DNA of 64,000 nt from an uncultured bacterium (GCA_964387845.1 CAYLXA010000003.1:1-64000); one strand, 5' to 3'; numbered from the stretch's first letter, positions 1 through 64,000 are shown. Numbers and translations are program-made. The notes: generated from the sequence alone by a model not told the origin.

Positions 1-3000
1 AACAGTGTGACTTATCAGTTAAAGAATATCGGAGGTAGAGTGCTTTATTGGGAAGCATCAGAACCTTCCGTCGATTGGTATACGGTCTCTCCTTCAAGCG
101 GTACCTTACAAAGAGATGAGCAGGTCACAGTAACAGTTGCTTTCAGTCAAGATGCTAATTTACTGCCTGTGGGCAGTCATACGGATCAGGTGATCTTCAC
201 CAATACGGCCAGTGGGTATACGGTTGCAAGTGAACTAGATACGCCTGTTCAATCCACCCAGATGAGGGATGTGAGTTTGGAGATTAATCAAGCGTGCGAT
301 GACGGGAATGCGTGCAATGGGGCTGAAACCTGTGGTGCAGGAGGCGGATGTCAGGCTGGAACCCCTTTAACTTGTGATGACAACAATGTGTGTAACGGTA
401 TTGAATCTTGTGACTCTGTTAATGGTTGTCAATCGGGAACTCCTCTTTCGTGTGATGATGGTCAATTCTGTAATGGTGCTGAAACCTGCGACCAGACAGA
501 GGGCTGTACACCAGGAACAGATCCGTGTCCCGGGCAGAATTGTGATGATATGAATGATCAATGTATCAGCAACAACGAACCGCCGGTGGTAGATGCAGGC
601 CTTGATCAAACCATTCAACTTCCGAATGCGACCATGCTGGACGGGATTGTAACCGACGACGGACTGCCCGAACCATCCGAAATCACAACCTTGTGGCTGA
701 AATACAGCGGCCCGGGGAACGTTATGTTTTCGGAAGATTATTCGACCGATACATCAGTCAGTTTTTCAATAGACGGTGTGTATGTTTTAAGACTTTATGC
801 CAGTGACCGCGAAGCAGAAATATTTGATGATGTTCAAATCACCGTACTTCCTGAATGTACATCCGCCGCTGATTGCAATGACGGAAATGCGTGCACGGAA
901 GATATTTGCACTGCGAGAAGCGTTTGCCATGATGGGCAGCCGAATTGCACGCCGACTCCGAGCCGTTGCGAAAATCGGCCAAGGCCCTCCGGATTCTCAT
1001 GTTCTGACGGACTTTTCTGCAATGGTGCTGAAACCTGCAACGCCAACCAAGTTTGCCAACCCGGCACGCCGCCCAATTGCTCGGGCTTGAATGATCAATG
1101 CAACACCGGAATTTGCAACGAAACAACCGACCAATGCGTCACGAACCCGGTTGCAAACGGAACCATTTGTGACGACGGAAATGTGTGTACGCTGATGGAA
1201 CGCTGCTTAGACGGCGCATGCCAATCCGACATGATGGCACCGGGCTGTATTCCCTGCGATGAGGATTCGGACTGTAATGACAACAACGCTTGCGACGGAT
1301 TGGAACTTTGTCTGGCCGGACGCTGTCAAAACGGCATTCCATTAAATTGTGATGACGGAAACGCCTGCACGGCGGACAGCTGTCACCCGACTGACGGCTG
1401 CATGCACACGCCGATTCCGGATTGCATGTCTTGCGAAACCGATATTGATTGTAACGACGGAAATGTTTGCACAAGCGATTCGTGCTCCGGCGGAATCTGC
1501 ACTCACGGAAACCTGCCGCAAGGAACTGCCTGCTCGGACGGCACATTCTGTAACGGCGCTGAAACTTGTAACGGAGCGGGCGTCTGCGTGCCGGGGTCAG
1601 CTCCGGATTGTGAAGATATGGATCCGTGCACAAACGACAGCTGTAATAGTTCGACCGACTCGTGCGTTCATGACGCGATTCCGGATTGTCAAAGCTGCAT
1701 GAGCCCTGAAGAATGTGACGACGGCAATCCGTGTACCGATGAAAATTGCTTAACGCCGGTTTCCGGATCATTGGGAACCTGTATGTATTTCGATGCAGAA
1801 GACGGCAGAATTTGTGACAGCGACAACGATGTTTGTGACGGAACCGATACCTGCCAGGCCGGACAGTGCGCACCGGGCGATCCGCTCGATTGCGATGACG
1901 GCGATGCGTGCACGGCGGACAGCTGCAACCAAACCGGCGGCTGCATACACACACCGATTCCGGACTGTATTTCGTGCCAAACAAACGCACAATGCGATGA
2001 TTCCAATCCCTGCACTTCGGATATCTGTGCTCCGGAAGGTTCATGTTCTAACGAACCGGTCGCCAACGGCACCTCCTGCGCAGACAGCAATCTCTGTAAC
2101 GGTGCAGAGATTTGCCAAGCCGGAGTCTGTGAGCCCGGAACGCCGCTGAGTTGTAACGATGGAAACGTTTGTAATGGTGCTGAAACATGCAATCCAGTAT
2201 CAGGCTGTCAAGCCGGAACACCTCTGAGTTGTAACGACGGAAATGTATGCAACGGTACAGAATCTTGCGACCCGGCGCTTGGATGCCAGGCCGGAACGCC
2301 GTTGACATGTGATGATGGAAATGTGTGTAACGGCACGGAGAGTTGTGACGCCGCACTTGGGTGCCAAGCCGGTACACCGCTCACTTGTGATGACGGAAAT
2401 ATTTGCAACGGAACTGAAACATGCAACACAACAACCGGCTGTCAGACCGGAACGCCGCTCATTTGCAACGACGGCCTTTTCTGCAATGGATTAGAATCGT
2501 GCAGCCCGGCACTCGGGTGCCAAGCCGGGTCAAGCCCATGCCCCAGCGACGACGGGCTTTTCTGCAACGGAAATGAAGTCTGCGATGAAACAATTGATCA
2601 ATGTCAAAGTACGGGAAATCCGTGCCCTCCGGGCGAAACGTGCGATGAGCCGACCGATCAATGCTTGAGTGCCAATAATGCGCCGCCGGTAGTGAATGCA
2701 GGGTCGGATGCGTCTATCCCAATCTCCGGAACTATGAATCTTAATGGGAGCGCGACAGACGACGGGTTTCCAAATCCGCCGGCCACATTGATCACAACCT
2801 GGACTAAACAAAGCGGGCCCGGCAATGTTACGTTTGGAAATGAGAATGCGCCGCAAACAACAGCAACTTTCTCGGCTATGGGCAACTATGTACTGCGTTT
2901 AACTGCCGACGACAGCGCGCTTCAAGCGTTTGATGAAGTGACGATTCGGGTCACGCCCAATGTTTCAATTAGCCCCGGCCAATCGTATCACCGCAAAGGA

Positions 3001-5826
3001 TTTACGATGACTTTCCGGGATCAAAACGGAAATCCATATAACATCGGCGCTCAATATGAAGACACGTGCGTGATGTTCCGCGCAATCGGAAAATGGTTTA
3101 ACGACAGCCACTATGAGCCAATCGAGTGCGGCCTTGACGGAAACTATTATTATTGCGAAGACTTAAAAGCAACAGGGCCAGTTTATATTCGGTCCGAAAT
3201 TCCCGGCGGTCCGGACAGCATTATGACGGAACCAAAATGGCTTAGCTCAAATAAATTAAAAGCTTATGTTCCTAATGTTGATTTTTCCAAAGCGAGCTGT
3301 TCAAATCCACAAGATTCTTATGACGTGCAGGCTTACCATTTTGCGGTAACGACCGATTGCGAAGCGTACAAAAACGGCCCAATCGCGGAATTAGGCACTT
3401 ATCGCGTCGACCGCGATCCGATGCAGACATTAAACGGATTCTACGCCAATAAAATCTCGATTGATAAAATTTATATCGGCGGTTATCCGACCACTGCAAA
3501 CGGCGGAGCTGGCGAGCCTTTCTACCTCGACAATCCAAACGCCGATCAGCACATGCAGCCGTTTACAACCGCCAGCCCTGCTTATTCTGCTTACTTAAAA
3601 ACAACACCGTCCGTTGATCAATTGTTGGATTACGCAGCTTACCGAAGAGGATGGACGCAGTGTCTCGGTATGGGATGCGGATATGGCGTTCATTATGGCG
3701 GCGGAGAATATTCTGGCGCCTTTTCTCCAAAAGGAAGCCCGGCGGTTTTTGAAGTCTTAACCGGCACTCATTTCTTAGGGCCTACACCGTTTAATTTTGA
3801 TCATCCGAACCAGTGCGGTGCCAACTTTCCTGTTACACAGTTCAACACAGGCTGCGCTCCCGTAAAATGTGATGCCGGCTGGAAATACGATGAAAATTCA
3901 GGCTACGGAAATGAGGGCTGTTTTTATAATGCAATTATCCAAGATTCATACTCATGTCCTGTCGCATTCAATCCATACGTTAACGGAATAACGGTGGGAA
4001 TGCAGCAGCCGGTTTATGCGCCCGGTCAGCTTTCAGCAACCGAGCGGGAAAATCTTGCATTCGACTGGGATGGCAGCGTAGATGTTTATGAAGATATTTG
4101 GGTTATGCATGACGTATTAGGTTATTCAAAATTTGTCAGTCATCATGAAAATTGCTCGGAATATACTCAGGTCAGAATTAAAAATGAATGGTATGTCAAT
4201 GACCCATTCTTTAATCACTCGCTGTGTGAGGGCAGTCTAACCTGCGCCGGAACGCCAAATCCTCCCGCCTGTTACATTCTTGATACTGACTCAGGCAATA
4301 ATGGTTGCAATCCTGCAACCGGGACATGGATTTATAAACCTGGGGACAACGGCACTGCATGCAATGACGGCCTTTCATGCACAACGGGAGATGTGTGTGA
4401 TACTGGTGTTTGCCGCGGAGTTTCCAACTGTGATGACGGAAATCCCATGACATCGGACTCTTGCAATCCAAGTACAGGATTGTGTGAATCAACCGATCAC
4501 TGTGTCGAACAAAATACGGAATGCCGTGTTTCTACCGGGCAGTGCGGCGCTGACGGCCAATGTGTTTTTGAGAATTTGCCGGACGGAACTTCATGCAATG
4601 ATCAGAACGCCTGCACAAGTGCAAGCACATGCCAAGCCGGTGCATGTGTTTCAACTATCCCGCCTGATATGATCTGCAATGACGGCTTTACTTGCACTAT
4701 TGATACTTGCGATCCATTGATCGGATGCATTCAGATTCCGGATAATACTCAATGCACATTTCAGGGCAATCAATGCAAAACATTTATATGCGACCCTTAT
4801 TACTCAAGCCCGAACGGCTTTGAATATCCCAATCCTATAACAGGCTGTGTTGAGGGAGAGCGTCCTCCAGTTGCGCCGGCACCAGGCGCGGAATGCACCA
4901 ACCCAAGCAGCTATCCGGAGCAAGGCGACATGTGCGCGGCTGGTGAAGCATGTAGTGCAAGTTGTCAATGTGATTCGCTTTGCGGAAACGGCGTGTGGGA
5001 TCATCAAGCCGGCGAACTGTGCGATCCGACGGTCCCGGCTGGTAGCCCCGGTCATTATTACAACCCAATCGGAGACGATATCCGAATTTGTCAAAGTGAT
5101 TGCATGCCATGCGACAGTTGTGGCAACGGAACCGTGACAGCCGTTCTTGGAGAAGAATGCGAAATAGACCCTACGGCAGACGCGATGGACATTTGTGGAG
5201 ACCCGACTTCGGTAGGTCCGTCAACGCGAGGGGAATGCCGGTATCAATGCGCCAATGGCTGGCAAGATGGTATTTTGCAGGAAACGCCTGATGAGGTACC
5301 GTGCAACCCGGCCACTTTTTTATGTCCCGATGGAATCACAGAGTGTCATCCCGAATTTGCTCCCTGCCCTGTCCCGCCGGGCGAAACGTGTGATCCGCTA
5401 ACATCAGACGGCAGCAATGAAACTATTTGTGGAGAATCAACTCCCGGCGTTATCAGTCAAGGGTGCAGTCTTTATGATCCGTTTGGATCAGGCCATTATT
5501 ATTCCAGCTGCCGATGCACATCCGTAAAAATTATTCCGCAAGGGCCGACATTGGAAGACCGCGCATGTGATCTTGGCGTTACCTCGATTGACCCTTCTAT
5601 GTGGCTTGCTCCAGCGCAAACAGATCAATGCAAATTTGGATGTGTTGAAGTTTATGCCGCTCAAGGATGCCGCGCATCAACACCCCAAAATCCGTGTACG
5701 TGTTACGGGATCACAGAATGGCAAGAATATTTTCCCGAATTAGTTCCTATGGGTGGCGGCACGTTTTACCGGGTCATCAGCACTTCGGCCTGCATGGCTT
5801 CAGGAGAACCAATACCCGGAGAATAA
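1..5826 (+). CDS. Giant secreted Cys-rich repeat protein (adhesin-like), 5'-truncated at the window edge. It has more than 40 Cys-rich repeats of the form CxDGNxCNGxExC...GCQxGTPL, two PKD/Ig-like inserts (VVDAGxD...TDDGxP...SGPGNV), a unique central domain of about 420 aa, and C-terminal CGNG...GEECD repeats of the Myxococcus cysteine-rich repeat type.
   Basis: The ORF is open to position 1 in frame and there is no signal peptide at the apparent start, so the 5' end lies outside the window. The repeat pattern is highly periodic in the translation. Stop codon TAA at 5824-5826. Confidence 0.85.
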   Translation, partial: NSVTYQLKNIGGRVLYWEASEPSVDWYTVSPSSGTLQRDEQVTVTVAFSQDANLLPVGSHTDQVIFTNTASGYTVASELDTPVQSTQMRDVSLEINQACDDGNACNGAETCGAGGGCQAGTPLTCDDNNVCNGIESCDSVNGCQSGTPLSCDDGQFCNGAETCDQTEGCTPGTDPCPGQNCDDMNDQCISNNEPPVVDAGLDQTIQLPNATMLDGIVTDDGLPEPSEITTLWLKYSGPGNVMFSEDYSTDTSVSFSIDGVYVLRLYASDREAEIFDDVQITVLPECTSAADCNDGNACTEDICTARSVCHDGQPNCTPTPSRCENRPRPSGFSCSDGLFCNGAETCNANQVCQPGTPPNCSGLNDQCNTGICNETTDQCVTNPVANGTICDDGNVCTLMERCLDGACQSDMMAPGCIPCDEDSDCNDNNACDGLELCLAGRCQNGIPLNCDDGNACTADSCHPTDGCMHTPIPDCMSCETDIDCNDGNVCTSDSCSGGICTHGNLPQGTACSDGTFCNGAETCNGAGVCVPGSAPDCEDMDPCTNDSCNSSTDSCVHDAIPDCQSCMSPEECDDGNPCTDENCLTPVSGSLGTCMYFDAEDGRICDSDNDVCDGTDTCQAGQCAPGDPLDCDDGDACTADSCNQTGGCIHTPIPDCISCQTNAQCDDSNPCTSDICAPEGSCSNEPVANGTSCADSNLCNGAEICQAGVCEPGTPLSCNDGNVCNGAETCNPVSGCQAGTPLSCNDGNVCNGTESCDPALGCQAGTPLTCDDGNVCNGTESCDAALGCQAGTPLTCDDGNICNGTETCNTTTGCQTGTPLICNDGLFCNGLESCSPALGCQAGSSPCPSDDGLFCNGNEVCDETIDQCQSTGNPCPPGETCDEPTDQCLSANNAPPVVNAGSDASIPISGTMNLNGSATDDGFPNPPATLITTWTKQSGPGNVTFGNENAPQTTATFSAMGNYVLRLTADDSALQAFDEVTIRVTPNVSISPGQSYHRKGFTMTFRDQNGNPYNIGAQYEDTCVMFRAIGKWFNDSHYEPIECGLDGNYYYCEDLKATGPVYIRSEIPGGPDSIMTEPKWLSSNKLKAYVPNVDFSKASCSNPQDSYDVQAYHFAVTTDCEAYKNGPIAELGTYRVDRDPMQTLNGFYANKISIDKIYIGGYPTTANGGAGEPFYLDNPNADQHMQPFTTASPAYSAYLKTTPSVDQLLDYAAYRRGWTQCLGMGCGYGVHYGGGEYSGAFSPKGSPAVFEVLTGTHFLGPTPFNFDHPNQCGANFPVTQFNTGCAPVKCDAGWKYDENSGYGNEGCFYNAIIQDSYSCPVAFNPYVNGITVGMQQPVYAPGQLSATERENLAFDWDGSVDVYEDIWVMHDVLGYSKFVSHHENCSEYTQVRIKNEWYVNDPFFNHSLCEGSLTCAGTPNPPACYILDTDSGNNGCNPATGTWIYKPGDNGTACNDGLSCTTGDVCDTGVCRGVSNCDDGNPMTSDSCNPSTGLCESTDHCVEQNTECRVSTGQCGADGQCVFENLPDGTSCNDQNACTSASTCQAGACVSTIPPDMICNDGFTCTIDTCDPLIGCIQIPDNTQCTFQGNQCKTFICDPYYSSPNGFEYPNPITGCVEGERPPVAPAPGAECTNPSSYPEQGDMCAAGEACSASCQCDSLCGNGVWDHQAGELCDPTVPAGSPGHYYNPIGDDIRICQSDCMPCDSCGNGTVTAVLGEECEIDPTADAMDICGDPTSVGPSTRGECRYQCANGWQDGILQETPDEVPCNPATFLCPDGITECHPEFAPCPVPPGETCDPLTSDGSNETICGESTPGVISQGCSLYDPFGSGHYYSSCRCTSVKIIPQGPTLEDRACDLGVTSIDPSMWLAPAQTDQCKFGCVEVYAAQGCRASTPQNPCTCYGITEWQEYFPELVPMGGGTFYRVISTSACMASGEPIPGE

Positions 5827-5831
5827 AACGA

Positions 5832-6092
5832 TTATTTCTGGGTGAGTTCTTTCTTGCGGAGTAATAAATGCAGTGAATAGCGCGACTGAAAGCCGCCCAT
5901 CTTTTCCTGCGTACTTTTTAATTCCTTCTCAACTTCGGCGAGGGTCATCTTCGTAACTTTTTTGCGTTTCTCTGATGAGCCCGGCTGCGGCGCTTCTTCT
6001 TTTTTTTCTTCTTTGGCTTCCGCCTGAGGCTTTTTGGCTTCTTCTTTCTTCTCCGCTTTTTCTTCCTTCTTTTCCGCTTTTTCGTCTGTCAT
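5832..6092 (-). CDS. Small Lys/Glu-rich protein (86 aa) with a low-complexity KE-rich N-terminus and a short structured C-terminal segment. Function unknown.
   Basis: ATG start with a GGAG Shine-Dalgarno 7 nt upstream. The GAA/AAA-rich codon usage is consistent with coding sequence. Confidence 0.5.
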   Translation of the reverse strand: MTDEKAEKKEEKAEKKEEAKKPQAEAKEEKKEEAPQPGSSEKRKKVTKMTLAEVEKELKSTQEKMGGFQSRYSLHLLLRKKELTQK

Positions 6093-6105
6093 GATAGCTC
6101 CTAGA

Positions 6106-6186
6106 GAACGTCGAACTTAGAACCTCGAACTTCGAACATCTGAGAATATTTTTACGAGGTTCGACATTCGATGTTCGATGTCCGAA
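6106..6186. repeat. Intergenic inverted-repeat element, family A. The left arm is tandem (n)TCGAAC(n) units, the loop is 16 nt, and the right arm is tandem GTTCGA units.
   Basis: Arms 6106-6139 and 6156-6186 are read directly. The same architecture and core recur at 12139-12213 and 12631-12716. Confidence 0.7.
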
Positions 6187-6187
6187 T

Positions 6188-6565
6188 TTATTCTTTTCCT
6201 TTCATGCAGAGACCGGCGATCATGGCTTTCTCGCGTGATTTAATCCGGTTGACCAAATAAGTCATGGGATCCACCGGATTTTCCGGCATGAGTTTCCAGG
6301 TTTCCTGAATCTGAATATGGCGCGCGAGGACTTTCCGGAAAGTGTCATTTTCATCCATCGAAATCACAAGCTGCTTACGCAGGCGAATGAGCGTATTTGC
6401 ATTTTTAGGACAGCCTTCTTTATTTTTGAGGAGATCGATTTTATAAATCAAAACTTCAATGGCGGCGGAATTCCGGCGGATTTGGCAGCGGATCACTTTT
6501 TCCTGCCACTCAGTCAAAAGGCCGTTCGGGTCAATGACTTTGAGAAACTTCGGGTTTTTCTTCAT
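6188..6565 (-). CDS. Hypothetical protein (125 aa)
   Basis: ORF immediately downstream of, and translationally coupled to, the PilZ gene. No recognisable motif. Confidence 0.5.
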   Translation of the reverse strand: MKKNPKFLKVIDPNGLLTEWQEKVIRCQIRRNSAAIEVLIYKIDLLKNKEGCPKNANTLIRLRKQLVISMDENDTFRKVLARHIQIQETWKLMPENPVDPMTYLVNRIKSREKAMIAGLCMKGKE

Positions 6566-6567
6566 GA

Positions 6568-6957
6568 CTACCCTCCACCGGTTGCCTTACGAATCATCGG
6601 ATGTTTCTTTCCGTCATCATGAACAAAATCCAGAAGCGCGGCACGATCTACAGACTGGATAGTTTCAAATGCAACGCCGATCCGGTATTGATTCGGGCTT
6701 GAAGCGATTAATTTGCTCCAAGCCACACGCGCAGAAGCTTTCACAGTTTCTTTTTTGTTAGGAAGCTGGAATTCGAGGTTAATTTTGGAGCCGACCGCAT
6801 ACTCGGTCCCGGTGACAAGCCCAAAACCGTTTACGCCGACATCTTTTGTCCAAACTTCATCCAGGTAAGAAGGGTTGCCGGCGCCTTTTGAGCCTGCAGG
6901 CATGATTTTGACTGAGATCTTCTGATCAACTCTCGACCATTGTCTTTTATCCATCAA
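6568..6957 (-). CDS. PilZ-domain protein (probable c-di-GMP receptor)
   Basis: A KRQWSRV (RxxxR) motif near the N-terminus and a D-V-G-V-N-G-F-G (DxSxxG-like) motif, typical of PilZ domains. Confidence 0.5.
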   Translation of the reverse strand: MMDKRQWSRVDQKISVKIMPAGSKGAGNPSYLDEVWTKDVGVNGFGLVTGTEYAVGSKINLEFQLPNKKETVKASARVAWSKLIASSPNQYRIGVAFETIQSVDRAALLDFVHDDGKKHPMIRKATGGG

Positions 6958-7007
6958 TCACTCGTCTTGGCCTTTGACTTCGTTTGTCGGCACTCTTTCA
7001 ATCTTCT

Positions 7008-7056
7008 TTAGGGGACAGGTCTTTAATAATTAATTAAACAAGACCTGTCCCCTTAA
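7008..7056 (-). terminator. Strong hairpin downstream of the metallophosphoesterase gene, with a perfect 12-bp stem (GGGGACAGGTCT/AGACCTGTCCCC) and an 18-nt AT loop.
   Basis: Stem read directly. No clear U-tract, so an intrinsic-terminator role is tentative. Confidence 0.3.
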
Positions 7057-7116
7057 AGTTGACTTCTAAAAGTGTAATCGATGAAATTGTGGAGTGCAAG
7101 ACAATTGACGGAAAGA

Positions 7117-7986
7117 TTAAGGAAAAATATCAACCCAAATGGCCTCGGGCCGGCAGAAAAAACGGAGGAACAAAACGCGGTTTGCACCGACGCCGCGCGA
7201 GGCAAAACAATGCATATTTTGCACCACATGATAACCATCGATGGTTTCCATCGGCAATTTTGCATCCCGCGAGAAACCGCCTACAAAGGGAATCCTGACT
7301 TGCCCGCCGTGATGATGGCCCGAAAAAACGCAGTCAACCGGATGCTGGTCTTTCAACTCAATAATTGAATCCAGCACGTGCGTCAGCACGATATTGAACG
7401 AATCACTTTTCATTCCGCTTAAAGTTGTCTCAAAATTGACTTTCTGCGTGATCGGATCATCCGTGCCGCCGACAACCATCGAAGCTCCGTTCACATTAAA
7501 TGTCTGAGAACTATTCTTGAGAACCAAAAATCCGGCGGCTTCCAGCGTCCGTTTCAAATCCGCAACCCGGTTTGGTGTTTTAGATTTTGACGATTGAATA
7601 AAAATATAATAAATCGAATCAAAAAACCCATAATCCCAGTAATCATGGTTGCCCATAATCGCAATTTTGGCAATTTTTGCCTTTAAACGGCTTAGAAATT
7701 TTCCGCATGGTTCAATTCCGGGATCGTGATCAATAATGTCGCCTGTCACAAATATAAAATCGGGCTCCATGGTTTCCAATTTCTTAAAAAAAGGCTCTTT
7801 CCATGAGTTGTGCTTTGCGAAATGGATGTCGCTCAAATGCAAAATCGAAATCGGCTTTGAAAGCTTTTTGGACGATTTAATCTGAAACCTGCGGATCCGG
7901 AACCAGCGGGGTTCAATCAGGTATGAATAAATCAGAAAGGTAAGAACGACTAAAAGCGGGATTGTATATTCGGCGTAGAAAATCAT
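7117..7986 (-). CDS. Calcineurin-like metallophosphoesterase, membrane-anchored
   Basis: LHLSDIHF (DxH), GDIIDH (GD), GNHDYWD (GNHD/E) and GHHHGG (GHxH) motifs. N-terminal TM helix. Confidence 0.8.
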   Translation of the reverse strand: MIFYAEYTIPLLVVLTFLIYSYLIEPRWFRIRRFQIKSSKKLSKPISILHLSDIHFAKHNSWKEPFFKKLETMEPDFIFVTGDIIDHDPGIEPCGKFLSRLKAKIAKIAIMGNHDYWDYGFFDSIYYIFIQSSKSKTPNRVADLKRTLEAAGFLVLKNSSQTFNVNGASMVVGGTDDPITQKVNFETTLSGMKSDSFNIVLTHVLDSIIELKDQHPVDCVFSGHHHGGQVRIPFVGGFSRDAKLPMETIDGYHVVQNMHCFASRGVGANRVLFLRFFCRPEAIWVDIFP

Positions 7987-8405
7987 TACGAGCCCAAAGT
8001 TCCGGAGTCGCGATTAATTAAATCAGCGGCTTTTTTATTATCATCCGTTGAAAATACGCCGACGATCTTAAAGCCATCGCCACTCGTTCCGTAAACATAG
8101 TTGACATTCACGCCTTCACTGCCGAGAAGTTTGACAACAGGCGCCAGCGTTCCGACTTTGTTTTCAAATTCAACAATCAAAACATCACGGTCTTCGATTT
8201 TTGGAACAAAATAAGAAAGCGCTTTTTTGGCTTTTTCGTGATCACGCGTCACGATTTGAAAGTAACCTTTGTCTTCGTACGTGTAAGCCGATAAATGAAT
8301 AATATAAATCCCCTGCTCCGCAAGCGCGAGCGTAACGCGGCCCAGCGTCCCGATCTCGTTCTTGGTAACAAAATGTATTTCTTTTCCGATTTGAGCTCTA
8401 GCCAT
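7986..8405 (-). CDS. ACT-domain protein (tandem ACT domains)
   Basis: Two ~65-aa beta-alpha-beta-beta-alpha-beta units with G-T-L/G-x-x-A motifs. ATGA stop/start overlap with the downstream phosphoesterase gene. Confidence 0.65.
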   Translation of the reverse strand: MARAQIGKEIHFVTKNEIGTLGRVTLALAEQGIYIIHLSAYTYEDKGYFQIVTRDHEKAKKALSYFVPKIEDRDVLIVEFENKVGTLAPVVKLLGSEGVNVNYVYGTSGDGFKIVGVFSTDDNKKAADLINRDSGTLGS

Positions 8406-8443
8406 AACTGCCTATAGATGTTCCAATCGTTTATTCATCAAAG

Positions 8444-8498
8444 TTATGGCTGGCCCTCGCGCTATTGATTGAATATAAAAGCGCGATGGGCGAGCCAT
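8444..8498. promoter_or_regulatory. Conserved palindromic element E, copy 1: GCCCTCGCGCT - ATTGATTGAATATAAA - AGCGCGATGGGC. It ends 40 nt upstream of the ACT gene start.
   Basis: A near-identical element at 12066-12120 lies at the same distance upstream of the FNR gene. Confidence 0.5.
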
Positions 8499-8516
8499 GA
8501 TTTACCTATAAATGTC

Positions 8517-8577
8517 TGTCATTCTGAGCGGAGCGAAGAATCTAGGTCTTAGATCCTTCACTTCGTTCAGGATGACA
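8517..8577. terminator. Imperfect 29-bp palindrome (CTGTCATTCTGAGCGGAGCGAAGAATCT ... AGATCCTTCACTTCGTTCAGGATGACAG) 10 nt downstream of the AKR stop. Probable terminator or REP-like hairpin.
   Basis: Arms read directly. The five mismatches are all transitions. Confidence 0.4.
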
Positions 8578-8587
8578 GGAGCTGCTG

Positions 8588-9553
8588 TCAATTATGATAA
8601 AACCCTTCCTTGAATATTTCGTCACTCTCGTAGATATCCTGAATTTTTGATATTTCTTCACTCGAAAGCCTCGGGTCTTCTACGGCCTTCAAATGATCTT
8701 CAACATGCTGAGCAGTTTTCATACCCGGAATCACGGTCGACACCGCTGAAAATGACAACACGTACTCCAGCGCCGCTTGCTTGAGGCTTACTTTTTTTGT
8801 ATCAAACGCATCTTGGATCCGTTTTACCTTGTCTAAATCTTTTAAATATTTATCACGCATCCAGCGATTGCGATGGTCCACTTTGTGAAATTTGCTGTCC
8901 GCCGTATATTTCCCCGTCAAAAGCCCGCAGGCCAAGGGTTCGCGCGCAAGAATTCCGATTTTATTCTTCTCGCACAATGGAAATAACTCCGGAACGGGAC
9001 GCTGGTCTATTAAATTGAAAATCACTTGTAGCGTATCGGACTTGCCGTTTTGGTTTGCGGATATTCCTTCATCAATCCGGTGAATGGAGGTTCCGTAGTG
9101 GAGGATTTTTCCTTCTTTCTTGAGTTCATCGAGAACTTTGTAAACCTCGCCTTTTTCGATTTCGTCGCGCTTTGGATTGTGAAGTTGGTAGAGATCAATA
9201 TGATCTGTTTTGAGGCGTTTTAAACTTTCGCCGCATGCGAAACGAATGTGCTCAGCTGAGAAATTTTTCTTGGTGCCGCCGTGATAAAAATCCCAACCGG
9301 CTTTTGTCGCAATAAAAACTTTGAGGCGTTTAGAGCTTTCTTTGAAGGTTTGGCCTATAAGCGTTTCGCTATGGCCGTCGCCATAAACATCGGCAGTATC
9401 GTAAAAAGTAATGCCGTGATCGTAAGCAAATGATAACGCTTTGAGGGAATCTTGATCGTTTGTTGGGCCATAGCCTGTTCCGCCGATGGCCCAACAACCG
9501 AATCCGAGTGAGGAAACTTCTTTTTTAGTTCGGCCTAATGTCCGAAACTGCAT
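8588..9553 (-). CDS. Aldo/keto reductase family oxidoreductase
   Basis: N-terminal LGFGCWAIGG and DTADVYGDGHSE motifs. Length is typical for an AKR. Confidence 0.85.
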   Translation of the reverse strand: MQFRTLGRTKKEVSSLGFGCWAIGGTGYGPTNDQDSLKALSFAYDHGITFYDTADVYGDGHSETLIGQTFKESSKRLKVFIATKAGWDFYHGGTKKNFSAEHIRFACGESLKRLKTDHIDLYQLHNPKRDEIEKGEVYKVLDELKKEGKILHYGTSIHRIDEGISANQNGKSDTLQVIFNLIDQRPVPELFPLCEKNKIGILAREPLACGLLTGKYTADSKFHKVDHRNRWMRDKYLKDLDKVKRIQDAFDTKKVSLKQAALEYVLSFSAVSTVIPGMKTAQHVEDHLKAVEDPRLSSEEISKIQDIYESDEIFKEGFYHN

Positions 9554-10620
9554 TAAACGCTGACTTTTTCTCGCTTGGGTGACGCTGAAGGATCAACGAC
9601 TTCGATTTTATCCAAGCCGCCGTATTTTTCCCACCAAGGACGGGCGCCTTTTTCTAAAATCTTGTTGAGGGCTTCGATATTCTTGACGCCGCGGTCATTC
9701 ATCCATTTTTCAAGCGCTGCCCCGCCTTCTTTGCCGTATACCGGAATACCTTCTTTCCAGGTTGCGCGGCCGCAAAGAACACCGGCCCAGTTGGTGCCGG
9801 ATTCGATCGCAAGTTCCAAGGTTTCGCGGAACACATTGTCATCAACACCGGCGCTTAAATAAATAAACGGCTTTGTCGCGACATCCGCGGCTTTCTTGAA
9901 AAGCTTCTTCGCTTCTTCACGCGTATAGGCAACCTGACCGGTTTTGTTGGCAGAAGAGCCTTGCACATACTCAATATTGATCGGAACTTCGACTTTCAAA
10001 ACGTCGACTTTGTATTGCGGCTTCGAAAATTCGCGCATCGAGCCGGTCACGAGCTCGGGTTTCTTTTTCGCGAACTCCAAACCTTTTTCATCGCCGCCTT
10101 TTGCGTCATAAGTGACAAACTCGAGGAAAAACGCAATGTCTTCGGCTTCGCACTCAGAACCAATGCGCTCAACCCACGCGTGTTTGATATCGTTGATTTC
10201 TTTGGTGTCTTCGGGTGTGTAATAAAGAAGAATTTTTACGGCGTCAGCGCCTTTGGCCTTAATGCGCTGAACGGATTCATTCACGAGTAAATCGGGAAGA
10301 CGGCCCGGCGTGTTGGCATCGTAGCCCGTTTTTTCATACGCGAGCAGAAGCCCCGCGTTTTTCGAACGCGCTTTCGCGGCCGGCAGGCCGAATTCGGGAT
10401 CGAGTAAAATCGCGGTTGCATGAGGAGTTAAAACTCTTGAAACGATGGTTTTGAATTCTTCCATCATCGCCTGCGTGACTTGCTTCGCATCGACGCCCTT
10501 GGCTTTCGCGATTGATTTTTGAAGCGAACCACGCTGATCCATGGCCGCTGCGGCGATCACGCCTTTTTTATTGGATAAATTCTTAATTCCCTGAAACTTC
10601 CCTTTTGTAATTTTGAACAT
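9553..10620 (-). CDS. Class I aldolase of the LacD family (tagatose-1,6-bisphosphate aldolase or sulfofructose-phosphate aldolase-like)
   Basis: Strong block identity to LacD over full length: AAMDQRGSL, LLDPEFGLPA, GLLLAYEKTGYD, GRLPD, ERIGSEC.AEDI.FFLE, DVLKVEVP, IYLSAGV, GVLCGRATW. Confidence 0.85.
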   Translation of the reverse strand: MFKITKGKFQGIKNLSNKKGVIAAAAMDQRGSLQKSIAKAKGVDAKQVTQAMMEEFKTIVSRVLTPHATAILLDPEFGLPAAKARSKNAGLLLAYEKTGYDANTPGRLPDLLVNESVQRIKAKGADAVKILLYYTPEDTKEINDIKHAWVERIGSECEAEDIAFFLEFVTYDAKGGDEKGLEFAKKKPELVTGSMREFSKPQYKVDVLKVEVPINIEYVQGSSANKTGQVAYTREEAKKLFKKAADVATKPFIYLSAGVDDNVFRETLELAIESGTNWAGVLCGRATWKEGIPVYGKEGGAALEKWMNDRGVKNIEALNKILEKGARPWWEKYGGLDKIEVVDPSASPKREKVSV

Positions 10621-10640
10621 GTTTTCTCCGTTAACCTTGT

Positions 10641-10961
10641 TTATAAAATAGAATCGATTTCGCTTTTCAAGCGGTCTTCCGGCTGAAAGCCGACAATTTG
10701 TTTAACGTTTTGCCCATTCTTAAAAAGAATGATGGTCGGAATGCCCTGAATGCCGAACTGCTGCGGCGTGTTTTCATTATCATCCACGTTCATTTTCCCG
10801 ACTTTGAGCTTGCCGCTGTAATCCTTGGCGATTTTCTCAACCACGGGGCCCAGCATTTTGCACGGCCCGCACCACTCCGCCCAAAAATCAACCAATACGG
10901 GAATTTTTGAGTCCAAAACTTCGGATTTGAAATTTGCGTCTGTAATCACTGATTCGCTCAT
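10641..10961 (-). CDS. trxA: Thioredoxin
   Basis: WAEWCGPCK active site. 106 aa. Confidence 0.9.
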   Translation of the reverse strand: MSESVITDANFKSEVLDSKIPVLVDFWAEWCGPCKMLGPVVEKIAKDYSGKLKVGKMNVDDNENTPQQFGIQGIPTIILFKNGQNVKQIVGFQPEDRLKSEIDSIL

Positions 10962-10979
10962 GTAAATCTCCTTGTCTAT

Positions 10980-11068
10980 GCTTCAAGCTTCAAGCTTCAG
11001 GCTTCAAGATTAAAGAATTGTGCCGCTTTAAGCTTGCGGCATGCAGCTTGTAGCTGCTTAACTTGCGA
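10980..11068. repeat. Intergenic inverted-repeat element, family B. The left arm is tandem GCTTCAAG/CAAGCnn heptamers, the loop is ~17 nt, and the right arm is tandem AAGCTTGnnGC units.
   Basis: Read directly. The same family occurs at 32806-32848/33218-33263 and 60664-60737. Confidence 0.7.
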
Positions 11069-11135
11069 ATGAGCTTCATATTATATAGCGATGGGTTCTT
11101 TTTGTCCATATAGCCATTTTTATCTGGAAATTGGG

Positions 11136-12026
11136 CTAGTAAACTTCAACCAAGAGGCGCTTTTCGGAGCGGAGAAATTCGGCAAAACCCTCGTTATTGA
11201 GGTCTTTGCCGATCATGTTGAGGAGCGGATAAATGCCGTCTTCCATTCCCTTTAAACCGCAAAGATAAATCAGACTGTTGCTCCGAGAGAAAATTTTGCT
11301 CAGGAGTTCGCGGTCTTCATACATTCTAACTTGTACGTACATTTTGTTTTGGCGGGTCGTGATAGCATTCGGATACGGGTTTGTCTCTTCGCGGCTGATG
11401 GCAATCGAATAATGAAAATTCGGATATTTCGCAGCGAGTGCTTTAAATTCGTTGTCATAAAGAATCGTGTCTTTGTAAGGAACGCCCAGGTAAAGGCAGA
11501 CTTTCTTTTTATAACCGGCTTCGAACATTTCAATCAACATGCCGCGAAACGGTGCAATGCCGGTTCCGGTTGCAACAAAGACGATATCGCGGTCCAGAAA
11601 ATCATCCGGCAATACAAAATGTTTTCCGGCGGGGCCCGTCATTTTGACTTGATCGTTCGGTTTTAAATCACAAAGGTAGTTGCTCGCAACACCCGGCTGG
11701 CGTTTTTGGCCGGTCTTGGGATTATCAAAAAAGTGCCGGACAACACAAATAGAAACCGTTTTGCCATCGCCTTTGTCACCTTTGCGCGTTGACGCAATGG
11801 AATAAAGCCTGAGGCCGTTTGGTTTTCCGCTGCGGGAATCAACCCCCGGCGGGATGATGCCCACGCTTTGGCCTGGAACGTACGGGTAATTGCCGTCAAA
11901 GCGGATGACAATGTGGCGCACATCATTGTCAAGCCCGTGCGCCGCGCCTGTAATCCGTTTGTTGTCAACAATCGTGCCGGACAACGGATTATTTAGTTTG
12001 TAAATATTAACTGCTAGTTCGGTCAT
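11136..12026 (-). CDS. Ferredoxin-NADP+ reductase (plant-type FNR family)
   Basis: RLYSIAS FAD-binding motif, GTGIAPFR NADP-binding motif, CLYLG. Confidence 0.85.
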   Translation of the reverse strand: MTELAVNIYKLNNPLSGTIVDNKRITGAAHGLDNDVRHIVIRFDGNYPYVPGQSVGIIPPGVDSRSGKPNGLRLYSIASTRKGDKGDGKTVSICVVRHFFDNPKTGQKRQPGVASNYLCDLKPNDQVKMTGPAGKHFVLPDDFLDRDIVFVATGTGIAPFRGMLIEMFEAGYKKKVCLYLGVPYKDTILYDNEFKALAAKYPNFHYSIAISREETNPYPNAITTRQNKMYVQVRMYEDRELLSKIFSRSNSLIYLCGLKGMEDGIYPLLNMIGKDLNNEGFAEFLRSEKRLLVEVY

Positions 12027-12065
12027 GATTCTCCTATAACAACCCGATCATTTATTCATTGGTAA

Positions 12066-12120
12066 TCATGACCGCCCTTGCGCTATTAGTTGTATATAAA
12101 AGCGCAACGGGCACTCATAT
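12066..12120. promoter_or_regulatory. Conserved palindromic element E, copy 2: CCGCCCTTGCGCT - ATTAGTTGTATATAAA - AGCGCAACGGGC. It ends 40 nt upstream of the FNR start.
   Basis: Paralogous to 8444-8498, with the same spacing to the downstream start codon. Confidence 0.5.
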
Positions 12121-12138
12121 GACTCCATTTTAAAGACG

Positions 12139-12213
12139 GACTTCGAACATCGAACCTAGAACATCATTTTCAGTATTGACCTACGTTCGAAGTTCCAGGT
12201 TCGAGGTTCGATA
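12139..12213. repeat. Inverted-repeat element, family A (TCGAAC heptamer arms), copy 2
   Basis: Arms 12139-12165 and 12183-12213 are read directly. Confidence 0.7.
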
Positions 12214-12234
12214 CTTTCTGCTATAATCCGCATT

Positions 12235-12624
12235 ATGAATGAAATTCGCCTCTTGCAATTCCTTATTTGTAAAGAATTTCGCGAAGAAGGTCAAGATGCT
12301 TATTGCGCGGGGTTTGTGCGCAGCAATCTCTATGTTCCCGAGTTTCCATTTTACCTGACCGACCTGCATGCTGTCACCTGCTGGCAGAAAGACGGGCGGT
12401 TTCACAAAGAAGTGATCGAATACGCCACCGATTACGGCGAATCGGTCAAAAGCCCGCATATGGACATTGAGCCGGCCAAAGGGAGTGTAATTTTCCGCTG
12501 GCACGCGCATCAATTTCCGACTGATTTCGCGATTGAGCGGCCGACCACTCTGACGGTTCGCGTGATTCTCGACTGGGAAGTCAAATTTGAATCACAGCTC
12601 ATGATTGAGAAACGACCGGCATAA
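12235..12624 (+). CDS. Hypothetical protein (129 aa) bracketed by two family-A elements
   Basis: A TATAAT at 12222-12227 lies only 7 nt before the ATG, suggesting a leaderless transcript. No recognisable domain. Confidence 0.4.
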   Translation: MNEIRLLQFLICKEFREEGQDAYCAGFVRSNLYVPEFPFYLTDLHAVTCWQKDGRFHKEVIEYATDYGESVKSPHMDIEPAKGSVIFRWHAHQFPTDFAIERPTTLTVRVILDWEVKFESQLMIEKRPA

Positions 12625-12630
12625 TTACGA

Positions 12631-12716
12631 GCGAACATCGAACTTCGGACATCGAACATCGTATCAATTATTGGTTCAATTCTCGATGTTCGAGGTTCTA
12701 TGTTTGAAGTCCGATA
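12631..12716. repeat. Inverted-repeat element, family A, copy 3
   Basis: Arms 12631-12661 (CGAACATCGAACTTCGGACATCGAACATC) and 12683-12716 are read directly. Confidence 0.7.
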
Positions 12717-12913
12717 TTTTTTAGCAACTGAACTCATGCTGAAGCCGCGTCGCCGGAAACCAAACCATTCCTTTGCTGCATTCCCCACCGCAATCATCGA
12801 AAGCGCTTTTTGGCATGAAATAAAAGATATCGCCTAGAACATAAAAAGGCGAGAAAAGGTAGAATTTCATACAACCAAAGAAAAGTAAATATACAAAGAT
12901 ATATCGGTAGCTT

Positions 12914-15508
12914 TTACGCATGAGTCCCATTAAAGCAAAAACCATTGCTTTTGTCATCTACAGAAACATGCACCGTATCGCCATCCTTGTAATCACCGGA
13001 AAGAAGCCGTAAAGCCAGCGGATCTTGGATGCCGCGCTGAATCAAGCGACGTAAGGGTCTTGCGCCATATTCAGGGTCATATCCCTCAAATGCTAGTTTG
13101 TCTTTTGCTTTCTTTTCAATCTTGATATGAAGATTTCGAGCTGCCAGTTTTCGATCAAGCTCTAAAAGTTCGAGTTCCACAATTTTTTGAATATCACTTG
13201 AAGATAATTTATTGAAAATTACTATTTCATCCAAGCGATTTAAGAATTCCGGTTTGAAATTCTTCTTCAACTCTTCCTGAATATTTTTCCTCAAAGATTC
13301 CTTAGACTCGACATCATTGAAATAATGTGAGCCGATGTTAGAAGTCATAATAATAACCGTGTTTTTAAAATTGACAACACGGCCTTGGCCGTCCGTTAAG
13401 CGGCCGTCTTCTAAAATTTGAAGCAGCACGTTAAATACATCCGGATGCGCTTTTTCGATTTCATCAAACAGAATCACCGAGTAAGGTCTCCGGCGAACTC
13501 GCTCTGTTAATTGTCCGCCTTCTTCGTAACCTACATATCCGGGCGGAGCGCCGATCAAACGGCTTGTGGAATGCTTTTCCATATATTCTGACATATCGAT
13601 CCGAATGAGCGCATTTTCATCGTCAAACAAAAACCACGCCAAACTCTTTGCTAAATAAGTTTTCCCGACTCCGGTCGGGCCCAAGAAAATGAACGACCCA
13701 ATTGGACGATTTATATCGGAAAGCCCTGAGCGTGAGCGGCGAACTGCATTTGAAATGAGCGAGATTGCCTCATCCTGACCGACCACGCGGGCTTGAAGCT
13801 GCTTTTCCATATGAACCAGTTTCTCGACCTCGCCTTGCATTAATTTTGAAACAGGAATGCCTGTCCATTTAGACACAATTTCCGCAATATCTTCTTCGCC
13901 AACTTCTTCTTGAAGCATTTTGCTTTTCTTTTGAATTTCCTGAAATTTTTTATTCTCGACTTCTAGCTTTTTTTCAAACTCGCGAAGTCTACCGTACCTA
14001 ATTTCGGCCACTTTATCCAACTTTCCTTCCTTTTCAAGGCGCGACTCTTCAAGTTTTGCTTTTTCAATATCTTCTTTAATTCGTCGAATTGAATCAATTG
14101 CCGCTTTTTCATTACTCCATCGAAGTTTCATTTCATCGCGTCTCGACTTAAGCTCGGAAAGTTCTTCCTCCAATTTTTTACGGCGATCCCCGGATGCTTT
14201 ATCGCTTTCTTTCTTCAATGCTTGTTTTTCAATTTCAAACTGCATGATCTTGCGCTCAAGAATATCGATTTCGGTCGGAAGGCTGTCGATCTCAATACGT
14301 AACTTGGAGGCAGCTTCATCAATCAGGTCAATCGCTTTGTCCGGCAAAAATCTATCAGTAATATAGCGATGAGAAAGTGTCGCGGCAGCAATAAGCGCAT
14401 CATCCTTTACTCGAACGCCATGAAAGATTTCGTAACGTTCTTTCAGGCCGCGCAAGATTGCGATCGTATCTTCAACCGTAGGTTCGCCGATAAAAATGGG
14501 CTGAAATCTGCGTTCAAGCGCTTTGTCTTTTTCAATATATTTTCTGTATTCATCAAGTGTGGTCGCGCCAATACAGCGAAGTTCTCCGCGTGCAAGCGCA
14601 GGCTTTAACATGTTGGAAGCATCGACAGCCCCTTCAGCTCCGCCGGCGCCAACAATAGTATGAAGTTCGTCAATAAAAAGAACGATTTCGCCGGCCTTCG
14701 ATTCAACTTCTTTTAAAACCGCTTTTAAGCGATCTTCAAATTCTCCTCGATATTTCGAACCGGCAACCATAGCTCCGATGTCGAGCGCTATAATTCGTTT
14801 ATTTTTAAGAAGTGTTGGGATGTCTCCATCTGCGATTCTTTTTGCAAGACCTTCTACTATCGCTGTTTTTCCGGTTCCCGGGTCTCCGATCAAGACCGGA
14901 TTATTTTTAGTACGGCGTGAAAGCACTTGAATTGCGCGACGAATTTCTGAGTCGCGGCCTATCACTGGATCCAACTTACCTTGCCTGGCAAGCTGTGTAA
15001 GGTCGCGGCCATATTTTTCAAGTGCTTGATATTTCTGTTCGGGATTTTGATCTGAGACACGATGAACGCCGCGCACTTCTTTCAATGCCTTCAGAATCGC
15101 ATTTCTTTCGATACCATGCTTTTTGAGAAGGGGCTGAAGCTTTGAATCTTTCTCTTGAGAAATCGCGAGAAGCAGATGTTCGATGCTTACATAATCATCC
15201 TTTAAAACTTCCGCTTCTCTCGCGGTTTGATCCAATAACTTCTTCAAATGCGGCGAAAAAAATGCTTGAGTGTCATTGCCCTCTACTTTTGGATTTGAAT
15301 CTATTAAACTTTGAATATCGTTCTGAAGCAAACCAACATTGGTGCCCAATTTTTGAAGAATGGGCACAGCAATTGAATCTTCGATTGTCAAAAGCGCCAG
15401 GAAAAGATGTTCCACTCGCACTTCTTGATTGCCGTGATTTCTTGCAATCTCAAGTGATGCTTGAACACTTTCCTGCGCTTTTAGTGTTAGCTTGTCCATC
15501 CTGAACAT
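12914..15508 (-). CDS. clpB: ATP-dependent chaperone ClpB (Hsp104 family disaggregase)
   Basis: Two AAA+ modules (GDPGTGKT and GPTGVGKT Walker A), a long coiled-coil middle domain and an N-terminal Clp_N repeat. 864 aa. Confidence 0.95.
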
Positions 15509-15523
15509 ATTACCCTCTTTCTA

Positions 15524-16288
15524 TTACTTCACTTCGATTTTTGGTTTTTCTTTCTTCTCTTCTGCCTGCGGAACTATTTTTGCAATTTTTACCACTAAGA
15601 CGCCATTTTTATATTCTGCGCTAATGTCATCCTGATTGGCATCTGCCGGCAGCGGAACAGCCCGGCTGAAAGACCCAAAACTTCGTTCGGCACGATAGAA
15701 ATTGCCGTGCTCGTCGGTTTCTTCCGACTCGGTTTTTCGGTTACCTGAAATTACAAGGAAATGATCCCTTACTTCTACATTAATTTGATCTTTTTCCATT
15801 CCCGGCAAATCAATTTTCACAACATAATGTGTATTTGATTCATCGACATCGATTTCCGGCTCATAAAAGGTGTGCTGTTCGAAAAAACCAGGTTTGGAAA
15901 AACTTGTCGCACGACTGAAACTATCGCGAAACATCCGGTTCATACGCTGCTGAATTTGCTCCATTTCATAAAATGGGTCATACTGATCAAAGCTAGATTG
16001 AAAGCTGAATGTAAATGGGTCAAAACTGCCAGCCGCAGAAGCACCGCTCAGCGCCTGCTGATGGCTGCGTATTTTTTCAGCTTTTGAATCAAATTTTTTA
16101 TCAGCTTTTCTTAGATCATGCGTTTTGTAATTTTTACTTTTTTGATCAGATTGAATTTTCCAAAGGTAAGCTGACTGGGTAATCAATCCAATGGTTAGGA
16201 TAATGACTAAGATGGTAAGTAACTTATTGCTCTTCATGATAAAATCCTCCTTACTTAAAACTAGGCCACCGGAACCCAAAGCCGGCAT
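15524..16288 (-). CDS. Hsp20/alpha-crystallin family small heat-shock protein with an N-terminal membrane anchor
   Basis: ACD core: YVVKIDLPGM...FYRAERSFGSFSRAVPLP...AEYKNGVLVVKI. Confidence 0.8.
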   Translation of the reverse strand: MPALGSGGLVLSKEDFIMKSNKLLTILVIILTIGLITQSAYLWKIQSDQKSKNYKTHDLRKADKKFDSKAEKIRSHQQALSGASAAGSFDPFTFSFQSSFDQYDPFYEMEQIQQRMNRMFRDSFSRATSFSKPGFFEQHTFYEPEIDVDESNTHYVVKIDLPGMEKDQINVEVRDHFLVISGNRKTESEETDEHGNFYRAERSFGSFSRAVPLPADANQDDISAEYKNGVLVVKIAKIVPQAEEKKEKPKIEVK

Positions 16289-16305
16289 TCCGATGGCCTA
16301 ACTAT

Positions 16306-16773
16306 TTACTCGACTTGCACATCAATCTTCTTGGGCTGCAACTCTGCTCGTTTTGGGAGTGTCAGCTCAAGAACGCCGTTTTTGTAAACAGCTTTTACTT
16401 TGCTCGCATCCACAGCGGTGGGAAGCTGAATGGCTCTGTGAAAGCTTCCATAGAACCTTTCCTTGCGGATGTAGTTTTTCTCTTTTTCTTCTTTCTCCTG
16501 CTTTTTTTCGCCCTGCAAAATGAGATGGTCATTTTCAATAGTGACATTTATCTCATCTTTGCTGAGGCCTGGAGCATCTACTTTCACCATCAAATGATCT
16601 TTCGCATCATCAATATCAACTGCAGGGCCCCAAGCATAGGCTTGCGCTAAATTGCGGGTAGTCCATTTTGATAATGGAAAATCAAACAAATGGCTAATTT
16701 CATTTTCAAGATCCTCAAACCCTGCAAATGGCTCCAGCCAATTATCTCTTTTTCTCCAAGGTACAAGTTTCAT
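16306..16773 (-). CDS. Hsp20/alpha-crystallin family small heat-shock protein
   Basis: ACD core: MVKVDAPGLSKDEI...FYGSFHRAIQLP...AVYKNGVLELTLPK. Confidence 0.85.
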   Translation of the reverse strand: MKLVPWRKRDNWLEPFAGFEDLENEISHLFDFPLSKWTTRNLAQAYAWGPAVDIDDAKDHLMVKVDAPGLSKDEINVTIENDHLILQGEKKQEKEEKEKNYIRKERFYGSFHRAIQLPTAVDASKVKAVYKNGVLELTLPKRAELQPKKIDVQVE

Positions 16774-16933
16774 GGTGAATCCTCCTTTTTAAAATGGATG
16801 TTTGTTGATTCCAATTCTATAATTGCATCTAAAATGCCAAAATCTATAAATTTTATAAGTTATTTATTTATAATGACTTACAATAATTTAAAGGATTTTG
16901 ATTTTTTGTACACTTGTATCAATCTGACACAAA

Positions 16934-16957
16934 GCCTGTGTAAATTTGGGCACAGGC
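16934..16957 (-). terminator. Hairpin GCCTGTG-N10-CACAGGC directly after the TPR gene stop, followed by a T-rich run on the minus strand.
   Basis: Read directly. Confidence 0.35.
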
Positions 16958-16961
16958 CGAG

Positions 16962-17333
16962 TTATTTCAGGAAAGATCGGAGTCTTGAGGGAATCAATGC
17001 CAGAAATTCAGGATGGTTGTGCAGGTTTTTTAAATCTCTGTCTTTCAGAAGATAATTGAAATCGCTGTAGCCTAACTCAACGGCTTTCTGAAGCGCATTC
17101 AGCGCTTCCTTGGGTTGGCTCAGCAGCGCGTAAGAACAGGCAAGATTGTAATGAACGACGGGGTCAGATTTTCGGAGCCGCGCCAGGCGTTTGTCAATCG
17201 TCAGCCCTTTTTTATGAAGGCCTTTCTTGGTATAAGCCTCTGCGAGCGGGATTAAAGCATCGACAAACCGCGGGTTGTCTTTGACGAGTCCTTCGAAAAA
17301 TCTGATTTCAAAATCAACGGAGCTGGTTCTCAT
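16962..17333 (-). CDS. TPR-repeat protein
   Basis: TPR-like helical repeats (AEAYTKKGLHKKGL..., YNLACSYALLSQPKEALNALQKAVELG). Confidence 0.55.
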   Translation of the reverse strand: MRTSSVDFEIRFFEGLVKDNPRFVDALIPLAEAYTKKGLHKKGLTIDKRLARLRKSDPVVHYNLACSYALLSQPKEALNALQKAVELGYSDFNYLLKDRDLKNLHNHPEFLALIPSRLRSFLK

Positions 17334-17764
17334 GACCCCGGAATTTTAATTTTGAATGTGGCCGGGTCTTTATGCTCCGAATCAACTCTGGGCGGCTCCA
17401 GCTCGGTTTGTTGGCCATGGCCGAGCGTCACGATATTCGAAACACCTTTTACGGCTGAGCGAGTCAGCTCGCCTGCGCCCCGTTCGATTCCCTTCAAAGT
17501 TCCCACAATCGGCGGACCGGATTTTGTTTCGGCAATGGTGCTTTCCACAAGCCCGACCGGGGCCGTTCCTACTTCGCGGACACCGGAAGCCACAGCGCTT
17601 AACGGGCGTTCCGCCGGCTGCTCCTCCGTTTGTTCTTCAGTTGGTTGAGAATCTGCAACGGGCGTTACATCGGCTTGAAGAAAGAACGGATAAAAAGCCA
17701 AAACTGAAATCAGCAACAAATAAATTAAATTTTTGTTCATAGGAGCTCCCCATTTCTTAGTCAC
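17330..17764 (-). CDS. Small secreted protein, paralogous to the 26482-26958 product
   Basis: Signal peptide. Shared core ETKSGPPIVGTLKGI..G...R.A..G...IVTL matches TKNGPPLFGTLQGLGTG...R...GALDIVTF. Confidence 0.55.
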   Translation of the reverse strand: MTKKWGAPMNKNLIYLLLISVLAFYPFFLQADVTPVADSQPTEEQTEEQPAERPLSAVASGVREVGTAPVGLVESTIAETKSGPPIVGTLKGIERGAGELTRSAVKGVSNIVTLGHGQQTELEPPRVDSEHKDPATFKIKIPGS

Positions 17765-17795
17765 AATACTAGCCGAGGAAAATTAAATTGTCTAC

Positions 17796-18839
17796 CTACT
17801 TCCAGACACCGGGAATTTTCATCCGGCATTTTGAACATTCGCTGCCCTTCAAATGATTCTGCAAAACCTGAAAACCGAAACGTTCTATCAAAAGCGTTTT
17901 GCAGGATGGGCAGTACGTGTTTTCGCCGGTTCCGACTTTGCCCGGCAAATTTCCCGGGTAAACATAGCAGAGCCCGGCTTTTTTTCCGATTTCGGCGGCT
18001 TTCATTAATATAGAAGCCTGGGTATTTGGCCGGTCGTTCATCAAATAATCCGGATGAAAAGACGTGACGTGCCAAGGGATATCCGGAGAAATCCGAACCA
18101 AAAATTCTGCTATGTCCTGAAGCTCTCTTTCTGAATCATTGAAGCCGGGTACGATAAGCGTCACGATTTCCATCCAAAATCCCATCTCATGCACAAGCTT
18201 CACGGAATCTAAAACTGCCTGAAGATTTCCGCCAAGCTCCGCGTAACTTTTTGGCCGGAATCCTTTGAGGTCAATTTTATAAAAATCCGTGTAAGGCCGG
18301 ATATATTCCAAAACTTCGCGCGTTGCGTTTCCGTTTGAAACATACGCTGTGTATAGCCCCGCTTTTTTTGCTTCTATAAATATGTGGCGCGCCCATTCGC
18401 TTGTGATCAAGGGCTCGTTGTAAGTACTGACAAGGGTTTTGGAGCCAAGCCTAACTGCTTCTTGCACCAAATTTTTAGCGTCAAACTCTTGAAGTGACGG
18501 GGTTGATTTTTCATCTCGAAGTGCTTGAGAGGTAAACCAATTTTGACAATACCCGCAATGATAATCGCAGCCGAGCATTCCGAAACTGAGCGCGCTCGTT
18601 CCCGGCAGCGCGTGGAAGAAAGGCTTCTTTTCGATCGGATCTAATTGAAGGGCCCCGACATAGCCCCAAGGCGCGCGAAGTGTGCCTTCATCAATATAAC
18701 GGACCTTGCAAATACCGCGCTGGCCTTCTTTTAATAAACAACGATGCGCGCAGGCAACGCAGCGAATACGGCCGTTCTCGGAATGAAAAAGTTCTGCGGG
18801 GTGAGTGTGTTCATCTAAAACTTCCTGCAAGGTTTTCAT
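17796..18839 (-). CDS. AmmeMemoRadiSam-system radical SAM enzyme
   Basis: MLGCDYHCGYCQNW (CxxxCxxC followed by QNW) is typical of this subfamily. Extra C-terminal Cys pairs. ~347 aa. Confidence 0.65.
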   Translation of the reverse strand: MKTLQEVLDEHTHPAELFHSENGRIRCVACAHRCLLKEGQRGICKVRYIDEGTLRAPWGYVGALQLDPIEKKPFFHALPGTSALSFGMLGCDYHCGYCQNWFTSQALRDEKSTPSLQEFDAKNLVQEAVRLGSKTLVSTYNEPLITSEWARHIFIEAKKAGLYTAYVSNGNATREVLEYIRPYTDFYKIDLKGFRPKSYAELGGNLQAVLDSVKLVHEMGFWMEIVTLIVPGFNDSERELQDIAEFLVRISPDIPWHVTSFHPDYLMNDRPNTQASILMKAAEIGKKAGLCYVYPGNLPGKVGTGENTYCPSCKTLLIERFGFQVLQNHLKGSECSKCRMKIPGVWK

Positions 18840-18861
18840 TTGAGAAAACCTCCCTAACCGA

Positions 18862-19212
18862 TCAAACAGGCATCCGGCTGATGATATTTTGAGCGCGCGA
18901 GACAGAGCTTTTTGAAACTGCGATTCCGAATCCTTTCATCGAGTTTCCATGAACGTCTTTGCGGCCCTGCTCGTACACAATATAATCCAAATCTTCTTCC
19001 TCAAGACGCAGCCCGACTCGCCTGGCATCTTCCATCGAATCGGTGTCATAAACCTGAATCCAAACGCCTTTGCCAGGCTTTGAGCGGAACCGCTCGCGCG
19101 AGGCGGGAATTTCGGATGTTGATTCTGTTCTCGCCTTTTTGCTCTTTAAAAGATAGACGATCAAATAAAGCGTCGCAAATAGTCCTAAATAGATCAGCAG
19201 CAGTCTAAACAT
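18862..19212 (-). CDS. Hypothetical membrane-anchored protein (116 aa)
   Basis: N-terminal TM helix and a small C-terminal alpha/beta domain. Confidence 0.45.
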   Translation of the reverse strand: MFRLLLIYLGLFATLYLIVYLLKSKKARTESTSEIPASRERFRSKPGKGVWIQVYDTDSMEDARRVGLRLEEEDLDYIVYEQGRKDVHGNSMKGFGIAVSKSSVSRAQNIISRMPV

Positions 19213-19247
19213 ATCAATAGTTTACTTGAGGTTCTTTCCGATAGCAA

Positions 19248-20300
19248 TTATTCACTTGGCTCCTTCAAATTTTGAACCGCCCAAGCGGCATGTTCGCGCA
19301 CCAGTTCACTGGAATCTGCAAGTGCCTTTTCTAATATCGGAATCGCGGCCTGATTCTTTGAGTTTCCGAGCACCACGCAAGCATTCCTCAAAAGTTGCTT
19401 ACGCTTGGCGCGAAGGATTGCGGTTCTTTCGAATTTTTTTTCATATTCTTTCTGCGATTTGATATCAAAAAGCTCCGCAAGATTCATAGACGCCCCGAAG
19501 CCGGAATCGGATTTTAGTTCGCTCCAATGAGATTCTTTCTGCTTCGCTGTGTAAGGGCAAACGTTTAAGCATTCATCGCAGCCGAAAACCCAATTTTGCA
19601 TTTTGGGCCGTAAATCTTTTGGAATTTCCGTTTTATGTTCAATCGTCAGATACGCAATGCATTTTCGGGCATCAATCGTTCCATCGGCCTCAATCGCCTC
19701 GGTCGGACATTCATCGATGCAAATCCGGCATGTACCGCAGCTGCCTTGATGCGGCGTATCAATCTCAAGTTCCAGATTGGTGACCAGCTCCGATAAAAAA
19801 AGCCAGGGCCCAAATTGGAGCGATAAAAGTTGAGTTTGTTTTCCGATAAATCCAAGGCCTGCCTGAGTGCCCGAATGGCGCTCAAAAATGGGTTTTGTAT
19901 CAACGCAAGATTCGAACCAGATCGAATCATTGACTTCACTTTTAATCTTTTCTTTCAGTGTGCCGAGCTTCTGTTCGATTAACCGGTGATAATCTTTTCC
20001 CCACGCGTAACGGGCAATTCTCCCGGAAAGTTTGTGAGAGTTAATGGCTTCGGATTTTGAATAATAATTCACACCCAACACAATTACTGATTTAGCATCG
20101 GGAAAACGGTGCCAAAAATCATCCGTCCGGGATTTGAAATTTTCGAGATATTTCATCTCGCCATGCTTTCCGCCGGCAATCCAAGCATCAAATTTCTTCT
20201 GAGCGGCGTCTTTGATTCCGGGTTTCGTAATGCCGCAGGCATCAAAACCTGCTTCGCGCGCTAATTCTTTGATTTTTAAGCTGTTAATCATGTCAACCAT
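19248..20300 (-). CDS. queG: Epoxyqueuosine reductase QueG
   Basis: Two 4Fe-4S ferredoxin CxxCxxCxxxCP motifs plus a C-terminal HEAT-like repeat (ALADSSELVREHAAWA). Confidence 0.85.
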   Translation of the reverse strand: MVDMINSLKIKELAREAGFDACGITKPGIKDAAQKKFDAWIAGGKHGEMKYLENFKSRTDDFWHRFPDAKSVIVLGVNYYSKSEAINSHKLSGRIARYAWGKDYHRLIEQKLGTLKEKIKSEVNDSIWFESCVDTKPIFERHSGTQAGLGFIGKQTQLLSLQFGPWLFLSELVTNLELEIDTPHQGSCGTCRICIDECPTEAIEADGTIDARKCIAYLTIEHKTEIPKDLRPKMQNWVFGCDECLNVCPYTAKQKESHWSELKSDSGFGASMNLAELFDIKSQKEYEKKFERTAILRAKRKQLLRNACVVLGNSKNQAAIPILEKALADSSELVREHAAWAVQNLKEPSE

Positions 20301-20400
20301 GGCTCATTTTTGCCGATAAATTAGTAACGCTTTACATGTAGACAAAGCGCTAAGCTTTCAATAAGATACACCTTAATTCCAAATATCATCACAAAAAAAA

Positions 20401-21711
20401 ATGACAAAACGTTCTTTTGTTTTTCTAATTGTCCTAAGCCTTTCCGTATCTCCGATCTCATTTGCAGAAACCCAAGGTTACGATCGCTACGGACCGGCCC
20501 AAAAAACTCATCAAAAATCCGCTGCGAAAAAAATTGCGGCCAACCTTCTGACTTATCCGCTTGAAATTCCAAGATGGCTCACCAATCAGGCTCTTTTTGT
20601 AACGGAAAAATACCATCTGGATATGAAAATGCGCTGGATTTACGAAAAAATCCTCGAACAAGGCATCACGTTGAACGGCAATCTGCTTTCTCCGACCAAT
20701 CTGGGCGGCGGCTACAACATCGATTTTATCAAGTTAACGCGGCTGAAGGCTGAACTGCCTGATTTGATTTTCCGCCATTGGCTCAATTGGAATAAAAGTA
20801 CGATTTTCGAAACCGGCTCCGAAATCGGCGTTGAAAGAATTGCCGGCACTGGGCTCCGGGCTTTCGGGCTTTTTAAATATGAAAGCCGGCCGGAGGAGCA
20901 TTTTTACGGAATCGGGCGTTACACAACTGCAGGCAACGGAACTTCCTATAAAATGGAAGTGACAACGCTCGAAAGCAGAATTGGCTACAGTACAAACCCT
21001 CAATATTCGGCAGATTTTAAATTCGGCTACCAAAATATCAACATCACGGACGGCGAAGACGGCGGGCGAGGCATCATCGACACCACATTTCCACGGGGCA
21101 CGATTCCGGGGCTTTCAGGCGATAATTTAATTTCTTACCGGATTGAACTCACGCACGATACCCGCAACCGAGATGAAAGCTCAACCAAAGGCGGCATGCA
21201 AAAAGCATCATTTGGATACGTGGACGGCGTTAACGATTCGGATGCAGGCTTCTTTAAATATCAAATTGAATTGAAACACTACTTCCGGCTCTGGTCAGAC
21301 CGTCGTGTTTTTGCAATCCACTTTTACGGCGAAGAGCTTAAAAATACCGCCGGAAACGGAATTCCATTCCATCAAATGCCCCGTCTGGGCGGTTTTGGCG
21401 AGTATCCGCGCTTAAGTTACACGCTCCGAGGTTACGATTTTAACCGCTTCACCGATCAGGGCGCCGCGCTTTTTAATTTTGAATACCGTTACACCATTTG
21501 GGAACATAAAGAATTTAAGCTCGACACTGTTGTGTTCGTTGATTCCGGACAGGTTTTCTCGGGGCTTCGGGATTTTAAATTCTCGGCCTGGAAAGAATCA
21601 TTCGGCTTGGGAACCCGGCTCAGCATGGCCGGAAACGTGATGTTCGCAGTGGAAATTGCCCGATCTAACGAAGGAACCGAATTTTATGCAAAAAGCAGCT
21701 CACCATTTTAA
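20401..21711 (+). CDS. Outer-membrane beta-barrel protein, Omp85/surface-antigen (D15)-like barrel without POTRA domains
   Basis: Signal peptide, RLGGFG...LRGYDF and VFVDSGQVF motifs, C-terminal aromatic residue (F). Confidence 0.5.
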   Translation: MTKRSFVFLIVLSLSVSPISFAETQGYDRYGPAQKTHQKSAAKKIAANLLTYPLEIPRWLTNQALFVTEKYHLDMKMRWIYEKILEQGITLNGNLLSPTNLGGGYNIDFIKLTRLKAELPDLIFRHWLNWNKSTIFETGSEIGVERIAGTGLRAFGLFKYESRPEEHFYGIGRYTTAGNGTSYKMEVTTLESRIGYSTNPQYSADFKFGYQNINITDGEDGGRGIIDTTFPRGTIPGLSGDNLISYRIELTHDTRNRDESSTKGGMQKASFGYVDGVNDSDAGFFKYQIELKHYFRLWSDRRVFAIHFYGEELKNTAGNGIPFHQMPRLGGFGEYPRLSYTLRGYDFNRFTDQGAALFNFEYRYTIWEHKEFKLDTVVFVDSGQVFSGLRDFKFSAWKESFGLGTRLSMAGNVMFAVEIARSNEGTEFYAKSSSPF

Positions 21712-23308
21712 GCATTGGGTTTTGATTTTTTCGCTTCTCTGCTTTCCGCTCATCGAAGCGGCAAATGCGGCTGAATTAAAACGAGGCGACACCGGAACCT
21801 ATCAGGATGTTTTTGACCAGAATGTTTATTACGAAGGCACGAACTTCCTGAGATTTGACCGGCTCTACCGCGCCATTTTTGATAAAAAAGCCCGGTCTGA
21901 AAATGTGAATTCATTCGATGAAGTTCCGGACAATTCACTTTTTACGAACCGCCACAGCCGGAACCGCCTTTCTTCATCAGAACTCGAAAAAGGTCCGGAG
22001 CTCAGCGGAAAACCGGCCGGAAAGTGGATGGTTCTGAACGGAAAATTTTTAGACGGCCATTCGGGCATTATCCGGATTCAGGATTCTTCAAACGATGAAT
22101 ATGAGCTTCGCTTTGACACATTTGACCAATTTGAACTGGCAACGGCAAGCGAAGTCATTGCAAGCCGCTTTTATCATGCAATCGGCTTTAACGTTCCGGC
22201 CTATTCCATTGTCGCTTTTGATTTCAACGATTTAACGATCAGCCCTGATGCGACTGTGATTGACCGCTCCGGGTTCGAGCGCAAACTGACCATGGAAAAA
22301 CTGCAGGAACTGATGCTTTTCCTTCCGATGGATCAAAATGCCAAATATCGCGCTTCGGCCAGAAAAATTTTAAAAGGAACCGATAAAGGCACGTTTAAAT
22401 TTCAAGGCCGGTCAAAAAATAATCCCGGCGATACGGTTGACCATGAAAACCGCCGCGATGTCCGCGCGCTCCGCGTATTTGCATCTTGGCTGAATCATTA
22501 TTCCGTCAATGAAAGCAACACGATGAGCCTGCTGTCGAATGAAAATGGCGGCATCAAACACTACCTCATCAACTTCAATACGGCTTTAGGATCTGAAGTC
22601 GACGGCGCAAAACCGCCGATGTTTTCGCACGAATTTCTCATGGATTACGGCGAAACTACAAAAGCGTTTCTGTCGCTTGGTATCTGGGAAAAACCGTGGC
22701 AAAAGCGGTGGAAGGAAGCCGGAGAAAAAATACATCCTTCACCTGCAATCGGCTATTTTGACAACCGCATGTTCGATGCCGGAAAATTCAAGCCGGAACT
22801 TCCTTATTATGCTTTTAAAGATTTAACGGCAGGCGATGGTTTTTGGGCCGCTAAAATTATTGCGTCGTTCTCGGATGAAGATATCGCGAGCGCTATCAAG
22901 GCCGGCGAGCTCAGCAAAACCGATGATCAAAATTATTTAATAGATATTCTCAAAAACCGCCGCGACATGGTTGCTAAGTATTGGTTCTCAAAAACCGCGC
23001 CGCTCGATAACTTCAAATTAGAAAATAACGTACTTTCCTTTGATGATTTGGCAGTCCGGCATGGTTTTGAAAATTCTGAAAATACCAGGTATCATATTGA
23101 TGTGCTTCAAAAAGCCGGAAAAAAATACAAAAAGGCCGGCGCTTTTGAATCGTCAAAGCCTGCTTTTGAAATTGCAAATTGGATTAAAGGCGGCGAAGCT
23201 TCAAAATTTGTGATTCGCGTATCCCGGAATGGCTCTATAAAGAAAGATGCGAAAGCATTGATAAAAGCTGGTTCCGGCGGTATTTTAAAAATCGCGCATC
23301 ACGGTTAA
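21686..23308 (+). CDS. Secreted hypothetical protein (540 aa)
   Basis: Start re-placed at the ATG at 21686, with an AAGGAA Shine-Dalgarno 10 nt upstream and a signal peptide. No assignable family. Confidence 0.55.
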   Translation: MQKAAHHFKHWVLIFSLLCFPLIEAANAAELKRGDTGTYQDVFDQNVYYEGTNFLRFDRLYRAIFDKKARSENVNSFDEVPDNSLFTNRHSRNRLSSSELEKGPELSGKPAGKWMVLNGKFLDGHSGIIRIQDSSNDEYELRFDTFDQFELATASEVIASRFYHAIGFNVPAYSIVAFDFNDLTISPDATVIDRSGFERKLTMEKLQELMLFLPMDQNAKYRASARKILKGTDKGTFKFQGRSKNNPGDTVDHENRRDVRALRVFASWLNHYSVNESNTMSLLSNENGGIKHYLINFNTALGSEVDGAKPPMFSHEFLMDYGETTKAFLSLGIWEKPWQKRWKEAGEKIHPSPAIGYFDNRMFDAGKFKPELPYYAFKDLTAGDGFWAAKIIASFSDEDIASAIKAGELSKTDDQNYLIDILKNRRDMVAKYWFSKTAPLDNFKLENNVLSFDDLAVRHGFENSENTRYHIDVLQKAGKKYKKAGAFESSKPAFEIANWIKGGEASKFVIRVSRNGSIKKDAKALIKAGSGGILKIAHHG

Positions 23309-23320
23309 ATACCAGACGGC

Positions 23321-23785
23321 ATGAAACGATTTTTTATTTTTTTTATTTTGACGGGTGTTTTATTTTCCGCAGCACCCTATCTTTCAGCAGACGAAAAACT
23401 TCCGTATTTCGGTTTCGAACCGCCTCTTCAAAGCAAAGCTTATGAACAATTTAAACTACGGCCGAGGTCGGATCTTTCGAAACTGATCTATTTGATCGAC
23501 CGGTTTGTGGATTCGGATATTCAAATTCAATATGAGAAGCACTATTATCCGGCGTTCTTCGCCGCCCGCATTGCGCGTGCTTTTCTGCCGGCACATTACA
23601 AAAACGAAGAACCCAAAGCGTGGGTTATGCAGTGGTGCAGCACGTCATTCCCTTCCGGAGACCCGATTTGGATGAAATTTCGGGACGGGAGTTTTAAGCT
23701 CGGCCGCGAAGTCATGCTCAACGAGCTCCAGCTTTTGGATCAAATTCTTGAAGCAGAATCCCTGCAAAAGCAAGATTTTGCATAG
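23321..23785 (+). CDS. Secreted hypothetical protein (154 aa)
   Basis: Signal peptide, tightly linked to the neighbouring ORFs. Confidence 0.45.
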   Translation: MKRFFIFFILTGVLFSAAPYLSADEKLPYFGFEPPLQSKAYEQFKLRPRSDLSKLIYLIDRFVDSDIQIQYEKHYYPAFFAARIARAFLPAHYKNEEPKAWVMQWCSTSFPSGDPIWMKFRDGSFKLGREVMLNELQLLDQILEAESLQKQDFA

Positions 23786-23797
23786 TATGATACTGCT

Positions 23798-24532
23798 ATG
23801 AAAATTGCGATGCTAAACACTTGGGGCAAAAGCGGCCCTTACCCGATTCGATTTGAATTAATTTTGAAGGAAATCCACCGCGTCAAACCTGACATTCTTT
23901 GCCTCCAGGAAGTGTTTGAATCGGAGCTCGCCGAAAGAATCAAATTTGAAACTGAACTACAGCATGTTCATGCGTTCCACGAAGTCGGGCTTGTTATTTT
24001 AGGCCGCTTGCCGTTTGATTGCGTTATGTTTGACAAATATAAAGCAAAATCACCGCTCGAGGACTACTCCCGCGGATATTTGTCGGCTCAACAAACTTCG
24101 AACGGCCAAAAATTTTGGGTTGGAAATACACATTTATCGTGGAAGGCGGAAGATGCGGAATCGCGCACCAAACAAATTCTTGAACTGCTGGATGTGGTTC
24201 AATCGTTAAATGCGCCGTGTATTTTGACCGGCGATTTTAATACCACGCCCGATTCTGAACCGATTGCCAAGCTTAAAAACGCGGGATTTGTAGACCTGTG
24301 TGAAATGCTGCGCCCCAACCAAACGCTATTCACATGGGACAATAAGCGCAATCCGTACCTCAAAACCCACACGGTGATATTTCCGAACCGGCGGATTGAT
24401 CTTTTGATGGCATCTAAATCATTCGTAAGTCATTATATACCAAGTAGTTATGAACTTTGTTTCAATTATCCGGACACCGAGGGAAATTTTCCCTCAGATC
24501 ATTTCGGCGTTGTTGCTGAATTCAGCATTTAG
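23798..24532 (+). CDS. Endonuclease/exonuclease/phosphatase (EEP) family hydrolase
   Basis: ILCLQEV, GNTHL, LTGDFN and SDHFGV catalytic motifs. Confidence 0.75.
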   Translation: MKIAMLNTWGKSGPYPIRFELILKEIHRVKPDILCLQEVFESELAERIKFETELQHVHAFHEVGLVILGRLPFDCVMFDKYKAKSPLEDYSRGYLSAQQTSNGQKFWVGNTHLSWKAEDAESRTKQILELLDVVQSLNAPCILTGDFNTTPDSEPIAKLKNAGFVDLCEMLRPNQTLFTWDNKRNPYLKTHTVIFPNRRIDLLMASKSFVSHYIPSSYELCFNYPDTEGNFPSDHFGVVAEFSI

Positions 24533-24547
24533 CGAATAGGAGAAGAA

Positions 24548-25576
24548 ATGCGTGCGGTTATTTTCAAAGAACACGGCGGGCTTGAAAAATTAATTTATAC
24601 GGAAGTGCCGCGCCCAAAACCGGGGCCGCATGAAATTTTGATTAAAGTCAAAGCTTGTGCGCTCAACTACCTTGATATTTGGACACGGCTCGGGATTCCG
24701 GGGCTTCAGATTTCAATGCCGCATATTTCAGGGTGTGATATCGCCGGTGAAATCGCGGAGGTCGGCGCACACGTAAAAAATTTCAAAATCGGTAAACGGG
24801 CCGTTATTGCTCCGGGATTTACACCGCCAAACGATCCCCTTAAAAATACCGAATGGGATTCGCTTTCGGATCATTATAAAATTCTCGGCTTTCAAGTAGA
24901 CGGCGGCTATGCCGAATACGTCAAAGTCCCCGCCGAAAATGTATTCCCCGTTTCGAACCGCTTAAGTTTTGAAGAATGGGCGGCGATCCCTCTTGTTTCG
25001 CTAACTGTGTGGCACATGCTGGTAACGCGCGCTCAGCTTAAGAAAAACGAAACCGTTCTGATTCATGCGGCAGGAAGCGGCGTCGGAAGTGCTGCAATTC
25101 AACTGGCAAAGCATCTCGGTGCAAAAATCATTACGACTGTCGGAAATGACCAGAAAAAAACACGTGCCATTGAAATCGGTGCCAATTGGGTGATTAATTA
25201 CAACAAAACCGATTTTGCCAAAGAAGTCCGTGGAATTACCAAAAATAAAGGCGTCGATGTCGTTCTGGAACATATTGGGCCCGATACTTTCACGAAAAGT
25301 CTTGTCTGTCTTGCCAAAAAAGGGCGCCTCGTGACTTGCGGTGTGACGAGCGGCCCGAGCGTGCAGCTGGATTTGCGTTTTCTCTTCAGCCGCCAATTTT
25401 CGATTATGGGCTGCTATATGGGAGGCCTGAAAGAATTTAAGGAAGTTTTGAAACTGGTAGAAGCCGGAAAATTGAAACCTACTATTGATAAAATCTTTCC
25501 GCTCAAAGAAGCCCGCCGCGCTCAGGAGCGCATGCTTTCCCGCCAGAATTTCGGAAAGATTGTTCTCGTTCCGTAG
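24548..25576 (+). CDS. Zn-dependent alcohol dehydrogenase / quinone oxidoreductase (MDR superfamily)
   Basis: AAGSGVGSAAIQLAK Rossmann motif and a GroES-like N-domain. Confidence 0.85.
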   Translation: MRAVIFKEHGGLEKLIYTEVPRPKPGPHEILIKVKACALNYLDIWTRLGIPGLQISMPHISGCDIAGEIAEVGAHVKNFKIGKRAVIAPGFTPPNDPLKNTEWDSLSDHYKILGFQVDGGYAEYVKVPAENVFPVSNRLSFEEWAAIPLVSLTVWHMLVTRAQLKKNETVLIHAAGSGVGSAAIQLAKHLGAKIITTVGNDQKKTRAIEIGANWVINYNKTDFAKEVRGITKNKGVDVVLEHIGPDTFTKSLVCLAKKGRLVTCGVTSGPSVQLDLRFLFSRQFSIMGCYMGGLKEFKEVLKLVEAGKLKPTIDKIFPLKEARRAQERMLSRQNFGKIVLVP

Positions 25577-25668
25577 CGTCTAGCGGATAGCGCATAGCGT
25601 TTAGGAACGAGTGGTTTTTGAATGCTTTTCTATTCGCTATACGCTAAACGCTACCCGCTAAAAGCGAA
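25574..25668. repeat. Inverted-repeat element, family C. The left arm is TAGCGnn heptamers, the loop is ~25 nt, and the right arm is nnCGCTA heptamers. It lies between convergent genes.
   Basis: Read directly. A related arm is present at the window end (63966-64000). Confidence 0.65.
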
Positions 25669-26359
25669 TCTGTGCGCGCTGAAGCTTTGAAACTAAATCT
25701 TTGCTGATCTTCTCGGCAAGCTCGCCCAAGTACCATCTGGGAAAGAAGTGCAGGTTAATGCCTTTTTTGAATTTACTAATTTCGATTTTGTCCAAGTTGT
25801 AAACTTGTCCGGTTTCAAGATCTTTGAGCCTTAAATCTTCCAAAACGGCTTCAAAACCTACTTTTTTCGGCCACACGACAATCGGAACAAGCGTCAACCC
25901 GAAGAGCGGTATCGGCGTAACCGCAAGCACCAAAACCCATTTGGGAACTTCGATGCTAGCATTAAAGCTCGTAATTCTTCCAATAAGAACCGCACGATAG
26001 CCGAGTGATTTGAGCGAAGTATCGCTCTGCAGGAATTCCATGTTCTGCACCTCAGAAAAAACGTGTGACGCTCTCAAATATTCTGTGATATGGGTAGAAA
26101 GACCGCTTCCTAAATTTTCGCCGTAATAGTCGATTCGGCCCGTCCAGTCCGGCCAAGTAATCTTTTTCGGCGTTCGTTTGTGTTCTTCTGGTCGGGCATC
26201 CGTAAACGCAATCACCGCCGTTCTGACCGGATAAAGGGCGGTAGCATGAACCGGAGCGGCTCTCTTAGCGCGTGATGGGATCGTATTGGCACAACCGGAA
26301 AGTGTAAGGGCGAAAACACAGAGGATAACCGTTGATTTCTTGAAAATCAATTTTGCCAT
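25658..26359 (-). CDS. Lipoprotein, hypothetical
   Basis: Start re-placed at the ATG at 26359, which has a GGAGG Shine-Dalgarno. LTLSGC lipobox. Confidence 0.55.
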   Translation of the reverse strand: MAKLIFKKSTVILCVFALTLSGCANTIPSRAKRAAPVHATALYPVRTAVIAFTDARPEEHKRTPKKITWPDWTGRIDYYGENLGSGLSTHITEYLRASHVFSEVQNMEFLQSDTSLKSLGYRAVLIGRITSFNASIEVPKWVLVLAVTPIPLFGLTLVPIVVWPKKVGFEAVLEDLRLKDLETGQVYNLDKIEISKFKKGINLHFFPRWYLGELAEKISKDLVSKLQRAQIRF

Positions 26360-26481
26360 GCACCCTCCTTCCGGAACAACAATTATTGCCTTGATTTCTG
26401 ATATTTGCCCTTTATAATAACAAAAGTTTAGGGACATTTCCTTATCGGCTTTTTGATCAAATTTTTGACCGTTTTAGCTTA

Positions 26482-26958
26482 GTGAAGAGGAGGCAGGTTA
26501 TGAAAAAGTTTTTTTCGCTGATGCTTTTGTTTTGCATGCTCTTAGCACCGCTTGCACATGCGGATGACGTTTGGACCATGGCGGAATCCGATCAATACGG
26601 CAGAAAAGCTGGCGGTATGTTAGGACGCGGCTTTGTTAATATCGCAACGAGTTTCGTCGACGTAATCGTTCAAACCGTTGAAGGCACCAAAAACGGCCCG
26701 CCGCTTTTCGGAACTCTGCAGGGCCTCGGCACCGGAATCGGGTGCACGGCACTTCGATTAACCTCCGGCGCACTAGACATCGTGACCTTCTGGGTGCCTG
26801 GATTTAATGGGTTTGTGGTTTGCAAATCCTATAAGAACTGCGTCGATTGCAGCCAAGAAATGGCGCCTCCGCCGATGGAAGCAATGCCTCAGCCTGTTGC
26901 ATCCCAACAAGCTCAGCCGGTCGCGGTCGACAGCCCGATGAAGTATGTAAAGAAGTAA
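26482..26958 (+). CDS. Small secreted protein, paralogous to the 17330-17764 product
   Basis: Signal peptide and shared core motif. GGAGG Shine-Dalgarno. Confidence 0.55.
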   Translation: MKRRQVMKKFFSLMLLFCMLLAPLAHADDVWTMAESDQYGRKAGGMLGRGFVNIATSFVDVIVQTVEGTKNGPPLFGTLQGLGTGIGCTALRLTSGALDIVTFWVPGFNGFVVCKSYKNCVDCSQEMAPPPMEAMPQPVASQQAQPVAVDSPMKYVKK

Positions 26959-26977
26959 TTTTGATTCTTATTTCCAA

Positions 26978-27011
26978 CAAAAAAGGCGCTCATTTTTGAG
27001 CGCCTTTTTTC
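26978..27011. terminator. Bidirectional intrinsic terminator AAAAAAGGCGCTCA-TTTT-TGAGCGCCTTTTTT
   Basis: A 9-bp GC-rich stem flanked by an A-run and a T-run, between convergent genes. Confidence 0.75.
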
Positions 27012-28543
27012 TTTAGAATCGCGTAATTATTTCCTGACCAAGCAGGTTCATAGTTCTCTACCACAAAATCTCTAAGTTTTAGGTACTGAACTATGAATGT
27101 TACAAACGACCTTTTCGCACGGTGCGTAACGATCCAATCTGATGGATTATTTACAATATTGCTCCGAACTGCTTCCAATTGCCGTCCGGGAGCCGGCAAA
27201 TCTCCTTCACTAAACATAAAAGGCACTCCACGATAACTATTTTTTCCGGCCGCGGCATACAGAATTTGCATATCGGTTAGCACCAAAAGAGATTCGTTTT
27301 TTTCTACGTTCTGATTTATAAATTCAACCATTTGATCAAAATCTTCCCCATCCTCATGATATGCCCACCAGCCTTGTAGAGGTTTTGATTTGATTTGATA
27401 ATCCCCGAAAGGAGTTCCTGCATAGGTCCACGGTTTCAATTCAAAACCATAAAGAATTGATTGAAAGATAAAAACAAACGTCACAATCAGTGTTATCAAA
27501 AAAGCTTTATCTCTACGCCAAAACTGATTTTGATTTGTTAAATAAATATTTCCTTTTTCCAGAAGCAAAAATCCGATTGCACACGACGCTCCTGCTAAAG
27601 GCATATTGGCTTCCTTTAAAACCGAACTGGTAAGCATTGAAAAAAGCGCTACAAATATAGTTCCAAATAAAAGAATGAATTCTTTGGAAAGTTTATTCAA
27701 ATACTTCGCGTAAACCCACAATACAACGGTGACAATGATCCAGTAATATCCTCTAAACCAGCTAGCGGGTGCCAGCAGATAAGTGATTCTATTAATTTGG
27801 AAGAAACTATTTTGGGCAAAACCAAAATTAGTAAAAGCTTGGTCAAAATAAGAAAAAAATGAACTGCCGGTTAGAAAAAATAAAGCACCTATCGAAAGCA
27901 GGCCGCTTAATAAATAAAAGTAGACTGATTTTGCCGATTTTTCAAACAGCCAAAAAACAAAGAAAAACAAGCCGTAAGCTAACCCGACATTCGATTTTGA
28001 TAAAAAAGACAGCGCGGCCAAAACTCCAGATATAAAAGCCGATTTAGCAATTCCCATATTGGGCTTGTTTTGCCAGCTATAATTTGCCAATACCGCGATG
28101 CCCAATATACCCCAAAGGTGAGCCGATTGGTCATACCATGGATGAGAAAGTGGCCAATAAAAACTCGTGGCAGAAAGAAGCGTGACTAAGATGCGAATAA
28201 AGTTATTTTTTAAATGAGAACTGACCGAATAAACTGCAAAAATAACAATAGAACTAACCGTTATCAAATGTGCCAGCACAGCGGTTTTTCCAAAACCAAA
28301 TAAGTGAAAGAAAAATGCGTTTAAATAAAGATGAACCGGACCCGTTGTGTAGATGAAATCGTTGTAAGGAATTTGCCCGCGATAGACACGCCAGCTTGCA
28401 TCCAAAAAACCACCCATATCAAAGAAATTGAAACCTCGGAATGTGCTGAAATTCAGAAAAATGACATTAATGGTAAGAATAAAAATCAAACTAGAGAACC
28501 TAAATACGGCTTTCTTGGTAGAAACTTCTCGCTCTTTTGGCAC
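26990..28543 (-). CDS. Polytopic membrane protein, GT-C-like (possible glycosyltransferase)
   Basis: At least 12 predicted TM segments and a soluble C-terminal domain. Adjacent to a TMTC-like gene. Confidence 0.45.
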   Translation of the reverse strand: MPKEREVSTKKAVFRFSSLIFILTINVIFLNFSTFRGFNFFDMGGFLDASWRVYRGQIPYNDFIYTTGPVHLYLNAFFFHLFGFGKTAVLAHLITVSSIVIFAVYSVSSHLKNNFIRILVTLLSATSFYWPLSHPWYDQSAHLWGILGIAVLANYSWQNKPNMGIAKSAFISGVLAALSFLSKSNVGLAYGLFFFVFWLFEKSAKSVYFYLLSGLLSIGALFFLTGSSFFSYFDQAFTNFGFAQNSFFQINRITYLLAPASWFRGYYWIIVTVVLWVYAKYLNKLSKEFILLFGTIFVALFSMLTSSVLKEANMPLAGASCAIGFLLLEKGNIYLTNQNQFWRRDKAFLITLIVTFVFIFQSILYGFELKPWTYAGTPFGDYQIKSKPLQGWWAYHEDGEDFDQMVEFINQNVEKNESLLVLTDMQILYAAAGKNSYRGVPFMFSEGDLPAPGRQLEAVRSNIVNNPSDWIVTHRAKRSFVTFIVQYLKLRDFVVENYEPAWSGNNYAILKKKGAQK

Positions 28544-28551
28544 AGTAGATT

Positions 28552-30294
28552 CTAAGTTTGTTTTACAACTAAATGCTTAGGGTTAAGTTGAAAAATTTCT
28601 GGATATGTAAATGCGTGCTTATTGTTCTGCTTTTTTATTTTCAAAGCTTGTGCTAAATTTTCAGCGGCATAACCATTGGAAGGCTTCAAACGTAATGCTT
28701 CTAGAAAATGAGAGATTGCTTCTTCTGTTTTTCCCTGGCGCATCAATGCCATTCCCAATGCATTTAAAATAATGGATCTATTATTATCGTCATAACTAAC
28801 ACTAAAGGCCCTTTTTAAATAGATGATGGCTTCTTCAGCTAAATCAGATTTCTCAAATAATTGTCCTAAATTATAATTAGCAACTTCATTATCTGACTCA
28901 AATTCTAATAAACGGGCGTAATATTCACCTGCTTGTCCAGGGTGGCCATATGCCAAAAGCACGCTGGCATAATTAGTATGAGCAATTGATGAATTAGGAT
29001 CTTTTGAAAGAATATGAGCCCATAATGTTTCCTGATTTTTATAAATTGCACATTGCCTCCAGACGAGACATCCAAAACATACTAACAAGGCAGCTGGGAA
29101 AATAATAAATAGACCCTGTATTGCGTTTTTTCCTACTAATCGAAATTGCGGCTCTCCAAAGACTTTGAATATGCATGCAGCTAATACTGTAATAGGGCCT
29201 ATGCTAGCTAAATATTGAAAATGATCAGCTACAAATGAAAAACGCATTGGATAAACATTAAAAAAGCCTAACGCGGGTATTAAAGTAACAACAAAATACA
29301 AAAAAGCTACTAATACGCCTTTTCCTAATTTTTTACGCCATAACCATAAAGCCCCTATAAAAATTATGAATAGAAACGGAATTAAAAGATCTTTGGTCTG
29401 AATATTATCAATATTCCATCTAGGATAAATAAACATTAAATTAGACGGCCACATCAATTTTTCTAAATAAAACCAAAGTGCTTTTCCAGCGATCACCATT
29501 TTTTGAAGTAATGAAAAATCCCATATTGCGCCACGCGCTCCTACAGTTTCTTTTTCAAGAAAAATGGTCAAAAGTCCCATGACAAAACCGATTATAAAAA
29601 AAGGGGTGAGAGGGTAAACATCTTTCCATAAATTGATCTTCCCTCTCTTCCAATAAATAATTAACAAAATAATAATTGGCAAAGAACATGTTACTGTCTT
29701 GCTATGCATTGCACAAACAAACAGGATAAGACTTACAACATAATCCCGTACTTGTTTATTTTTGAATTTATTTTGTTGAATCCAAAAACGGATTGCAAAA
29801 AATAAAGACGCCAGATAAAAGAAGCCTGAGAGTACATTTTTAAGTTCTGAAATCCACGCAACAGATTCTACATGCACTGGATGAACAGCAAAAATTGCCG
29901 CTGCCAGCCAAGAACCTGGGACGGAAAGCTGCCTCAAAACAACCCAAAGCAGGACAGCATTAACAGCATGCAGCACAATATTAACCAAATGATAGCCTGC
30001 GGGGTTTAAGTCCCAAAGATGAAATCCTATCCAGTAAACAGTGTGTACCATGGGGTAATATTGGAGCGTGACGCCAGGCTGGAACCAAACTTTCTGCAGC
30101 CCTTCAAAACTTCGAAGCAGATTGTTAAATACAACGATAACATCATCATCCCATATAAAATCACAATAAGTCGCAGGGATATAAGCAATGATTGGTAAAA
30201 TGAACAAGACGGAACCGAAAAGAATCAAAAGATTCTGGTGATTATTAACGGTTTTAAAACGAAAGAAATTTGAAAGATAACTAAGCGGTTTCAT
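28552..30294 (-). CDS. TMTC/DUF1736-like membrane protein with C-terminal TPR repeats (putative protein O-glycosyltransferase)
   Basis: YYPMVHTVYW...GYHLVNIVLHAVNAVLLWVV is characteristic of the DUF1736/TMTC N-terminus, followed by multiple TM helices and then TPR repeats. Confidence 0.6.
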   Translation of the reverse strand: MKPLSYLSNFFRFKTVNNHQNLLILFGSVLFILPIIAYIPATYCDFIWDDDVIVVFNNLLRSFEGLQKVWFQPGVTLQYYPMVHTVYWIGFHLWDLNPAGYHLVNIVLHAVNAVLLWVVLRQLSVPGSWLAAAIFAVHPVHVESVAWISELKNVLSGFFYLASLFFAIRFWIQQNKFKNKQVRDYVVSLILFVCAMHSKTVTCSLPIIILLIIYWKRGKINLWKDVYPLTPFFIIGFVMGLLTIFLEKETVGARGAIWDFSLLQKMVIAGKALWFYLEKLMWPSNLMFIYPRWNIDNIQTKDLLIPFLFIIFIGALWLWRKKLGKGVLVAFLYFVVTLIPALGFFNVYPMRFSFVADHFQYLASIGPITVLAACIFKVFGEPQFRLVGKNAIQGLFIIFPAALLVCFGCLVWRQCAIYKNQETLWAHILSKDPNSSIAHTNYASVLLAYGHPGQAGEYYARLLEFESDNEVANYNLGQLFEKSDLAEEAIIYLKRAFSVSYDDNNRSIILNALGMALMRQGKTEEAISHFLEALRLKPSNGYAAENLAQALKIKKQNNKHAFTYPEIFQLNPKHLVVKQT

Positions 30295-30311
30295 TAAATT
30301 CAGGAGATTAT

Positions 30312-30352
30312 TTGATATATTCCAAAAAAATGCCCGGCAGATACTTTGCCGG
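30312..30352. terminator. Bidirectional intrinsic terminator AAAAAAATGCCCGGCA-GATACTT-TGCCGGGCATTTTTTT, downstream of the pilin gene
   Basis: A 10-bp GC stem flanked by A- and T-runs. Confidence 0.75.
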
Positions 30353-30383
30353 GCATTTTTTTAAATAAAATAGAACTTAAAGT

Positions 30384-30857
30384 TTATTGACCTTTAAGCA
30401 AAACGTTCACGTCATACTGCTGAGTGGCAGCATAACAACCGCCGCCAGTATAAGAACCATCAACTGTATTGAGAGTGATGGTATTACCCGCACCATTGCA
30501 AACAGCCGGTGTTCCTGCAGCAGAACCATTACGTGTAGCAACCACTAATGGCGCAGCGCCAGACGCAAAATTCCAGTTTGCCGTATTCGGGCTTCCCGCT
30601 AATCCTAAAGTAGACCATATACCTGAATTTGCAACATCTGCCCAAGCTGCAGCAGTTTGACCGCCCATCTGATATCTAGCTTGCAATGTCCGGCCTAAAA
30701 TACCAAGCGTGTTACCGGCTTCGGCGACGCGTGCTTTTTCGGGTTGCGAAACGAGACGCGGTAACACAAGTGCGGCGATAATACCGAGAATCACGATCAC
30801 GATCAACAATTCAACGAGCGTGAATCCCTTCTTATTTTTTCTTAATTTATTTAGCAT
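30384..30857 (-). CDS. pilA: Type IV pilin (major pilin PilA-like)
   Basis: Class III leader MLNKLRKNKKG followed by FTLVELLIVIVILGIIAA. Start re-placed at 30857, with a GGAGG Shine-Dalgarno. Two C-terminal Cys residues. Confidence 0.8.
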   Translation of the reverse strand: MLNKLRKNKKGFTLVELLIVIVILGIIAALVLPRLVSQPEKARVAEAGNTLGILGRTLQARYQMGGQTAAAWADVANSGIWSTLGLAGSPNTANWNFASGAAPLVVATRNGSAAGTPAVCNGAGNTITLNTVDGSYTGGGCYAATQQYDVNVLLKGQ

Positions 30858-30944
30858 GTTTAATTCCTCCTTGTAATCCCCGTAAACCACGGGGCAAACC
30901 TCACGCGAAATTCGCGTTAAGGTGCTTATTTATTAAGCCAGTTT

Positions 30945-31400
30945 TCAGATAGCAGATGTCAGAAAACAGAAGTCAGACATAAAATTTTTTCCAACTTTTA
31001 ATGAGCGAATAAAGCATTGCATTGACTTCATCATATTTTGCATCCAATTTTTCGTGGACGGATTTTTCGATATAGCCACAATCAAGCGAGAAATCCAACC
31101 AACCTCTTGTCTCTTCGCTTGAACCAAAAGCATCGTTCAAATGCCGAATAAACAATTGTTCGTACTTTCTTTTTGCATACCCTTCTCGGATATTGATAGC
31201 TACCGATCTAGAGGATCTTCTGATTTGGTCAGTTAAAGAGTAGGTTTCTGGTTTGGGAAACTTTTTTGTGATTTCGAAAACGTCCAATGCAAGATTATAA
31301 GCTATGTTATAGACCTTTAAATCTTTGACAATTTTTATCACACGCTTAGTTCCTAAACTTTAACCTTCTGATTTCTGACTTCAGTCCTCCGACTTCTGTA
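30945..31400. mobile_element. IVS-like inverted-repeat element of about 456 bp carrying a four-helix-bundle gene. Arms are CAGAAnn/TTCTGAn heptamer arrays at 30945-30979 and 31365-31400.
   Basis: Arms read directly. The ORF sits in the loop. Confidence 0.6.
30973..31341 (-). CDS. Four-helix-bundle protein (23S rRNA intervening-sequence protein / Avd-like family)
   Basis: N-terminus YNIAYNLALDVFEITKKFPK...QIRRSSRSVAINIREGYAKR is typical of the family. GTG start with an AGGAA Shine-Dalgarno. Confidence 0.8.
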   Translation of the reverse strand: MIKIVKDLKVYNIAYNLALDVFEITKKFPKPETYSLTDQIRRSSRSVAINIREGYAKRKYEQLFIRHLNDAFGSSEETRGWLDFSLDCGYIEKSVHEKLDAKYDEVNAMLYSLIKSWKKFYV

Positions 31401-31526
31401 ATCATATTAGAAAGAGCTAAATTAAGTATCGCCTCGGTTAATTATCAAGTCAACAGCAGAAAACCTACCCACTTGGCTTACTTTAACGGCTTAATAAGTC
31501 CGATTCTTGATTGTGAGTTTTCAGTC

Positions 31527-32804
31527 TTAACCTCCGCCTGTAGAGATTGCAATAAGCGGTAGAAACATCGATATAACCAGTGTTCCAACTACAAGACCCA
31601 TAAATAAAATGATCATCGGCTCAATCGATACTGAAATCCGTTGAATGGTGGCATCAACCCGCTCTTCATAAAAATTAGAAATGACATCTAAAAACTTTTC
31701 AAGCGCGCCACTTTCCTCTCCGACAGAAATCAGCTGAGTTACAAATACGGGAAATACATTATATTTAGCAAGCGGCGCCGCCAAGGAATGGCCTTGCTTG
31801 ACATCCTCCCGCGCGACCATGATCCGGTCTTCAATGACAGAATTTCCGACAAGCCGGGATGAGATTTCGAGCGCATGCAGAATCGAAATACCGGACTTGA
31901 CCATTGTCGAAAGACCTCGGCAAAACCTGACAATTGCGATTTCAAGCAAGAAATCTTTCATCAAAGGAATCTGTAACTTCATCATATCAAGAATTTTTTT
32001 GGAGGATTTGTTTCGAGACATGCTGGTATAAATTACTACGGTCACGATAATCATTAATAAAATAAAAAGAGAATTGTGCTGCATGAAACGGCTTGTATCA
32101 AGAACAAACTGAGTAATCTCTGGAAGTTTCCGGCCGCCGCCCATACTTTTAAATACTTGTTCAAAAGTTGGGATTACTTTGATCATAAATATTGCGATGG
32201 CGCCGACAGAAAATGAAAGCAGAATAGCAGGGTAAATCATTGCTGATGTTACTTTGCGTTTGAACTTTTCGCTTGTTTCCTGATATTTATAAATCTCCTC
32301 TAAAACATCCGGCAAAGTGCCGCTCGCTTCGCCGGCTTCAATCAATCCAAGCCAAAAAGGTGGAAATACTTTTGGATAATCCGCTAAAGAATTGCTCAAG
32401 CTAAATCCTTGGCTGATTTTATCGATCGTGGAATGAATGACGCGTTTTAAGAGGCCTGCTTTAAGCCCCTGTTCAATAATAGAAAGTGATTTTAAGATCG
32501 GGACACCGGCCCGCAAAAGCGCTATCAGCTGGATAAAAAAAGAAGTAAGATCGCTGCCTTTAACACTTTCGAAAAGCGTAATCTCGCCAAACGGTTTTTT
32601 TGTACCCTCGGCCTTTTTTTGCTTGCTGCTTGAAGCGCCGAAACCAAAAAGGCCTTTTGCCTTTCCGCCTTCTTCAACGGAAAGGATCAAATAACCTTCA
32701 TTCTGAAGCTGCTGGACAATTTGATCGGGCCGTTCGGCCTCTCGGACAAACTGCTCCAACTTTGCATCTGCTTCACGCTTTTTAGCACGGATGGTGAATT
32801 TCAT
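31527..32804 (-). CDS. pilC: Type IV pilus assembly inner-membrane platform protein PilC (GspF family)
   Basis: Duplicated GspF domains and three TM segments. Start re-placed at the ATG at 32804, because the annotated N-terminal 9 codons are a translated repeat arm. Confidence 0.85.
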   Translation of the reverse strand: MKFTIRAKKREADAKLEQFVREAERPDQIVQQLQNEGYLILSVEEGGKAKGLFGFGASSSKQKKAEGTKKPFGEITLFESVKGSDLTSFFIQLIALLRAGVPILKSLSIIEQGLKAGLLKRVIHSTIDKISQGFSLSNSLADYPKVFPPFWLGLIEAGEASGTLPDVLEEIYKYQETSEKFKRKVTSAMIYPAILLSFSVGAIAIFMIKVIPTFEQVFKSMGGGRKLPEITQFVLDTSRFMQHNSLFILLMIIVTVVIYTSMSRNKSSKKILDMMKLQIPLMKDFLLEIAIVRFCRGLSTMVKSGISILHALEISSRLVGNSVIEDRIMVAREDVKQGHSLAAPLAKYNVFPVFVTQLISVGEESGALEKFLDVISNFYEERVDATIQRISVSIEPMIILFMGLVVGTLVISMFLPLIAISTGGG

Positions 32805-32805
32805 G

Positions 32806-33263
32806 TTCAAGCTCCAAGCTACAAGCTTCAAGCCACAGGCTTCAAGCCTTTAACAACAGTTTCTCTAAAGCGATATAATTCCTTGCCTAGCTTTTCATAT
32901 TTGCTCATTACTGCATTAAAAACAGATTCATCTTTTAAAGATTGAGTATCAAACAATAATTGCAAATGTTCTTTGGTTTCATCGCACGATGCGATTGCAT
33001 ATGTCAAATATCGTATAAACTCTTGTTGATATTGTTTTCGACCAAATCCTTCGACAATTGCCGCCGGAATTGATTTTGCTGATCGCCTTATTTGGCTACC
33101 TTCTTCATACATTTCTATCTTTGGCAATTTTTGAATCGTCATACTATGAACTTCAACTGCTAATTCATGAGCCAATTTGTATACCCTTAAATCCTTATAA
33201 CTTTGCTTTATCATTTACGCTTTAAGCTTTAAGCCTGAAGCTTGCAGCTTGTAGCCTGAAACC
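32806..33263. mobile_element. IVS-like inverted-repeat element of about 458 bp carrying a four-helix-bundle gene. Arms are family-B CAAGCnn heptamers at 32806-32848 and 33218-33263.
   Basis: Arms read directly. The element exactly fills the pilB-pilC junction. Confidence 0.6.
32828..33214 (-). CDS. Four-helix-bundle protein (23S rRNA IVS protein / Avd-like family), second copy
   Basis: N-terminus YKLAHELAVEVHSMTIQKLPK...QIRRSAKSIPAAIVEGFGRK. The last 7 codons and the stop lie inside the repeat arm. Confidence 0.8.
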   Translation of the reverse strand: MIKQSYKDLRVYKLAHELAVEVHSMTIQKLPKIEMYEEGSQIRRSAKSIPAAIVEGFGRKQYQQEFIRYLTYAIASCDETKEHLQLLFDTQSLKDESVFNAVMSKYEKLGKELYRFRETVVKGLKPVA

Positions 33264-33264
33264 G

Positions 33265-35448
33265 CTATTCATACGCCACACTCAAAACTTCCTCTAATGT
33301 TGTAACACCCTCTTCAACTTTCCGGACACCGCTGTCGAAAAGAGTTGCTATGCCGGCTTTTTTCTCAGCTTCCCTAAGCAGCTCGATCGGCTCATTGCGG
33401 GCAATCACGCTGCGCATTTCTTCCGTAATCGGCATGATTTCATAAATCGCAACACGGCCCCAGTAACCGATGTCGCGGCAATCTTTGCATCCTTTGGCTT
33501 TGTATATTTTTCGGACATTCAGCCGGAAATCCTTCATTTCTTTATCAGACGCTTCATAGGGCTCTTTACAGCTTGGGCACAATTTACGGACTAGGCGCTG
33601 CGCACCGATTAGAATCAAACTCGAAGCCACTAGATAAGGCTTCACACCAATATCAATGAGCCGCGTGACGGCCGTAGGCGCGTCATTCGTGTGCAACGTG
33701 CTCAAGACCAAATGACCCGTGAGTGCCGCACGCACACAAACATCGGCTGTTTCTTCATCGCGGACTTCGCCGACGAGGATAATGTCGGGATCTTGACGCA
33801 AAAATGCGCGCAAACCGGTTGCAAACGTAAGGCCAATGTCGGGCTTTACCTGCACCTGACCGACACCCTGCATTTGAAATTCGACCGGGTCTTCGATGGT
33901 TAAAATATTCGTTTCGGTAGATTTGACGAAATCAATTGCAGCATAAAGCGTCGTCGTTTTTCCGCTCCCGGTCGGGCCCGTGATATAAATAAGGCCATAC
34001 GGTTTTTCAACTGCATCCTGAAAAGCTTTAAGCTGTTTTTCATCAAACCCCAGGTCTTTGAGGCCTTTTAAGCCAGCACCTTTATCCAAAAGACGCATCA
34101 CGACCCGCTCTCCGAACACCACCGGAACCGTTGAAACACGGACGTCGATATTGCGGCTTTTGTAGGTAATTGAAAACGAGCCGTCCTGCGGGATTCTTTT
34201 TTCGGCGATATCCAACTTAGATAAAATTTTGACGCGTGAGACAACTGCCAAATGCATCTGTTTCGGGGGCGGCGGAAGTTCATACAAAATTCCATCAAGC
34301 CGGTAACGGACAATAAGGCGGTCTTCAAACGGTTCAATGTGAATATCGCTCGCACGGTCTTCGATGGCTTTTTTGAGAAGCAAATCGACAAATCGAATAA
34401 CGGGCGGCTGGTCGGCCTCAGCCATGCGTTCGGCAAGCATGACGCGGCCTTCTGTAACACCGCGGGCAGCTGACTTAGTTTCGGCCTCCATTTGCTTGCC
34501 GGTCACGACTTCTTCTAGCTGAATATCGCCGTAGAAGCTTTGGAGCTTTGCGCGCAAATCATTCGGCGTTGCGAGTACCGGAATAATTTCAAGGCCTGTT
34601 ATTTTTTTAAGATCGTCTAAAAGCAAAAGATCAAAAGGTTTCGCAAACGCGACTGTCAAATTTTTTCCGGACCTGAAAAGCGGAAGCGCAAACCTCTCCT
34701 TTGCAATTTTCTCCGGGAAAATGTCTTTTAACCTTTGGTCAGCCCGGGGATTAAGCTGATCACCCACCATAACCGGCAAATTAAGCTGTTGCGACAAAGC
34801 TACCATAATATCCGTCTCTCGCCGGACAAAACGCATGGTGACTAAGATTTCACCGAGCGGGGCACCTGTCTTTTTTTGATCTGCGAGCGCCTGTTGAAGC
34901 TGATCTTCTGAAATCAAACCCTGGCGGACTAAAATCTCGCCGAGCTTGAGCTTGCGCATGCTGGTTTTAACATCGGCAGACGCGTTTGGCTTATCACTTT
35001 CCTTAAATTCGGTTTTATAAAATGCGTCGATTTTAGCTTCTAAATCCTGTTTGTGCGCAAGCACAGGATCAATATCAAGACTGGTTGCTTTTTTGATATC
35101 GGAAAGAACGTCCGGCGTAAAATTATATGAGAAAGCAACGGTTAGTTTTCCTTCGGTTTTTGAAATGGGCAGCGCTAAATATTTCCGCGCCACAGCTTCG
35201 GGAAAAGCGTACTTGAGTTTCTGATCAGCGTGAGGGATCAGCTGATCACCGATTAAAATCTGAAGTTTATAAATTTGTGAGACAGCAACTACCAGGTCTG
35301 TTTCGCGGCGGATAAAATTGTTCTTGAGGAGAATATCGCCAATCGGCGCCTTACTGTCCTTTTGCTCTGACAGTGCCCGAGACAACTGCTCGGCACTCAT
35401 CAGGCCTTGGCTTACTAAAACATCGCCAAGTGAAGATGGGTCACTCAT
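33265..35448 (-). CDS. pilB: Type IV pilus assembly ATPase PilB (GspE family) with two tandem N-terminal MshEN/T2SSE_N domains
   Basis: Walker A GPTGSGKT, Asp box, His box, and a CxxC...CxxC tetracysteine motif. 727 aa. Confidence 0.9.
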   Translation of the reverse strand: MSDPSSLGDVLVSQGLMSAEQLSRALSEQKDSKAPIGDILLKNNFIRRETDLVVAVSQIYKLQILIGDQLIPHADQKLKYAFPEAVARKYLALPISKTEGKLTVAFSYNFTPDVLSDIKKATSLDIDPVLAHKQDLEAKIDAFYKTEFKESDKPNASADVKTSMRKLKLGEILVRQGLISEDQLQQALADQKKTGAPLGEILVTMRFVRRETDIMVALSQQLNLPVMVGDQLNPRADQRLKDIFPEKIAKERFALPLFRSGKNLTVAFAKPFDLLLLDDLKKITGLEIIPVLATPNDLRAKLQSFYGDIQLEEVVTGKQMEAETKSAARGVTEGRVMLAERMAEADQPPVIRFVDLLLKKAIEDRASDIHIEPFEDRLIVRYRLDGILYELPPPPKQMHLAVVSRVKILSKLDIAEKRIPQDGSFSITYKSRNIDVRVSTVPVVFGERVVMRLLDKGAGLKGLKDLGFDEKQLKAFQDAVEKPYGLIYITGPTGSGKTTTLYAAIDFVKSTETNILTIEDPVEFQMQGVGQVQVKPDIGLTFATGLRAFLRQDPDIILVGEVRDEETADVCVRAALTGHLVLSTLHTNDAPTAVTRLIDIGVKPYLVASSLILIGAQRLVRKLCPSCKEPYEASDKEMKDFRLNVRKIYKAKGCKDCRDIGYWGRVAIYEIMPITEEMRSVIARNEPIELLREAEKKAGIATLFDSGVRKVEEGVTTLEEVLSVAYE

Positions 35449-35453
35449 AAACG

Positions 35454-37472
35454 CTATGCGGGCTTCACCCGCAGAGGCGATGCGGCAGCTGAACCTTGAG
35501 GCGGAATTCCTTGATTTGCAGGCGCAGCCAAGGGTGTTGGGTTTTCCTCTGTTTTTGCAACCGCCTCTTTGGAAAGACCGGTGATCAAAGACGGTTGATC
35601 AGTTTCTTCTGAGTTTTCAGGCTGATTAGTTAGCGTGTTTGAATCAGACGAGGTCGTTTCTTTTTCTATTGATTCAGCAGCTACCGGTTCTCCGGACCCT
35701 TCCGCTGTGATTCCGATCGGCCAAGAATTGGTCGGTGCCGAAACGGTATTGAGCTTCTGGCTTTCAAGTTGAAGCGCCTGTTCTATTACTTTATTACGCT
35801 CGTCAAAAAACTGATCAACTTCCTCGCTGGCATCCTGGCCTTTGCTTCGATATCTTTCTTTAAACCAGGGTTTATCCCAAAACTTCCAAAACTCACTTGT
35901 TTCCTCTTCCATAGAAGTCATTTTGTCCGGAATAGACCGCGCTTGAACGATCCTGGAGTCTTCTCGCTTCACAATAACCGGCCTTAAGAAAATCATGAGT
36001 TCCCGGTCTAGTTTGTTGGTGGTCCATTTAGTAAAAAATGCACCAAAAAACGGTATATCACCCAAAATGGGGACCTTTCGGCGGATTTTAACCTCATCAC
36101 GCTGTAAGAGACCGCTGATTGAAATGACTTTACCGCTTTCAACCGAAAGCGTAGTACGAGTAGCGCGGATTCTGGGGTCGCGGAAATCCGTGTTGAATGT
36201 GGATGTATCTGCTGTAGCGTAACGGGGTTCTAAAAGTAATGTGATGTAATTTTCATCGTTGATGAGCGGTGTAACTTTCAACGTGACACCTGTTTCCGAC
36301 CGCTCGGCTGTTTCGGTGGTTAAATTTTCACCCGCTCCGCCGCCCGCCGAAACCTGGCTATTAACACCGATTACTTCATTGACCGTGATTTTAATAAAAG
36401 CCGGCTCGTTGTCTAAAACGAGAACTCTTGGCTTCGCGAGAACTTTTGTCCGAGAATCAGTTTGAAGGGCTCGTAAAGTGGCGGTCATTTGGCTGAAATC
36501 ATAACTACCGAAGGACAGCCCTGTTCCTTCTTCAAGTAAATCATGATTATCGGGAATTAAATCTCCAAATTGATTTATTGATGGTATATTAAAAACACCT
36601 CTCGCACCAGAAATTGTACCCAGAGAATTGTTTTCCCCAGACCCGTTCCCCCAATCAGTGCCTAAGTATTTGTCAAAATCGGTCGCTGTTTCCAAAATGA
36701 TTGCTTCGATCAAAACTTGATCAAGCGGATGATCAAGAATGGTTACGACTTTTTCAATTTGCTCAAGACGGTCCGGGGTGTCGGTCACAATCAGGCTGTT
36801 GGTTCTGTCATCAACGGTTACTTTGCCGCGCGGGCTCAACAAATCTTCAATTGTATCTTTAATTTCACTCGGCTCACCACCTGATACAGTTGCCGATGTT
36901 CCAATGCTTGAAGAGCCTACGCCGACACCAGAGCCTGTGGAAGACCCTGAAGAGCCGCCTGCCGAGCTTGATGTTGATTCGCTCAAGCTAAGTACTTTAA
37001 CTTTTGCCGCTCTTACGTATTTTAATTTAAAAACGCGTGTCTCAAGCGGAGCTAATGCATCTTCACCTGTGATACCGCGGATTAAAATAATGTTGCTTGC
37101 GCCCACTTTCTGCATAACCAGGCTATTGCCTTTGATGATTGCCTCCAAAGCATCATCAAACGAAACATTGTCCAAGAATAAACTGATTTTCTTTTTTGCG
37201 GCGTCTTCTGAAGTAACAAAATTAGCGCCCGAAAGCGAAGAAAGGACTTTGAGAACCTCGCTCAAACCAACATCCGAAAACTCGATTGACAGCTTTCCTT
37301 CTTCAGATTCCTTGATATTGGCAACCGGCGCTTCGGCTGTCTCGGTGCTGTAGGCAGATTGATCGTAATCATATTCGGCAGCATTGGCAGGCATCCCAAA
37401 AGAAAAGATGAGACAAACAATAAGAAGCTGGGGTGTGATTATATGATTAAAATGTATCTTAGATAGGTGCAT
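35454..37472 (-). CDS. pilQ: Type IV pilus secretin PilQ
   Basis: Secretin C-domain (VPILGDIPFFGAFF...LMIFLRPVIV) followed by an S/G-rich low-complexity region. Confidence 0.8.
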   Translation of the reverse strand: MHLSKIHFNHIITPQLLIVCLIFSFGMPANAAEYDYDQSAYSTETAEAPVANIKESEEGKLSIEFSDVGLSEVLKVLSSLSGANFVTSEDAAKKKISLFLDNVSFDDALEAIIKGNSLVMQKVGASNIILIRGITGEDALAPLETRVFKLKYVRAAKVKVLSLSESTSSSAGGSSGSSTGSGVGVGSSSIGTSATVSGGEPSEIKDTIEDLLSPRGKVTVDDRTNSLIVTDTPDRLEQIEKVVTILDHPLDQVLIEAIILETATDFDKYLGTDWGNGSGENNSLGTISGARGVFNIPSINQFGDLIPDNHDLLEEGTGLSFGSYDFSQMTATLRALQTDSRTKVLAKPRVLVLDNEPAFIKITVNEVIGVNSQVSAGGGAGENLTTETAERSETGVTLKVTPLINDENYITLLLEPRYATADTSTFNTDFRDPRIRATRTTLSVESGKVISISGLLQRDEVKIRRKVPILGDIPFFGAFFTKWTTNKLDRELMIFLRPVIVKREDSRIVQARSIPDKMTSMEEETSEFWKFWDKPWFKERYRSKGQDASEEVDQFFDERNKVIEQALQLESQKLNTVSAPTNSWPIGITAEGSGEPVAAESIEKETTSSDSNTLTNQPENSEETDQPSLITGLSKEAVAKTEENPTPLAAPANQGIPPQGSAAASPLRVKPA

Positions 37473-37480
37473 GTAGGGTT

Positions 37481-37846
37481 TTAGCGCTTTTTTATCGGTA
37501 AAGTCTCCGTAATACCATCAGATAAAATATCGACTGATGTTTCGCCAATCTTAACTACCGTAATTCCACCCTTATTTTCCCCTTCGGCATAAGCCTGCCC
37601 ATCAATAATTACATAAGCACCGCGCGGGCCTCTTCCGACGCCTTGCACTTGAAAACTTGACTTTTCAACTCGTTTGACAGCTTCCTTCTTAGCTTTTTGG
37701 AAAATGCTCATTTCCTGAGGAACCATAGGGTCCCGCAGTCTTTGAACCGGTTGCGGTTCCTCTGCAAAACATACTGCGTGAACGCCTGCTATTAGAATAG
37801 CCCCAAATATGATGAAAACAAGCTTTAATTTAATGAATGGTCGCAT
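37481..37846 (-). CDS. PilP-like pilus assembly lipoprotein/periplasmic protein
   Basis: Position between pilO and pilQ. Small beta-domain (GAYVIIDGQAYAEGE). Confidence 0.45.
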   Translation of the reverse strand: MRPFIKLKLVFIIFGAILIAGVHAVCFAEEPQPVQRLRDPMVPQEMSIFQKAKKEAVKRVEKSSFQVQGVGRGPRGAYVIIDGQAYAEGENKGGITVVKIGETSVDILSDGITETLPIKKR

Positions 37847-38400
37847 TAATTCACCATAAAAACGCTGATATCGAGCTGTATTTTTTTATCGATGATATCA
37901 TCATCGCCACGACCGGCAGAAAATCTTCTTCTTTCCAATTCAAAGCCATTTAATTTGATAACAGAGGGAATTAAAAAATAGGGTGCTGACTCAATTTTTT
38001 TCAGAAACTGCAATACCTGAAGGTAATTGCCCTTTGCATCAAGCGTTAATGTCATCTTTACAAAATTAGTACCGAGTAGAGCCTCTTCTTTTGGATCAAT
38101 AGCCGCAACATCAATGCCTTGTTCTCTGGCCCAGTTGGCAACTTCACGAATCACATTATTTTTGTCTTTTGCAAGCGGAAACGCTTTCAAAATATCTTTC
38201 TCTTTCTTTGATAGCTCTGAAAGCTGCTCAATTGCTTTCGTCTTGCGGTTGGCCTCGGAAATATTTCTTCGTAGCAAATTAAGTTCGGCCATAGAATGTG
38301 AGACCACGTAAGAAAATGCGGCCAAAAGCGCAATCGATGCTATTGCGGGAAATAATACTTTCTTTTGAGCTTCTGTTAACGCCAAACTTCTCTTTGCCAT
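37846..38400 (-). CDS. PilO-like pilus assembly protein
   Basis: N-terminal TM helix and coiled coil, then an alpha/beta domain. ATGA overlap with the PilP-like gene. Confidence 0.5.
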   Translation of the reverse strand: MAKRSLALTEAQKKVLFPAIASIALLAAFSYVVSHSMAELNLLRRNISEANRKTKAIEQLSELSKKEKDILKAFPLAKDKNNVIREVANWAREQGIDVAAIDPKEEALLGTNFVKMTLTLDAKGNYLQVLQFLKKIESAPYFLIPSVIKLNGFELERRRFSAGRGDDDIIDKKIQLDISVFMVN

Positions 38401-38419
38401 CGTCTTATCCGTTTACCTG

Positions 38420-39982
38420 TTAACTTGCGGTAATCCTGAATTTTGTAAACCGCCTGTCTTGATAAGTAATTCTTTCAATCCCTTCAAGCTTAAAATTCTG
38501 GAAGCCTTCCATGAACTCTGGAGATTTTTGGAGAGATTCTGCATATTCATTAACTCTGCGCAATTCTTCTTCCGGAATTTCACGGAAATAAATATAGCCC
38601 GAGAGCTGTAACTTTCGAGATGACAAGCCCAGCGCGCCGCCAATTCCAATACTTTCTTCGTAAGATAGGCCGGAAAACCACATAAACGCAGGGATGGTTT
38701 GGGACAGAAGCGTAAACTTTTTACTTAAGAAAGACTGACTTCTCTTGAAAGATTCGATTAATTGCGTTTTTGTTTGGATGTCCTGGACCTTTCTCTCAAG
38801 CTCGGATGCAGACTGCGTTGCAAATTCAGGAGCTTCATACGAAAGCTCGGTTGCGCGTGTGGCAGCTTTTTGCAGCATTTTCTTCAATTGATTTGCAGTG
38901 GGAATAAAATAACCGAAATAGAATCCGACACTGATCAATAAAATAGCCAAAATAGCGGCGCCTGTCCATTTGCGCGGTGCAAAGCGCTCTTCAAAAACAG
39001 CGCCTGATTGAAGAAGCGATACTTCTCCGACCGGAGACCGGATACCCATTGCTTTCATTGCGAGACCGGCTGAAATCATATACGCGCTGGATTCGGCTGC
39101 CTGCTCCGGCTTTTCAGTCGGAAATGATGCGATATTGATTTTGAGCCCGGGGTCAAAATTCTGTGCTAGGCGCTCTTTCCACAAATTAAGGTCTCCGTTC
39201 CCCGCGATAAACACCTGAGAAAGCGGCAGGTCGCCCGTTAGTTTTTTGAAATATTCAAAAGACGACTCAACTTCCATAAAGAATTTGTTGATGCTGTTGT
39301 CGTCTGAAAAAGAAACATAAAAATCACGGCACACATAAAGAATTTTGGCTTTTAAGAAGCAAAGAAAAATATCGCCGCTCGCCGAGAAATGAACCAGCAG
39401 CGCAGAACCGTTGGGATCAAACTGGCCTTCCAATGCCCGTGCCAAAGCATGAAAAGGCGGCTCACAGTCTAATAATTTAATGCCGGTGCTTTCAATCTGT
39501 TTGACGTGCGCTTTTAATGTATCGATTCGGATTGCGTTAAAAACAATTCCGAGAGAGCTTTTCCCCGATACGCCGTTGGCTTCATAACTAAACACGGTTT
39601 CATCAAGCCGGAATGGAACAAATCGAGACCCTTCAAATCTAATTGCTTCGGAAAGCTCCTTTTTTCCGACAGAAGGGATTTCAAAATACCGCGTTACGAC
39701 CTTGACGGAGGAAGGCCCTGAAACAATTTGAGAAGGTTTAACGCCGAATTGCTTCAGGCACTTTTGAATAGCAGACGATACTGCATCGCTTTGCTGTTCC
39801 GGAGATAACTCGTCGAAATCTTCCGAAAACATTTCCATTGCAAACCGGCTGATCACAAATCCGGAACCACTCTTGCGGACTTCGGCAATCCGAACACACT
39901 TCTCTTCGACATGAATGCCGACACCGCTTTTGATGAGGCCGAGTGAAAGTAGGATGTATCGCTGAAGCTGAATATTCTTCAT
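38420..39982 (-). CDS. pilM: Fused PilM (actin-like ATPase) / PilN-like protein
   Basis: An actin-fold N-terminal region of ~330 aa, a TM helix (AAILAILLISVGFYFGYFIP), then a PilN-like periplasmic region. 520 aa. Confidence 0.55.
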   Translation of the reverse strand: MKNIQLQRYILLSLGLIKSGVGIHVEEKCVRIAEVRKSGSGFVISRFAMEMFSEDFDELSPEQQSDAVSSAIQKCLKQFGVKPSQIVSGPSSVKVVTRYFEIPSVGKKELSEAIRFEGSRFVPFRLDETVFSYEANGVSGKSSLGIVFNAIRIDTLKAHVKQIESTGIKLLDCEPPFHALARALEGQFDPNGSALLVHFSASGDIFLCFLKAKILYVCRDFYVSFSDDNSINKFFMEVESSFEYFKKLTGDLPLSQVFIAGNGDLNLWKERLAQNFDPGLKINIASFPTEKPEQAAESSAYMISAGLAMKAMGIRSPVGEVSLLQSGAVFEERFAPRKWTGAAILAILLISVGFYFGYFIPTANQLKKMLQKAATRATELSYEAPEFATQSASELERKVQDIQTKTQLIESFKRSQSFLSKKFTLLSQTIPAFMWFSGLSYEESIGIGGALGLSSRKLQLSGYIYFREIPEEELRRVNEYAESLQKSPEFMEGFQNFKLEGIERITYQDRRFTKFRITAS

Positions 39983-40013
39983 GGATTAATTTTGATGAGC
40001 TCGGGCCGAAAAC

Positions 40014-40793
40014 TTAAGAAATCAATACGGCCCGGTCACTTTCTTGAATTCTTGCCCGTAAATCTTCGCTGATGATTGAGATTGCCGAAATTTTATCCTG
40101 GACACGCTCCACGCTGCCAACCCCTAACAATACATCTTGCCGGTAAAGTTCGACAAGGCCGCCCGGCTTAACACCGTTTAGAGAACCAAAATTAGCAATC
40201 ACAAATCCGTATTCGCGGTCCACCGATATAACCTGTCCGGCTGCGATTTCCGCGCGAGCATCTGGTTTGTTCACGGATTCAACCGAAAAAATTGACGGAA
40301 TGGCGGACCCGGAGCCGGTATTTTGAGCCGATGATCCTTGGAGCGCAGAAACAGCCGTTGGGTCTCCGAGTGCTGCCCGGATAGGTTCTAGTGATTTGGT
40401 CAGCAGCATATTGAAATCGGCATATTGTTTTATTTCACTTTCAAGCTCTTCAATCCGCTTTTCATAATTTTTCTGGAGTTCGGCGATTTCATCTACTTTT
40501 CTTTTTACATCGGCTTCTGCTATTTCCTGATTTTTCTTGGCTTCGGCGGTTTCTTGAGTTAATGTTTCAACTTTTTTCTGGTAACTTTCAAGCTCTGCTT
40601 TTGATTTTTGAAGTTCAGCCGCTGCTTTTAACTTTTCCTCCTCCAAAAATCCAATCCGAACCGACATTTGATCTCTAGATTTGACAGCTTCCGTCGAACT
40701 CCAGTAGAAATAACCGGCTGCACAGGCAACTAAAACAAGGACAACAATGAGGACAACATTTGTGGGATTTCGCTTCTCAAGAGTGATCGCCAT
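40014..40793 (-). CDS. Membrane-anchored coiled-coil protein, hypothetical
   Basis: TM helix, a ~100-aa coiled coil, and a C-terminal beta-rich domain. Confidence 0.45.
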   Translation of the reverse strand: MAITLEKRNPTNVVLIVVLVLVACAAGYFYWSSTEAVKSRDQMSVRIGFLEEEKLKAAAELQKSKAELESYQKKVETLTQETAEAKKNQEIAEADVKRKVDEIAELQKNYEKRIEELESEIKQYADFNMLLTKSLEPIRAALGDPTAVSALQGSSAQNTGSGSAIPSIFSVESVNKPDARAEIAAGQVISVDREYGFVIANFGSLNGVKPGGLVELYRQDVLLGVGSVERVQDKISAISIISEDLRARIQESDRAVLIS

Positions 40794-40900
40794 GGTTTTG
40801 TTTGTTTTAATTCGGTTAATTTTACCTTTTAATTAGTAAAACACTGCGTTGAGTTTCTTTCATTATCGACTACTTATTAGTAGTCCCTTAATAGAAATCA

Positions 40901-42745
40901 CTATTCAACGGTAACCGATTTAGCCAAATTCCGGGGCTGATCGACATCGCGGTTATTTCGGACCGAAATCTTGTAAGCCAGTAATTGCAATGGAAGCACA
41001 ACCAGCATGGACGAAAAAATTTCTTTGGTTTTTGGGATCGAAAAAACCCAATTGGACAGGCGCTCAACATTATGATCATGCTCAGTTACAATCGAAAGAA
41101 CAATACCCTGCCTGGCCTTGATTTCCTGAATGTTGCTGACCATTTTATCGTAAGTTTTGGATTCGGGCACTAGGCAAATAACCGGCTGCTCGGAATCAAT
41201 CAAAGCAATGGGCCCGTGCTTCATTTCGCCCGCAGCATAGCCGTGCGCATGGGCATACGAGATTTCTTTTAGCTTAAGAGCACCTTCAAGCGCGCTGGGA
41301 TAATTATATCCGCGGCCCAAAAATAAAAAGTTTTTCTTTTGATAAAGCTCGCCGACAGCTTGATCCAGTTCTTTTTCCTTTTTCAGGATCGCTTCTATAT
41401 GCACCGGAATCCTGGAAAGCTCCTTCAAATACTCTTTGGCTTCTTTAGGAGAAATCCGCTTCCTGATCATGCTAAGATAAACCACAAAAAGTGCGAGCGT
41501 AACAAGCTGGGCCATGTAAGCTTTTGTTGATGCAACACCGATTTCAGGGCCGGCATGGGTATAAATCACGTAATCGGCTTCGCGCGCAATCGTGCTTCCA
41601 ACCACATTGACGATTGCGAGGGTTTTAGCTTTTTTCGATTTTGCTTCCCGAAGCGCGGCAAGCGTATCGGCGGTTTCGCCCGATTGCGTAATCAAAACCA
41701 CCAAATCATCTTTATCGATGATCGGATCCGAATAACGGAATTCGCTTGAAACCTGGACTTCCACCGGCATACGCGCATATTCTTCAAACATATACCGGGC
41801 CACAAGACCTGCATGATAGGCCGTGCCGCAGCTGACAATAAAAATTTTTCTGGTCTTTTTGAAAAACTTTTTTGCGCTTTCATTGAGTAATTCAAAATGT
41901 ACTTTCCCGTTTTTAACCCGTTTTGTTAAAGTCTCTCGGACAACGCGCGGCTGCTCGTAAATCTCCTTAAGCATGTAGTGCGGGTAACCTTCTTTCTGGG
42001 CCTGCTCAACCGACCAGCGGATTTCCGTTATTTTTTTCGGAACCGAAACCCATTTTTTATTTCTGAGCTCCGAAATTTCGATCCCTTTTTTATCAAGCGT
42101 GGCAAATTGATTATCATCTAGATAAATCACTTTCCGGGTATAAGGAATGACGGCGGTGGCATCGCTGGCGACAAAATTTTCACTTTTGCCGACACCGATA
42201 ATAAGCGGATTGGAACGCCGGAACACAAATAATTTATCCGGTTCGTCGGCACTTAAAACAACCAGCGCGAAAAACCCGTGAAGGCGTTCGATCGTTTGCC
42301 GGAATGCATCGGTAAAGCTTTTTGTCTTTCTCAACTCTTCTAATAAATGCACCACAACTTCCGTATCCGTTTCGGATTCGAAGCGGTGGCCTTTTTTGAT
42401 AAGTTCTTTTTTGATTTCCTGATAATTCTCGATAATGCCGTTGTGAACCAGCGCGATCCGGCGTTTGCAATCAAAATGCGGATGCGCGTTAAAGTTGGAA
42501 GGAACGCCGTGAGTGGCCCAACGCGTATGGCCAATTCCGATAAAAGACGGCAAGTGCTGGCCGTTTAAGACCTGTTTGAGCTGGCCGAGTTTTCCTTTTT
42601 CCTTGGCGGAAAAAATGTCGGAAGTGGTTTGATTATAACAGGCTACGCCGGCCGAATCGTAGCCGCGATATTCCAATTGTTCGAGCCCTCTAATTAAAAT
42701 CGGAAGCGCTTTTTGCTCTCCGACGTAACCCACAATTCCGCACAT
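40901..42745 (-). CDS. glmS: Glutamine--fructose-6-phosphate aminotransferase
   Basis: MCGIVGY N-terminal nucleophile and two SIS domains. 614 aa. Confidence 0.95.
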   Translation of the reverse strand: MCGIVGYVGEQKALPILIRGLEQLEYRGYDSAGVACYNQTTSDIFSAKEKGKLGQLKQVLNGQHLPSFIGIGHTRWATHGVPSNFNAHPHFDCKRRIALVHNGIIENYQEIKKELIKKGHRFESETDTEVVVHLLEELRKTKSFTDAFRQTIERLHGFFALVVLSADEPDKLFVFRRSNPLIIGVGKSENFVASDATAVIPYTRKVIYLDDNQFATLDKKGIEISELRNKKWVSVPKKITEIRWSVEQAQKEGYPHYMLKEIYEQPRVVRETLTKRVKNGKVHFELLNESAKKFFKKTRKIFIVSCGTAYHAGLVARYMFEEYARMPVEVQVSSEFRYSDPIIDKDDLVVLITQSGETADTLAALREAKSKKAKTLAIVNVVGSTIAREADYVIYTHAGPEIGVASTKAYMAQLVTLALFVVYLSMIRKRISPKEAKEYLKELSRIPVHIEAILKKEKELDQAVGELYQKKNFLFLGRGYNYPSALEGALKLKEISYAHAHGYAAGEMKHGPIALIDSEQPVICLVPESKTYDKMVSNIQEIKARQGIVLSIVTEHDHNVERLSNWVFSIPKTKEIFSSMLVVLPLQLLAYKISVRNNRDVDQPRNLAKSVTVE

Positions 42746-42833
42746 TCAGACATGTCTCCTGTAAGCTTTGTATTTTAACAAGTCTCTTTATCTGAAGAAA
42801 GATTTTTTATTCGGCGGATGATTATGGTAATAT

Positions 42834-43499
42834 TTGAGTCCTAAACTACATTTGGCTATGAAAAATAGACGCAAGCAAATTTTAATCGATAAATCCCTCC
42901 AATTTCGCTACAGTTTTTATATCGGAATAACACTTTTCCTGGTTTGCAGCATATCCGCGATAGGCCTCTATTTCGGCATTTGGAGCTCGGTCATTCGATC
43001 CTTCTCGGATGAGAAAATCCGCGCAACCCTTGAAACCGCAGCGCGGCTTGAGGAATATGAGGCCGCACGCACGCCGGAAATTTCACATGCAATGCCCGCA
43101 AGCTTAAAATTTTTTAAAGAAGTTTCTCTTTTAAGCCTGCGTCAGCGTGAAATTGTCAAAGAAATTCTGGAAAAAGCAAACCGCGAGCTCTTCTGGCCGA
43201 TCGTTCTTCTGATTGTCAGCATCGGTGCAGGCAGTATCTATCTAAGCCATAAAATCGCCGGCCCATTTTACCGGTTCCGCAAGTCGTTCGAAGAAATTGA
43301 AGACGGAAACCTAAAAATCCGTATTCATCTCAGAAAATTCGACGAAGGCAAAAAAACGGCTGATGAATTCAACAAAATGGCGCTTTCGCTGGACCAATCC
43401 GTTTCTCAATTAAAACAACTCGCACGCGAAAGTGACGAAAGAGAACTTAAATCAAAATTAACGCGAGAGCTTTCCAAATTTCGAACCAGCAGGCAATAA
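42834..43499 (+). CDS. Membrane protein with a HAMP-like linker
   Basis: Two TM helices flanking a periplasmic loop, and a HAMP-like amphipathic segment. Confidence 0.4.
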   Translation: MSPKLHLAMKNRRKQILIDKSLQFRYSFYIGITLFLVCSISAIGLYFGIWSSVIRSFSDEKIRATLETAARLEEYEAARTPEISHAMPASLKFFKEVSLLSLRQREIVKEILEKANRELFWPIVLLIVSIGAGSIYLSHKIAGPFYRFRKSFEEIEDGNLKIRIHLRKFDEGKKTADEFNKMALSLDQSVSQLKQLARESDERELKSKLTRELSKFRTSRQ

Positions 43500-43512
43500 T
43501 TCCGTCTTCATC

Positions 43513-44784
43513 TTGAAACGCTTCATCACCTCGACTGCATGTGTACTGATTTTTAGCCTCATCGTTTATATTCCTTGCGGTATTTCTGAAGAAATCAACC
43601 TTTCGCCCGAAGAGCAGGAATTTTTGGCCAAAGTTCAGTCTGATAGTTTTCTGTATTTTCAGACATTTGCGAATGACGAAACCGGATTGATTCACGATTC
43701 TTCCTCTTTCCACTCACCTGCTTCTATCGCAGCAACCGGCTTCGCACTGGCCATTTATGGAATCGCACAAACGCGCGGCTGGATGGGATACCGGGAAAGC
43801 TATCAAGCGATCCAAAAAATTTTTGATACCCTGGAAAAACGCGCCGCGCATAAAAACGGGTTTTATTATCACTTTTTAGATCCAAAAACCGGAAGGCGGA
43901 CCTGGGGTTCGGAAGCATCTTCCATTGATACAGCTCTTTTGATGGCCGGCGTCCTCTTAGCCGGAGAGTATTTTAAGGGGACCGATCTTTATACACGCTC
44001 TCTTAAAATTTACGAAAAAGTCGATTGGGCGTGGATGCTGAACGGAAGCCGAATGTTGTCGCATGGATGGAAACCGGAGAGCGGGTTTTTGCCGCACTAT
44101 TGGGATATGTATTCCGAACATTTGATCCTCCAAGCGCTTGCGTTGGGATCGCCGACCTATCCGATTCCGGCAGAAGCCTGGAACGGTTGGGACCGCCTGG
44201 AGGATGAGTACAACGGCCGGAAAATCGTTTACGCATTCTCGGGAAGCTTATTTACTTACCAATTCTCACACGCATTCATTGATTTTCGTGATTTGGATGA
44301 CCGCGGGATCAATTATTTTGAAAACTCAAAGGAAGCAACGTTGTCCAATAAAGAATTCTGCCTTGAATATAAAACCGAATTTCCGTCTTACTCGGAAAAT
44401 ATCTGGGGCCTCTCTGCCTCGCTGGGCCCTTCGGGTTATAAAGCTTACGGCGCAAAACCGGGCCTTGCGGAACACGATGGGACCGTTGCTCCGTACGCGA
44501 TTGCCTCATCTCTTGTTTTTACGCCGCGCGATTCCTTGGACGCTTTGGTTTATATTTACAAGAATCACAAAAGCGAAGCATATGGTACTTACGGATTTAA
44601 AGATGCTTTTAATTTGGATAAAAATTGGTCTGCGGGAGAATACCTCGGAATCGATCAAGGCATCACAATCTTAATGATCGAAAATTTTCTTAACAACGGC
44701 GCAATTTGGAAACGGTTTATGAAATTACCGGCAGTTCAAAAGTGGATTCAAATCTGTGGGCTTGCCAATCAAAGCGCTGCTTAA
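43513..44784 (+). CDS. Secreted protein, possibly a glycoside-hydrolase-like (alpha/alpha)6 barrel (DUF3131/GH144-like)
   Basis: Signal peptide. The functional call is a weak impression only. Confidence 0.35.
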   Translation: MKRFITSTACVLIFSLIVYIPCGISEEINLSPEEQEFLAKVQSDSFLYFQTFANDETGLIHDSSSFHSPASIAATGFALAIYGIAQTRGWMGYRESYQAIQKIFDTLEKRAAHKNGFYYHFLDPKTGRRTWGSEASSIDTALLMAGVLLAGEYFKGTDLYTRSLKIYEKVDWAWMLNGSRMLSHGWKPESGFLPHYWDMYSEHLILQALALGSPTYPIPAEAWNGWDRLEDEYNGRKIVYAFSGSLFTYQFSHAFIDFRDLDDRGINYFENSKEATLSNKEFCLEYKTEFPSYSENIWGLSASLGPSGYKAYGAKPGLAEHDGTVAPYAIASSLVFTPRDSLDALVYIYKNHKSEAYGTYGFKDAFNLDKNWSAGEYLGIDQGITILMIENFLNNGAIWKRFMKLPAVQKWIQICGLANQSAA

Positions 44785-45039
44785 TTACTCTCTGCCGAGA
44801 AATTTTGCGGCAATTCTTTCGGCCGTTTCCTGAATTGCTTCCTTCGTCAGGAAAGTACCTTTCCGGATAGATTCTTTTAATTCGCGGATTCTGCCAAAAT
44901 TGGGATCGGGGATGTCCTGCAGCAGTCTCTTGTACTTCTCGATTTCCTGATTAATGTTGCGCTCTTCTTCTTTTTTCATACGTAGCCTTAATTCCAAATT
45001 CGACTCATTTTGGGGAAGAGCGTAGTTTGATTTCTCCAT
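44785..45039 (-). CDS. flgM: Anti-sigma-28 factor FlgM
   Basis: The C-terminal RIRELKESIRKGTFLTKEAIQETAERIAAKFL matches the FlgM sigma-28-binding helix pattern. Located directly downstream of fliA and preceded by a sigma-28 promoter. Confidence 0.55.
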   Translation of the reverse strand: MEKSNYALPQNESNLELRLRMKKEEERNINQEIEKYKRLLQDIPDPNFGRIRELKESIRKGTFLTKEAIQETAERIAAKFLGRE

Positions 45040-45080
45040 GGTTATATCCTTTCAAAACCATTTACTTACTTCTAAAGAGA

Positions 45081-45107
45081 GTATCGGCTCAAGAATGGAA
45101 AACTTTA
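45081..45107 (-). promoter_or_regulatory. Sigma-28 (FliA)-dependent promoter TAAAGTTT-N11-GCCGATAC, about 40 nt upstream of flgM
   Basis: The minus strand reads TAAAGTTTTCCATTCTTGAGCCGATAC, which matches the consensus TAAAGTTT-N11-GCCGATAA at 15 of 16 positions. Confidence 0.7.
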
Positions 45108-45240
45108 AAATTGAGAAAGCCAAGGAGAAAAAGGAAGAATTTTTGAAGTTTTTAACGCTGGATTAAACACTCCTTCATATCAAATCTTGCTTCTATAAAT
45201 GCTTTTAAAATAATCGTTTACAGCAATTTCACCTACTACA

Positions 45241-46023
45241 TTAGGCCTCCAGCGCAATTTCGCCGGTCCGCTTCATCAAATGGCCCCGGAGACGCGAAAT
45301 GACCTTCGTGTGAATCTGGCAAATGCGTGATTCGGAAACGTTCAGCACATCGCCGATTTCCCGTAGAGTCAGATTTTCAAAATAATAGAGAACGACTACT
45401 AATTTTTCTTTCTCCGGCAAACCTTCGATTGCCTTCGACAGAATTTCCTTAATTTCGCCCTGATGAACCGCGCTGAATTGATTCATCATGATCGGGTCTT
45501 CAACGGTTTGAAGCCGCGAAATCGGCTTGTTGCCGTCGTCGTTCTGCCATACTTCATCCAAAGACAAGAAAGAAGTGGAATTTAATTCGCTGTAAATTTC
45601 GTTGAGGTTGCCGACGCTGATTTTGAGAGATTCCGCCAGCTCATGATCAGTCGCAACACGCCCCAAACGCTCTTCCAGTTCCTTGGTTTTCCGGTCAATT
45701 TCGCGCGCACGTTTCCGCAAAAGCCGCGGCGCCCAATCAAGCTTCCGAAGCTCATCCATAATCGAACCGCGGATTCTCGTCACCGCATAGGTTTCGAACT
45801 TATTGCCCTGATTCACGTCATATTTTTCGATCGCATCAAATAATCCCAAAATGCCGTAGCTTACGAGATCGTTAAATTCGACGTTGGGCGGCAGCCCGAT
45901 GGAAACCCTTCCGGCAACATACTTCACCAAGTACAAATATTTCTTCACAATTTCTTCGTGAATCACCTTACTTTTCGTCTTTTTATACTTACGCCACAAC
46001 TTCACATCATTCTCATTCATCAT
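45241..46023 (-). CDS. fliA: RNA polymerase sigma factor FliA (sigma-28)
   Basis: Sigma-70 regions 2, 3 and 4 (ETYAVTRIRGSIMDELRKLDW, C-terminal HTH). 260 aa. Confidence 0.85.
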   Translation of the reverse strand: MMNENDVKLWRKYKKTKSKVIHEEIVKKYLYLVKYVAGRVSIGLPPNVEFNDLVSYGILGLFDAIEKYDVNQGNKFETYAVTRIRGSIMDELRKLDWAPRLLRKRAREIDRKTKELEERLGRVATDHELAESLKISVGNLNEIYSELNSTSFLSLDEVWQNDDGNKPISRLQTVEDPIMMNQFSAVHQGEIKEILSKAIEGLPEKEKLVVVLYYFENLTLREIGDVLNVSESRICQIHTKVISRLRGHLMKRTGEIALEA

Positions 46024-46078
46024 GAACCCCCCTTTCTGAGGTGAAAGATATCCATTTAAAAATGAAGCCTGTCATTTT

Positions 46079-46312
46079 TTATTTTTCCTGTTCTAAAATT
46101 TTTTTGATTTGAAGTAATGTGTAATTTTTTTCCTGCAGAGTCTTGATGTTGGCGATCCGGTCAAAAACGGTTTCATCGTAGAGCCGGTGGCCGGAAACCG
46201 TTCTGCGGGCTTCCGAAATAAGGCCTGCTAGTGTGTAATTATGAATCGTCTGGCGCGACAAACCTGTGTATTCCATCACTTCTCCGATCTTAAACAGTTT
46301 TTCTCTCTTCAT
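46079..46312 (-). CDS. MerR-family HTH transcriptional regulator (short)
   Basis: FKIGEVMEYTGLSRQTIHNYT...RTVSGHRLYDE helix-turn-helix-wing. Confidence 0.65.
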   Translation of the reverse strand: MKREKLFKIGEVMEYTGLSRQTIHNYTLAGLISEARRTVSGHRLYDETVFDRIANIKTLQEKNYTLLQIKKILEQEK

Positions 46313-46823
46313 TGATCCTGCCGCTCTGGCCGGCTTCCAGTTGATTGAGCAGTTTTTGCGCTTCTTTATGAAATGGATCCAGTAAAAGGATCTTCTGCAA
46401 AGAGAGGCGGGCTTGACTGATTTTTTCCTGCTGGAGATAATTTTTCACATCTACCATATATTGGTGAATCCGGCCTTGAATTTCGCTGTCGTAAACTGCC
46501 CCGACCACACCTGCTTCGCTCTTACTCTCTTTCCCGATTTGTTTTTTGAGTAAATCTATTTTGGCTGAAGCACGTACATTTTCAGGATCTAATGTGAACA
46601 CATGCTCATAAGCTTCGAGAGAACGGGCGTAATCCTTCGCATCCATGAGTTGATCACCCAGCATGAGAAGGTCCTTCACCTGACGATTTTTTTCTTCCCT
46701 TGAAAATTCGGCTTCGATTTCGCGAATCTTTTCGGGATTGGCTTTGAGTGTTGTTGGAAACAAGATTTGAAAGGACACTATTGAGAAGAAAGTTAGAATC
46801 GCACATCCGATCGAACGAGTCAT
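46290..46823 (-). CDS. Secreted TPR-like protein
   Basis: Signal peptide and TPR-like repeats. Confidence 0.5.
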   Translation of the reverse strand: MTRSIGCAILTFFSIVSFQILFPTTLKANPEKIREIEAEFSREEKNRQVKDLLMLGDQLMDAKDYARSLEAYEHVFTLDPENVRASAKIDLLKKQIGKESKSEAGVVGAVYDSEIQGRIHQYMVDVKNYLQQEKISQARLSLQKILLLDPFHKEAQKLLNQLEAGQSGRINEERKTV

Positions 46824-47016
46824 TTTCGATTTTCATATCTCGATTCGTTATGGTTTACAATATGTACTTTACATTTTGTAAATTACAAATCGTAATCTAT
46901 AAGGTGATTCGGAGAGAGTCAAGGATTATTTAGGTGTTTTTTACGGCTGTCTGAAGATTTCTGATGGGCTACTAATAGAAGTATGGGTCAGATAAAACTA
47001 CACCATATATGGTGGT

Positions 47017-48030
47017 CTATTTGGTGCTTTTTGACTCTTCAAAGACACCGATGGATCGAAACTTTTCGTATCGCTTACTGATTAATTCCTTTTTTGACAA
47101 CTTCTCAAAAGATTTTAATGCGCTTGCAATTGCTTCATCAAATGCTTTTGCGGTTGCTTCAAAATCTCTATGCGCACCGCCCAGCGGCTCTTTAACGATC
47201 TTATCGATCACACCCAATTCCAACAAGTCTTTTGCCGTGAGCTTCAATGCTTCGGCTGCATCCGGTGATTTTGCGCTATCGCGCCACAAAATTGCGGCGC
47301 ATCCTTCGGGCGAAATGACAGAATAGTATGCATTCTCGAGCATGAGAACAATGTCACCAACGCCGATCCCGAGCGCGCCTCCCGAGCCGCCTTCCCCGAT
47401 GACCGTCACAATAATAGGAACTGCAATATCCGCCATTTCCTTCAAATTATACGCAATCGCTTCAGCCTGGCCGCGTTCTTCCGCTCCGATTCCGGGATAA
47501 GCGCCGGGCGTATCGATAAACGTGATGATGGGCATATCAAATCTTTCGGCAAGCCGCATGACACGGATTGCCTTACGATAACCTTCCGGATGAGCGCTGC
47601 CGAAACTGCGCATTAAATTCTCTTTTGTATCGCGCCCTTTTTGGTGGCCGATCACACAAACGCTTTGGCCATGAAAGAACCCGAAGCCGGTAATAAGCGC
47701 GCGGTCATCGCTGAAATGCCGGTCGCCGTGAAGTTCCGTAAAATCTTGAATAAAATAATGAATATAATCAAGTGTATACGGCCTGAGCGGATGACGAGCT
47801 ACTTGGACGCGTTGCCAAGCTGTGAGGCTCGAAAAAGTTTTTTGAATCATTGACTGAAGCTTTTTTTCGGCACTTTTAATTTCCGATTCCAAATCAACGC
47901 CTTGCTTGGATTTCATATCCTGAATCATTTTCTCAAGCTCGACGATGGGCTTTTCAAACGGAAGATAAGTGTCAGCCAACGATTTTCCGGGTACTTTTAT
48001 TTTGTTCTTTTTAACCATTACATTCCTCAA
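47017..48030 (-). CDS. accA: Acetyl-CoA carboxylase carboxyltransferase alpha subunit
   Basis: [25 protein letters not shown] and surrounding blocks. Confidence 0.9.
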
Positions 48031-48827
48031 TCCTGAACTTTTACAACTGTACCGGGCGTGACAATGTCGTACAGCTCTTCAACTTCTTTGTTGTGCATCC
48101 TGACGCAGCCGGCCGATGCTTGAGTTCCGATCGTTTCCGGCTCGGTAGTCCCATGAATTCCATATCCCTTCAACGAGTATCCGATCCATCGCGTGCCAAT
48201 AATATTTTCAGGGCTGCCGGGTTCCACAATAGCACCGGCTGTATACCATGTCGGATTTTCGAGCTTATCCGTCACTTTAAATTCCCCAACCGGAGTTGAA
48301 TTGTCTTTGCCGGTGGCAACCGAATAGGTTTTGTAGGGCTGCCCGTTTAATAGAAGCTGGAGCGTATTATCTGACTTATCAACCAAGATCGAATATTTTC
48401 CTCTTGGGATTTTTAGGGTCATGCCGACTTTGATTAAGTCGCTGGTTAAATTGTTGGCTTTTTTCAAATTTGCGACTGTGACATCATTCTTTTTCGCAAT
48501 TACATAAAGGCTATCGCCCTTAACCACCGTATAAGTAATGTCTTCAGGGATCGGTTCTTCATCGATCGCTGCAGGTTCTGACTCATCCGACAAAGAAGGA
48601 TCGGCATAAGGATCGTCATACATGTCTTCCGTTGCCGGGTCTTGAGCGTCATCCACCAAATCCTTGACTTCATTCGAAACCGGAACTTCTTCGCCGTATA
48701 AATTTCCTAGAAAAAACATTGAGCAAGAAAAAACAACCGTAAAAATACAAAACAAAACTTTCGACTTCATCAAGTGACTGACCATGGATTTCCTTTCACG
48801 AAGTTGACTAAGGTTTACCACATGCAA
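48027..48827 (-). CDS. LysM-domain L,D-transpeptidase (YkuD family)
   Basis: LysM ([15 protein letters not shown]...LKIP) and a catalytic HGT...SAGCVRM. Confidence 0.8.
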
Positions 48828-49300
48828 ATAACATAAGAAATAAAAATACCTAAAAACGCGCCGGCAAAAACTTCGATTGGCGTATGCCCTAGAAGTTCTT
48901 TGAGCCGCTTTTCACCGATCTGGCCATGTTCATACAAATCATCCGTCATTTTATTGAGCACAACCGCTTGCTTGCCAACAAGCCGCCTGACGCCCGCAGC
49001 ATCAAACATCGTGACAACCGCAAACGAAAGCGCCATCAAAAATAAAATTGATCCAAACCCGTAATAAAGTCCGGTCACAGTCGCAACCGATGCCACGCCC
49101 GCCGAATGTGAGCTCGGCATGCCGCCGGTATCAAGAAGCCACTTCAAGTTTAAGCGGCGCCTTTTAATCGCAAGCCTCAACACCTTAAGTGACTGAGCCA
49201 AACACCAAGCACAAGCCACGCCCAAGAGAGCACGCCATTCCGGAAATGGTGGATCTATGATGGGGGTCAGAGACATAGACAGCAATAAATATATTGACAA
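48815..49300 (-). CDS. Divergent PAP2-family membrane protein
   Basis: SGGMPSSHSAGVASVATV motif and ~4 TM helices. Confidence 0.65.
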   Translation of the reverse strand: MSIYLLLSMSLTPIIDPPFPEWRALLGVACAWCLAQSLKVLRLAIKRRRLNLKWLLDTGGMPSSHSAGVASVATVTGLYYGFGSILFLMALSFAVVTMFDAAGVRRLVGKQAVVLNKMTDDLYEHGQIGEKRLKELLGHTPIEVFAGAFLGIFISYVICMW

Positions 49301-49486
49301 AAATGCATATTTATGTTAAATATAAACAATATCTTTCAAAGCCGCCTTAAGAGTTGAGGAATTATACTAGTATAGCTTCAGCCAAAAGGCAAGCACTTGT
49401 CATTGCCTGAAAAAGCTTTGAATCCTCCCGCGCTTCCTCCATAAATGATTGAAATTAAATAACTTACATCAATAGGAGGAATCTCT

Positions 49487-51016
49487 ATGATCGCAAAAGT
49501 CTATAGCGCTTCGTGCTTTGGTATTGATGCACGCGCTGTTGAAATTGAAGTCGACGTCTCGGGTGGGCTGCCTCAAACCACCATCGTCGGCTTGCCGGAT
49601 CAGGCAGTCAAAGAAAGCAAGGAGCGTGTGAAATCGGCTATCAAAAATAGCGGATTTCCCTTTTCGCCCAAGAAGTTGACCATTAACTTGGCGCCTGCGG
49701 ATTTAAAAAAGGAAGGGCCGTCGTTCGACCTTGCAATCGCCTTAGGCATTTTGATCTCGGAAGGCCAGCTAAATCCGGAATCGATCGGGCAATTTCTATT
49801 CCTGGGTGAACTGGCGCTGGACGGAACAATGCGGAAAGTGAAAGGAGCGCTTCCGGCCGCTCAACTTGCGAAGAAAATGAAGCGTACATTAATTGTGCCT
49901 TCACAAAATGCCGAAGAAGCAGCCATTGAGCCGGATGTGGTTGTTTTGCACGCTCAATCCTTAAAACAGGTTGTCAGTTATCTCAACTCCGAAACCAATT
50001 TGCCGAGAGCAGCCTTCAACGGAAATTTTGACGAGCTTCATTTCTCTGCGTTGAGGTTTGATTTTTCGGAAGTGCGCGGCCAATGGCATGCCAAACGCGC
50101 CATTGAAGTTGCAGTCGCTGGCGGCCACAATATTCTGATGATCGGCCCGCCGGGCGCCGGAAAAACCATGCTCGCGCGCCGGATTCCGGGCATTCTGCCG
50201 CCACTCAGGCGAGAAGAAGCCATTGAGATTTCGAAAATCTACAGCGCCGCCGGCCTGTTTCAGGATGGGAGCGTCACTTTGATGAAACGCCCGTTTCGAT
50301 CACCACATCACACGATTTCTCAAATCGGCCTCGCGGGCGGCGGCAGCTTCCCGAGGCCGGGCGAAATTTCACTCGCACATGGCGGTGTTTTATTCTTGGA
50401 TGAATTTCCGGAATTCCACCGGGACGTGATTGAAGCGCTCAGAAGCCCGCTCGAGGAAGGGTCGATTTTGATATCACGTGCGCGGCAAAATTTGGAATTT
50501 CCGGCAAGATTTCTGCTTGTTTGTGCGATGAACCCATGCCCGTGCGGATATTTGACGAGCCGCAAGCAAGCGTGCCGTTGCAGCATTATTCAGATTCAGA
50601 AATACCTCAATAAAATTTCGGGCCCTATTTTCGACCGCATCGATATTCATCTTGAAATCCCGCAGATTGAATACAAGGATTTGGCCGGAACCGAAACTTC
50701 GGAGAGTTCCTCAGAAATCAGGAAACGGATTATGGGAGCCAGAAAAATTCAGCTCGCAAGATTCTCCGAATTTCGATTTTCGGTTAATGCCGAAATGAAT
50801 CCTCGTGAGATCAAAAAATTCTGCAAGCTTTCAAAGCAATCGGAATCTCTTTTGGAGCGTGCCATGAAGGAGCTGGAATTCAGTGCGCGTGGTTACCATA
50901 AAATTATAAAACTTGGGCGAACCATTGCAGACTTGGCTGGGTCGGAAACGATTGAGCCGGAATTTATTGCGGAAGCACTGCAATACCGTTCTCTTGACCG
51001 TAATTATTTCGGTTAG
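49487..51016 (+). CDS. comM: YifB/ComM family Mg-chelatase-like AAA+ ATPase
   Basis: Lon-like N-domain, MCM-type AAA+ core (GPPGAGKT), and a C-terminal Mg_chelatase_C domain. Confidence 0.9.
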   Translation: MIAKVYSASCFGIDARAVEIEVDVSGGLPQTTIVGLPDQAVKESKERVKSAIKNSGFPFSPKKLTINLAPADLKKEGPSFDLAIALGILISEGQLNPESIGQFLFLGELALDGTMRKVKGALPAAQLAKKMKRTLIVPSQNAEEAAIEPDVVVLHAQSLKQVVSYLNSETNLPRAAFNGNFDELHFSALRFDFSEVRGQWHAKRAIEVAVAGGHNILMIGPPGAGKTMLARRIPGILPPLRREEAIEISKIYSAAGLFQDGSVTLMKRPFRSPHHTISQIGLAGGGSFPRPGEISLAHGGVLFLDEFPEFHRDVIEALRSPLEEGSILISRARQNLEFPARFLLVCAMNPCPCGYLTSRKQACRCSIIQIQKYLNKISGPIFDRIDIHLEIPQIEYKDLAGTETSESSSEIRKRIMGARKIQLARFSEFRFSVNAEMNPREIKKFCKLSKQSESLLERAMKELEFSARGYHKIIKLGRTIADLAGSETIEPEFIAEALQYRSLDRNYFG

Positions 51017-51017
51017 T

Positions 51018-52169
51018 TTACCAACGTTTTAATATCAGCCGGATTTTATCAAGAATGTAGGCTTGTTCCTGAACGCTTAATTCATTGTAGAAAGGAAGCC
51101 TTAATATTCTCTCGCTCACACTCTCCGTGACGGGTAAGTCGCCCCGGCGATATCCCCACTGTTTTCCCATGGGCGATAAATGAAGCGGGATATAGTGAAA
51201 AATGGACATCACCCCGTATTTTTTCAGCCCCGCCATCATTTTGTCTCTTTGCCGGCGGGTTGGAAATACCATGTAAAACATATGCGCATTGCCCCGGCAA
51301 TGCTTCGGAATAACGGGAAGTCGAAAATAGCCTTGCCGTTCAAATACTTTCAAATAATCGTGATAACGCCGGTAGATACGGTCTCTTTTTTCTTCAATCT
51401 CATCCAAATTTTCAAGCTGTGCATACAAAAATGCGGAAATCAATTCCGACGGGAGAAATGAAGATCCGATATCACGCCAGGTATATTTGTCCACCTCTCC
51501 CCGGAAAAACCGGCACCTGTCTGTGCCTTTCTCCCAAACCATTTCCGCCCGGCTGATGTATTTCTCCCGGTTGATCAGAAGCGCGCCGCCTTCTCCGCTA
51601 ATGCAATTTTTGGTTTCATGGAAACTCAATGTTCCAAAATCGCCGATTGTGCCCAAATATTTTCCTTTGTACTTTGCGTTGATCCCCTGCGCAGCATCCT
51701 CAACCACTTTTAATCCGTAATGGCTGGCCGTTTTCATTATTTCGTCCATTTCGCAGCCGACACCCGCATAATGAACCGGGAAAATAGCTTTTACTTTTTT
51801 ATTTACACTTTTTCTGACCAGCGTTTCATCCAGATTCAAGGTATCGGGCCGGATATCAACAAACTTCGGAACCGCACCGCGGAGAACAAATGCATTGACG
51901 GTAGAAACAAAAGTGAAGGAAGGTGCGATAACTTGATCGTTTGGCTTGAGGTCAATCAAAATAGATGCCATCTCCAACGCAGTCGTGCAGGAAGTTGTGA
52001 GAAGCGTTTTTTTGACACCAAATTTCTTTTCGATAAGCGACTGGCATTTTTGCGTAAAAATTCCGTCTCCGGAAATTTTCCCGCTCCGGACAGCATCACG
52101 AATGTACTGCAGCTCACTTCCGACAAAACAGGGGCGGTTGAACGGGATTTTTATTTTTGATTGAGCCAT
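51018..52169 (-). CDS. DegT/DnrJ/EryC1/StrS family PLP-dependent sugar aminotransferase (WecE/ArnB-like)
   Basis: Family blocks throughout, including the active-site Lys region SFHETKN. Confidence 0.85.
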   Translation of the reverse strand: MAQSKIKIPFNRPCFVGSELQYIRDAVRSGKISGDGIFTQKCQSLIEKKFGVKKTLLTTSCTTALEMASILIDLKPNDQVIAPSFTFVSTVNAFVLRGAVPKFVDIRPDTLNLDETLVRKSVNKKVKAIFPVHYAGVGCEMDEIMKTASHYGLKVVEDAAQGINAKYKGKYLGTIGDFGTLSFHETKNCISGEGGALLINREKYISRAEMVWEKGTDRCRFFRGEVDKYTWRDIGSSFLPSELISAFLYAQLENLDEIEEKRDRIYRRYHDYLKVFERQGYFRLPVIPKHCRGNAHMFYMVFPTRRQRDKMMAGLKKYGVMSIFHYIPLHLSPMGKQWGYRRGDLPVTESVSERILRLPFYNELSVQEQAYILDKIRLILKRW

Positions 52170-52879
52170 AAATGATAAACAGGTGTTTTAGAAATAATTT
52201 TAAATCCCGATTTTTGATAAGCCAAAACGGCACCCATATTGGCCTCCTGCGTCACTACTTTAAGTTTTTTCACGCCCAACCGAGCCGCTTCGGCCTTGGC
52301 GGCTCCAAGCAAGCTTCGGCCGATTCCTTTTCCCTGAAACTTTTTCGAAACCCCGAATAGGTCAATGTACAAATCCTTCCCCTTTTTTCGAAGTGTCACT
52401 AAGCCAACGATCCGATTGCCAATTTTATAACCAAGCGCAGACCGGCAATAACCCGATAAAACAGATTTCTTAATCCAGAGTCTATAAAGTTTTTTAGAAG
52501 CCGCCGGACCAAATCTTGGATCAATATAAAACCTGCTCTTCTTACAAATTTCGTTTTCGGCAATTTTGATACAGTCGTTCAGATACGATTTTTGTCTCTT
52601 AACAATGTGTATATTTTTGTCTGATATAAAATTAAATTTTCTCGATAACAGAACTTCTAATATCACTTTGCTGCCTGCTGAAAAAAACCGGCGCCTCAGA
52701 AAAGAATGCAGGGCCGGCCGGCTGTTTTGATTTTCAAAATACAGGCAGCGGTATGCCTTTTGATTGGCTTCGTGCAAAACCGGATTTAATTGGCTCAAAG
52801 CATCGGTGAGCTTAACGATTTTTCCGATTTTTAAGCCAAAAAAACGTGAATCCCAGCTCAAATATTTGATGGTTCGCAT
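52151..52879 (-). CDS. GNAT N-acetyltransferase with an N-terminal extension (WecD-like architecture)
   Basis: C-terminal GNAT motif A (QGKGIGRSLL). The ~100-aa N-domain resembles the TDP-fucosamine acetyltransferase layout. Confidence 0.65.
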   Translation of the reverse strand: MRTIKYLSWDSRFFGLKIGKIVKLTDALSQLNPVLHEANQKAYRCLYFENQNSRPALHSFLRRRFFSAGSKVILEVLLSRKFNFISDKNIHIVKRQKSYLNDCIKIAENEICKKSRFYIDPRFGPAASKKLYRLWIKKSVLSGYCRSALGYKIGNRIVGLVTLRKKGKDLYIDLFGVSKKFQGKGIGRSLLGAAKAEAARLGVKKLKVVTQEANMGAVLAYQKSGFKIISKTPVYHLWLNQK

Positions 52880-53805
52880 TAGCCGAGAGTTGACCGGACC
52901 ATATACTGCGGCTTCTTATTCAGGTTCAAGTGAACGCGTCCAATGTATTCGCCAATAATACCCAACGACAGCAGCTGAACTCCTGAGAAAAACGTGATGA
53001 GCGTTACGAGAGCCGTGAACCCCATGACCGGAGTTCCGAAAATAATCTTTTTTATGAAAAAGTAAAATCCAATTAAAAATCCGAATAGCGAAAAAACAAT
53101 CCCCAATATAGAAGCCGCCTGTAATGGGACGGTGGAAAAATTGGTCAGCATATTGACGCTCAAGTTGACCAATTTATTAATGTTGTAGTTGGACTTTCCG
53201 ATTTGCCTGGGAAGATGCGAAACCGGGATAGTCGCGATTTTTTGTGTGTACCAAGCAAGCAACCCGTCAATAAAAGTGAAATTGAGTTCATACGCCATCG
53301 CAGCTTCGACAATTTCCCTTCGCATAATTCTAAAGGAGGTCAAATTATTTTTGAGGCCGAATGCTTTTTTGTAAATATACTGCACAAGCGAGGAACCTAT
53401 ATTTCTAAACCAATGATGCTTTTTTGTTTCGTAAGACCCATACACGACATCGTAGCCCTCTTGGATTTTCTGGATAAGTTTTGGAATATCTTCCGGCAAT
53501 ATTTGCAGATCATCATCAATGGTCACAATGTAATCCCCTTTTGCATAGCGAAACCCGCACATCAGAGCGTTGTGCTGGCCAAAATTACGCATTAGCTGAA
53601 TCGCTTTGATTCTGCTGTTGGTTTTGCACAACTCCGTAATCACCTGCCATGAGCGGTCTTTGCTGGCGTCGTCGATCAAGATAAGATCGTAGTGATCCGC
53701 AATAGGTTTCAAAACCTGGTCAAGCCGGCCGCAAAGCTCCTTCAAAGTTTGCTCGCTGTTATAGACCGGCACACATACTGAAAGTGATATTTTTTTCTGT
53801 GTCAT
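52879..53805 (-). CDS. GT2 polyprenyl-phosphate sugar transferase (ArnC/GtrB-like)
   Basis: LSVCVPVYN...IDDASKD (DxD) catalytic domain plus two C-terminal TM helices. Confidence 0.8.
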   Translation of the reverse strand: MTQKKISLSVCVPVYNSEQTLKELCGRLDQVLKPIADHYDLILIDDASKDRSWQVITELCKTNSRIKAIQLMRNFGQHNALMCGFRYAKGDYIVTIDDDLQILPEDIPKLIQKIQEGYDVVYGSYETKKHHWFRNIGSSLVQYIYKKAFGLKNNLTSFRIMRREIVEAAMAYELNFTFIDGLLAWYTQKIATIPVSHLPRQIGKSNYNINKLVNLSVNMLTNFSTVPLQAASILGIVFSLFGFLIGFYFFIKKIIFGTPVMGFTALVTLITFFSGVQLLSLGIIGEYIGRVHLNLNKKPQYMVRSTLG

Positions 53806-53822
53806 TTTTGATTTTCCTTAGT

Positions 53823-55583
53823 TCAAAATGCCTTCTGGACTTTAAAGTCTTTTTCTTCGAGCGCACGTATTTTAAGCAGATCCGGTATCTTGAAATGGTC
53901 CGGTACGTTATTTATCATAGACTCTATTCTGGGTAAATAAAATTCGGCGGGCTCTAAAATGGTTACATTGTCTTTTTTCTTATATATTTTCTTAATGTTC
54001 CTGATAACAACTAATTTTTCTTCCTGGCTCAACAATTTCCACCATGCAACCGTTCCAATCTTAAAATCTTTTCGGATATAAATGCGATTATCGCCCAATT
54101 CGATATCGATTGTATAATTTTCATCAATTTCCCGATTGACCAGGTTTTGAGCATTTTCGTTCAGATATACGATACCCTTTTTGGGCATCAAAATAAGGGC
54201 GGGCTTCTTCTCAAAAATTTCTCTTACCATGCCTTCTTGAGTGACTTTTTTTCCTTCAAAAGCGCTAATAAACGCTTCTTTTTCAAGGTTTGATGGGTGT
54301 GCTTGTTTAGTGGGAATCAAAGAATCTGTAAACCAATAAAGAATATGATGAGTAGCAAAGAAAACATAACGACCTGATAAATTGTACGTCTTCTCCAAAT
54401 ACTGATTCAAAACATTAACGCGGTCCGGCCTGTCCAATTGTTCGTACTTAATTCTCAATGGATACAACGTCCATAAAAAACTAGAAGCAACCATAAGTGC
54501 AATAATCCATTTCCATCTACCTAAACTAAAACCGTAAGCAATCAATAAACCGGCTGTGATAGACAGCATGGGTAATAGCGGAATTAAATAATGGCCATAT
54601 CCCCATCCCGTTGTGAGTATGGAAAGCAGCATTGAAATAAAAAATATTAAAAAAATTCGGGTGGTTTTTCTCTGCTCGTCATTAAAAACTTGGCTTAAAC
54701 ATCCCAGCAAAAACCCGGCCAGCGAAGCAAGCCAGATAAAAAAACGGTGCGAAACAATCGACATTTTAAATAAATCTATCGTCCGCTCAACTCTTCCCAT
54801 GCTGATTCCCAGAAATGATTTCTCGCTCTGTGCTTCAATGTAAACTAAACAAGCATCAATCATTGTTCTTTTCAGCGTATCGAATTCATGATTTGCAAAA
54901 TAAACAGCCGAGACTGCAAAAATAGGAAATAGATACCCAAGAAAAAACGACAGGCTGTCAGAAAGCGCTCTTTTTTTATCCTGACGAAAATGCCTTAGTA
55001 AAACAACCAGAAATGCTACGAGTACAAAATAAACGATATTGTGCCGAACCAAAGTTGCGATCGATAAAAAAACACCGGCCCAAAATACATGGCTTTTCTT
55101 TTTCCCGGTTATTAAAAACCACAAAAAAAGGCTGATTGGGACCGACGCGATGTGTTCACCCATGGTGGATTGACCGGAATGAAACGTGCTGGAATAAATA
55201 ATATGGATAACACCCGCCCAAAATCCCGCTAAGCGCCCATAAATTCTTTTTCCAAGGAGATAGATAATAAATGCGGTTGACAAGATACACAAAAGGCCCA
55301 AAACGCGTATCGCAATGATGCTTTTCCCGAATAAAAGGATGGTCAGCGCAAATGGCAGGTATAAAAGAGGCGGATAGCCACACCAATAATTCGTGAGCGG
55401 CAGATAACCGTTCACCACATCTTGGGCTATTAGAATGCTTGTGCTTTCATCCCAATCAATTTCATATGGAAAAAAATCCGGTAAACGGATGAGAAGAGCA
55501 AGGCAAAGAAAGAAAATGAGGGCCCAGAATTTATTGTCGATTAAGCGGTCAAATTTGTCTAACTTGACGCTAGGCGCTTGCAT
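53823..55583 (-). CDS. GT-C fold membrane glycosyltransferase (ArnT/PMT, GT39/GT83-like)
   Basis: At least 11 TM helices and a C-terminal periplasmic domain. Clustered with DegT, GNAT and GT2 genes. Confidence 0.6.
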   Translation of the reverse strand: MQAPSVKLDKFDRLIDNKFWALIFFLCLALLIRLPDFFPYEIDWDESTSILIAQDVVNGYLPLTNYWCGYPPLLYLPFALTILLFGKSIIAIRVLGLLCILSTAFIIYLLGKRIYGRLAGFWAGVIHIIYSSTFHSGQSTMGEHIASVPISLFLWFLITGKKKSHVFWAGVFLSIATLVRHNIVYFVLVAFLVVLLRHFRQDKKRALSDSLSFFLGYLFPIFAVSAVYFANHEFDTLKRTMIDACLVYIEAQSEKSFLGISMGRVERTIDLFKMSIVSHRFFIWLASLAGFLLGCLSQVFNDEQRKTTRIFLIFFISMLLSILTTGWGYGHYLIPLLPMLSITAGLLIAYGFSLGRWKWIIALMVASSFLWTLYPLRIKYEQLDRPDRVNVLNQYLEKTYNLSGRYVFFATHHILYWFTDSLIPTKQAHPSNLEKEAFISAFEGKKVTQEGMVREIFEKKPALILMPKKGIVYLNENAQNLVNREIDENYTIDIELGDNRIYIRKDFKIGTVAWWKLLSQEEKLVVIRNIKKIYKKKDNVTILEPAEFYLPRIESMINNVPDHFKIPDLLKIRALEEKDFKVQKAF

Positions 55584-55601
55584 TATCGGATGATTATTGA
55601 A

Positions 55602-56138
55602 CTAACTATTTGTAATTTTTCCACGCTTAGGATTGAGCAGTTCGTTGATATCCAGCATCATTTCTTCTCGGCTGTAGGCGGCAATATCCAAAATTTGTGT
55701 ATCCATCCTGATCGCATCTTCGGGGCATGCTTCCACGCAAAACCCGCAATAAACGCATTTTCCGAGATCGATGTCGAAACTTGAGGGGCGCTTTTCAATA
55801 TTGGGATCGGGATGCTCTTCGGCAACAATATAAATACAGCGTGCCGGACACACGGTTTCACACATCATGCAAGCTACGCAGCGCGGGCTTCCGTCGTCGC
55901 GCTTGGTCAAGCGGTGGCGCGTCCGTGAGCGGTGAGCAAGCGGCGTTTGCTGATCGGGATACTGAACCGTTACAGAAGCCGGAATATTTCTGAATAATCC
56001 GAAAAGATGAAGAATGTGAAGCGTAAAATTCTTTAAGAAATGGCGCGTCGTAATCCAAAGCCCAAAAAAAATCGCGGGCAGATAAATCCGCTGCCAAAAT
56101 GTCATTTTTGGTTGATGAATGACTTTTGTTTTAATCAT
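55602..56138 (-). CDS. nuoI: NADH-quinone oxidoreductase subunit I
   Basis: Two CxxCxxCxxxCP motifs. Confidence 0.9.
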   Translation of the reverse strand: MIKTKVIHQPKMTFWQRIYLPAIFFGLWITTRHFLKNFTLHILHLFGLFRNIPASVTVQYPDQQTPLAHRSRTRHRLTKRDDGSPRCVACMMCETVCPARCIYIVAEEHPDPNIEKRPSSFDIDLGKCVYCGFCVEACPEDAIRMDTQILDIAAYSREEMMLDINELLNPKRGKITNS

Positions 56139-57250
56139 CGCCAGTTTTCCAAGATTAAAATGATAACGGCCGTTACAAAAACATTCGCAAGTGCAATCGG
56201 GAAAATGATTTTCCAGCCGAGCCGGAGCAACTGGTCATACCGGAACCTGGGCAAAGTCCAGCGGATCATCATGAACAGCCAGCAGAAAAAGAAAACTTTC
56301 AGGCTGAAACTCGCGATTTGTAGGATAGAAACCGTCATGGAGGATAGCAGCCAGGTTTCGCCCCAGGGAAAATAAAATCCGTCCGAAAAAAGCCACGGTA
56401 CCTGCCAGCCGCCGAAGAAAAGTGTGGTCGCGAGGCACGCAATCATGATGGTTTCCACAAAATCCGTGAGGAAAAACATGCCGAATTTCATGCCGCTATA
56501 TTCCACAAAGTAGCCGACAATTTCCGATTCACCTTCCGGCACATCAAACGGCACGCGCTTCGTTTCCGCAATACCGGCCGCTAAAAATAGGAAAAATCCG
56601 AGCGGCTGAATCACAAACCCCCAATTCGGGATCCAACCATTTAAAAAATAACCGCCCTGCGCTTTCACTAATTCCTGAAGATTGAGTGTTTCATACGCCA
56701 TAACGAGACCCATGATCGTGAGACCCATCGCAATTTCGTAAGAAAGCATCTGGCTTGAAGCCCTGAGACCGCCCAGGAAAGAATAATTATTGTTGGACGA
56801 AAAACCGGCCAAAATAACGCCGTAAACGCCCATCGATGTCATCGCAAAAATATAGAGCAGTGCGACATTCAAATCCGCAACCTGCAAATTAACGGTTCGC
56901 CCTGCGATTTCAATCGTGTTGCCGAACGGAATCGCTGCAAAACCAACGAGCGCGAAGAAAACGGAAAGAAGAGGCGCGAGCGTGAATAAAAATTTGTTGG
57001 CGGTCGGCGGAATATAATCCTCTTTCGTGAACATTTTGATCATATCCGCAATGGGATGAAAAAGCCCGAAAAGCGTAACCCCAAAAATTGATGCGCGGTT
57101 TGCGCCAACCCGGTCCTGAATGACCGCGCTTTGCTTTCGCTCAAGCCATGTATGAAGCGCGGCTAAATTGAGAACTCCGCCCAAAACAATCGCAGATAAA
57201 ATGGAGGGAACTAAAATCGTTTCGATCATAAACACATGGTGGTTTCGCAT
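56135..57250 (-). CDS. nuoH: NADH-quinone oxidoreductase subunit H
   Basis: ND1-family membrane subunit. Confidence 0.9.
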   Translation of the reverse strand: MRNHHVFMIETILVPSILSAIVLGGVLNLAALHTWLERKQSAVIQDRVGANRASIFGVTLFGLFHPIADMIKMFTKEDYIPPTANKFLFTLAPLLSVFFALVGFAAIPFGNTIEIAGRTVNLQVADLNVALLYIFAMTSMGVYGVILAGFSSNNNYSFLGGLRASSQMLSYEIAMGLTIMGLVMAYETLNLQELVKAQGGYFLNGWIPNWGFVIQPLGFFLFLAAGIAETKRVPFDVPEGESEIVGYFVEYSGMKFGMFFLTDFVETIMIACLATTLFFGGWQVPWLFSDGFYFPWGETWLLSSMTVSILQIASFSLKVFFFCWLFMMIRWTLPRFRYDQLLRLGWKIIFPIALANVFVTAVIILILENWR

Positions 57251-58827
57251 TCGGCGTGCTTTTTAGCATCCAGCACCTTCCACACACCGCTCATTTTGCT
57301 ATTCATCTCTTCAAAAACACTCTTTTCGTTCGCATACTGCCATTCAAAGCCAAATTTTCCGGCCAAAATAGAGAGAATTTCCAAATCCTTTCTCGCATTT
57401 CCGATTGGTGTAAGCGCTTGTGAAAAGTGCTGCGTTTTTCCCTCAAAATTTGTGAAAGTTCCGCTCAATTCCGCATAAGCAGCGCTCGGCAGCACATAAT
57501 CACAAGCTTCAGAGGTTAAGCTGGTGTTCATCCCATGAAAAATGGTGAGTTCGATTTTCTCAAAAATCTCGGAAATCTTGGGGTCTTTCACGAGCGTCAG
57601 AAAATCCTGGCCGAATAAGTAAAGTGCTTTGAGCTTTCCCTGCTTCGCAAGCTCAACCACTTTCTCGATTTTCGCACCTGATTCTTTAAAGCCCAGAAGT
57701 TCGGCGCCTTTTCGGTTTGGATTTTTATCGGCGCGAATCAGAAAATCGTCTTCGTAGCCTTCTTTGTTTGGCGATAACAAATAAACATGAGGAAGTTTTA
57801 ATTCTTCGGAAAACAATTTTTTCGCCAAATATAACGATTCGTTCGAAAGTTGAGGCGACAATAGAACCGCTGCAGCACGCGGATCTTCTTTTACGGCATC
57901 AATCCACTTTGTTGAAACTTCAACCAAAGCATCATCCCAATCCAAAACTTCGGGTACTTTGTTGATCCTGCGCGACGGCTCCAAAATACGGTCTTGATCG
58001 ATCCACTTGTAACCATAGCGGCCTTCATCACAAATCCACCACTGGTTGATTTCCGGGTTGTAGCGCGGCTTCAGGCGCATGAGACGTTCGCCGTGTCCGT
58101 GATGTTTGCGTTCGGTGTTGACTTCCATCGAAATCGAACAGCCGCGTGAACAGCCGCTGCAAATTGAATTGGCTTTTCTCAAATACCAAACCCGCACTTT
58201 AAACCTGAAATCGCGGTCTGTGAGCGCGCCGACCGGACAAATGTCCACAACATTTCCCGAATACTTGTTATCAAGCTCTTTTCCCGGATAAAGGCCGATT
58301 TCCGCATGATCACCGCGGTTAAAGATTCCAAAGTCGTTTGTTTTCGTAATCTCATCCGAATAACGCACGCAGCGCGAACACAAAATACAGCGTTCGGAAT
58401 CTAACATCACGTTGGGCCCGATCGGAACCGCTTTTTTCTTTTTTACCTTTGATTCGTTCAGCTTCGAATCATAAAGCCCATGCTTCATGTAATAATCTTG
58501 AAGCCCGCACTCACCCGCCTGATCGCACACGGGACAATCCAAAGGATGATTAACAAGCAGAAATTCTAACACGTGCTCGCGCATGAGCTTGACTTTCTCG
58601 GTGCTGGTTTTCACCACCATGCCGTCTGTGCATTCAATGTGGCAGGAAATTTGAAGTTTCGGGGTTTTCTCGATTTCAACTAAACACATGCGGCAATTGC
58701 CCGCAATGCTCAAACCAGGATGATAGCAATAATGAGGGATGTCGATGCCAAGCTGCTTGGCGGCCTGGATGACGCGCGTTCCCTTTTCGACTGTGACTTC
58801 TTTTCCGTCAATGGTTAATGTTGGCAT
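57226..58827 (-). CDS. nuoG: NADH-quinone oxidoreductase subunit G (short form, 533 aa)
   Basis: N-terminal 2Fe-2S and 4Fe-4S Cys clusters. Confidence 0.85.
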   Translation of the reverse strand: MPTLTIDGKEVTVEKGTRVIQAAKQLGIDIPHYCYHPGLSIAGNCRMCLVEIEKTPKLQISCHIECTDGMVVKTSTEKVKLMREHVLEFLLVNHPLDCPVCDQAGECGLQDYYMKHGLYDSKLNESKVKKKKAVPIGPNVMLDSERCILCSRCVRYSDEITKTNDFGIFNRGDHAEIGLYPGKELDNKYSGNVVDICPVGALTDRDFRFKVRVWYLRKANSICSGCSRGCSISMEVNTERKHHGHGERLMRLKPRYNPEINQWWICDEGRYGYKWIDQDRILEPSRRINKVPEVLDWDDALVEVSTKWIDAVKEDPRAAAVLLSPQLSNESLYLAKKLFSEELKLPHVYLLSPNKEGYEDDFLIRADKNPNRKGAELLGFKESGAKIEKVVELAKQGKLKALYLFGQDFLTLVKDPKISEIFEKIELTIFHGMNTSLTSEACDYVLPSAAYAELSGTFTNFEGKTQHFSQALTPIGNARKDLEILSILAGKFGFEWQYANEKSVFEEMNSKMSGVWKVLDAKKHAECETTMCL

Positions 58828-60118
58828 ATTCGGACTTTTCTAAATCGCATTTTTTTTCTTTGATATGGTACTCAAATTCCGAACGAAATTTTTTCAAATA
58901 ACTCAAAAGCGGCATTTGAGCGCCGTCTGCAAGCGCGCAGATCGTCGTGCCGCCCATAAAACTCCCGATATCGATCACATTCTCAACATCTGAAGACCGC
59001 CCGTTCCCGTCTAGCACGCGTTTGAAAATCCTGGAAATCCATCCTGTCCCTTCGCGGCACGGTGAACACTGGCCGCAAGATTCGTGCGCGTAAAAATTCA
59101 TAGTGACCGAAAGTGCTTTGACCATGCAGACCGTTTCATCAAACACAACCACGCCGCCTGAGCCGCCCATGGAACCGATTGCTCTCAGAGAATCAAAATC
59201 CATTTTCACGTCAATTTCAGATGGCGCAAGAATTGAAGCGGACAATCCGCCTGGCACAACGGCCTTCAGTTTGTGGCCTTTGCGGACACCGCCGGCATCT
59301 TCAATCAGCTGCCGGAGCGGAATTCCGAGCGGGCGCTCGTAAACACCCGGACGCTCAACGTGGCCGCTCACGCTAAAAAGACGCATGCCGCCGTTCTTAT
59401 CGGAGCCGACATTCGCGAACCACTCGGGGCCTTTTTTCAAAATGAACGGCAAATAAGAAAGTGTTTCGACGTTATTAATTACGGTCGGACAATTAAAAAG
59501 CCCGATCACGGCAGGAAAAGGCGGTTTTAAACGCGGCAATCCTTTTTTTCCTTCCAAAGATTCTAAAAGCCCCGTTTCTTCGCCGCAAATGTAGGCGCCG
59601 GCGCCTCGGTGAACCACTACGTCCAAATCAAACCCGGTTCCAAAAATATTTTTCCCGAGGTAATTTTTAGAAACCGCTTCTTCAACTGCTTTCACCATTC
59701 GTTCATATGAAATTTGATATTCACCGCGGATATAAATGTAAGCTTTGTGAATACCGACCGCATATGCGCAAAGCAAAATTCCTTCAAGCAAAAGATGCGG
59801 CGCAAAATTCATAATATATTTATCTTTGAATGTGCCCGGCTCGCCTTCATCGGCGTTGACCACCAAATAAATCGGCTTTCCGGTATTGCGCGGCACAAAA
59901 CTCCATTTCATGCCGCAGCCAAAACCGGCGCCGCCGAGCCCGCGAAGGTTTGATTTTTTCACGATTGCTTCGACTTCCTCCGGCTTTACTTCTTTCAACA
60001 CACGTTTCGCCGTTTCCCAGCCGCCGTTTTCAAGATAAACCGGCAGTGTGTGAGAATTTTGTATGTCGAAGAACTTTGAAATTAATTTTTCCATTATTGC
60101 CTTAAATTCAAATCTCAA
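58808..60118 (-). CDS. nuoF: NADH-quinone oxidoreductase subunit F
   Basis: GLGGAGFGCGMKW FMN site and a C-terminal 4Fe-4S motif. Confidence 0.9.
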   Translation of the reverse strand: MRFEFKAIMEKLISKFFDIQNSHTLPVYLENGGWETAKRVLKEVKPEEVEAIVKKSNLRGLGGAGFGCGMKWSFVPRNTGKPIYLVVNADEGEPGTFKDKYIMNFAPHLLLEGILLCAYAVGIHKAYIYIRGEYQISYERMVKAVEEAVSKNYLGKNIFGTGFDLDVVVHRGAGAYICGEETGLLESLEGKKGLPRLKPPFPAVIGLFNCPTVINNVETLSYLPFILKKGPEWFANVGSDKNGGMRLFSVSGHVERPGVYERPLGIPLRQLIEDAGGVRKGHKLKAVVPGGLSASILAPSEIDVKMDFDSLRAIGSMGGSGGVVVFDETVCMVKALSVTMNFYAHESCGQCSPCREGTGWISRIFKRVLDGNGRSSDVENVIDIGSFMGGTTICALADGAQMPLLSYLKKFRSEFEYHIKEKKCDLEKSEYANINH

Positions 60119-60168
60119 ATTTCAAATATCAAAACGAGTTTTTGAATTTTGATATTTTAATTTTGAAT

Positions 60169-60648
60169 TTACTTACATTCTCTCAATATTTCATCTACTT
60201 TCTCAACTGTGAGCGGGCCAACATAATCTTTATTCACCATCATCATCGGCGCAATTTCGCAAGCACCGAGACATTCAACCGTCTCGAGCCCGAATTTTCC
60301 GTCCGGCGTTTGCTGGCCAACGTCAACACCGAGCCGTTCTTTCAAATAATGAACAATTTTGTCGGAACCCAGAAGCGAACATGTAAGCGTTCGGCAAACA
60401 CTAAGCTGATTTTTTGCACAAGGCTTTGAATGAAACAGGGTGTAAAACGTCATCACTTCCCTGACATCGACAACGGGAACTTCCAAAAGCACGGCAACTT
60501 CCTGCTCTGCCGCCTGCGAGATAAATCCGTAAGTTTCCTGAACGAGCCGCAAAACGGGCAGCATCGCCGCGCGTTTTTGCGGATAATTCGCAAGAATTTT
60601 TTCAGCTTTCTTTTTGAGTTCAGAGTTTAGTATTTCATTTTGTATCAT
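60169..60648 (-). CDS. nuoE: NADH-quinone oxidoreductase subunit E
   Basis: Thioredoxin-like 2Fe-2S fold with a four-Cys pattern. Confidence 0.8.
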   Translation of the reverse strand: MIQNEILNSELKKKAEKILANYPQKRAAMLPVLRLVQETYGFISQAAEQEVAVLLEVPVVDVREVMTFYTLFHSKPCAKNQLSVCRTLTCSLLGSDKIVHYLKERLGVDVGQQTPDGKFGLETVECLGACEIAPMMMVNKDYVGPLTVEKVDEILRECK

Positions 60649-60663
60649 CGCGATATATCCATT

Positions 60664-60737
60664 GCTGCAAGCTACAGGCTACAAGCTTCAAGCTTAATCA
60701 ATTGAAGCCTGAAGCTTGTGGCTTGCGGCCTGAAGCT
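60664..60737. repeat. Inverted-repeat element, family B (CAAGCTT heptamer arms with an 8-nt loop), between nuoE and nuoD
   Basis: Arms 60664-60694 and 60703-60737. The right arm abuts the nuoD stop codon. Confidence 0.7.
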
Positions 60738-60739
60738 GT

Positions 60740-62074
60740 TTATCGATCAAGCTCTCCGCCGATCATATTGACCGACCCAAATGTGACAATAATGTCCGAC
60801 ACAAGGCCGCCGTTGATCATCAAAGGAAGCGCCGCCATAATCGGAAAGCACGGCGGGCGCACACGCACGCGATAAGGCCTTCCCGTTCCGTCTGAAATCA
60901 CGTAAAACCCGAGTTCGCCGTTGCCGCCCTCGACAGCTTGATAAACTTCACCCTTCGGCGGCCGGATTCCGTGCCCGTCCATAATCAATTTAAAATGCTG
61001 CATCAAACCTTCGATATTGCCGTAGGTGTCTTCTTTCGCGGGAAGTGCGGCGCGTTTCTCCTCGGTCAGAATTTCAGGATAGTAAAGTTTGGTGCTTCCT
61101 TCTAGCGTGGGATCCAAATCCACATACTGTTCCTGAATATTGTAAAGCCGGCCCATTTTGGCATCATCAACCATTGCCGATGCCGGCACTTCGCGCCCTT
61201 CCATATCCACCAACACAGAGCCTCCGGGAATTTTCGAGAATGCCTGCTCGACAATCCGCATGCTTTGCTCAATTTCCTCCATCCGGACCAAATAGCGGTC
61301 GTAATTGTCGCCGACCGTACCGACCGGCACTTCAAAATCAAATTGGTCATAGACCAAATAGGGACAATCCTTCCGGACATCAAAATCTACGCCTGTGGAA
61401 CGCAAAAACGGGCCCGTGATTCCGTAAGCAATCGCATTTTTTTTGGAAATAATGCCGGTTCCTTTCAAGCGATCGACAAAAATCCGGTTCGTAGTTAGGA
61501 GCCCGTGACATTCCTTTAAAACTTTCCGGGTTTCTTCTATGGCCTTGCAAACCGCCGGTTCAAATTCAGGCGGCATATCGGCTTTCACGCCGCCCGGACG
61601 CACGTAAGAAATGGTGAGCCGCGCGCCGGTGATCATTTCGATGGTTTTCCAAACCATCTCACGCGCTTTCACCATGTACAAAAACACTGTGAAAGCCCCG
61701 ATTTCCATCGCACTCGCGCCGACGCAGGTTAAATGATCGCAAACGCGGGAAAGTTCTGAGGTGATGACACGGATAAATTGCGCACGCTCGGGAACTTTAA
61801 GGTCGAACAATTTTTCAATGGCCATGCAATAGCCGGCGTTATTGATTAATGGTGATACATAATTCAGGCGGTCCGTGTAAGGAATCACCTGTAAATAACC
61901 GCTCTGCTCCGAAGATTTTTCGAAAGCTCTGTGAAGATAGCCGATCTCGACTTCGGAGCTCACGACCTTTTCGCCGTCAAGCTCCAAAAGAAGCCGCACG
62001 ATTCCGTGCATCGCCGGATGCGACGGACCCATATTCAGCATCATGGTTTCGGATTTAGTTTGCTTGGTGGTCAA
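60740..62074 (-). CDS. nuoD: NADH-quinone oxidoreductase subunit D
   Basis: 49-kDa subunit blocks. Confidence 0.9.
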   Translation of the reverse strand: MTTKQTKSETMMLNMGPSHPAMHGIVRLLLELDGEKVVSSEVEIGYLHRAFEKSSEQSGYLQVIPYTDRLNYVSPLINNAGYCMAIEKLFDLKVPERAQFIRVITSELSRVCDHLTCVGASAMEIGAFTVFLYMVKAREMVWKTIEMITGARLTISYVRPGGVKADMPPEFEPAVCKAIEETRKVLKECHGLLTTNRIFVDRLKGTGIISKKNAIAYGITGPFLRSTGVDFDVRKDCPYLVYDQFDFEVPVGTVGDNYDRYLVRMEEIEQSMRIVEQAFSKIPGGSVLVDMEGREVPASAMVDDAKMGRLYNIQEQYVDLDPTLEGSTKLYYPEILTEEKRAALPAKEDTYGNIEGLMQHFKLIMDGHGIRPPKGEVYQAVEGGNGELGFYVISDGTGRPYRVRVRPPCFPIMAALPLMINGGLVSDIIVTFGSVNMIGGELDR

Positions 62075-62550
62075 TTTTTGGGCCCAATCAATGGTTGACG
62101 TTTATTTACCGGATAATCTTTGCGCAAAGGATGCCCCACAAATTCGTCATACATTAAAATGCGCTTCAAATCCGGATGGCCTTGAAAACGGATACCGAAC
62201 ATGTCCCACACTTCGCGTTCAAACCAATCCGCAGCAGGCCAGATCGAAGTAACAGACTCAATCGTTAAATCGCTTTCATCGAGACCGGCTTTCACGCGTA
62301 TACGGCGCTTTTTACCGATCGAATAAAGATGATACACAACGTCAAACCTGGGCGCCCGCTCTTGCCAGAGGTAATCAACACCGCACAAATCCATGAGCAT
62401 GTTGAAATCGAGTTCCATGTCGGATTTCAAATAGTACAAAACTTCGTAAACAAATTCCTTTTTAACGACAACGGTATCATCGCCGCGGAAAGAGCTGGTT
62501 TCTAAAACAGCTTTCGGAAAATGTTCTGCGATTTTTTCTAAATTTGACAT
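62071..62550 (-). CDS. nuoC: NADH-quinone oxidoreductase subunit C
   Basis: 30-kDa subunit family. Confidence 0.85.
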   Translation of the reverse strand: MSNLEKIAEHFPKAVLETSSFRGDDTVVVKKEFVYEVLYYLKSDMELDFNMLMDLCGVDYLWQERAPRFDVVYHLYSIGKKRRIRVKAGLDESDLTIESVTSIWPAADWFEREVWDMFGIRFQGHPDLKRILMYDEFVGHPLRKDYPVNKRQPLIGPKN

Positions 62551-62571
62551 GATTTTTTCTTTCGGAGAGAA

Positions 62572-63075
62572 CTAAATACCGACAGGCCTTGATTCCGAAA
62601 CCCTTGCCTCGCCGTTTGCGTCTCTTTGAATCTTGTTTTGTAATTTCATGAGCCCGTCCATCACATTTTCAGGACGCGGCGGACAGCCCGGAATGTACAC
62701 ATCCACCGGGATAATCGTATCAATGCCCATCACTGTCGCGTAATTGTCGTAAAACCCGCCGGTGCAAGTACAAACACCAAACGCCACCACCCATTTAGGC
62801 TCACACATTTGATCATAAATCCGTTTCAAAACCGGCGCCATTTTGTGGCTAATGGTGCCGACTACAAGCAACACATCAGATTGGCGCGGGCTGAATCTTG
62901 GGAACCCGGCACCAAAACGGTCCAGATCGTGATGCGCGCAGGCAACCGACATATATTCAATTCCGCAACAAGCCGTTACAAACGGATATTGAAAGAGCGA
63001 ATACTTCCGAGCCCATCCCAAAATATCATTCAGCTTTGTTGTCACAAATCCGGCGTCAGACTGATTTTCCATCAT
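62572..63075 (-). CDS. nuoB: NADH-quinone oxidoreductase subunit B
   Basis: CCGIEYM and GCPP motifs. Confidence 0.9.
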   Translation of the reverse strand: MMENQSDAGFVTTKLNDILGWARKYSLFQYPFVTACCGIEYMSVACAHHDLDRFGAGFPRFSPRQSDVLLVVGTISHKMAPVLKRIYDQMCEPKWVVAFGVCTCTGGFYDNYATVMGIDTIIPVDVYIPGCPPRPENVMDGLMKLQNKIQRDANGEARVSESRPVGI

Positions 63076-63440
63076 TCCACCTCAAGCGCGCGCTTTTTCC
63101 AGGCATACACATAAGCCAATAAAATAAAGAAAACAAAAATGCTAATGTGAAAAAGCCCTGCAAATCCAAGTTCTTTAAACAAAACCGCCCAGGGAAATAA
63201 AAACATCAGCTCAACATCAAACACGATAAAAATCATCGCGATCAGATAAAAATGAATTTGAAGTTTCCGGTGGCTGGGCGGCGTGAGCGGATCTTTGCCG
63301 CACTCATAAGGAAGGTCTTTCACCGGATTTCGTTTTTTTGGGCCTAGAATCGAGCCCAGAAAAATCATAATCCCTGATAAAGCGAGCGACAAAATAAAGA
63401 TAATAATGATTCCGATATAGTCCTGGAGCATAGAGTGCAA
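63072..63440 (-). CDS. nuoA: NADH-quinone oxidoreductase subunit A
   Basis: Three-TM ND3 family protein. Confidence 0.8.
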   Translation of the reverse strand: MHSMLQDYIGIIIIFILSLALSGIMIFLGSILGPKKRNPVKDLPYECGKDPLTPPSHRKLQIHFYLIAMIFIVFDVELMFLFPWAVLFKELGFAGLFHISIFVFFILLAYVYAWKKRALEVE

Positions 63441-63478
63441 TTATATAAGAAATCGCGAAAAATGCTAAGAGAAAACGG

Positions 63479-63964
63479 TTAATTGAGCATGCCGCGGAGG
63501 CGATTCACGGCGCGGGCGGCAAGAGTGTAATCGGGATTTTCTTTAAGAGAAAGTTGGTAATATTCAAGCGCTTTCACCCAATTTCCCTTCTTTTCGTATA
63601 CTCGGCCCAGATTGTAATGCGGGTAGCAGTAACTTTCATAGCGTTTGGCTTGCGTGGCTTTCATGAGCCATTCGACGGCTTCGTCGTATTTTCCGAGCTC
63701 GATTAGATAGGCGCCGATATCGTTGTAAGGATTTCCAAAATCAGGATCGATCGAAATGGCTTTTTTACATTCCTCGATCGCTTCACTGTGGCGGCCCTGA
63801 AAACTGTAGGACCAGCCCAAAAAAGTATGCGCTTCGGCGGTCGGATAGACTTCAATCGATTTTTGGTAATTCAAAATCGCCTCCTCGACCTTGCCTTCCA
63901 TTTGGAGCTTATAGCCTTTTTCGAAAAGCTCCTGCGCAATTTCGCGTTCCGGTTTCCATTCCAT
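63479..63964 (-). CDS. TPR-repeat protein
   Basis: Four TPR units. Confidence 0.6.
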   Translation of the reverse strand: MEWKPEREIAQELFEKGYKLQMEGKVEEAILNYQKSIEVYPTAEAHTFLGWSYSFQGRHSEAIEECKKAISIDPDFGNPYNDIGAYLIELGKYDEAVEWLMKATQAKRYESYCYPHYNLGRVYEKKGNWVKALEYYQLSLKENPDYTLAARAVNRLRGMLN

Positions 63965-63965
63965 A

Positions 63966-64000
63966 GTCAGCGTACAGCGGACAGCGTATAGCGTTCAGGA
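63966..64000. repeat. Left arm of a family-C-like heptamer element (CAGCGTA CAGCGGA CAGCGTA TAGCGTT), truncated by the window end
   Basis: Read directly. Confidence 0.5.

Follow-up and report, generated by a model that had tools for sequence, protein, structure and literature searches.

Proteins of the PF05635/TIGR02436 four-helix-bundle (4HB) family were first found inside intervening sequences (IVSs) of 23S rRNA, and ORF-bearing IVSs are known from Leptospira, Xanthomonas, and Brucella as well as Coxiella burnetii. Thousands of PF05635 genes are annotated as 'four helix bundle protein', without a function. The nature and spread of rRNA IVSs, and the role of the S23p protein, have been questions since the early 1990s. 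In the Coxiella IVS, three GACAGAT units and one GACAGAA lie ahead of the S23p start, the stem is 28 bp long, and RNase III cuts it at the first repeat (PMC4990558). A homologous four-helix-bundle fold, assembled into a basic pentameric barrel, occurs in the Avd proteins of DGRs; all five protomers of the Avd pentamer bind an 11-bp RNA stem-loop, with flipped-out bases held between protomers (bioRxiv 10.1101/2023.10.23.563531).

Two further lines of literature touch on this family or on its repeats. Heptamers have been reported as intergenic repeats, including GGGAATC inverted pairs in Xanthomonas, GGGGA(T/C)T in Nostoc, STRR in Calothrix, and TAACTGA in Beggiatoaceae; they often form convergent (inverted) pairs, and their copy number varies between close relatives (PMC4692102, PMC4679880). 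There are no occurrences of S23p or 4HB genes in these two papers. Zhang, Doak, and Ye (2013) located a 23S_rRNA_IVP gene inside cas operons, such as that of Pleurocapsa, where it separates cmr3 from cmr2, and proposed a CRISPR-associated function, with no description of flanking repeats or mobility (PMC3936711). Among open-access papers and preprints, with earlier descriptions possible, we found none in which heptamer arrays are connected with PF05635 genes that lie outside rRNA.

Here we describe two such genes in the type IV pilus (pil) region of an uncultured bacterium (GCA_964387845.1). The window, that is, the whole stretch of DNA analysed, comprises 64,000 nt (CAYLXA010000003.1:1-64000), and the two elements, E1 and E2, lie within positions 30945-33263 (Table 1). 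Inverted heptamer arrays flank each 4HB ORF and, when paired, enclose it in a long imperfect stem. Profile matches and arm alignment bear out this arrangement, which a preliminary description had proposed for ORFs of 122 and 128 aa: 4HB1 and 4HB2 score 114 and 96 bits against PF05635 (cut-off 33.8) and 109 and 92 bits against TIGR02436 (cut-off 24). The 4HB1 protein matches one entry exactly (P0001) and has hundreds of relatives at 66-80% identity, and an entry identical to 4HB2 (P0121) is also present in the collection.

Table 1. Features of the pil region and heptamer arrays without a gene in the window (positions counted from its first nucleotide)
Feature	Position	Strand	Basis or remarks
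pilB (T2SSE ATPase, MshEN domains)	33265..35448	-	Profile matches, orthologue comparison
E2 5' arm	33214..33263	-	CA(A/G)GCnn heptamers; begins 2-6 nt past the pilB stop
4HB2 gene	32828..33214	-	128 aa, PF05635/TIGR02436
E2 3' arm	32805..32850 (32803..32848 in the arm alignment)	-	GC(T/C)TGnn heptamers
pilC (T2SSF)	31527..32804	-	True start ATG 32804; P0241, 425 aa, 100% match
Candidate sigma-70-like pilA promoter	31425..31453	-	TTGACT-17-GATACT, upstream of E1; consensus match
E1 5' arm (transcription sense)	31365..31403	-	Five (n)ACAGAn-type heptamers: ACAGAAG TCGGAGG ACTGAAG TCAGAAA TCAGAAG; pairs with 30945-30980 in the fold
4HB1 gene	30973..31341	-	122 aa, PF05635/TIGR02436 four-helix-bundle (S23p / 23S-IVS protein family)
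E1 3' arm	30945..30980	-	Five nnTCTGn heptamers: TCTGACT TCTGTTT TCTGACA TCTGCTA TCTGAAA
Conserved pilA 5' leader	30858..30944	-	GGCTTAATAAATAAGCAC, two small hairpins, GGAGG; aligned with L101, L102, L104
pilA-like type IV pilin	30384..30857	-	N_methyl motif
CAGCGTA/TAGCGTT-type array, cut by window end	63966..63998	.	Heptamer scan
CAAGCnn/nnGCTTG hairpin, nuoD-nuoE spacer	60663..60732	.	-39.3 kcal/mol, z -5.3; E2 unit family
TTCAAAT-type hairpin, nuoE-nuoF spacer	60103..60170	.	z -3.6
TAGCGnn-type hairpin between convergent genes	25572..25662	.	z -5.2
CGAACAT-type hairpin, downstream of 129-aa ORF	12630..12715	.	z -4.8
CGAACAT-type hairpin, upstream of 129-aa ORF	12137..12213	.	z -3.3
Inverted CAAGC-type array pair, thioredoxin / FNR-like reductase spacer	10972..11068	.	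Weak fold, z -0.8; arm resembles E2 arm
CGAACnT-type hairpin between convergent genes	6106..6188	.	z -2.8

Complementarity between the arms is 76-89% in E1 (unit CAGAAnn/nnTTCTG) and 85% over 33 nt in E2 (unit CAAGCnn/nnGCTTG). The period of seven is not a product of chance: at lag 7, 17 or more self-matches occur in 61 windows of 21 nt, and in none at any other lag from 4 to 12. When the transcribed (minus) strand is folded, both stems close, imperfectly, around their ORFs, at an MFE of -120.6 kcal/mol for E1 and -132.4 kcal/mol for E2; the corresponding z-scores of -2.6 and -2.9 are modest and each refers to a single sequence. The AGGAA ribosome-binding site of 4HB1 is in the E1 loop. As had been suggested, the last six codons and the stop of the 128-aa ORF fall inside the E2 3' arm, and the nine-codon TTG extension of pilC is indeed spurious, with the database protein and all orthologues starting at the ATG. 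The near-equal size of the elements also stands (~441-459 bp), although it merely reflects a gene of ~125 codons plus two arms of ~35-45 nt.

The fit of the elements to their junctions is looser than first thought. E1 does not exactly fill the space between pilC and pilA; between the pilC stop and the E1 arm there are ~123 nt, the promoter-like site of Table 1 among them, and a further ~87 nt lie between E1 and the pilA ATG. E2 does start next to the pilB stop, but the last ~14 nt of its arm (32805-32818; TTGGAGCTTGAAC before the pilC ATG) are native pilC sequence, namely the ribosome-binding region, which is also found at an empty site in a relative (L102) and pairs at the base of the E2 stem in the fold. 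The insertion boundary of E2 is ambiguous by 1-3 T residues, and at E1 the native ...ACAG adjoins the first unit. Nor are E1 and E2 peculiar to the pil operon, since eight heptamer arrays without a gene, including two in nuo, occupy other intergenic spacers of the window (Table 1).

The two elements differ in their transcriptional setting. E2 sits in the spacer that follows the pilB stop and precedes the pilC ribosome-binding site. E1, which had been placed between cistrons of one polycistron, is rather in the pilA 5' leader, past a promoter-like site whose position is conserved, and is followed directly by a conserved leader segment of ~87 nt. Counterparts of this site after pilC read TTGACA-17-CATAAT in L102 and L104 and TTGATG-17-GATATAAT in L101. 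We call it a candidate pilA promoter because its position is conserved in four genomes; in the promoter scan of the region, promoter-like sites were no more numerous than in shuffled sequence. A terminator scan found none at the arms and a single site in the region, inside pilC. Rfam gave no match in the window, and the pilA leader corresponds to no known family. No reverse transcriptase-sized ORF and no template/variable repeats were found beside E1 or E2, whose neighbors are pilB, pilC, pilA, and a TPR protein.

The resemblance to 23S rRNA IVSs extends to several properties. In both, the loop of a long terminal stem contains the ORF for a PF05635 protein, and their sizes are similar (428-444 nt for 23S IVSs). 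E1 and the Coxiella IVS have a common heptamer unit (GACAGAT/GACAGAA) directly before the start codon; such tandem heptamers precede the start in E1 and in 62 of 70 related loci, while the E2 unit differs (CAAGC). Calling the elements IVS-like is further justified by the ACAGA unit of the RNase III-cut Coxiella stem, which E1 and 67 of 68 relatives carry. The Coxiella IVS is sense-oriented within a strongly transcribed unit, and its repeat number varies between strains (PMC4990558); E1 and E2 are likewise sense-oriented. The hosts are different, helix 45 of 23S rRNA in one case and a pilin leader and a pilus operon spacer in the other.

Comparison with orthologous pil operons, obtained by protein search and contig look-ups, indicates that the elements behave like insertions and not like ancestral residents. 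The pilB-pilC junction is empty in one relative with an 84% identical PilC (L102/L103), where pilB and pilC are separated by 17 nt. At the same junction, a genome with PilB and PilC each 89% identical (L101) has a 4HB gene that is only 34% identical and has TTAATGT arms, and in a further relative (L104/L105; PilC 63% identical) the cassette is of yet another kind, with AACCAG arms. All three relatives lack E1. A further pair of filled and unfilled sites is given by L097 and L110, and a PilC scan of genome contigs returned distant relatives only (up to 32% identity) and no orthologous operons. In these comparisons, cassettes have been gained, lost, and replaced at orthologous sites. By 'mobile' we refer to such presence, absence, and replacement; we identified neither a clear target-site duplication nor an enzyme for transposition.

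The same arrangement recurs in ~90 related loci; 80 loci were picked from metagenomes by protein similarity, and their neighboring genes were called by a simple ORF rule. The 4HB1-type set consists of 74 non-redundant metagenomic loci, 70 with an upstream flank, 72 with a downstream flank, and 68 with both. At least three phased CAGA units stand upstream in 62/70 and at least three phased TCTG units downstream in 66/72, against a background of 0.19 phased runs per kb. Phased (G/A)ACAGAn / nnTCTGn arrays are found on both sides in 56 of the 68 loci with both flanks and on at least one side in 67. The purine-rich arm is 5' of the gene in every cassette, and transcription is co-directional with the upstream neighbor in 56/57 cases, the downstream neighbor in 58/60, and both in 42/44. 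Settings include, besides the pil operon, the interior of a CODH/ACS locus (L012) and the space between cas genes (PMC3936711), which suggests that the cas-operon location of 23S_rRNA_IVP genes is one more operon spacer. No rRNA was detected by Rfam in 20 short related loci, and no sampled cassette lies in rRNA. The heptamer-bracketed 4HB cassette is not specific to rRNA and is wedged into ordinary operons.

The heptamer unit changes with the protein. Loci of the 4HB2 type (L097, L098, L099, L110, and L111) have CA(A/G)G(C/A/T) units, which are also recovered from array-encoded N-terminal extensions such as GYRLQAA x3, and other PF05635 subfamilies have TTAATGT, AACCAGn, AACGCGT, ACACGTn, TAAAAAG, or CTAAAGT. 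In Nostoc and Leptolyngbya plasmid copies, the arrays are G-rich upstream and C-rich downstream; Nostoc accounts for 21 of the 44 plasmid matches to PF05635 genes. The gene and its arms constitute a single unit whose polarity is fixed and whose heptamer core depends on the subfamily of the protein. The protein itself is under strong purifying selection. Its median identity is 72%, with 46% identity at third codon positions, and dS is saturated in 227 of 300 pairs, with omega ~0.09. The Coxiella S23p gene, in contrast, is decaying, and given this difference it is uncertain whether 'selfish' is the right label for the cassettes. Across the divergence measured here, the CAGA core is kept, with 92-98% Watson-Crick pairing, and positions 1, 2, and 7 vary.

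We consider it fairly probable that E1 and E2 are promoter-less IVS-type cassettes that reside in transcripts and whose stems are RNase III substrates. A cassette consists of one gene for a PF05635 protein, probably pentamer-forming, and two inverted arrays of about five heptamers, and its expression would depend on co-transcription with the host genes. Once transcribed, the arms would pair into an imperfect stem of 25-45 bp; the best ungapped stem in relatives has a median of 33 nt. By analogy with the Coxiella IVS and its GACAGAT repeats, this stem may be cut by RNase III, a cleavage that is experimental for Coxiella and that we infer for the pil transcript. Cleavage would excise the 4HB mRNA; at E2 it would also separate pilB from pilC and release the pilC ribosome-binding site paired at the stem base, and at E1 it would part the pilA leader from its 5' end. 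Heptamer hairpins without a gene in other operons could then be the counterparts of ORF-less IVSs. The preliminary description regarded such a mechanism as essentially undescribed outside rRNA; it is well established that polycistronic mRNAs can be segmented at RNase III sites, but we did not find IVS-type 4HB cassettes described as the source of the stems. A test for selection at the RNA level gave a marginal result (G.U 95 versus A.C 68 among arm mismatches, p = 0.04; 29 versus 19 loci). Most arm mismatches are transversions such as A.A, which fit DNA-level or protein-recognition constraints equally well.

A tentative alternative is that the 4HB pentamer binds the heptamer stem of its own cassette, as well as gene-less hairpins with like units, and that RNase III is secondary. 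Binding could be to RNA or DNA, possibly for processing, stability, translation control, or enzyme recruitment. Consistent with this idea, the heptamer core goes with the protein subfamily and is kept despite saturated synonymous sites. Four positions of the unit are invariant and three are variable, and 26% of cells have A.A at position 2; such a periodic pattern would not be expected from pairing alone. CAGA-type arrays make up 61% of the extra arrays near 4HB1 cassettes, and the homologous Avd pentamer binds its RNA stem-loop through all protomers. The median of five units per arm in 4HB1-type arrays would also suit a protein that is a pentamer, as in the PDB sequence relatives of 4HB1, 2RLD and 2GSC (five chains each; E 8e-9 and 6e-8), although array length spans 3-16 units. 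Gene-arm linkage alone, however, would also yield the association between subfamily and unit, and binding data for PF05635 proteins are confined to DGRs. Neither protein reaches the Avd models (PF22296, 24.9 bits against a threshold of 40; NF033474, 25.5 against 80; no match for 4HB2), and heptamer-array arms are not described for avd genes, whereas E1 and E2 have them. Two cassettes (L054 and L099) do stand directly upstream of a true avd gene. Recognition by the pentamer is compatible with the transcript-resident cassette favored above and does not exclude it.

It is also conceivable, though we think it unlikely, that the cassettes move as DNA, with the arrays serving as terminal inverted repeats or single-stranded DNA hairpins for a transposase or recombinase whose gene lies elsewhere, in the manner of MITEs or REP/RAYT, and with the 4HB gene as cargo or a DNA-binding accessory. 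Like REP/BIME and MITEs, these are short hairpin repeats that punctuate operons between cistrons and whose occurrence at orthologous sites varies. The turnover at orthologous junctions agrees with such an element, as do an inverted repeat in E2 that extends right up to both termini of the insertion, gene-less hairpins that have arm sequence in common with E2, and variation in heptamer copy number among near-identical loci such as L064, L066, and L073. A cut-and-paste element would not need the near-absolute sense orientation to neighboring genes, however, and there is no clear target-site duplication and no transposase, of the RAYT type or other, evident in or beside the cassettes. In contrast to REP/BIME and MITEs, some copies carry a gene, gene-bearing forms being strictly sense, and what the copies have in common is a unit core of 4-5 nt and a period of 7 nt, not a conserved sequence, terminal or otherwise. 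No relative of the 4HB1 or 4HB2 type was found among 2.9 million viral contigs.

That the 4HB genes are residents merely adjacent to slippage-born arrays kept as terminators or REP-like stabilizers seems improbable, for although heptamers rank first among long simple repeats in many bacteria, with inverted pairs in Xanthomonas (PMC4692102, PMC4679880), and gene-less arrays do occupy spacers of the window, including those of nuo, the only two arrays in many 8-kb loci are the pair that brackets the 4HB gene, one unit core with fixed polarity recurs in 67/68 loci of unrelated contexts, close relatives show an empty site and a non-orthologous replacement, and the hairpins lack T-runs, the one terminator of the region being inside pilC. 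Intergenic repeats of the Xanthomonas and Nostoc kind do occur in taxa where PF05635 genes abound; the arrays described here differ in enclosing a gene and in having a unit that follows the protein subfamily. Other functional readings were also set aside. PADLOC returned no match to defence-system models for either 4HB protein, which speaks against anti-phage defence; there is no partner gene for a toxin-antitoxin pair, and neither an attC-like single site nor an integrase for an integron cassette; and carriage by phages is unsupported by the viral contigs.

A broader proposal, which we put forward as speculative and rather doubtful, is that heptamer hairpins and 4HB proteins together form a recognition system that acts on its own cassette and in trans, possibly recruiting a reverse transcriptase. 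If this is true, each 4HB subfamily would read its own core, with mismatched bases held between protomers as in the Avd-RNA complex, and 4HB proteins would act in trans on gene-less hairpins in the nuo, trx-FNR, and CODH/ACS operons, so that processing and stability of RNA between cistrons would be under a sequence-coded control that extends over the whole genome. The same complex of protein and stem could also bring in a reverse transcriptase and thereby allow spread through RNA, which would explain both the strict sense orientation and the two cassettes beside DGRs.

If the stems are processed, the cassettes would be a mobile source of operon segmentation that may alter the relative expression of pilB, pilC, and pilA. 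Our observations point to the rRNA IVS as one habitat of a wider cassette type that lives in transcribed operon spacers, keeps a fixed polarity of gene and arms, and carries a subfamily-specific heptamer code, and they point to a connection between this cassette and the unexplained excess of intergenic heptamers, inverted pairs among them, in Xanthomonas, Nostoc/Calothrix, and other bacteria.

All genes of the pil region lie on the minus strand, and the two small ORFs among them belong to the four-helix-bundle (4HB) family. PF05635 (23S_rRNA_IVP) matches the 122-aa ORF (4HB1) at 114 bits and the 128-aa ORF (4HB2) at 96 bits (cut-off 33.8), TIGR02436 'four helix bundle protein' matches them at 109 and 92 bits (cut-off 24), and both fell under threshold in a profile search with DGR Avd models. 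The nearest solved structures to both are 2RLD and 2GSC, with five chains in each deposit. As the preliminary description stated, each ORF lies in the loop of a long inverted repeat with heptamer arms. The sense strand of element 1 (E1, the 4HB1 cassette) reads ACAGAAG TCGGAGG ACTGAAG TCAGAAA TCAGAAG upstream and TCTGACT TCTGTTT TCTGACA TCTGCTA TCTGAAA downstream; the arms of element 2 (E2, the 4HB2 cassette) are 85% complementary over 33 nt. When the transcribed strand is folded to minimum energy, both stems close around their ORF (z = -2.6 and -2.9). The 7-nt period is not chance, since 61 sliding windows of 21 nt had at least 17 self-matches at lag 7 and none did at other lags from 4 to 12.

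Coordinates of the features discussed, in the window unless a related locus (L number) is named
Feature	Position	Strand	Remarks
pilQ secretin	35454-37472	-	first in transcription order
pilB	33265-35448	-	after pilQ
E2 arms	33214-33263 and 32805-32850	-	units CA(A/G)GCnn ... GC(T/C)TGnn
128-aa ORF (4HB2)	32828-33214	-	between pilB and pilC
pilC	31527-32804	-	after 128-aa ORF
Candidate pilA promoter	31453-31425		TTGACT-17-GATACT
E1 arms	31365-31403 and 30945-30980	-	inverted heptamer arrays around 122-aa ORF
122-aa ORF (4HB1)	30973-31341	-	between pilC and pilin gene
pilA 5' leader	30858-30944	-	counterparts L101 5640-5686, L102 3185-3263, L104 ~5465-5500
Pilin gene (pilA)	30384-30857	-	last in transcription order
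GC-rich hairpin	30325-30365		just 3' of pilA stop
Giant ORF	7-5826	+	>1,939 aa, extends past window start
78-nt tandem repeat	2135-2474		within giant ORF
Gene-less array	6106-6188		intergenic
Gene-less array	10972-11068		between trx and FNR
Gene-less arrays	12137-12213 and 12630-12715		either side of 129-aa ORF; CGAACAT-type heptamer hairpins
129-aa ORF	12235-12624	+	
Gene-less array	25572-25662		intergenic
nuoD-nuoE-nuoF	58808-62074	-	complex I
Gene-less array	60103-60170		between nuoE and nuoF
Gene-less array	60663-60732		between nuoD and nuoE
Array	63966-63998		runs into window end
L054	266-622 and 664-1011		cassette then avd; bAvd 62 bits
L099/L100	3001-3375, 3529-3891, 4451-5953		L099 with bAvd, RVT_1 and Lcl_C target
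L109	1486-1896		4HB gene with purine-rich arrays on both sides

E2 occupies the pilB-pilC spacer and E1 leaves part of the pilC-pilA spacer, so the claim that the elements exactly fill both junctions fails for E1. The inserted segment of E2 is an inverted repeat right to both termini (CAGGCTACAAGC ... GCTTGTAGCTTG); the place of its junction is uncertain by 1-3 T residues, and a target duplication is therefore not callable. Inside the E2 'arm' lies the native pilC ribosome-binding region, the last ~14 nt ahead of the ATG (TTGGAGCTTGAAC); L102, a relative with no element here, reads TAA-cagTTTGGAGCATGAAC-ATG. The nine-codon N-terminal extension of pilC is indeed spurious, and the gene in fact begins with the ATG at 32804.

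Between the pilC stop and E1 are ~123 nt that include a candidate promoter, which matches the consensus and draws its support from its conserved place, as TTGACA-17-CATAAT and TTGATG-17-GATATAAT are its equivalents at the equivalent position in three related genomes. A leader of ~87 nt follows 3' of E1 and is kept in 4/4 genomes, with GGCTTAATAAATAAGCAC succeeded by a pair of short GC-rich hairpins and by GGAGG as ribosome-binding site; it matches no Rfam family and may be cis-regulatory for the pilin gene. Because a promoter-like site precedes E1 and the conserved leader follows it, we place E1 within the putative pilA 5' untranslated region. Past the pilA stop, a GC-rich hairpin between A-runs and T-runs (aaaaaaatgcccggcagatactttgccgggcattttttt), absent from the list of the terminator scan, resembles an intrinsic terminator for both directions, in keeping with a separate transcription unit for pilA.

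Orthologous pil operons at graded distances document turnover of the cassettes. At the pilB-pilC junction, L101 (PilC 89%, PilB also 89%) has a PF05635 gene with TTAATGT/ACATTAA arms whose product shares only 34% identity over 76 residues with 4HB2, L102/L103 (PilC 84%) have 17 nt and no element, and L104/L105 (PilC 63%) have a third cassette with AACCAG/CTGGTT arms, its protein 38% identical to that of L101. The E1 site holds no element in any of them. Thus the pilB-pilC spacer has been filled repeatedly by differing cassettes, and E1 is particular to the lineage of the window. Ancestral residents would be expected as the same genes without repeats in relatives; the opposite was found, which supports the proposal that these are insertions. 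L097 and L110 form another filled/unfilled pair.

The arrangement is general among 4HB1-type loci. A protein search returned thousands of relatives; those closest to 4HB1 (66-80% identity) come mostly from Omnitrophota MAGs, also from Atribacteria and Planctomycetota, and the PilC relative at 63% identity is from an Omnitrophica MAG; taken together, these matches suggest an Omnitrophota bacterium as the probable source of the window. Among 74 non-redundant loci, reduced from 80 metagenomic loci with 4HB1-type proteins, at least three phased CAGA units stand upstream in 62/70 with a complete upstream flank, and at least three phased TCTG units downstream in 66/72 with a complete downstream flank; arrays occur on both sides in 56/68 and on at least one side in 67/68, against a background of 0.19 runs per kb elsewhere within the same loci. 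Arms have a median of five units and a maximum of 16; the upstream consensus is (G/A)-A-C-A-G-A-n, and the downstream one is the complement of this. With the arms set in their best ungapped register, Watson-Crick pairing reaches 92-98% in the CAGA core and only 53-75% at unit positions 1, 2 and 7. Half of the downstream units are TCTGAC, not TCTGTC, so that an A.A mismatch recurs at position 2 (26% of cells in the 74 loci, e.g. L017, L023, L025). Near-identical loci differ by whole heptamers (e.g. L064, L066, L073).

These cassettes reside in gene clusters in the sense orientation. The nearest long ORF is co-directional with the 4HB1 gene upstream in 56/57 loci, downstream in 58/60 and on both sides in 42/44 where both were callable, with a median of 54 nt from the upstream gene end to the 4HB start. 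Hosts include a CODH/ACS operon (L012, with one site between cdhC and cdhD and another after RACo), clusters for sugar and lipid biosynthesis (L097, L110), radical-SAM clusters (L098) and the neighbours alr and ilvB (L111). Genes for 23S_rRNA_IVP have also been reported in between cas genes, e.g. cmr3 and cmr2 (PMC3936711).

Each subfamily has its own unit. Relatives of 4HB2 (L097, L098, L099, L110, L111) have upstream units of the CA(A/G)G(C/A/T) type and complementary ones downstream, and some of their gene calls run into the arrays, giving N-termini such as MQVTGYRLQAAGYRLQAAGYRLQ, in which seven residues equal three heptamers. Other PF05635 subfamilies use TTAATGT (L101), AACCAGn (L104), AACGCGT (second gene of L097), ACACGTn (a fragment in L098), TAAAAAG (L029) and CTAAAGT (second gene of L012); in cultured Nostoc and Leptolyngbya, plasmid-borne copies have arrays that are G-rich before the gene and C-rich after it, in some cases with a period of 8. 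The purine-rich arm is 5' of the gene in all cases; the gene therefore did not land by chance in a hairpin that was already there, and gene and arms are one unit with a subfamily-specific heptamer code. The pattern of inverted arms and co-directional neighbours is broken in L109, a plasmid of Oscillatoria nigro-viridis PCC 7112, where GAGTGGG/GAGGGG-type arrays are direct, not inverted, and the neighbours of the 4HB gene lie on the opposite strand.

The 4HB1-type proteins, with a median identity of 72% and third-codon-position identity of 46%, are under strong purifying selection (dS saturated in 227/300 random pairs, omega ~0.09 where measurable). That the CAGA core persists through the same divergence argues for selection on the sequence of the arms in its own right, beyond pairing alone.

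The window holds eight additional heptamer arrays, every one in an intergenic spacer, and the folds of six of the seven complete gene-less arrays score z from -2.8 to -5.3. The CAAGC unit of E2 recurs in two arrays, and one arm is closely like that of E2. In nuoD-nuoE-nuoF each of the two spacers has a hairpin, one with the CAAGC unit and the other with TTCAAAT; structures like the cassette arms therefore also punctuate core respiratory operons. Extra arrays near 4HB1 cassettes in other genomes are of the CAGA type in 66/109 cases. We read the gene-less arrays as counterparts of ORF-less intervening sequences (IVSs), either cassette derivatives or cassette targets. The 129-aa ORF has no match in Pfam or PADLOC, and a set of 1.84 billion representative proteins yielded just two relatives (55% and 48% identity); such a cassette may carry it as another kind of cargo, or it may be a gene peculiar to this lineage with a hairpin on each side. 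The giant ORF contains 4.4 copies of its tandem repeat (71% matches), which encodes a 26-residue repeat.

The 23S rRNA IVS of Coxiella burnetii is 428-444 nt long, encodes the S23p ORF, carries three GACAGAT repeats plus GACAGAA immediately before the start codon, has a 28-bp terminal stem and differs in repeat number among strains (PMC4990558). E1 and its relatives match it in protein family, in size and architecture, and in the very unit of the heptamers; the sequence that hosts them differs, and neither the window nor 20 related loci yielded an rRNA match. In two unrelated contigs (L054, L099) an IVS-type 4HB cassette lies immediately upstream of a true avd gene, with the 21-mer TCACTGGGCGTTCATTCCGCC after avd in both and an ACAGA-type heptamer array downstream of avd in L099.

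The PF05635 family and its wide occurrence, rRNA IVSs with their RNase III processing, the Coxiella heptamers and PF05635 genes inside cas operons were already known. RNase III processing of polycistronic mRNAs is also well known, and the preliminary description's view that the mechanism is essentially undescribed outside rRNA was to that extent overstated. The open-access literature searched gave no account of the general cassette architecture outside rRNA, of a subfamily-specific heptamer code or sense-orientation rule, of filled, empty and replaced orthologous sites, or of a link to gene-less operon hairpins. Intergenic excesses of heptamer repeats have been reported, with the repeats forming inverted pairs in Xanthomonas (PMC4692102) and lying in direct orientation in Beggiatoaceae (PMC4679880).

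In the homologous Avd pentamer, all five protomers grip an 11-bp RNA stem-loop, and crevices between protomers accept flipped-out bases (bioRxiv 10.1101/2023.10.23.563531). Recognition by the encoded pentamer would fit the periodic mismatches and conserved core, and is a lead. A test for RNA-level selection on arm mismatches (G.U 95 vs A.C 68, p = 0.04) was marginal, leaving room for a DNA-level role that the arms may have. We suggest that the cassettes are promoter-less and transcribed along with their host, that the arms pair in RNA, and that the stem, as in Coxiella, could be cleaved by RNase III. Such cleavage would release the 4HB mRNA, whose ribosome-binding site in E1 sits in the loop, and separate the flanking RNA segments. 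In the fold, base pairing at the foot of the E2 stem takes in the pilC ribosome-binding site, so processing or melting of this stem would alter pilC translation.
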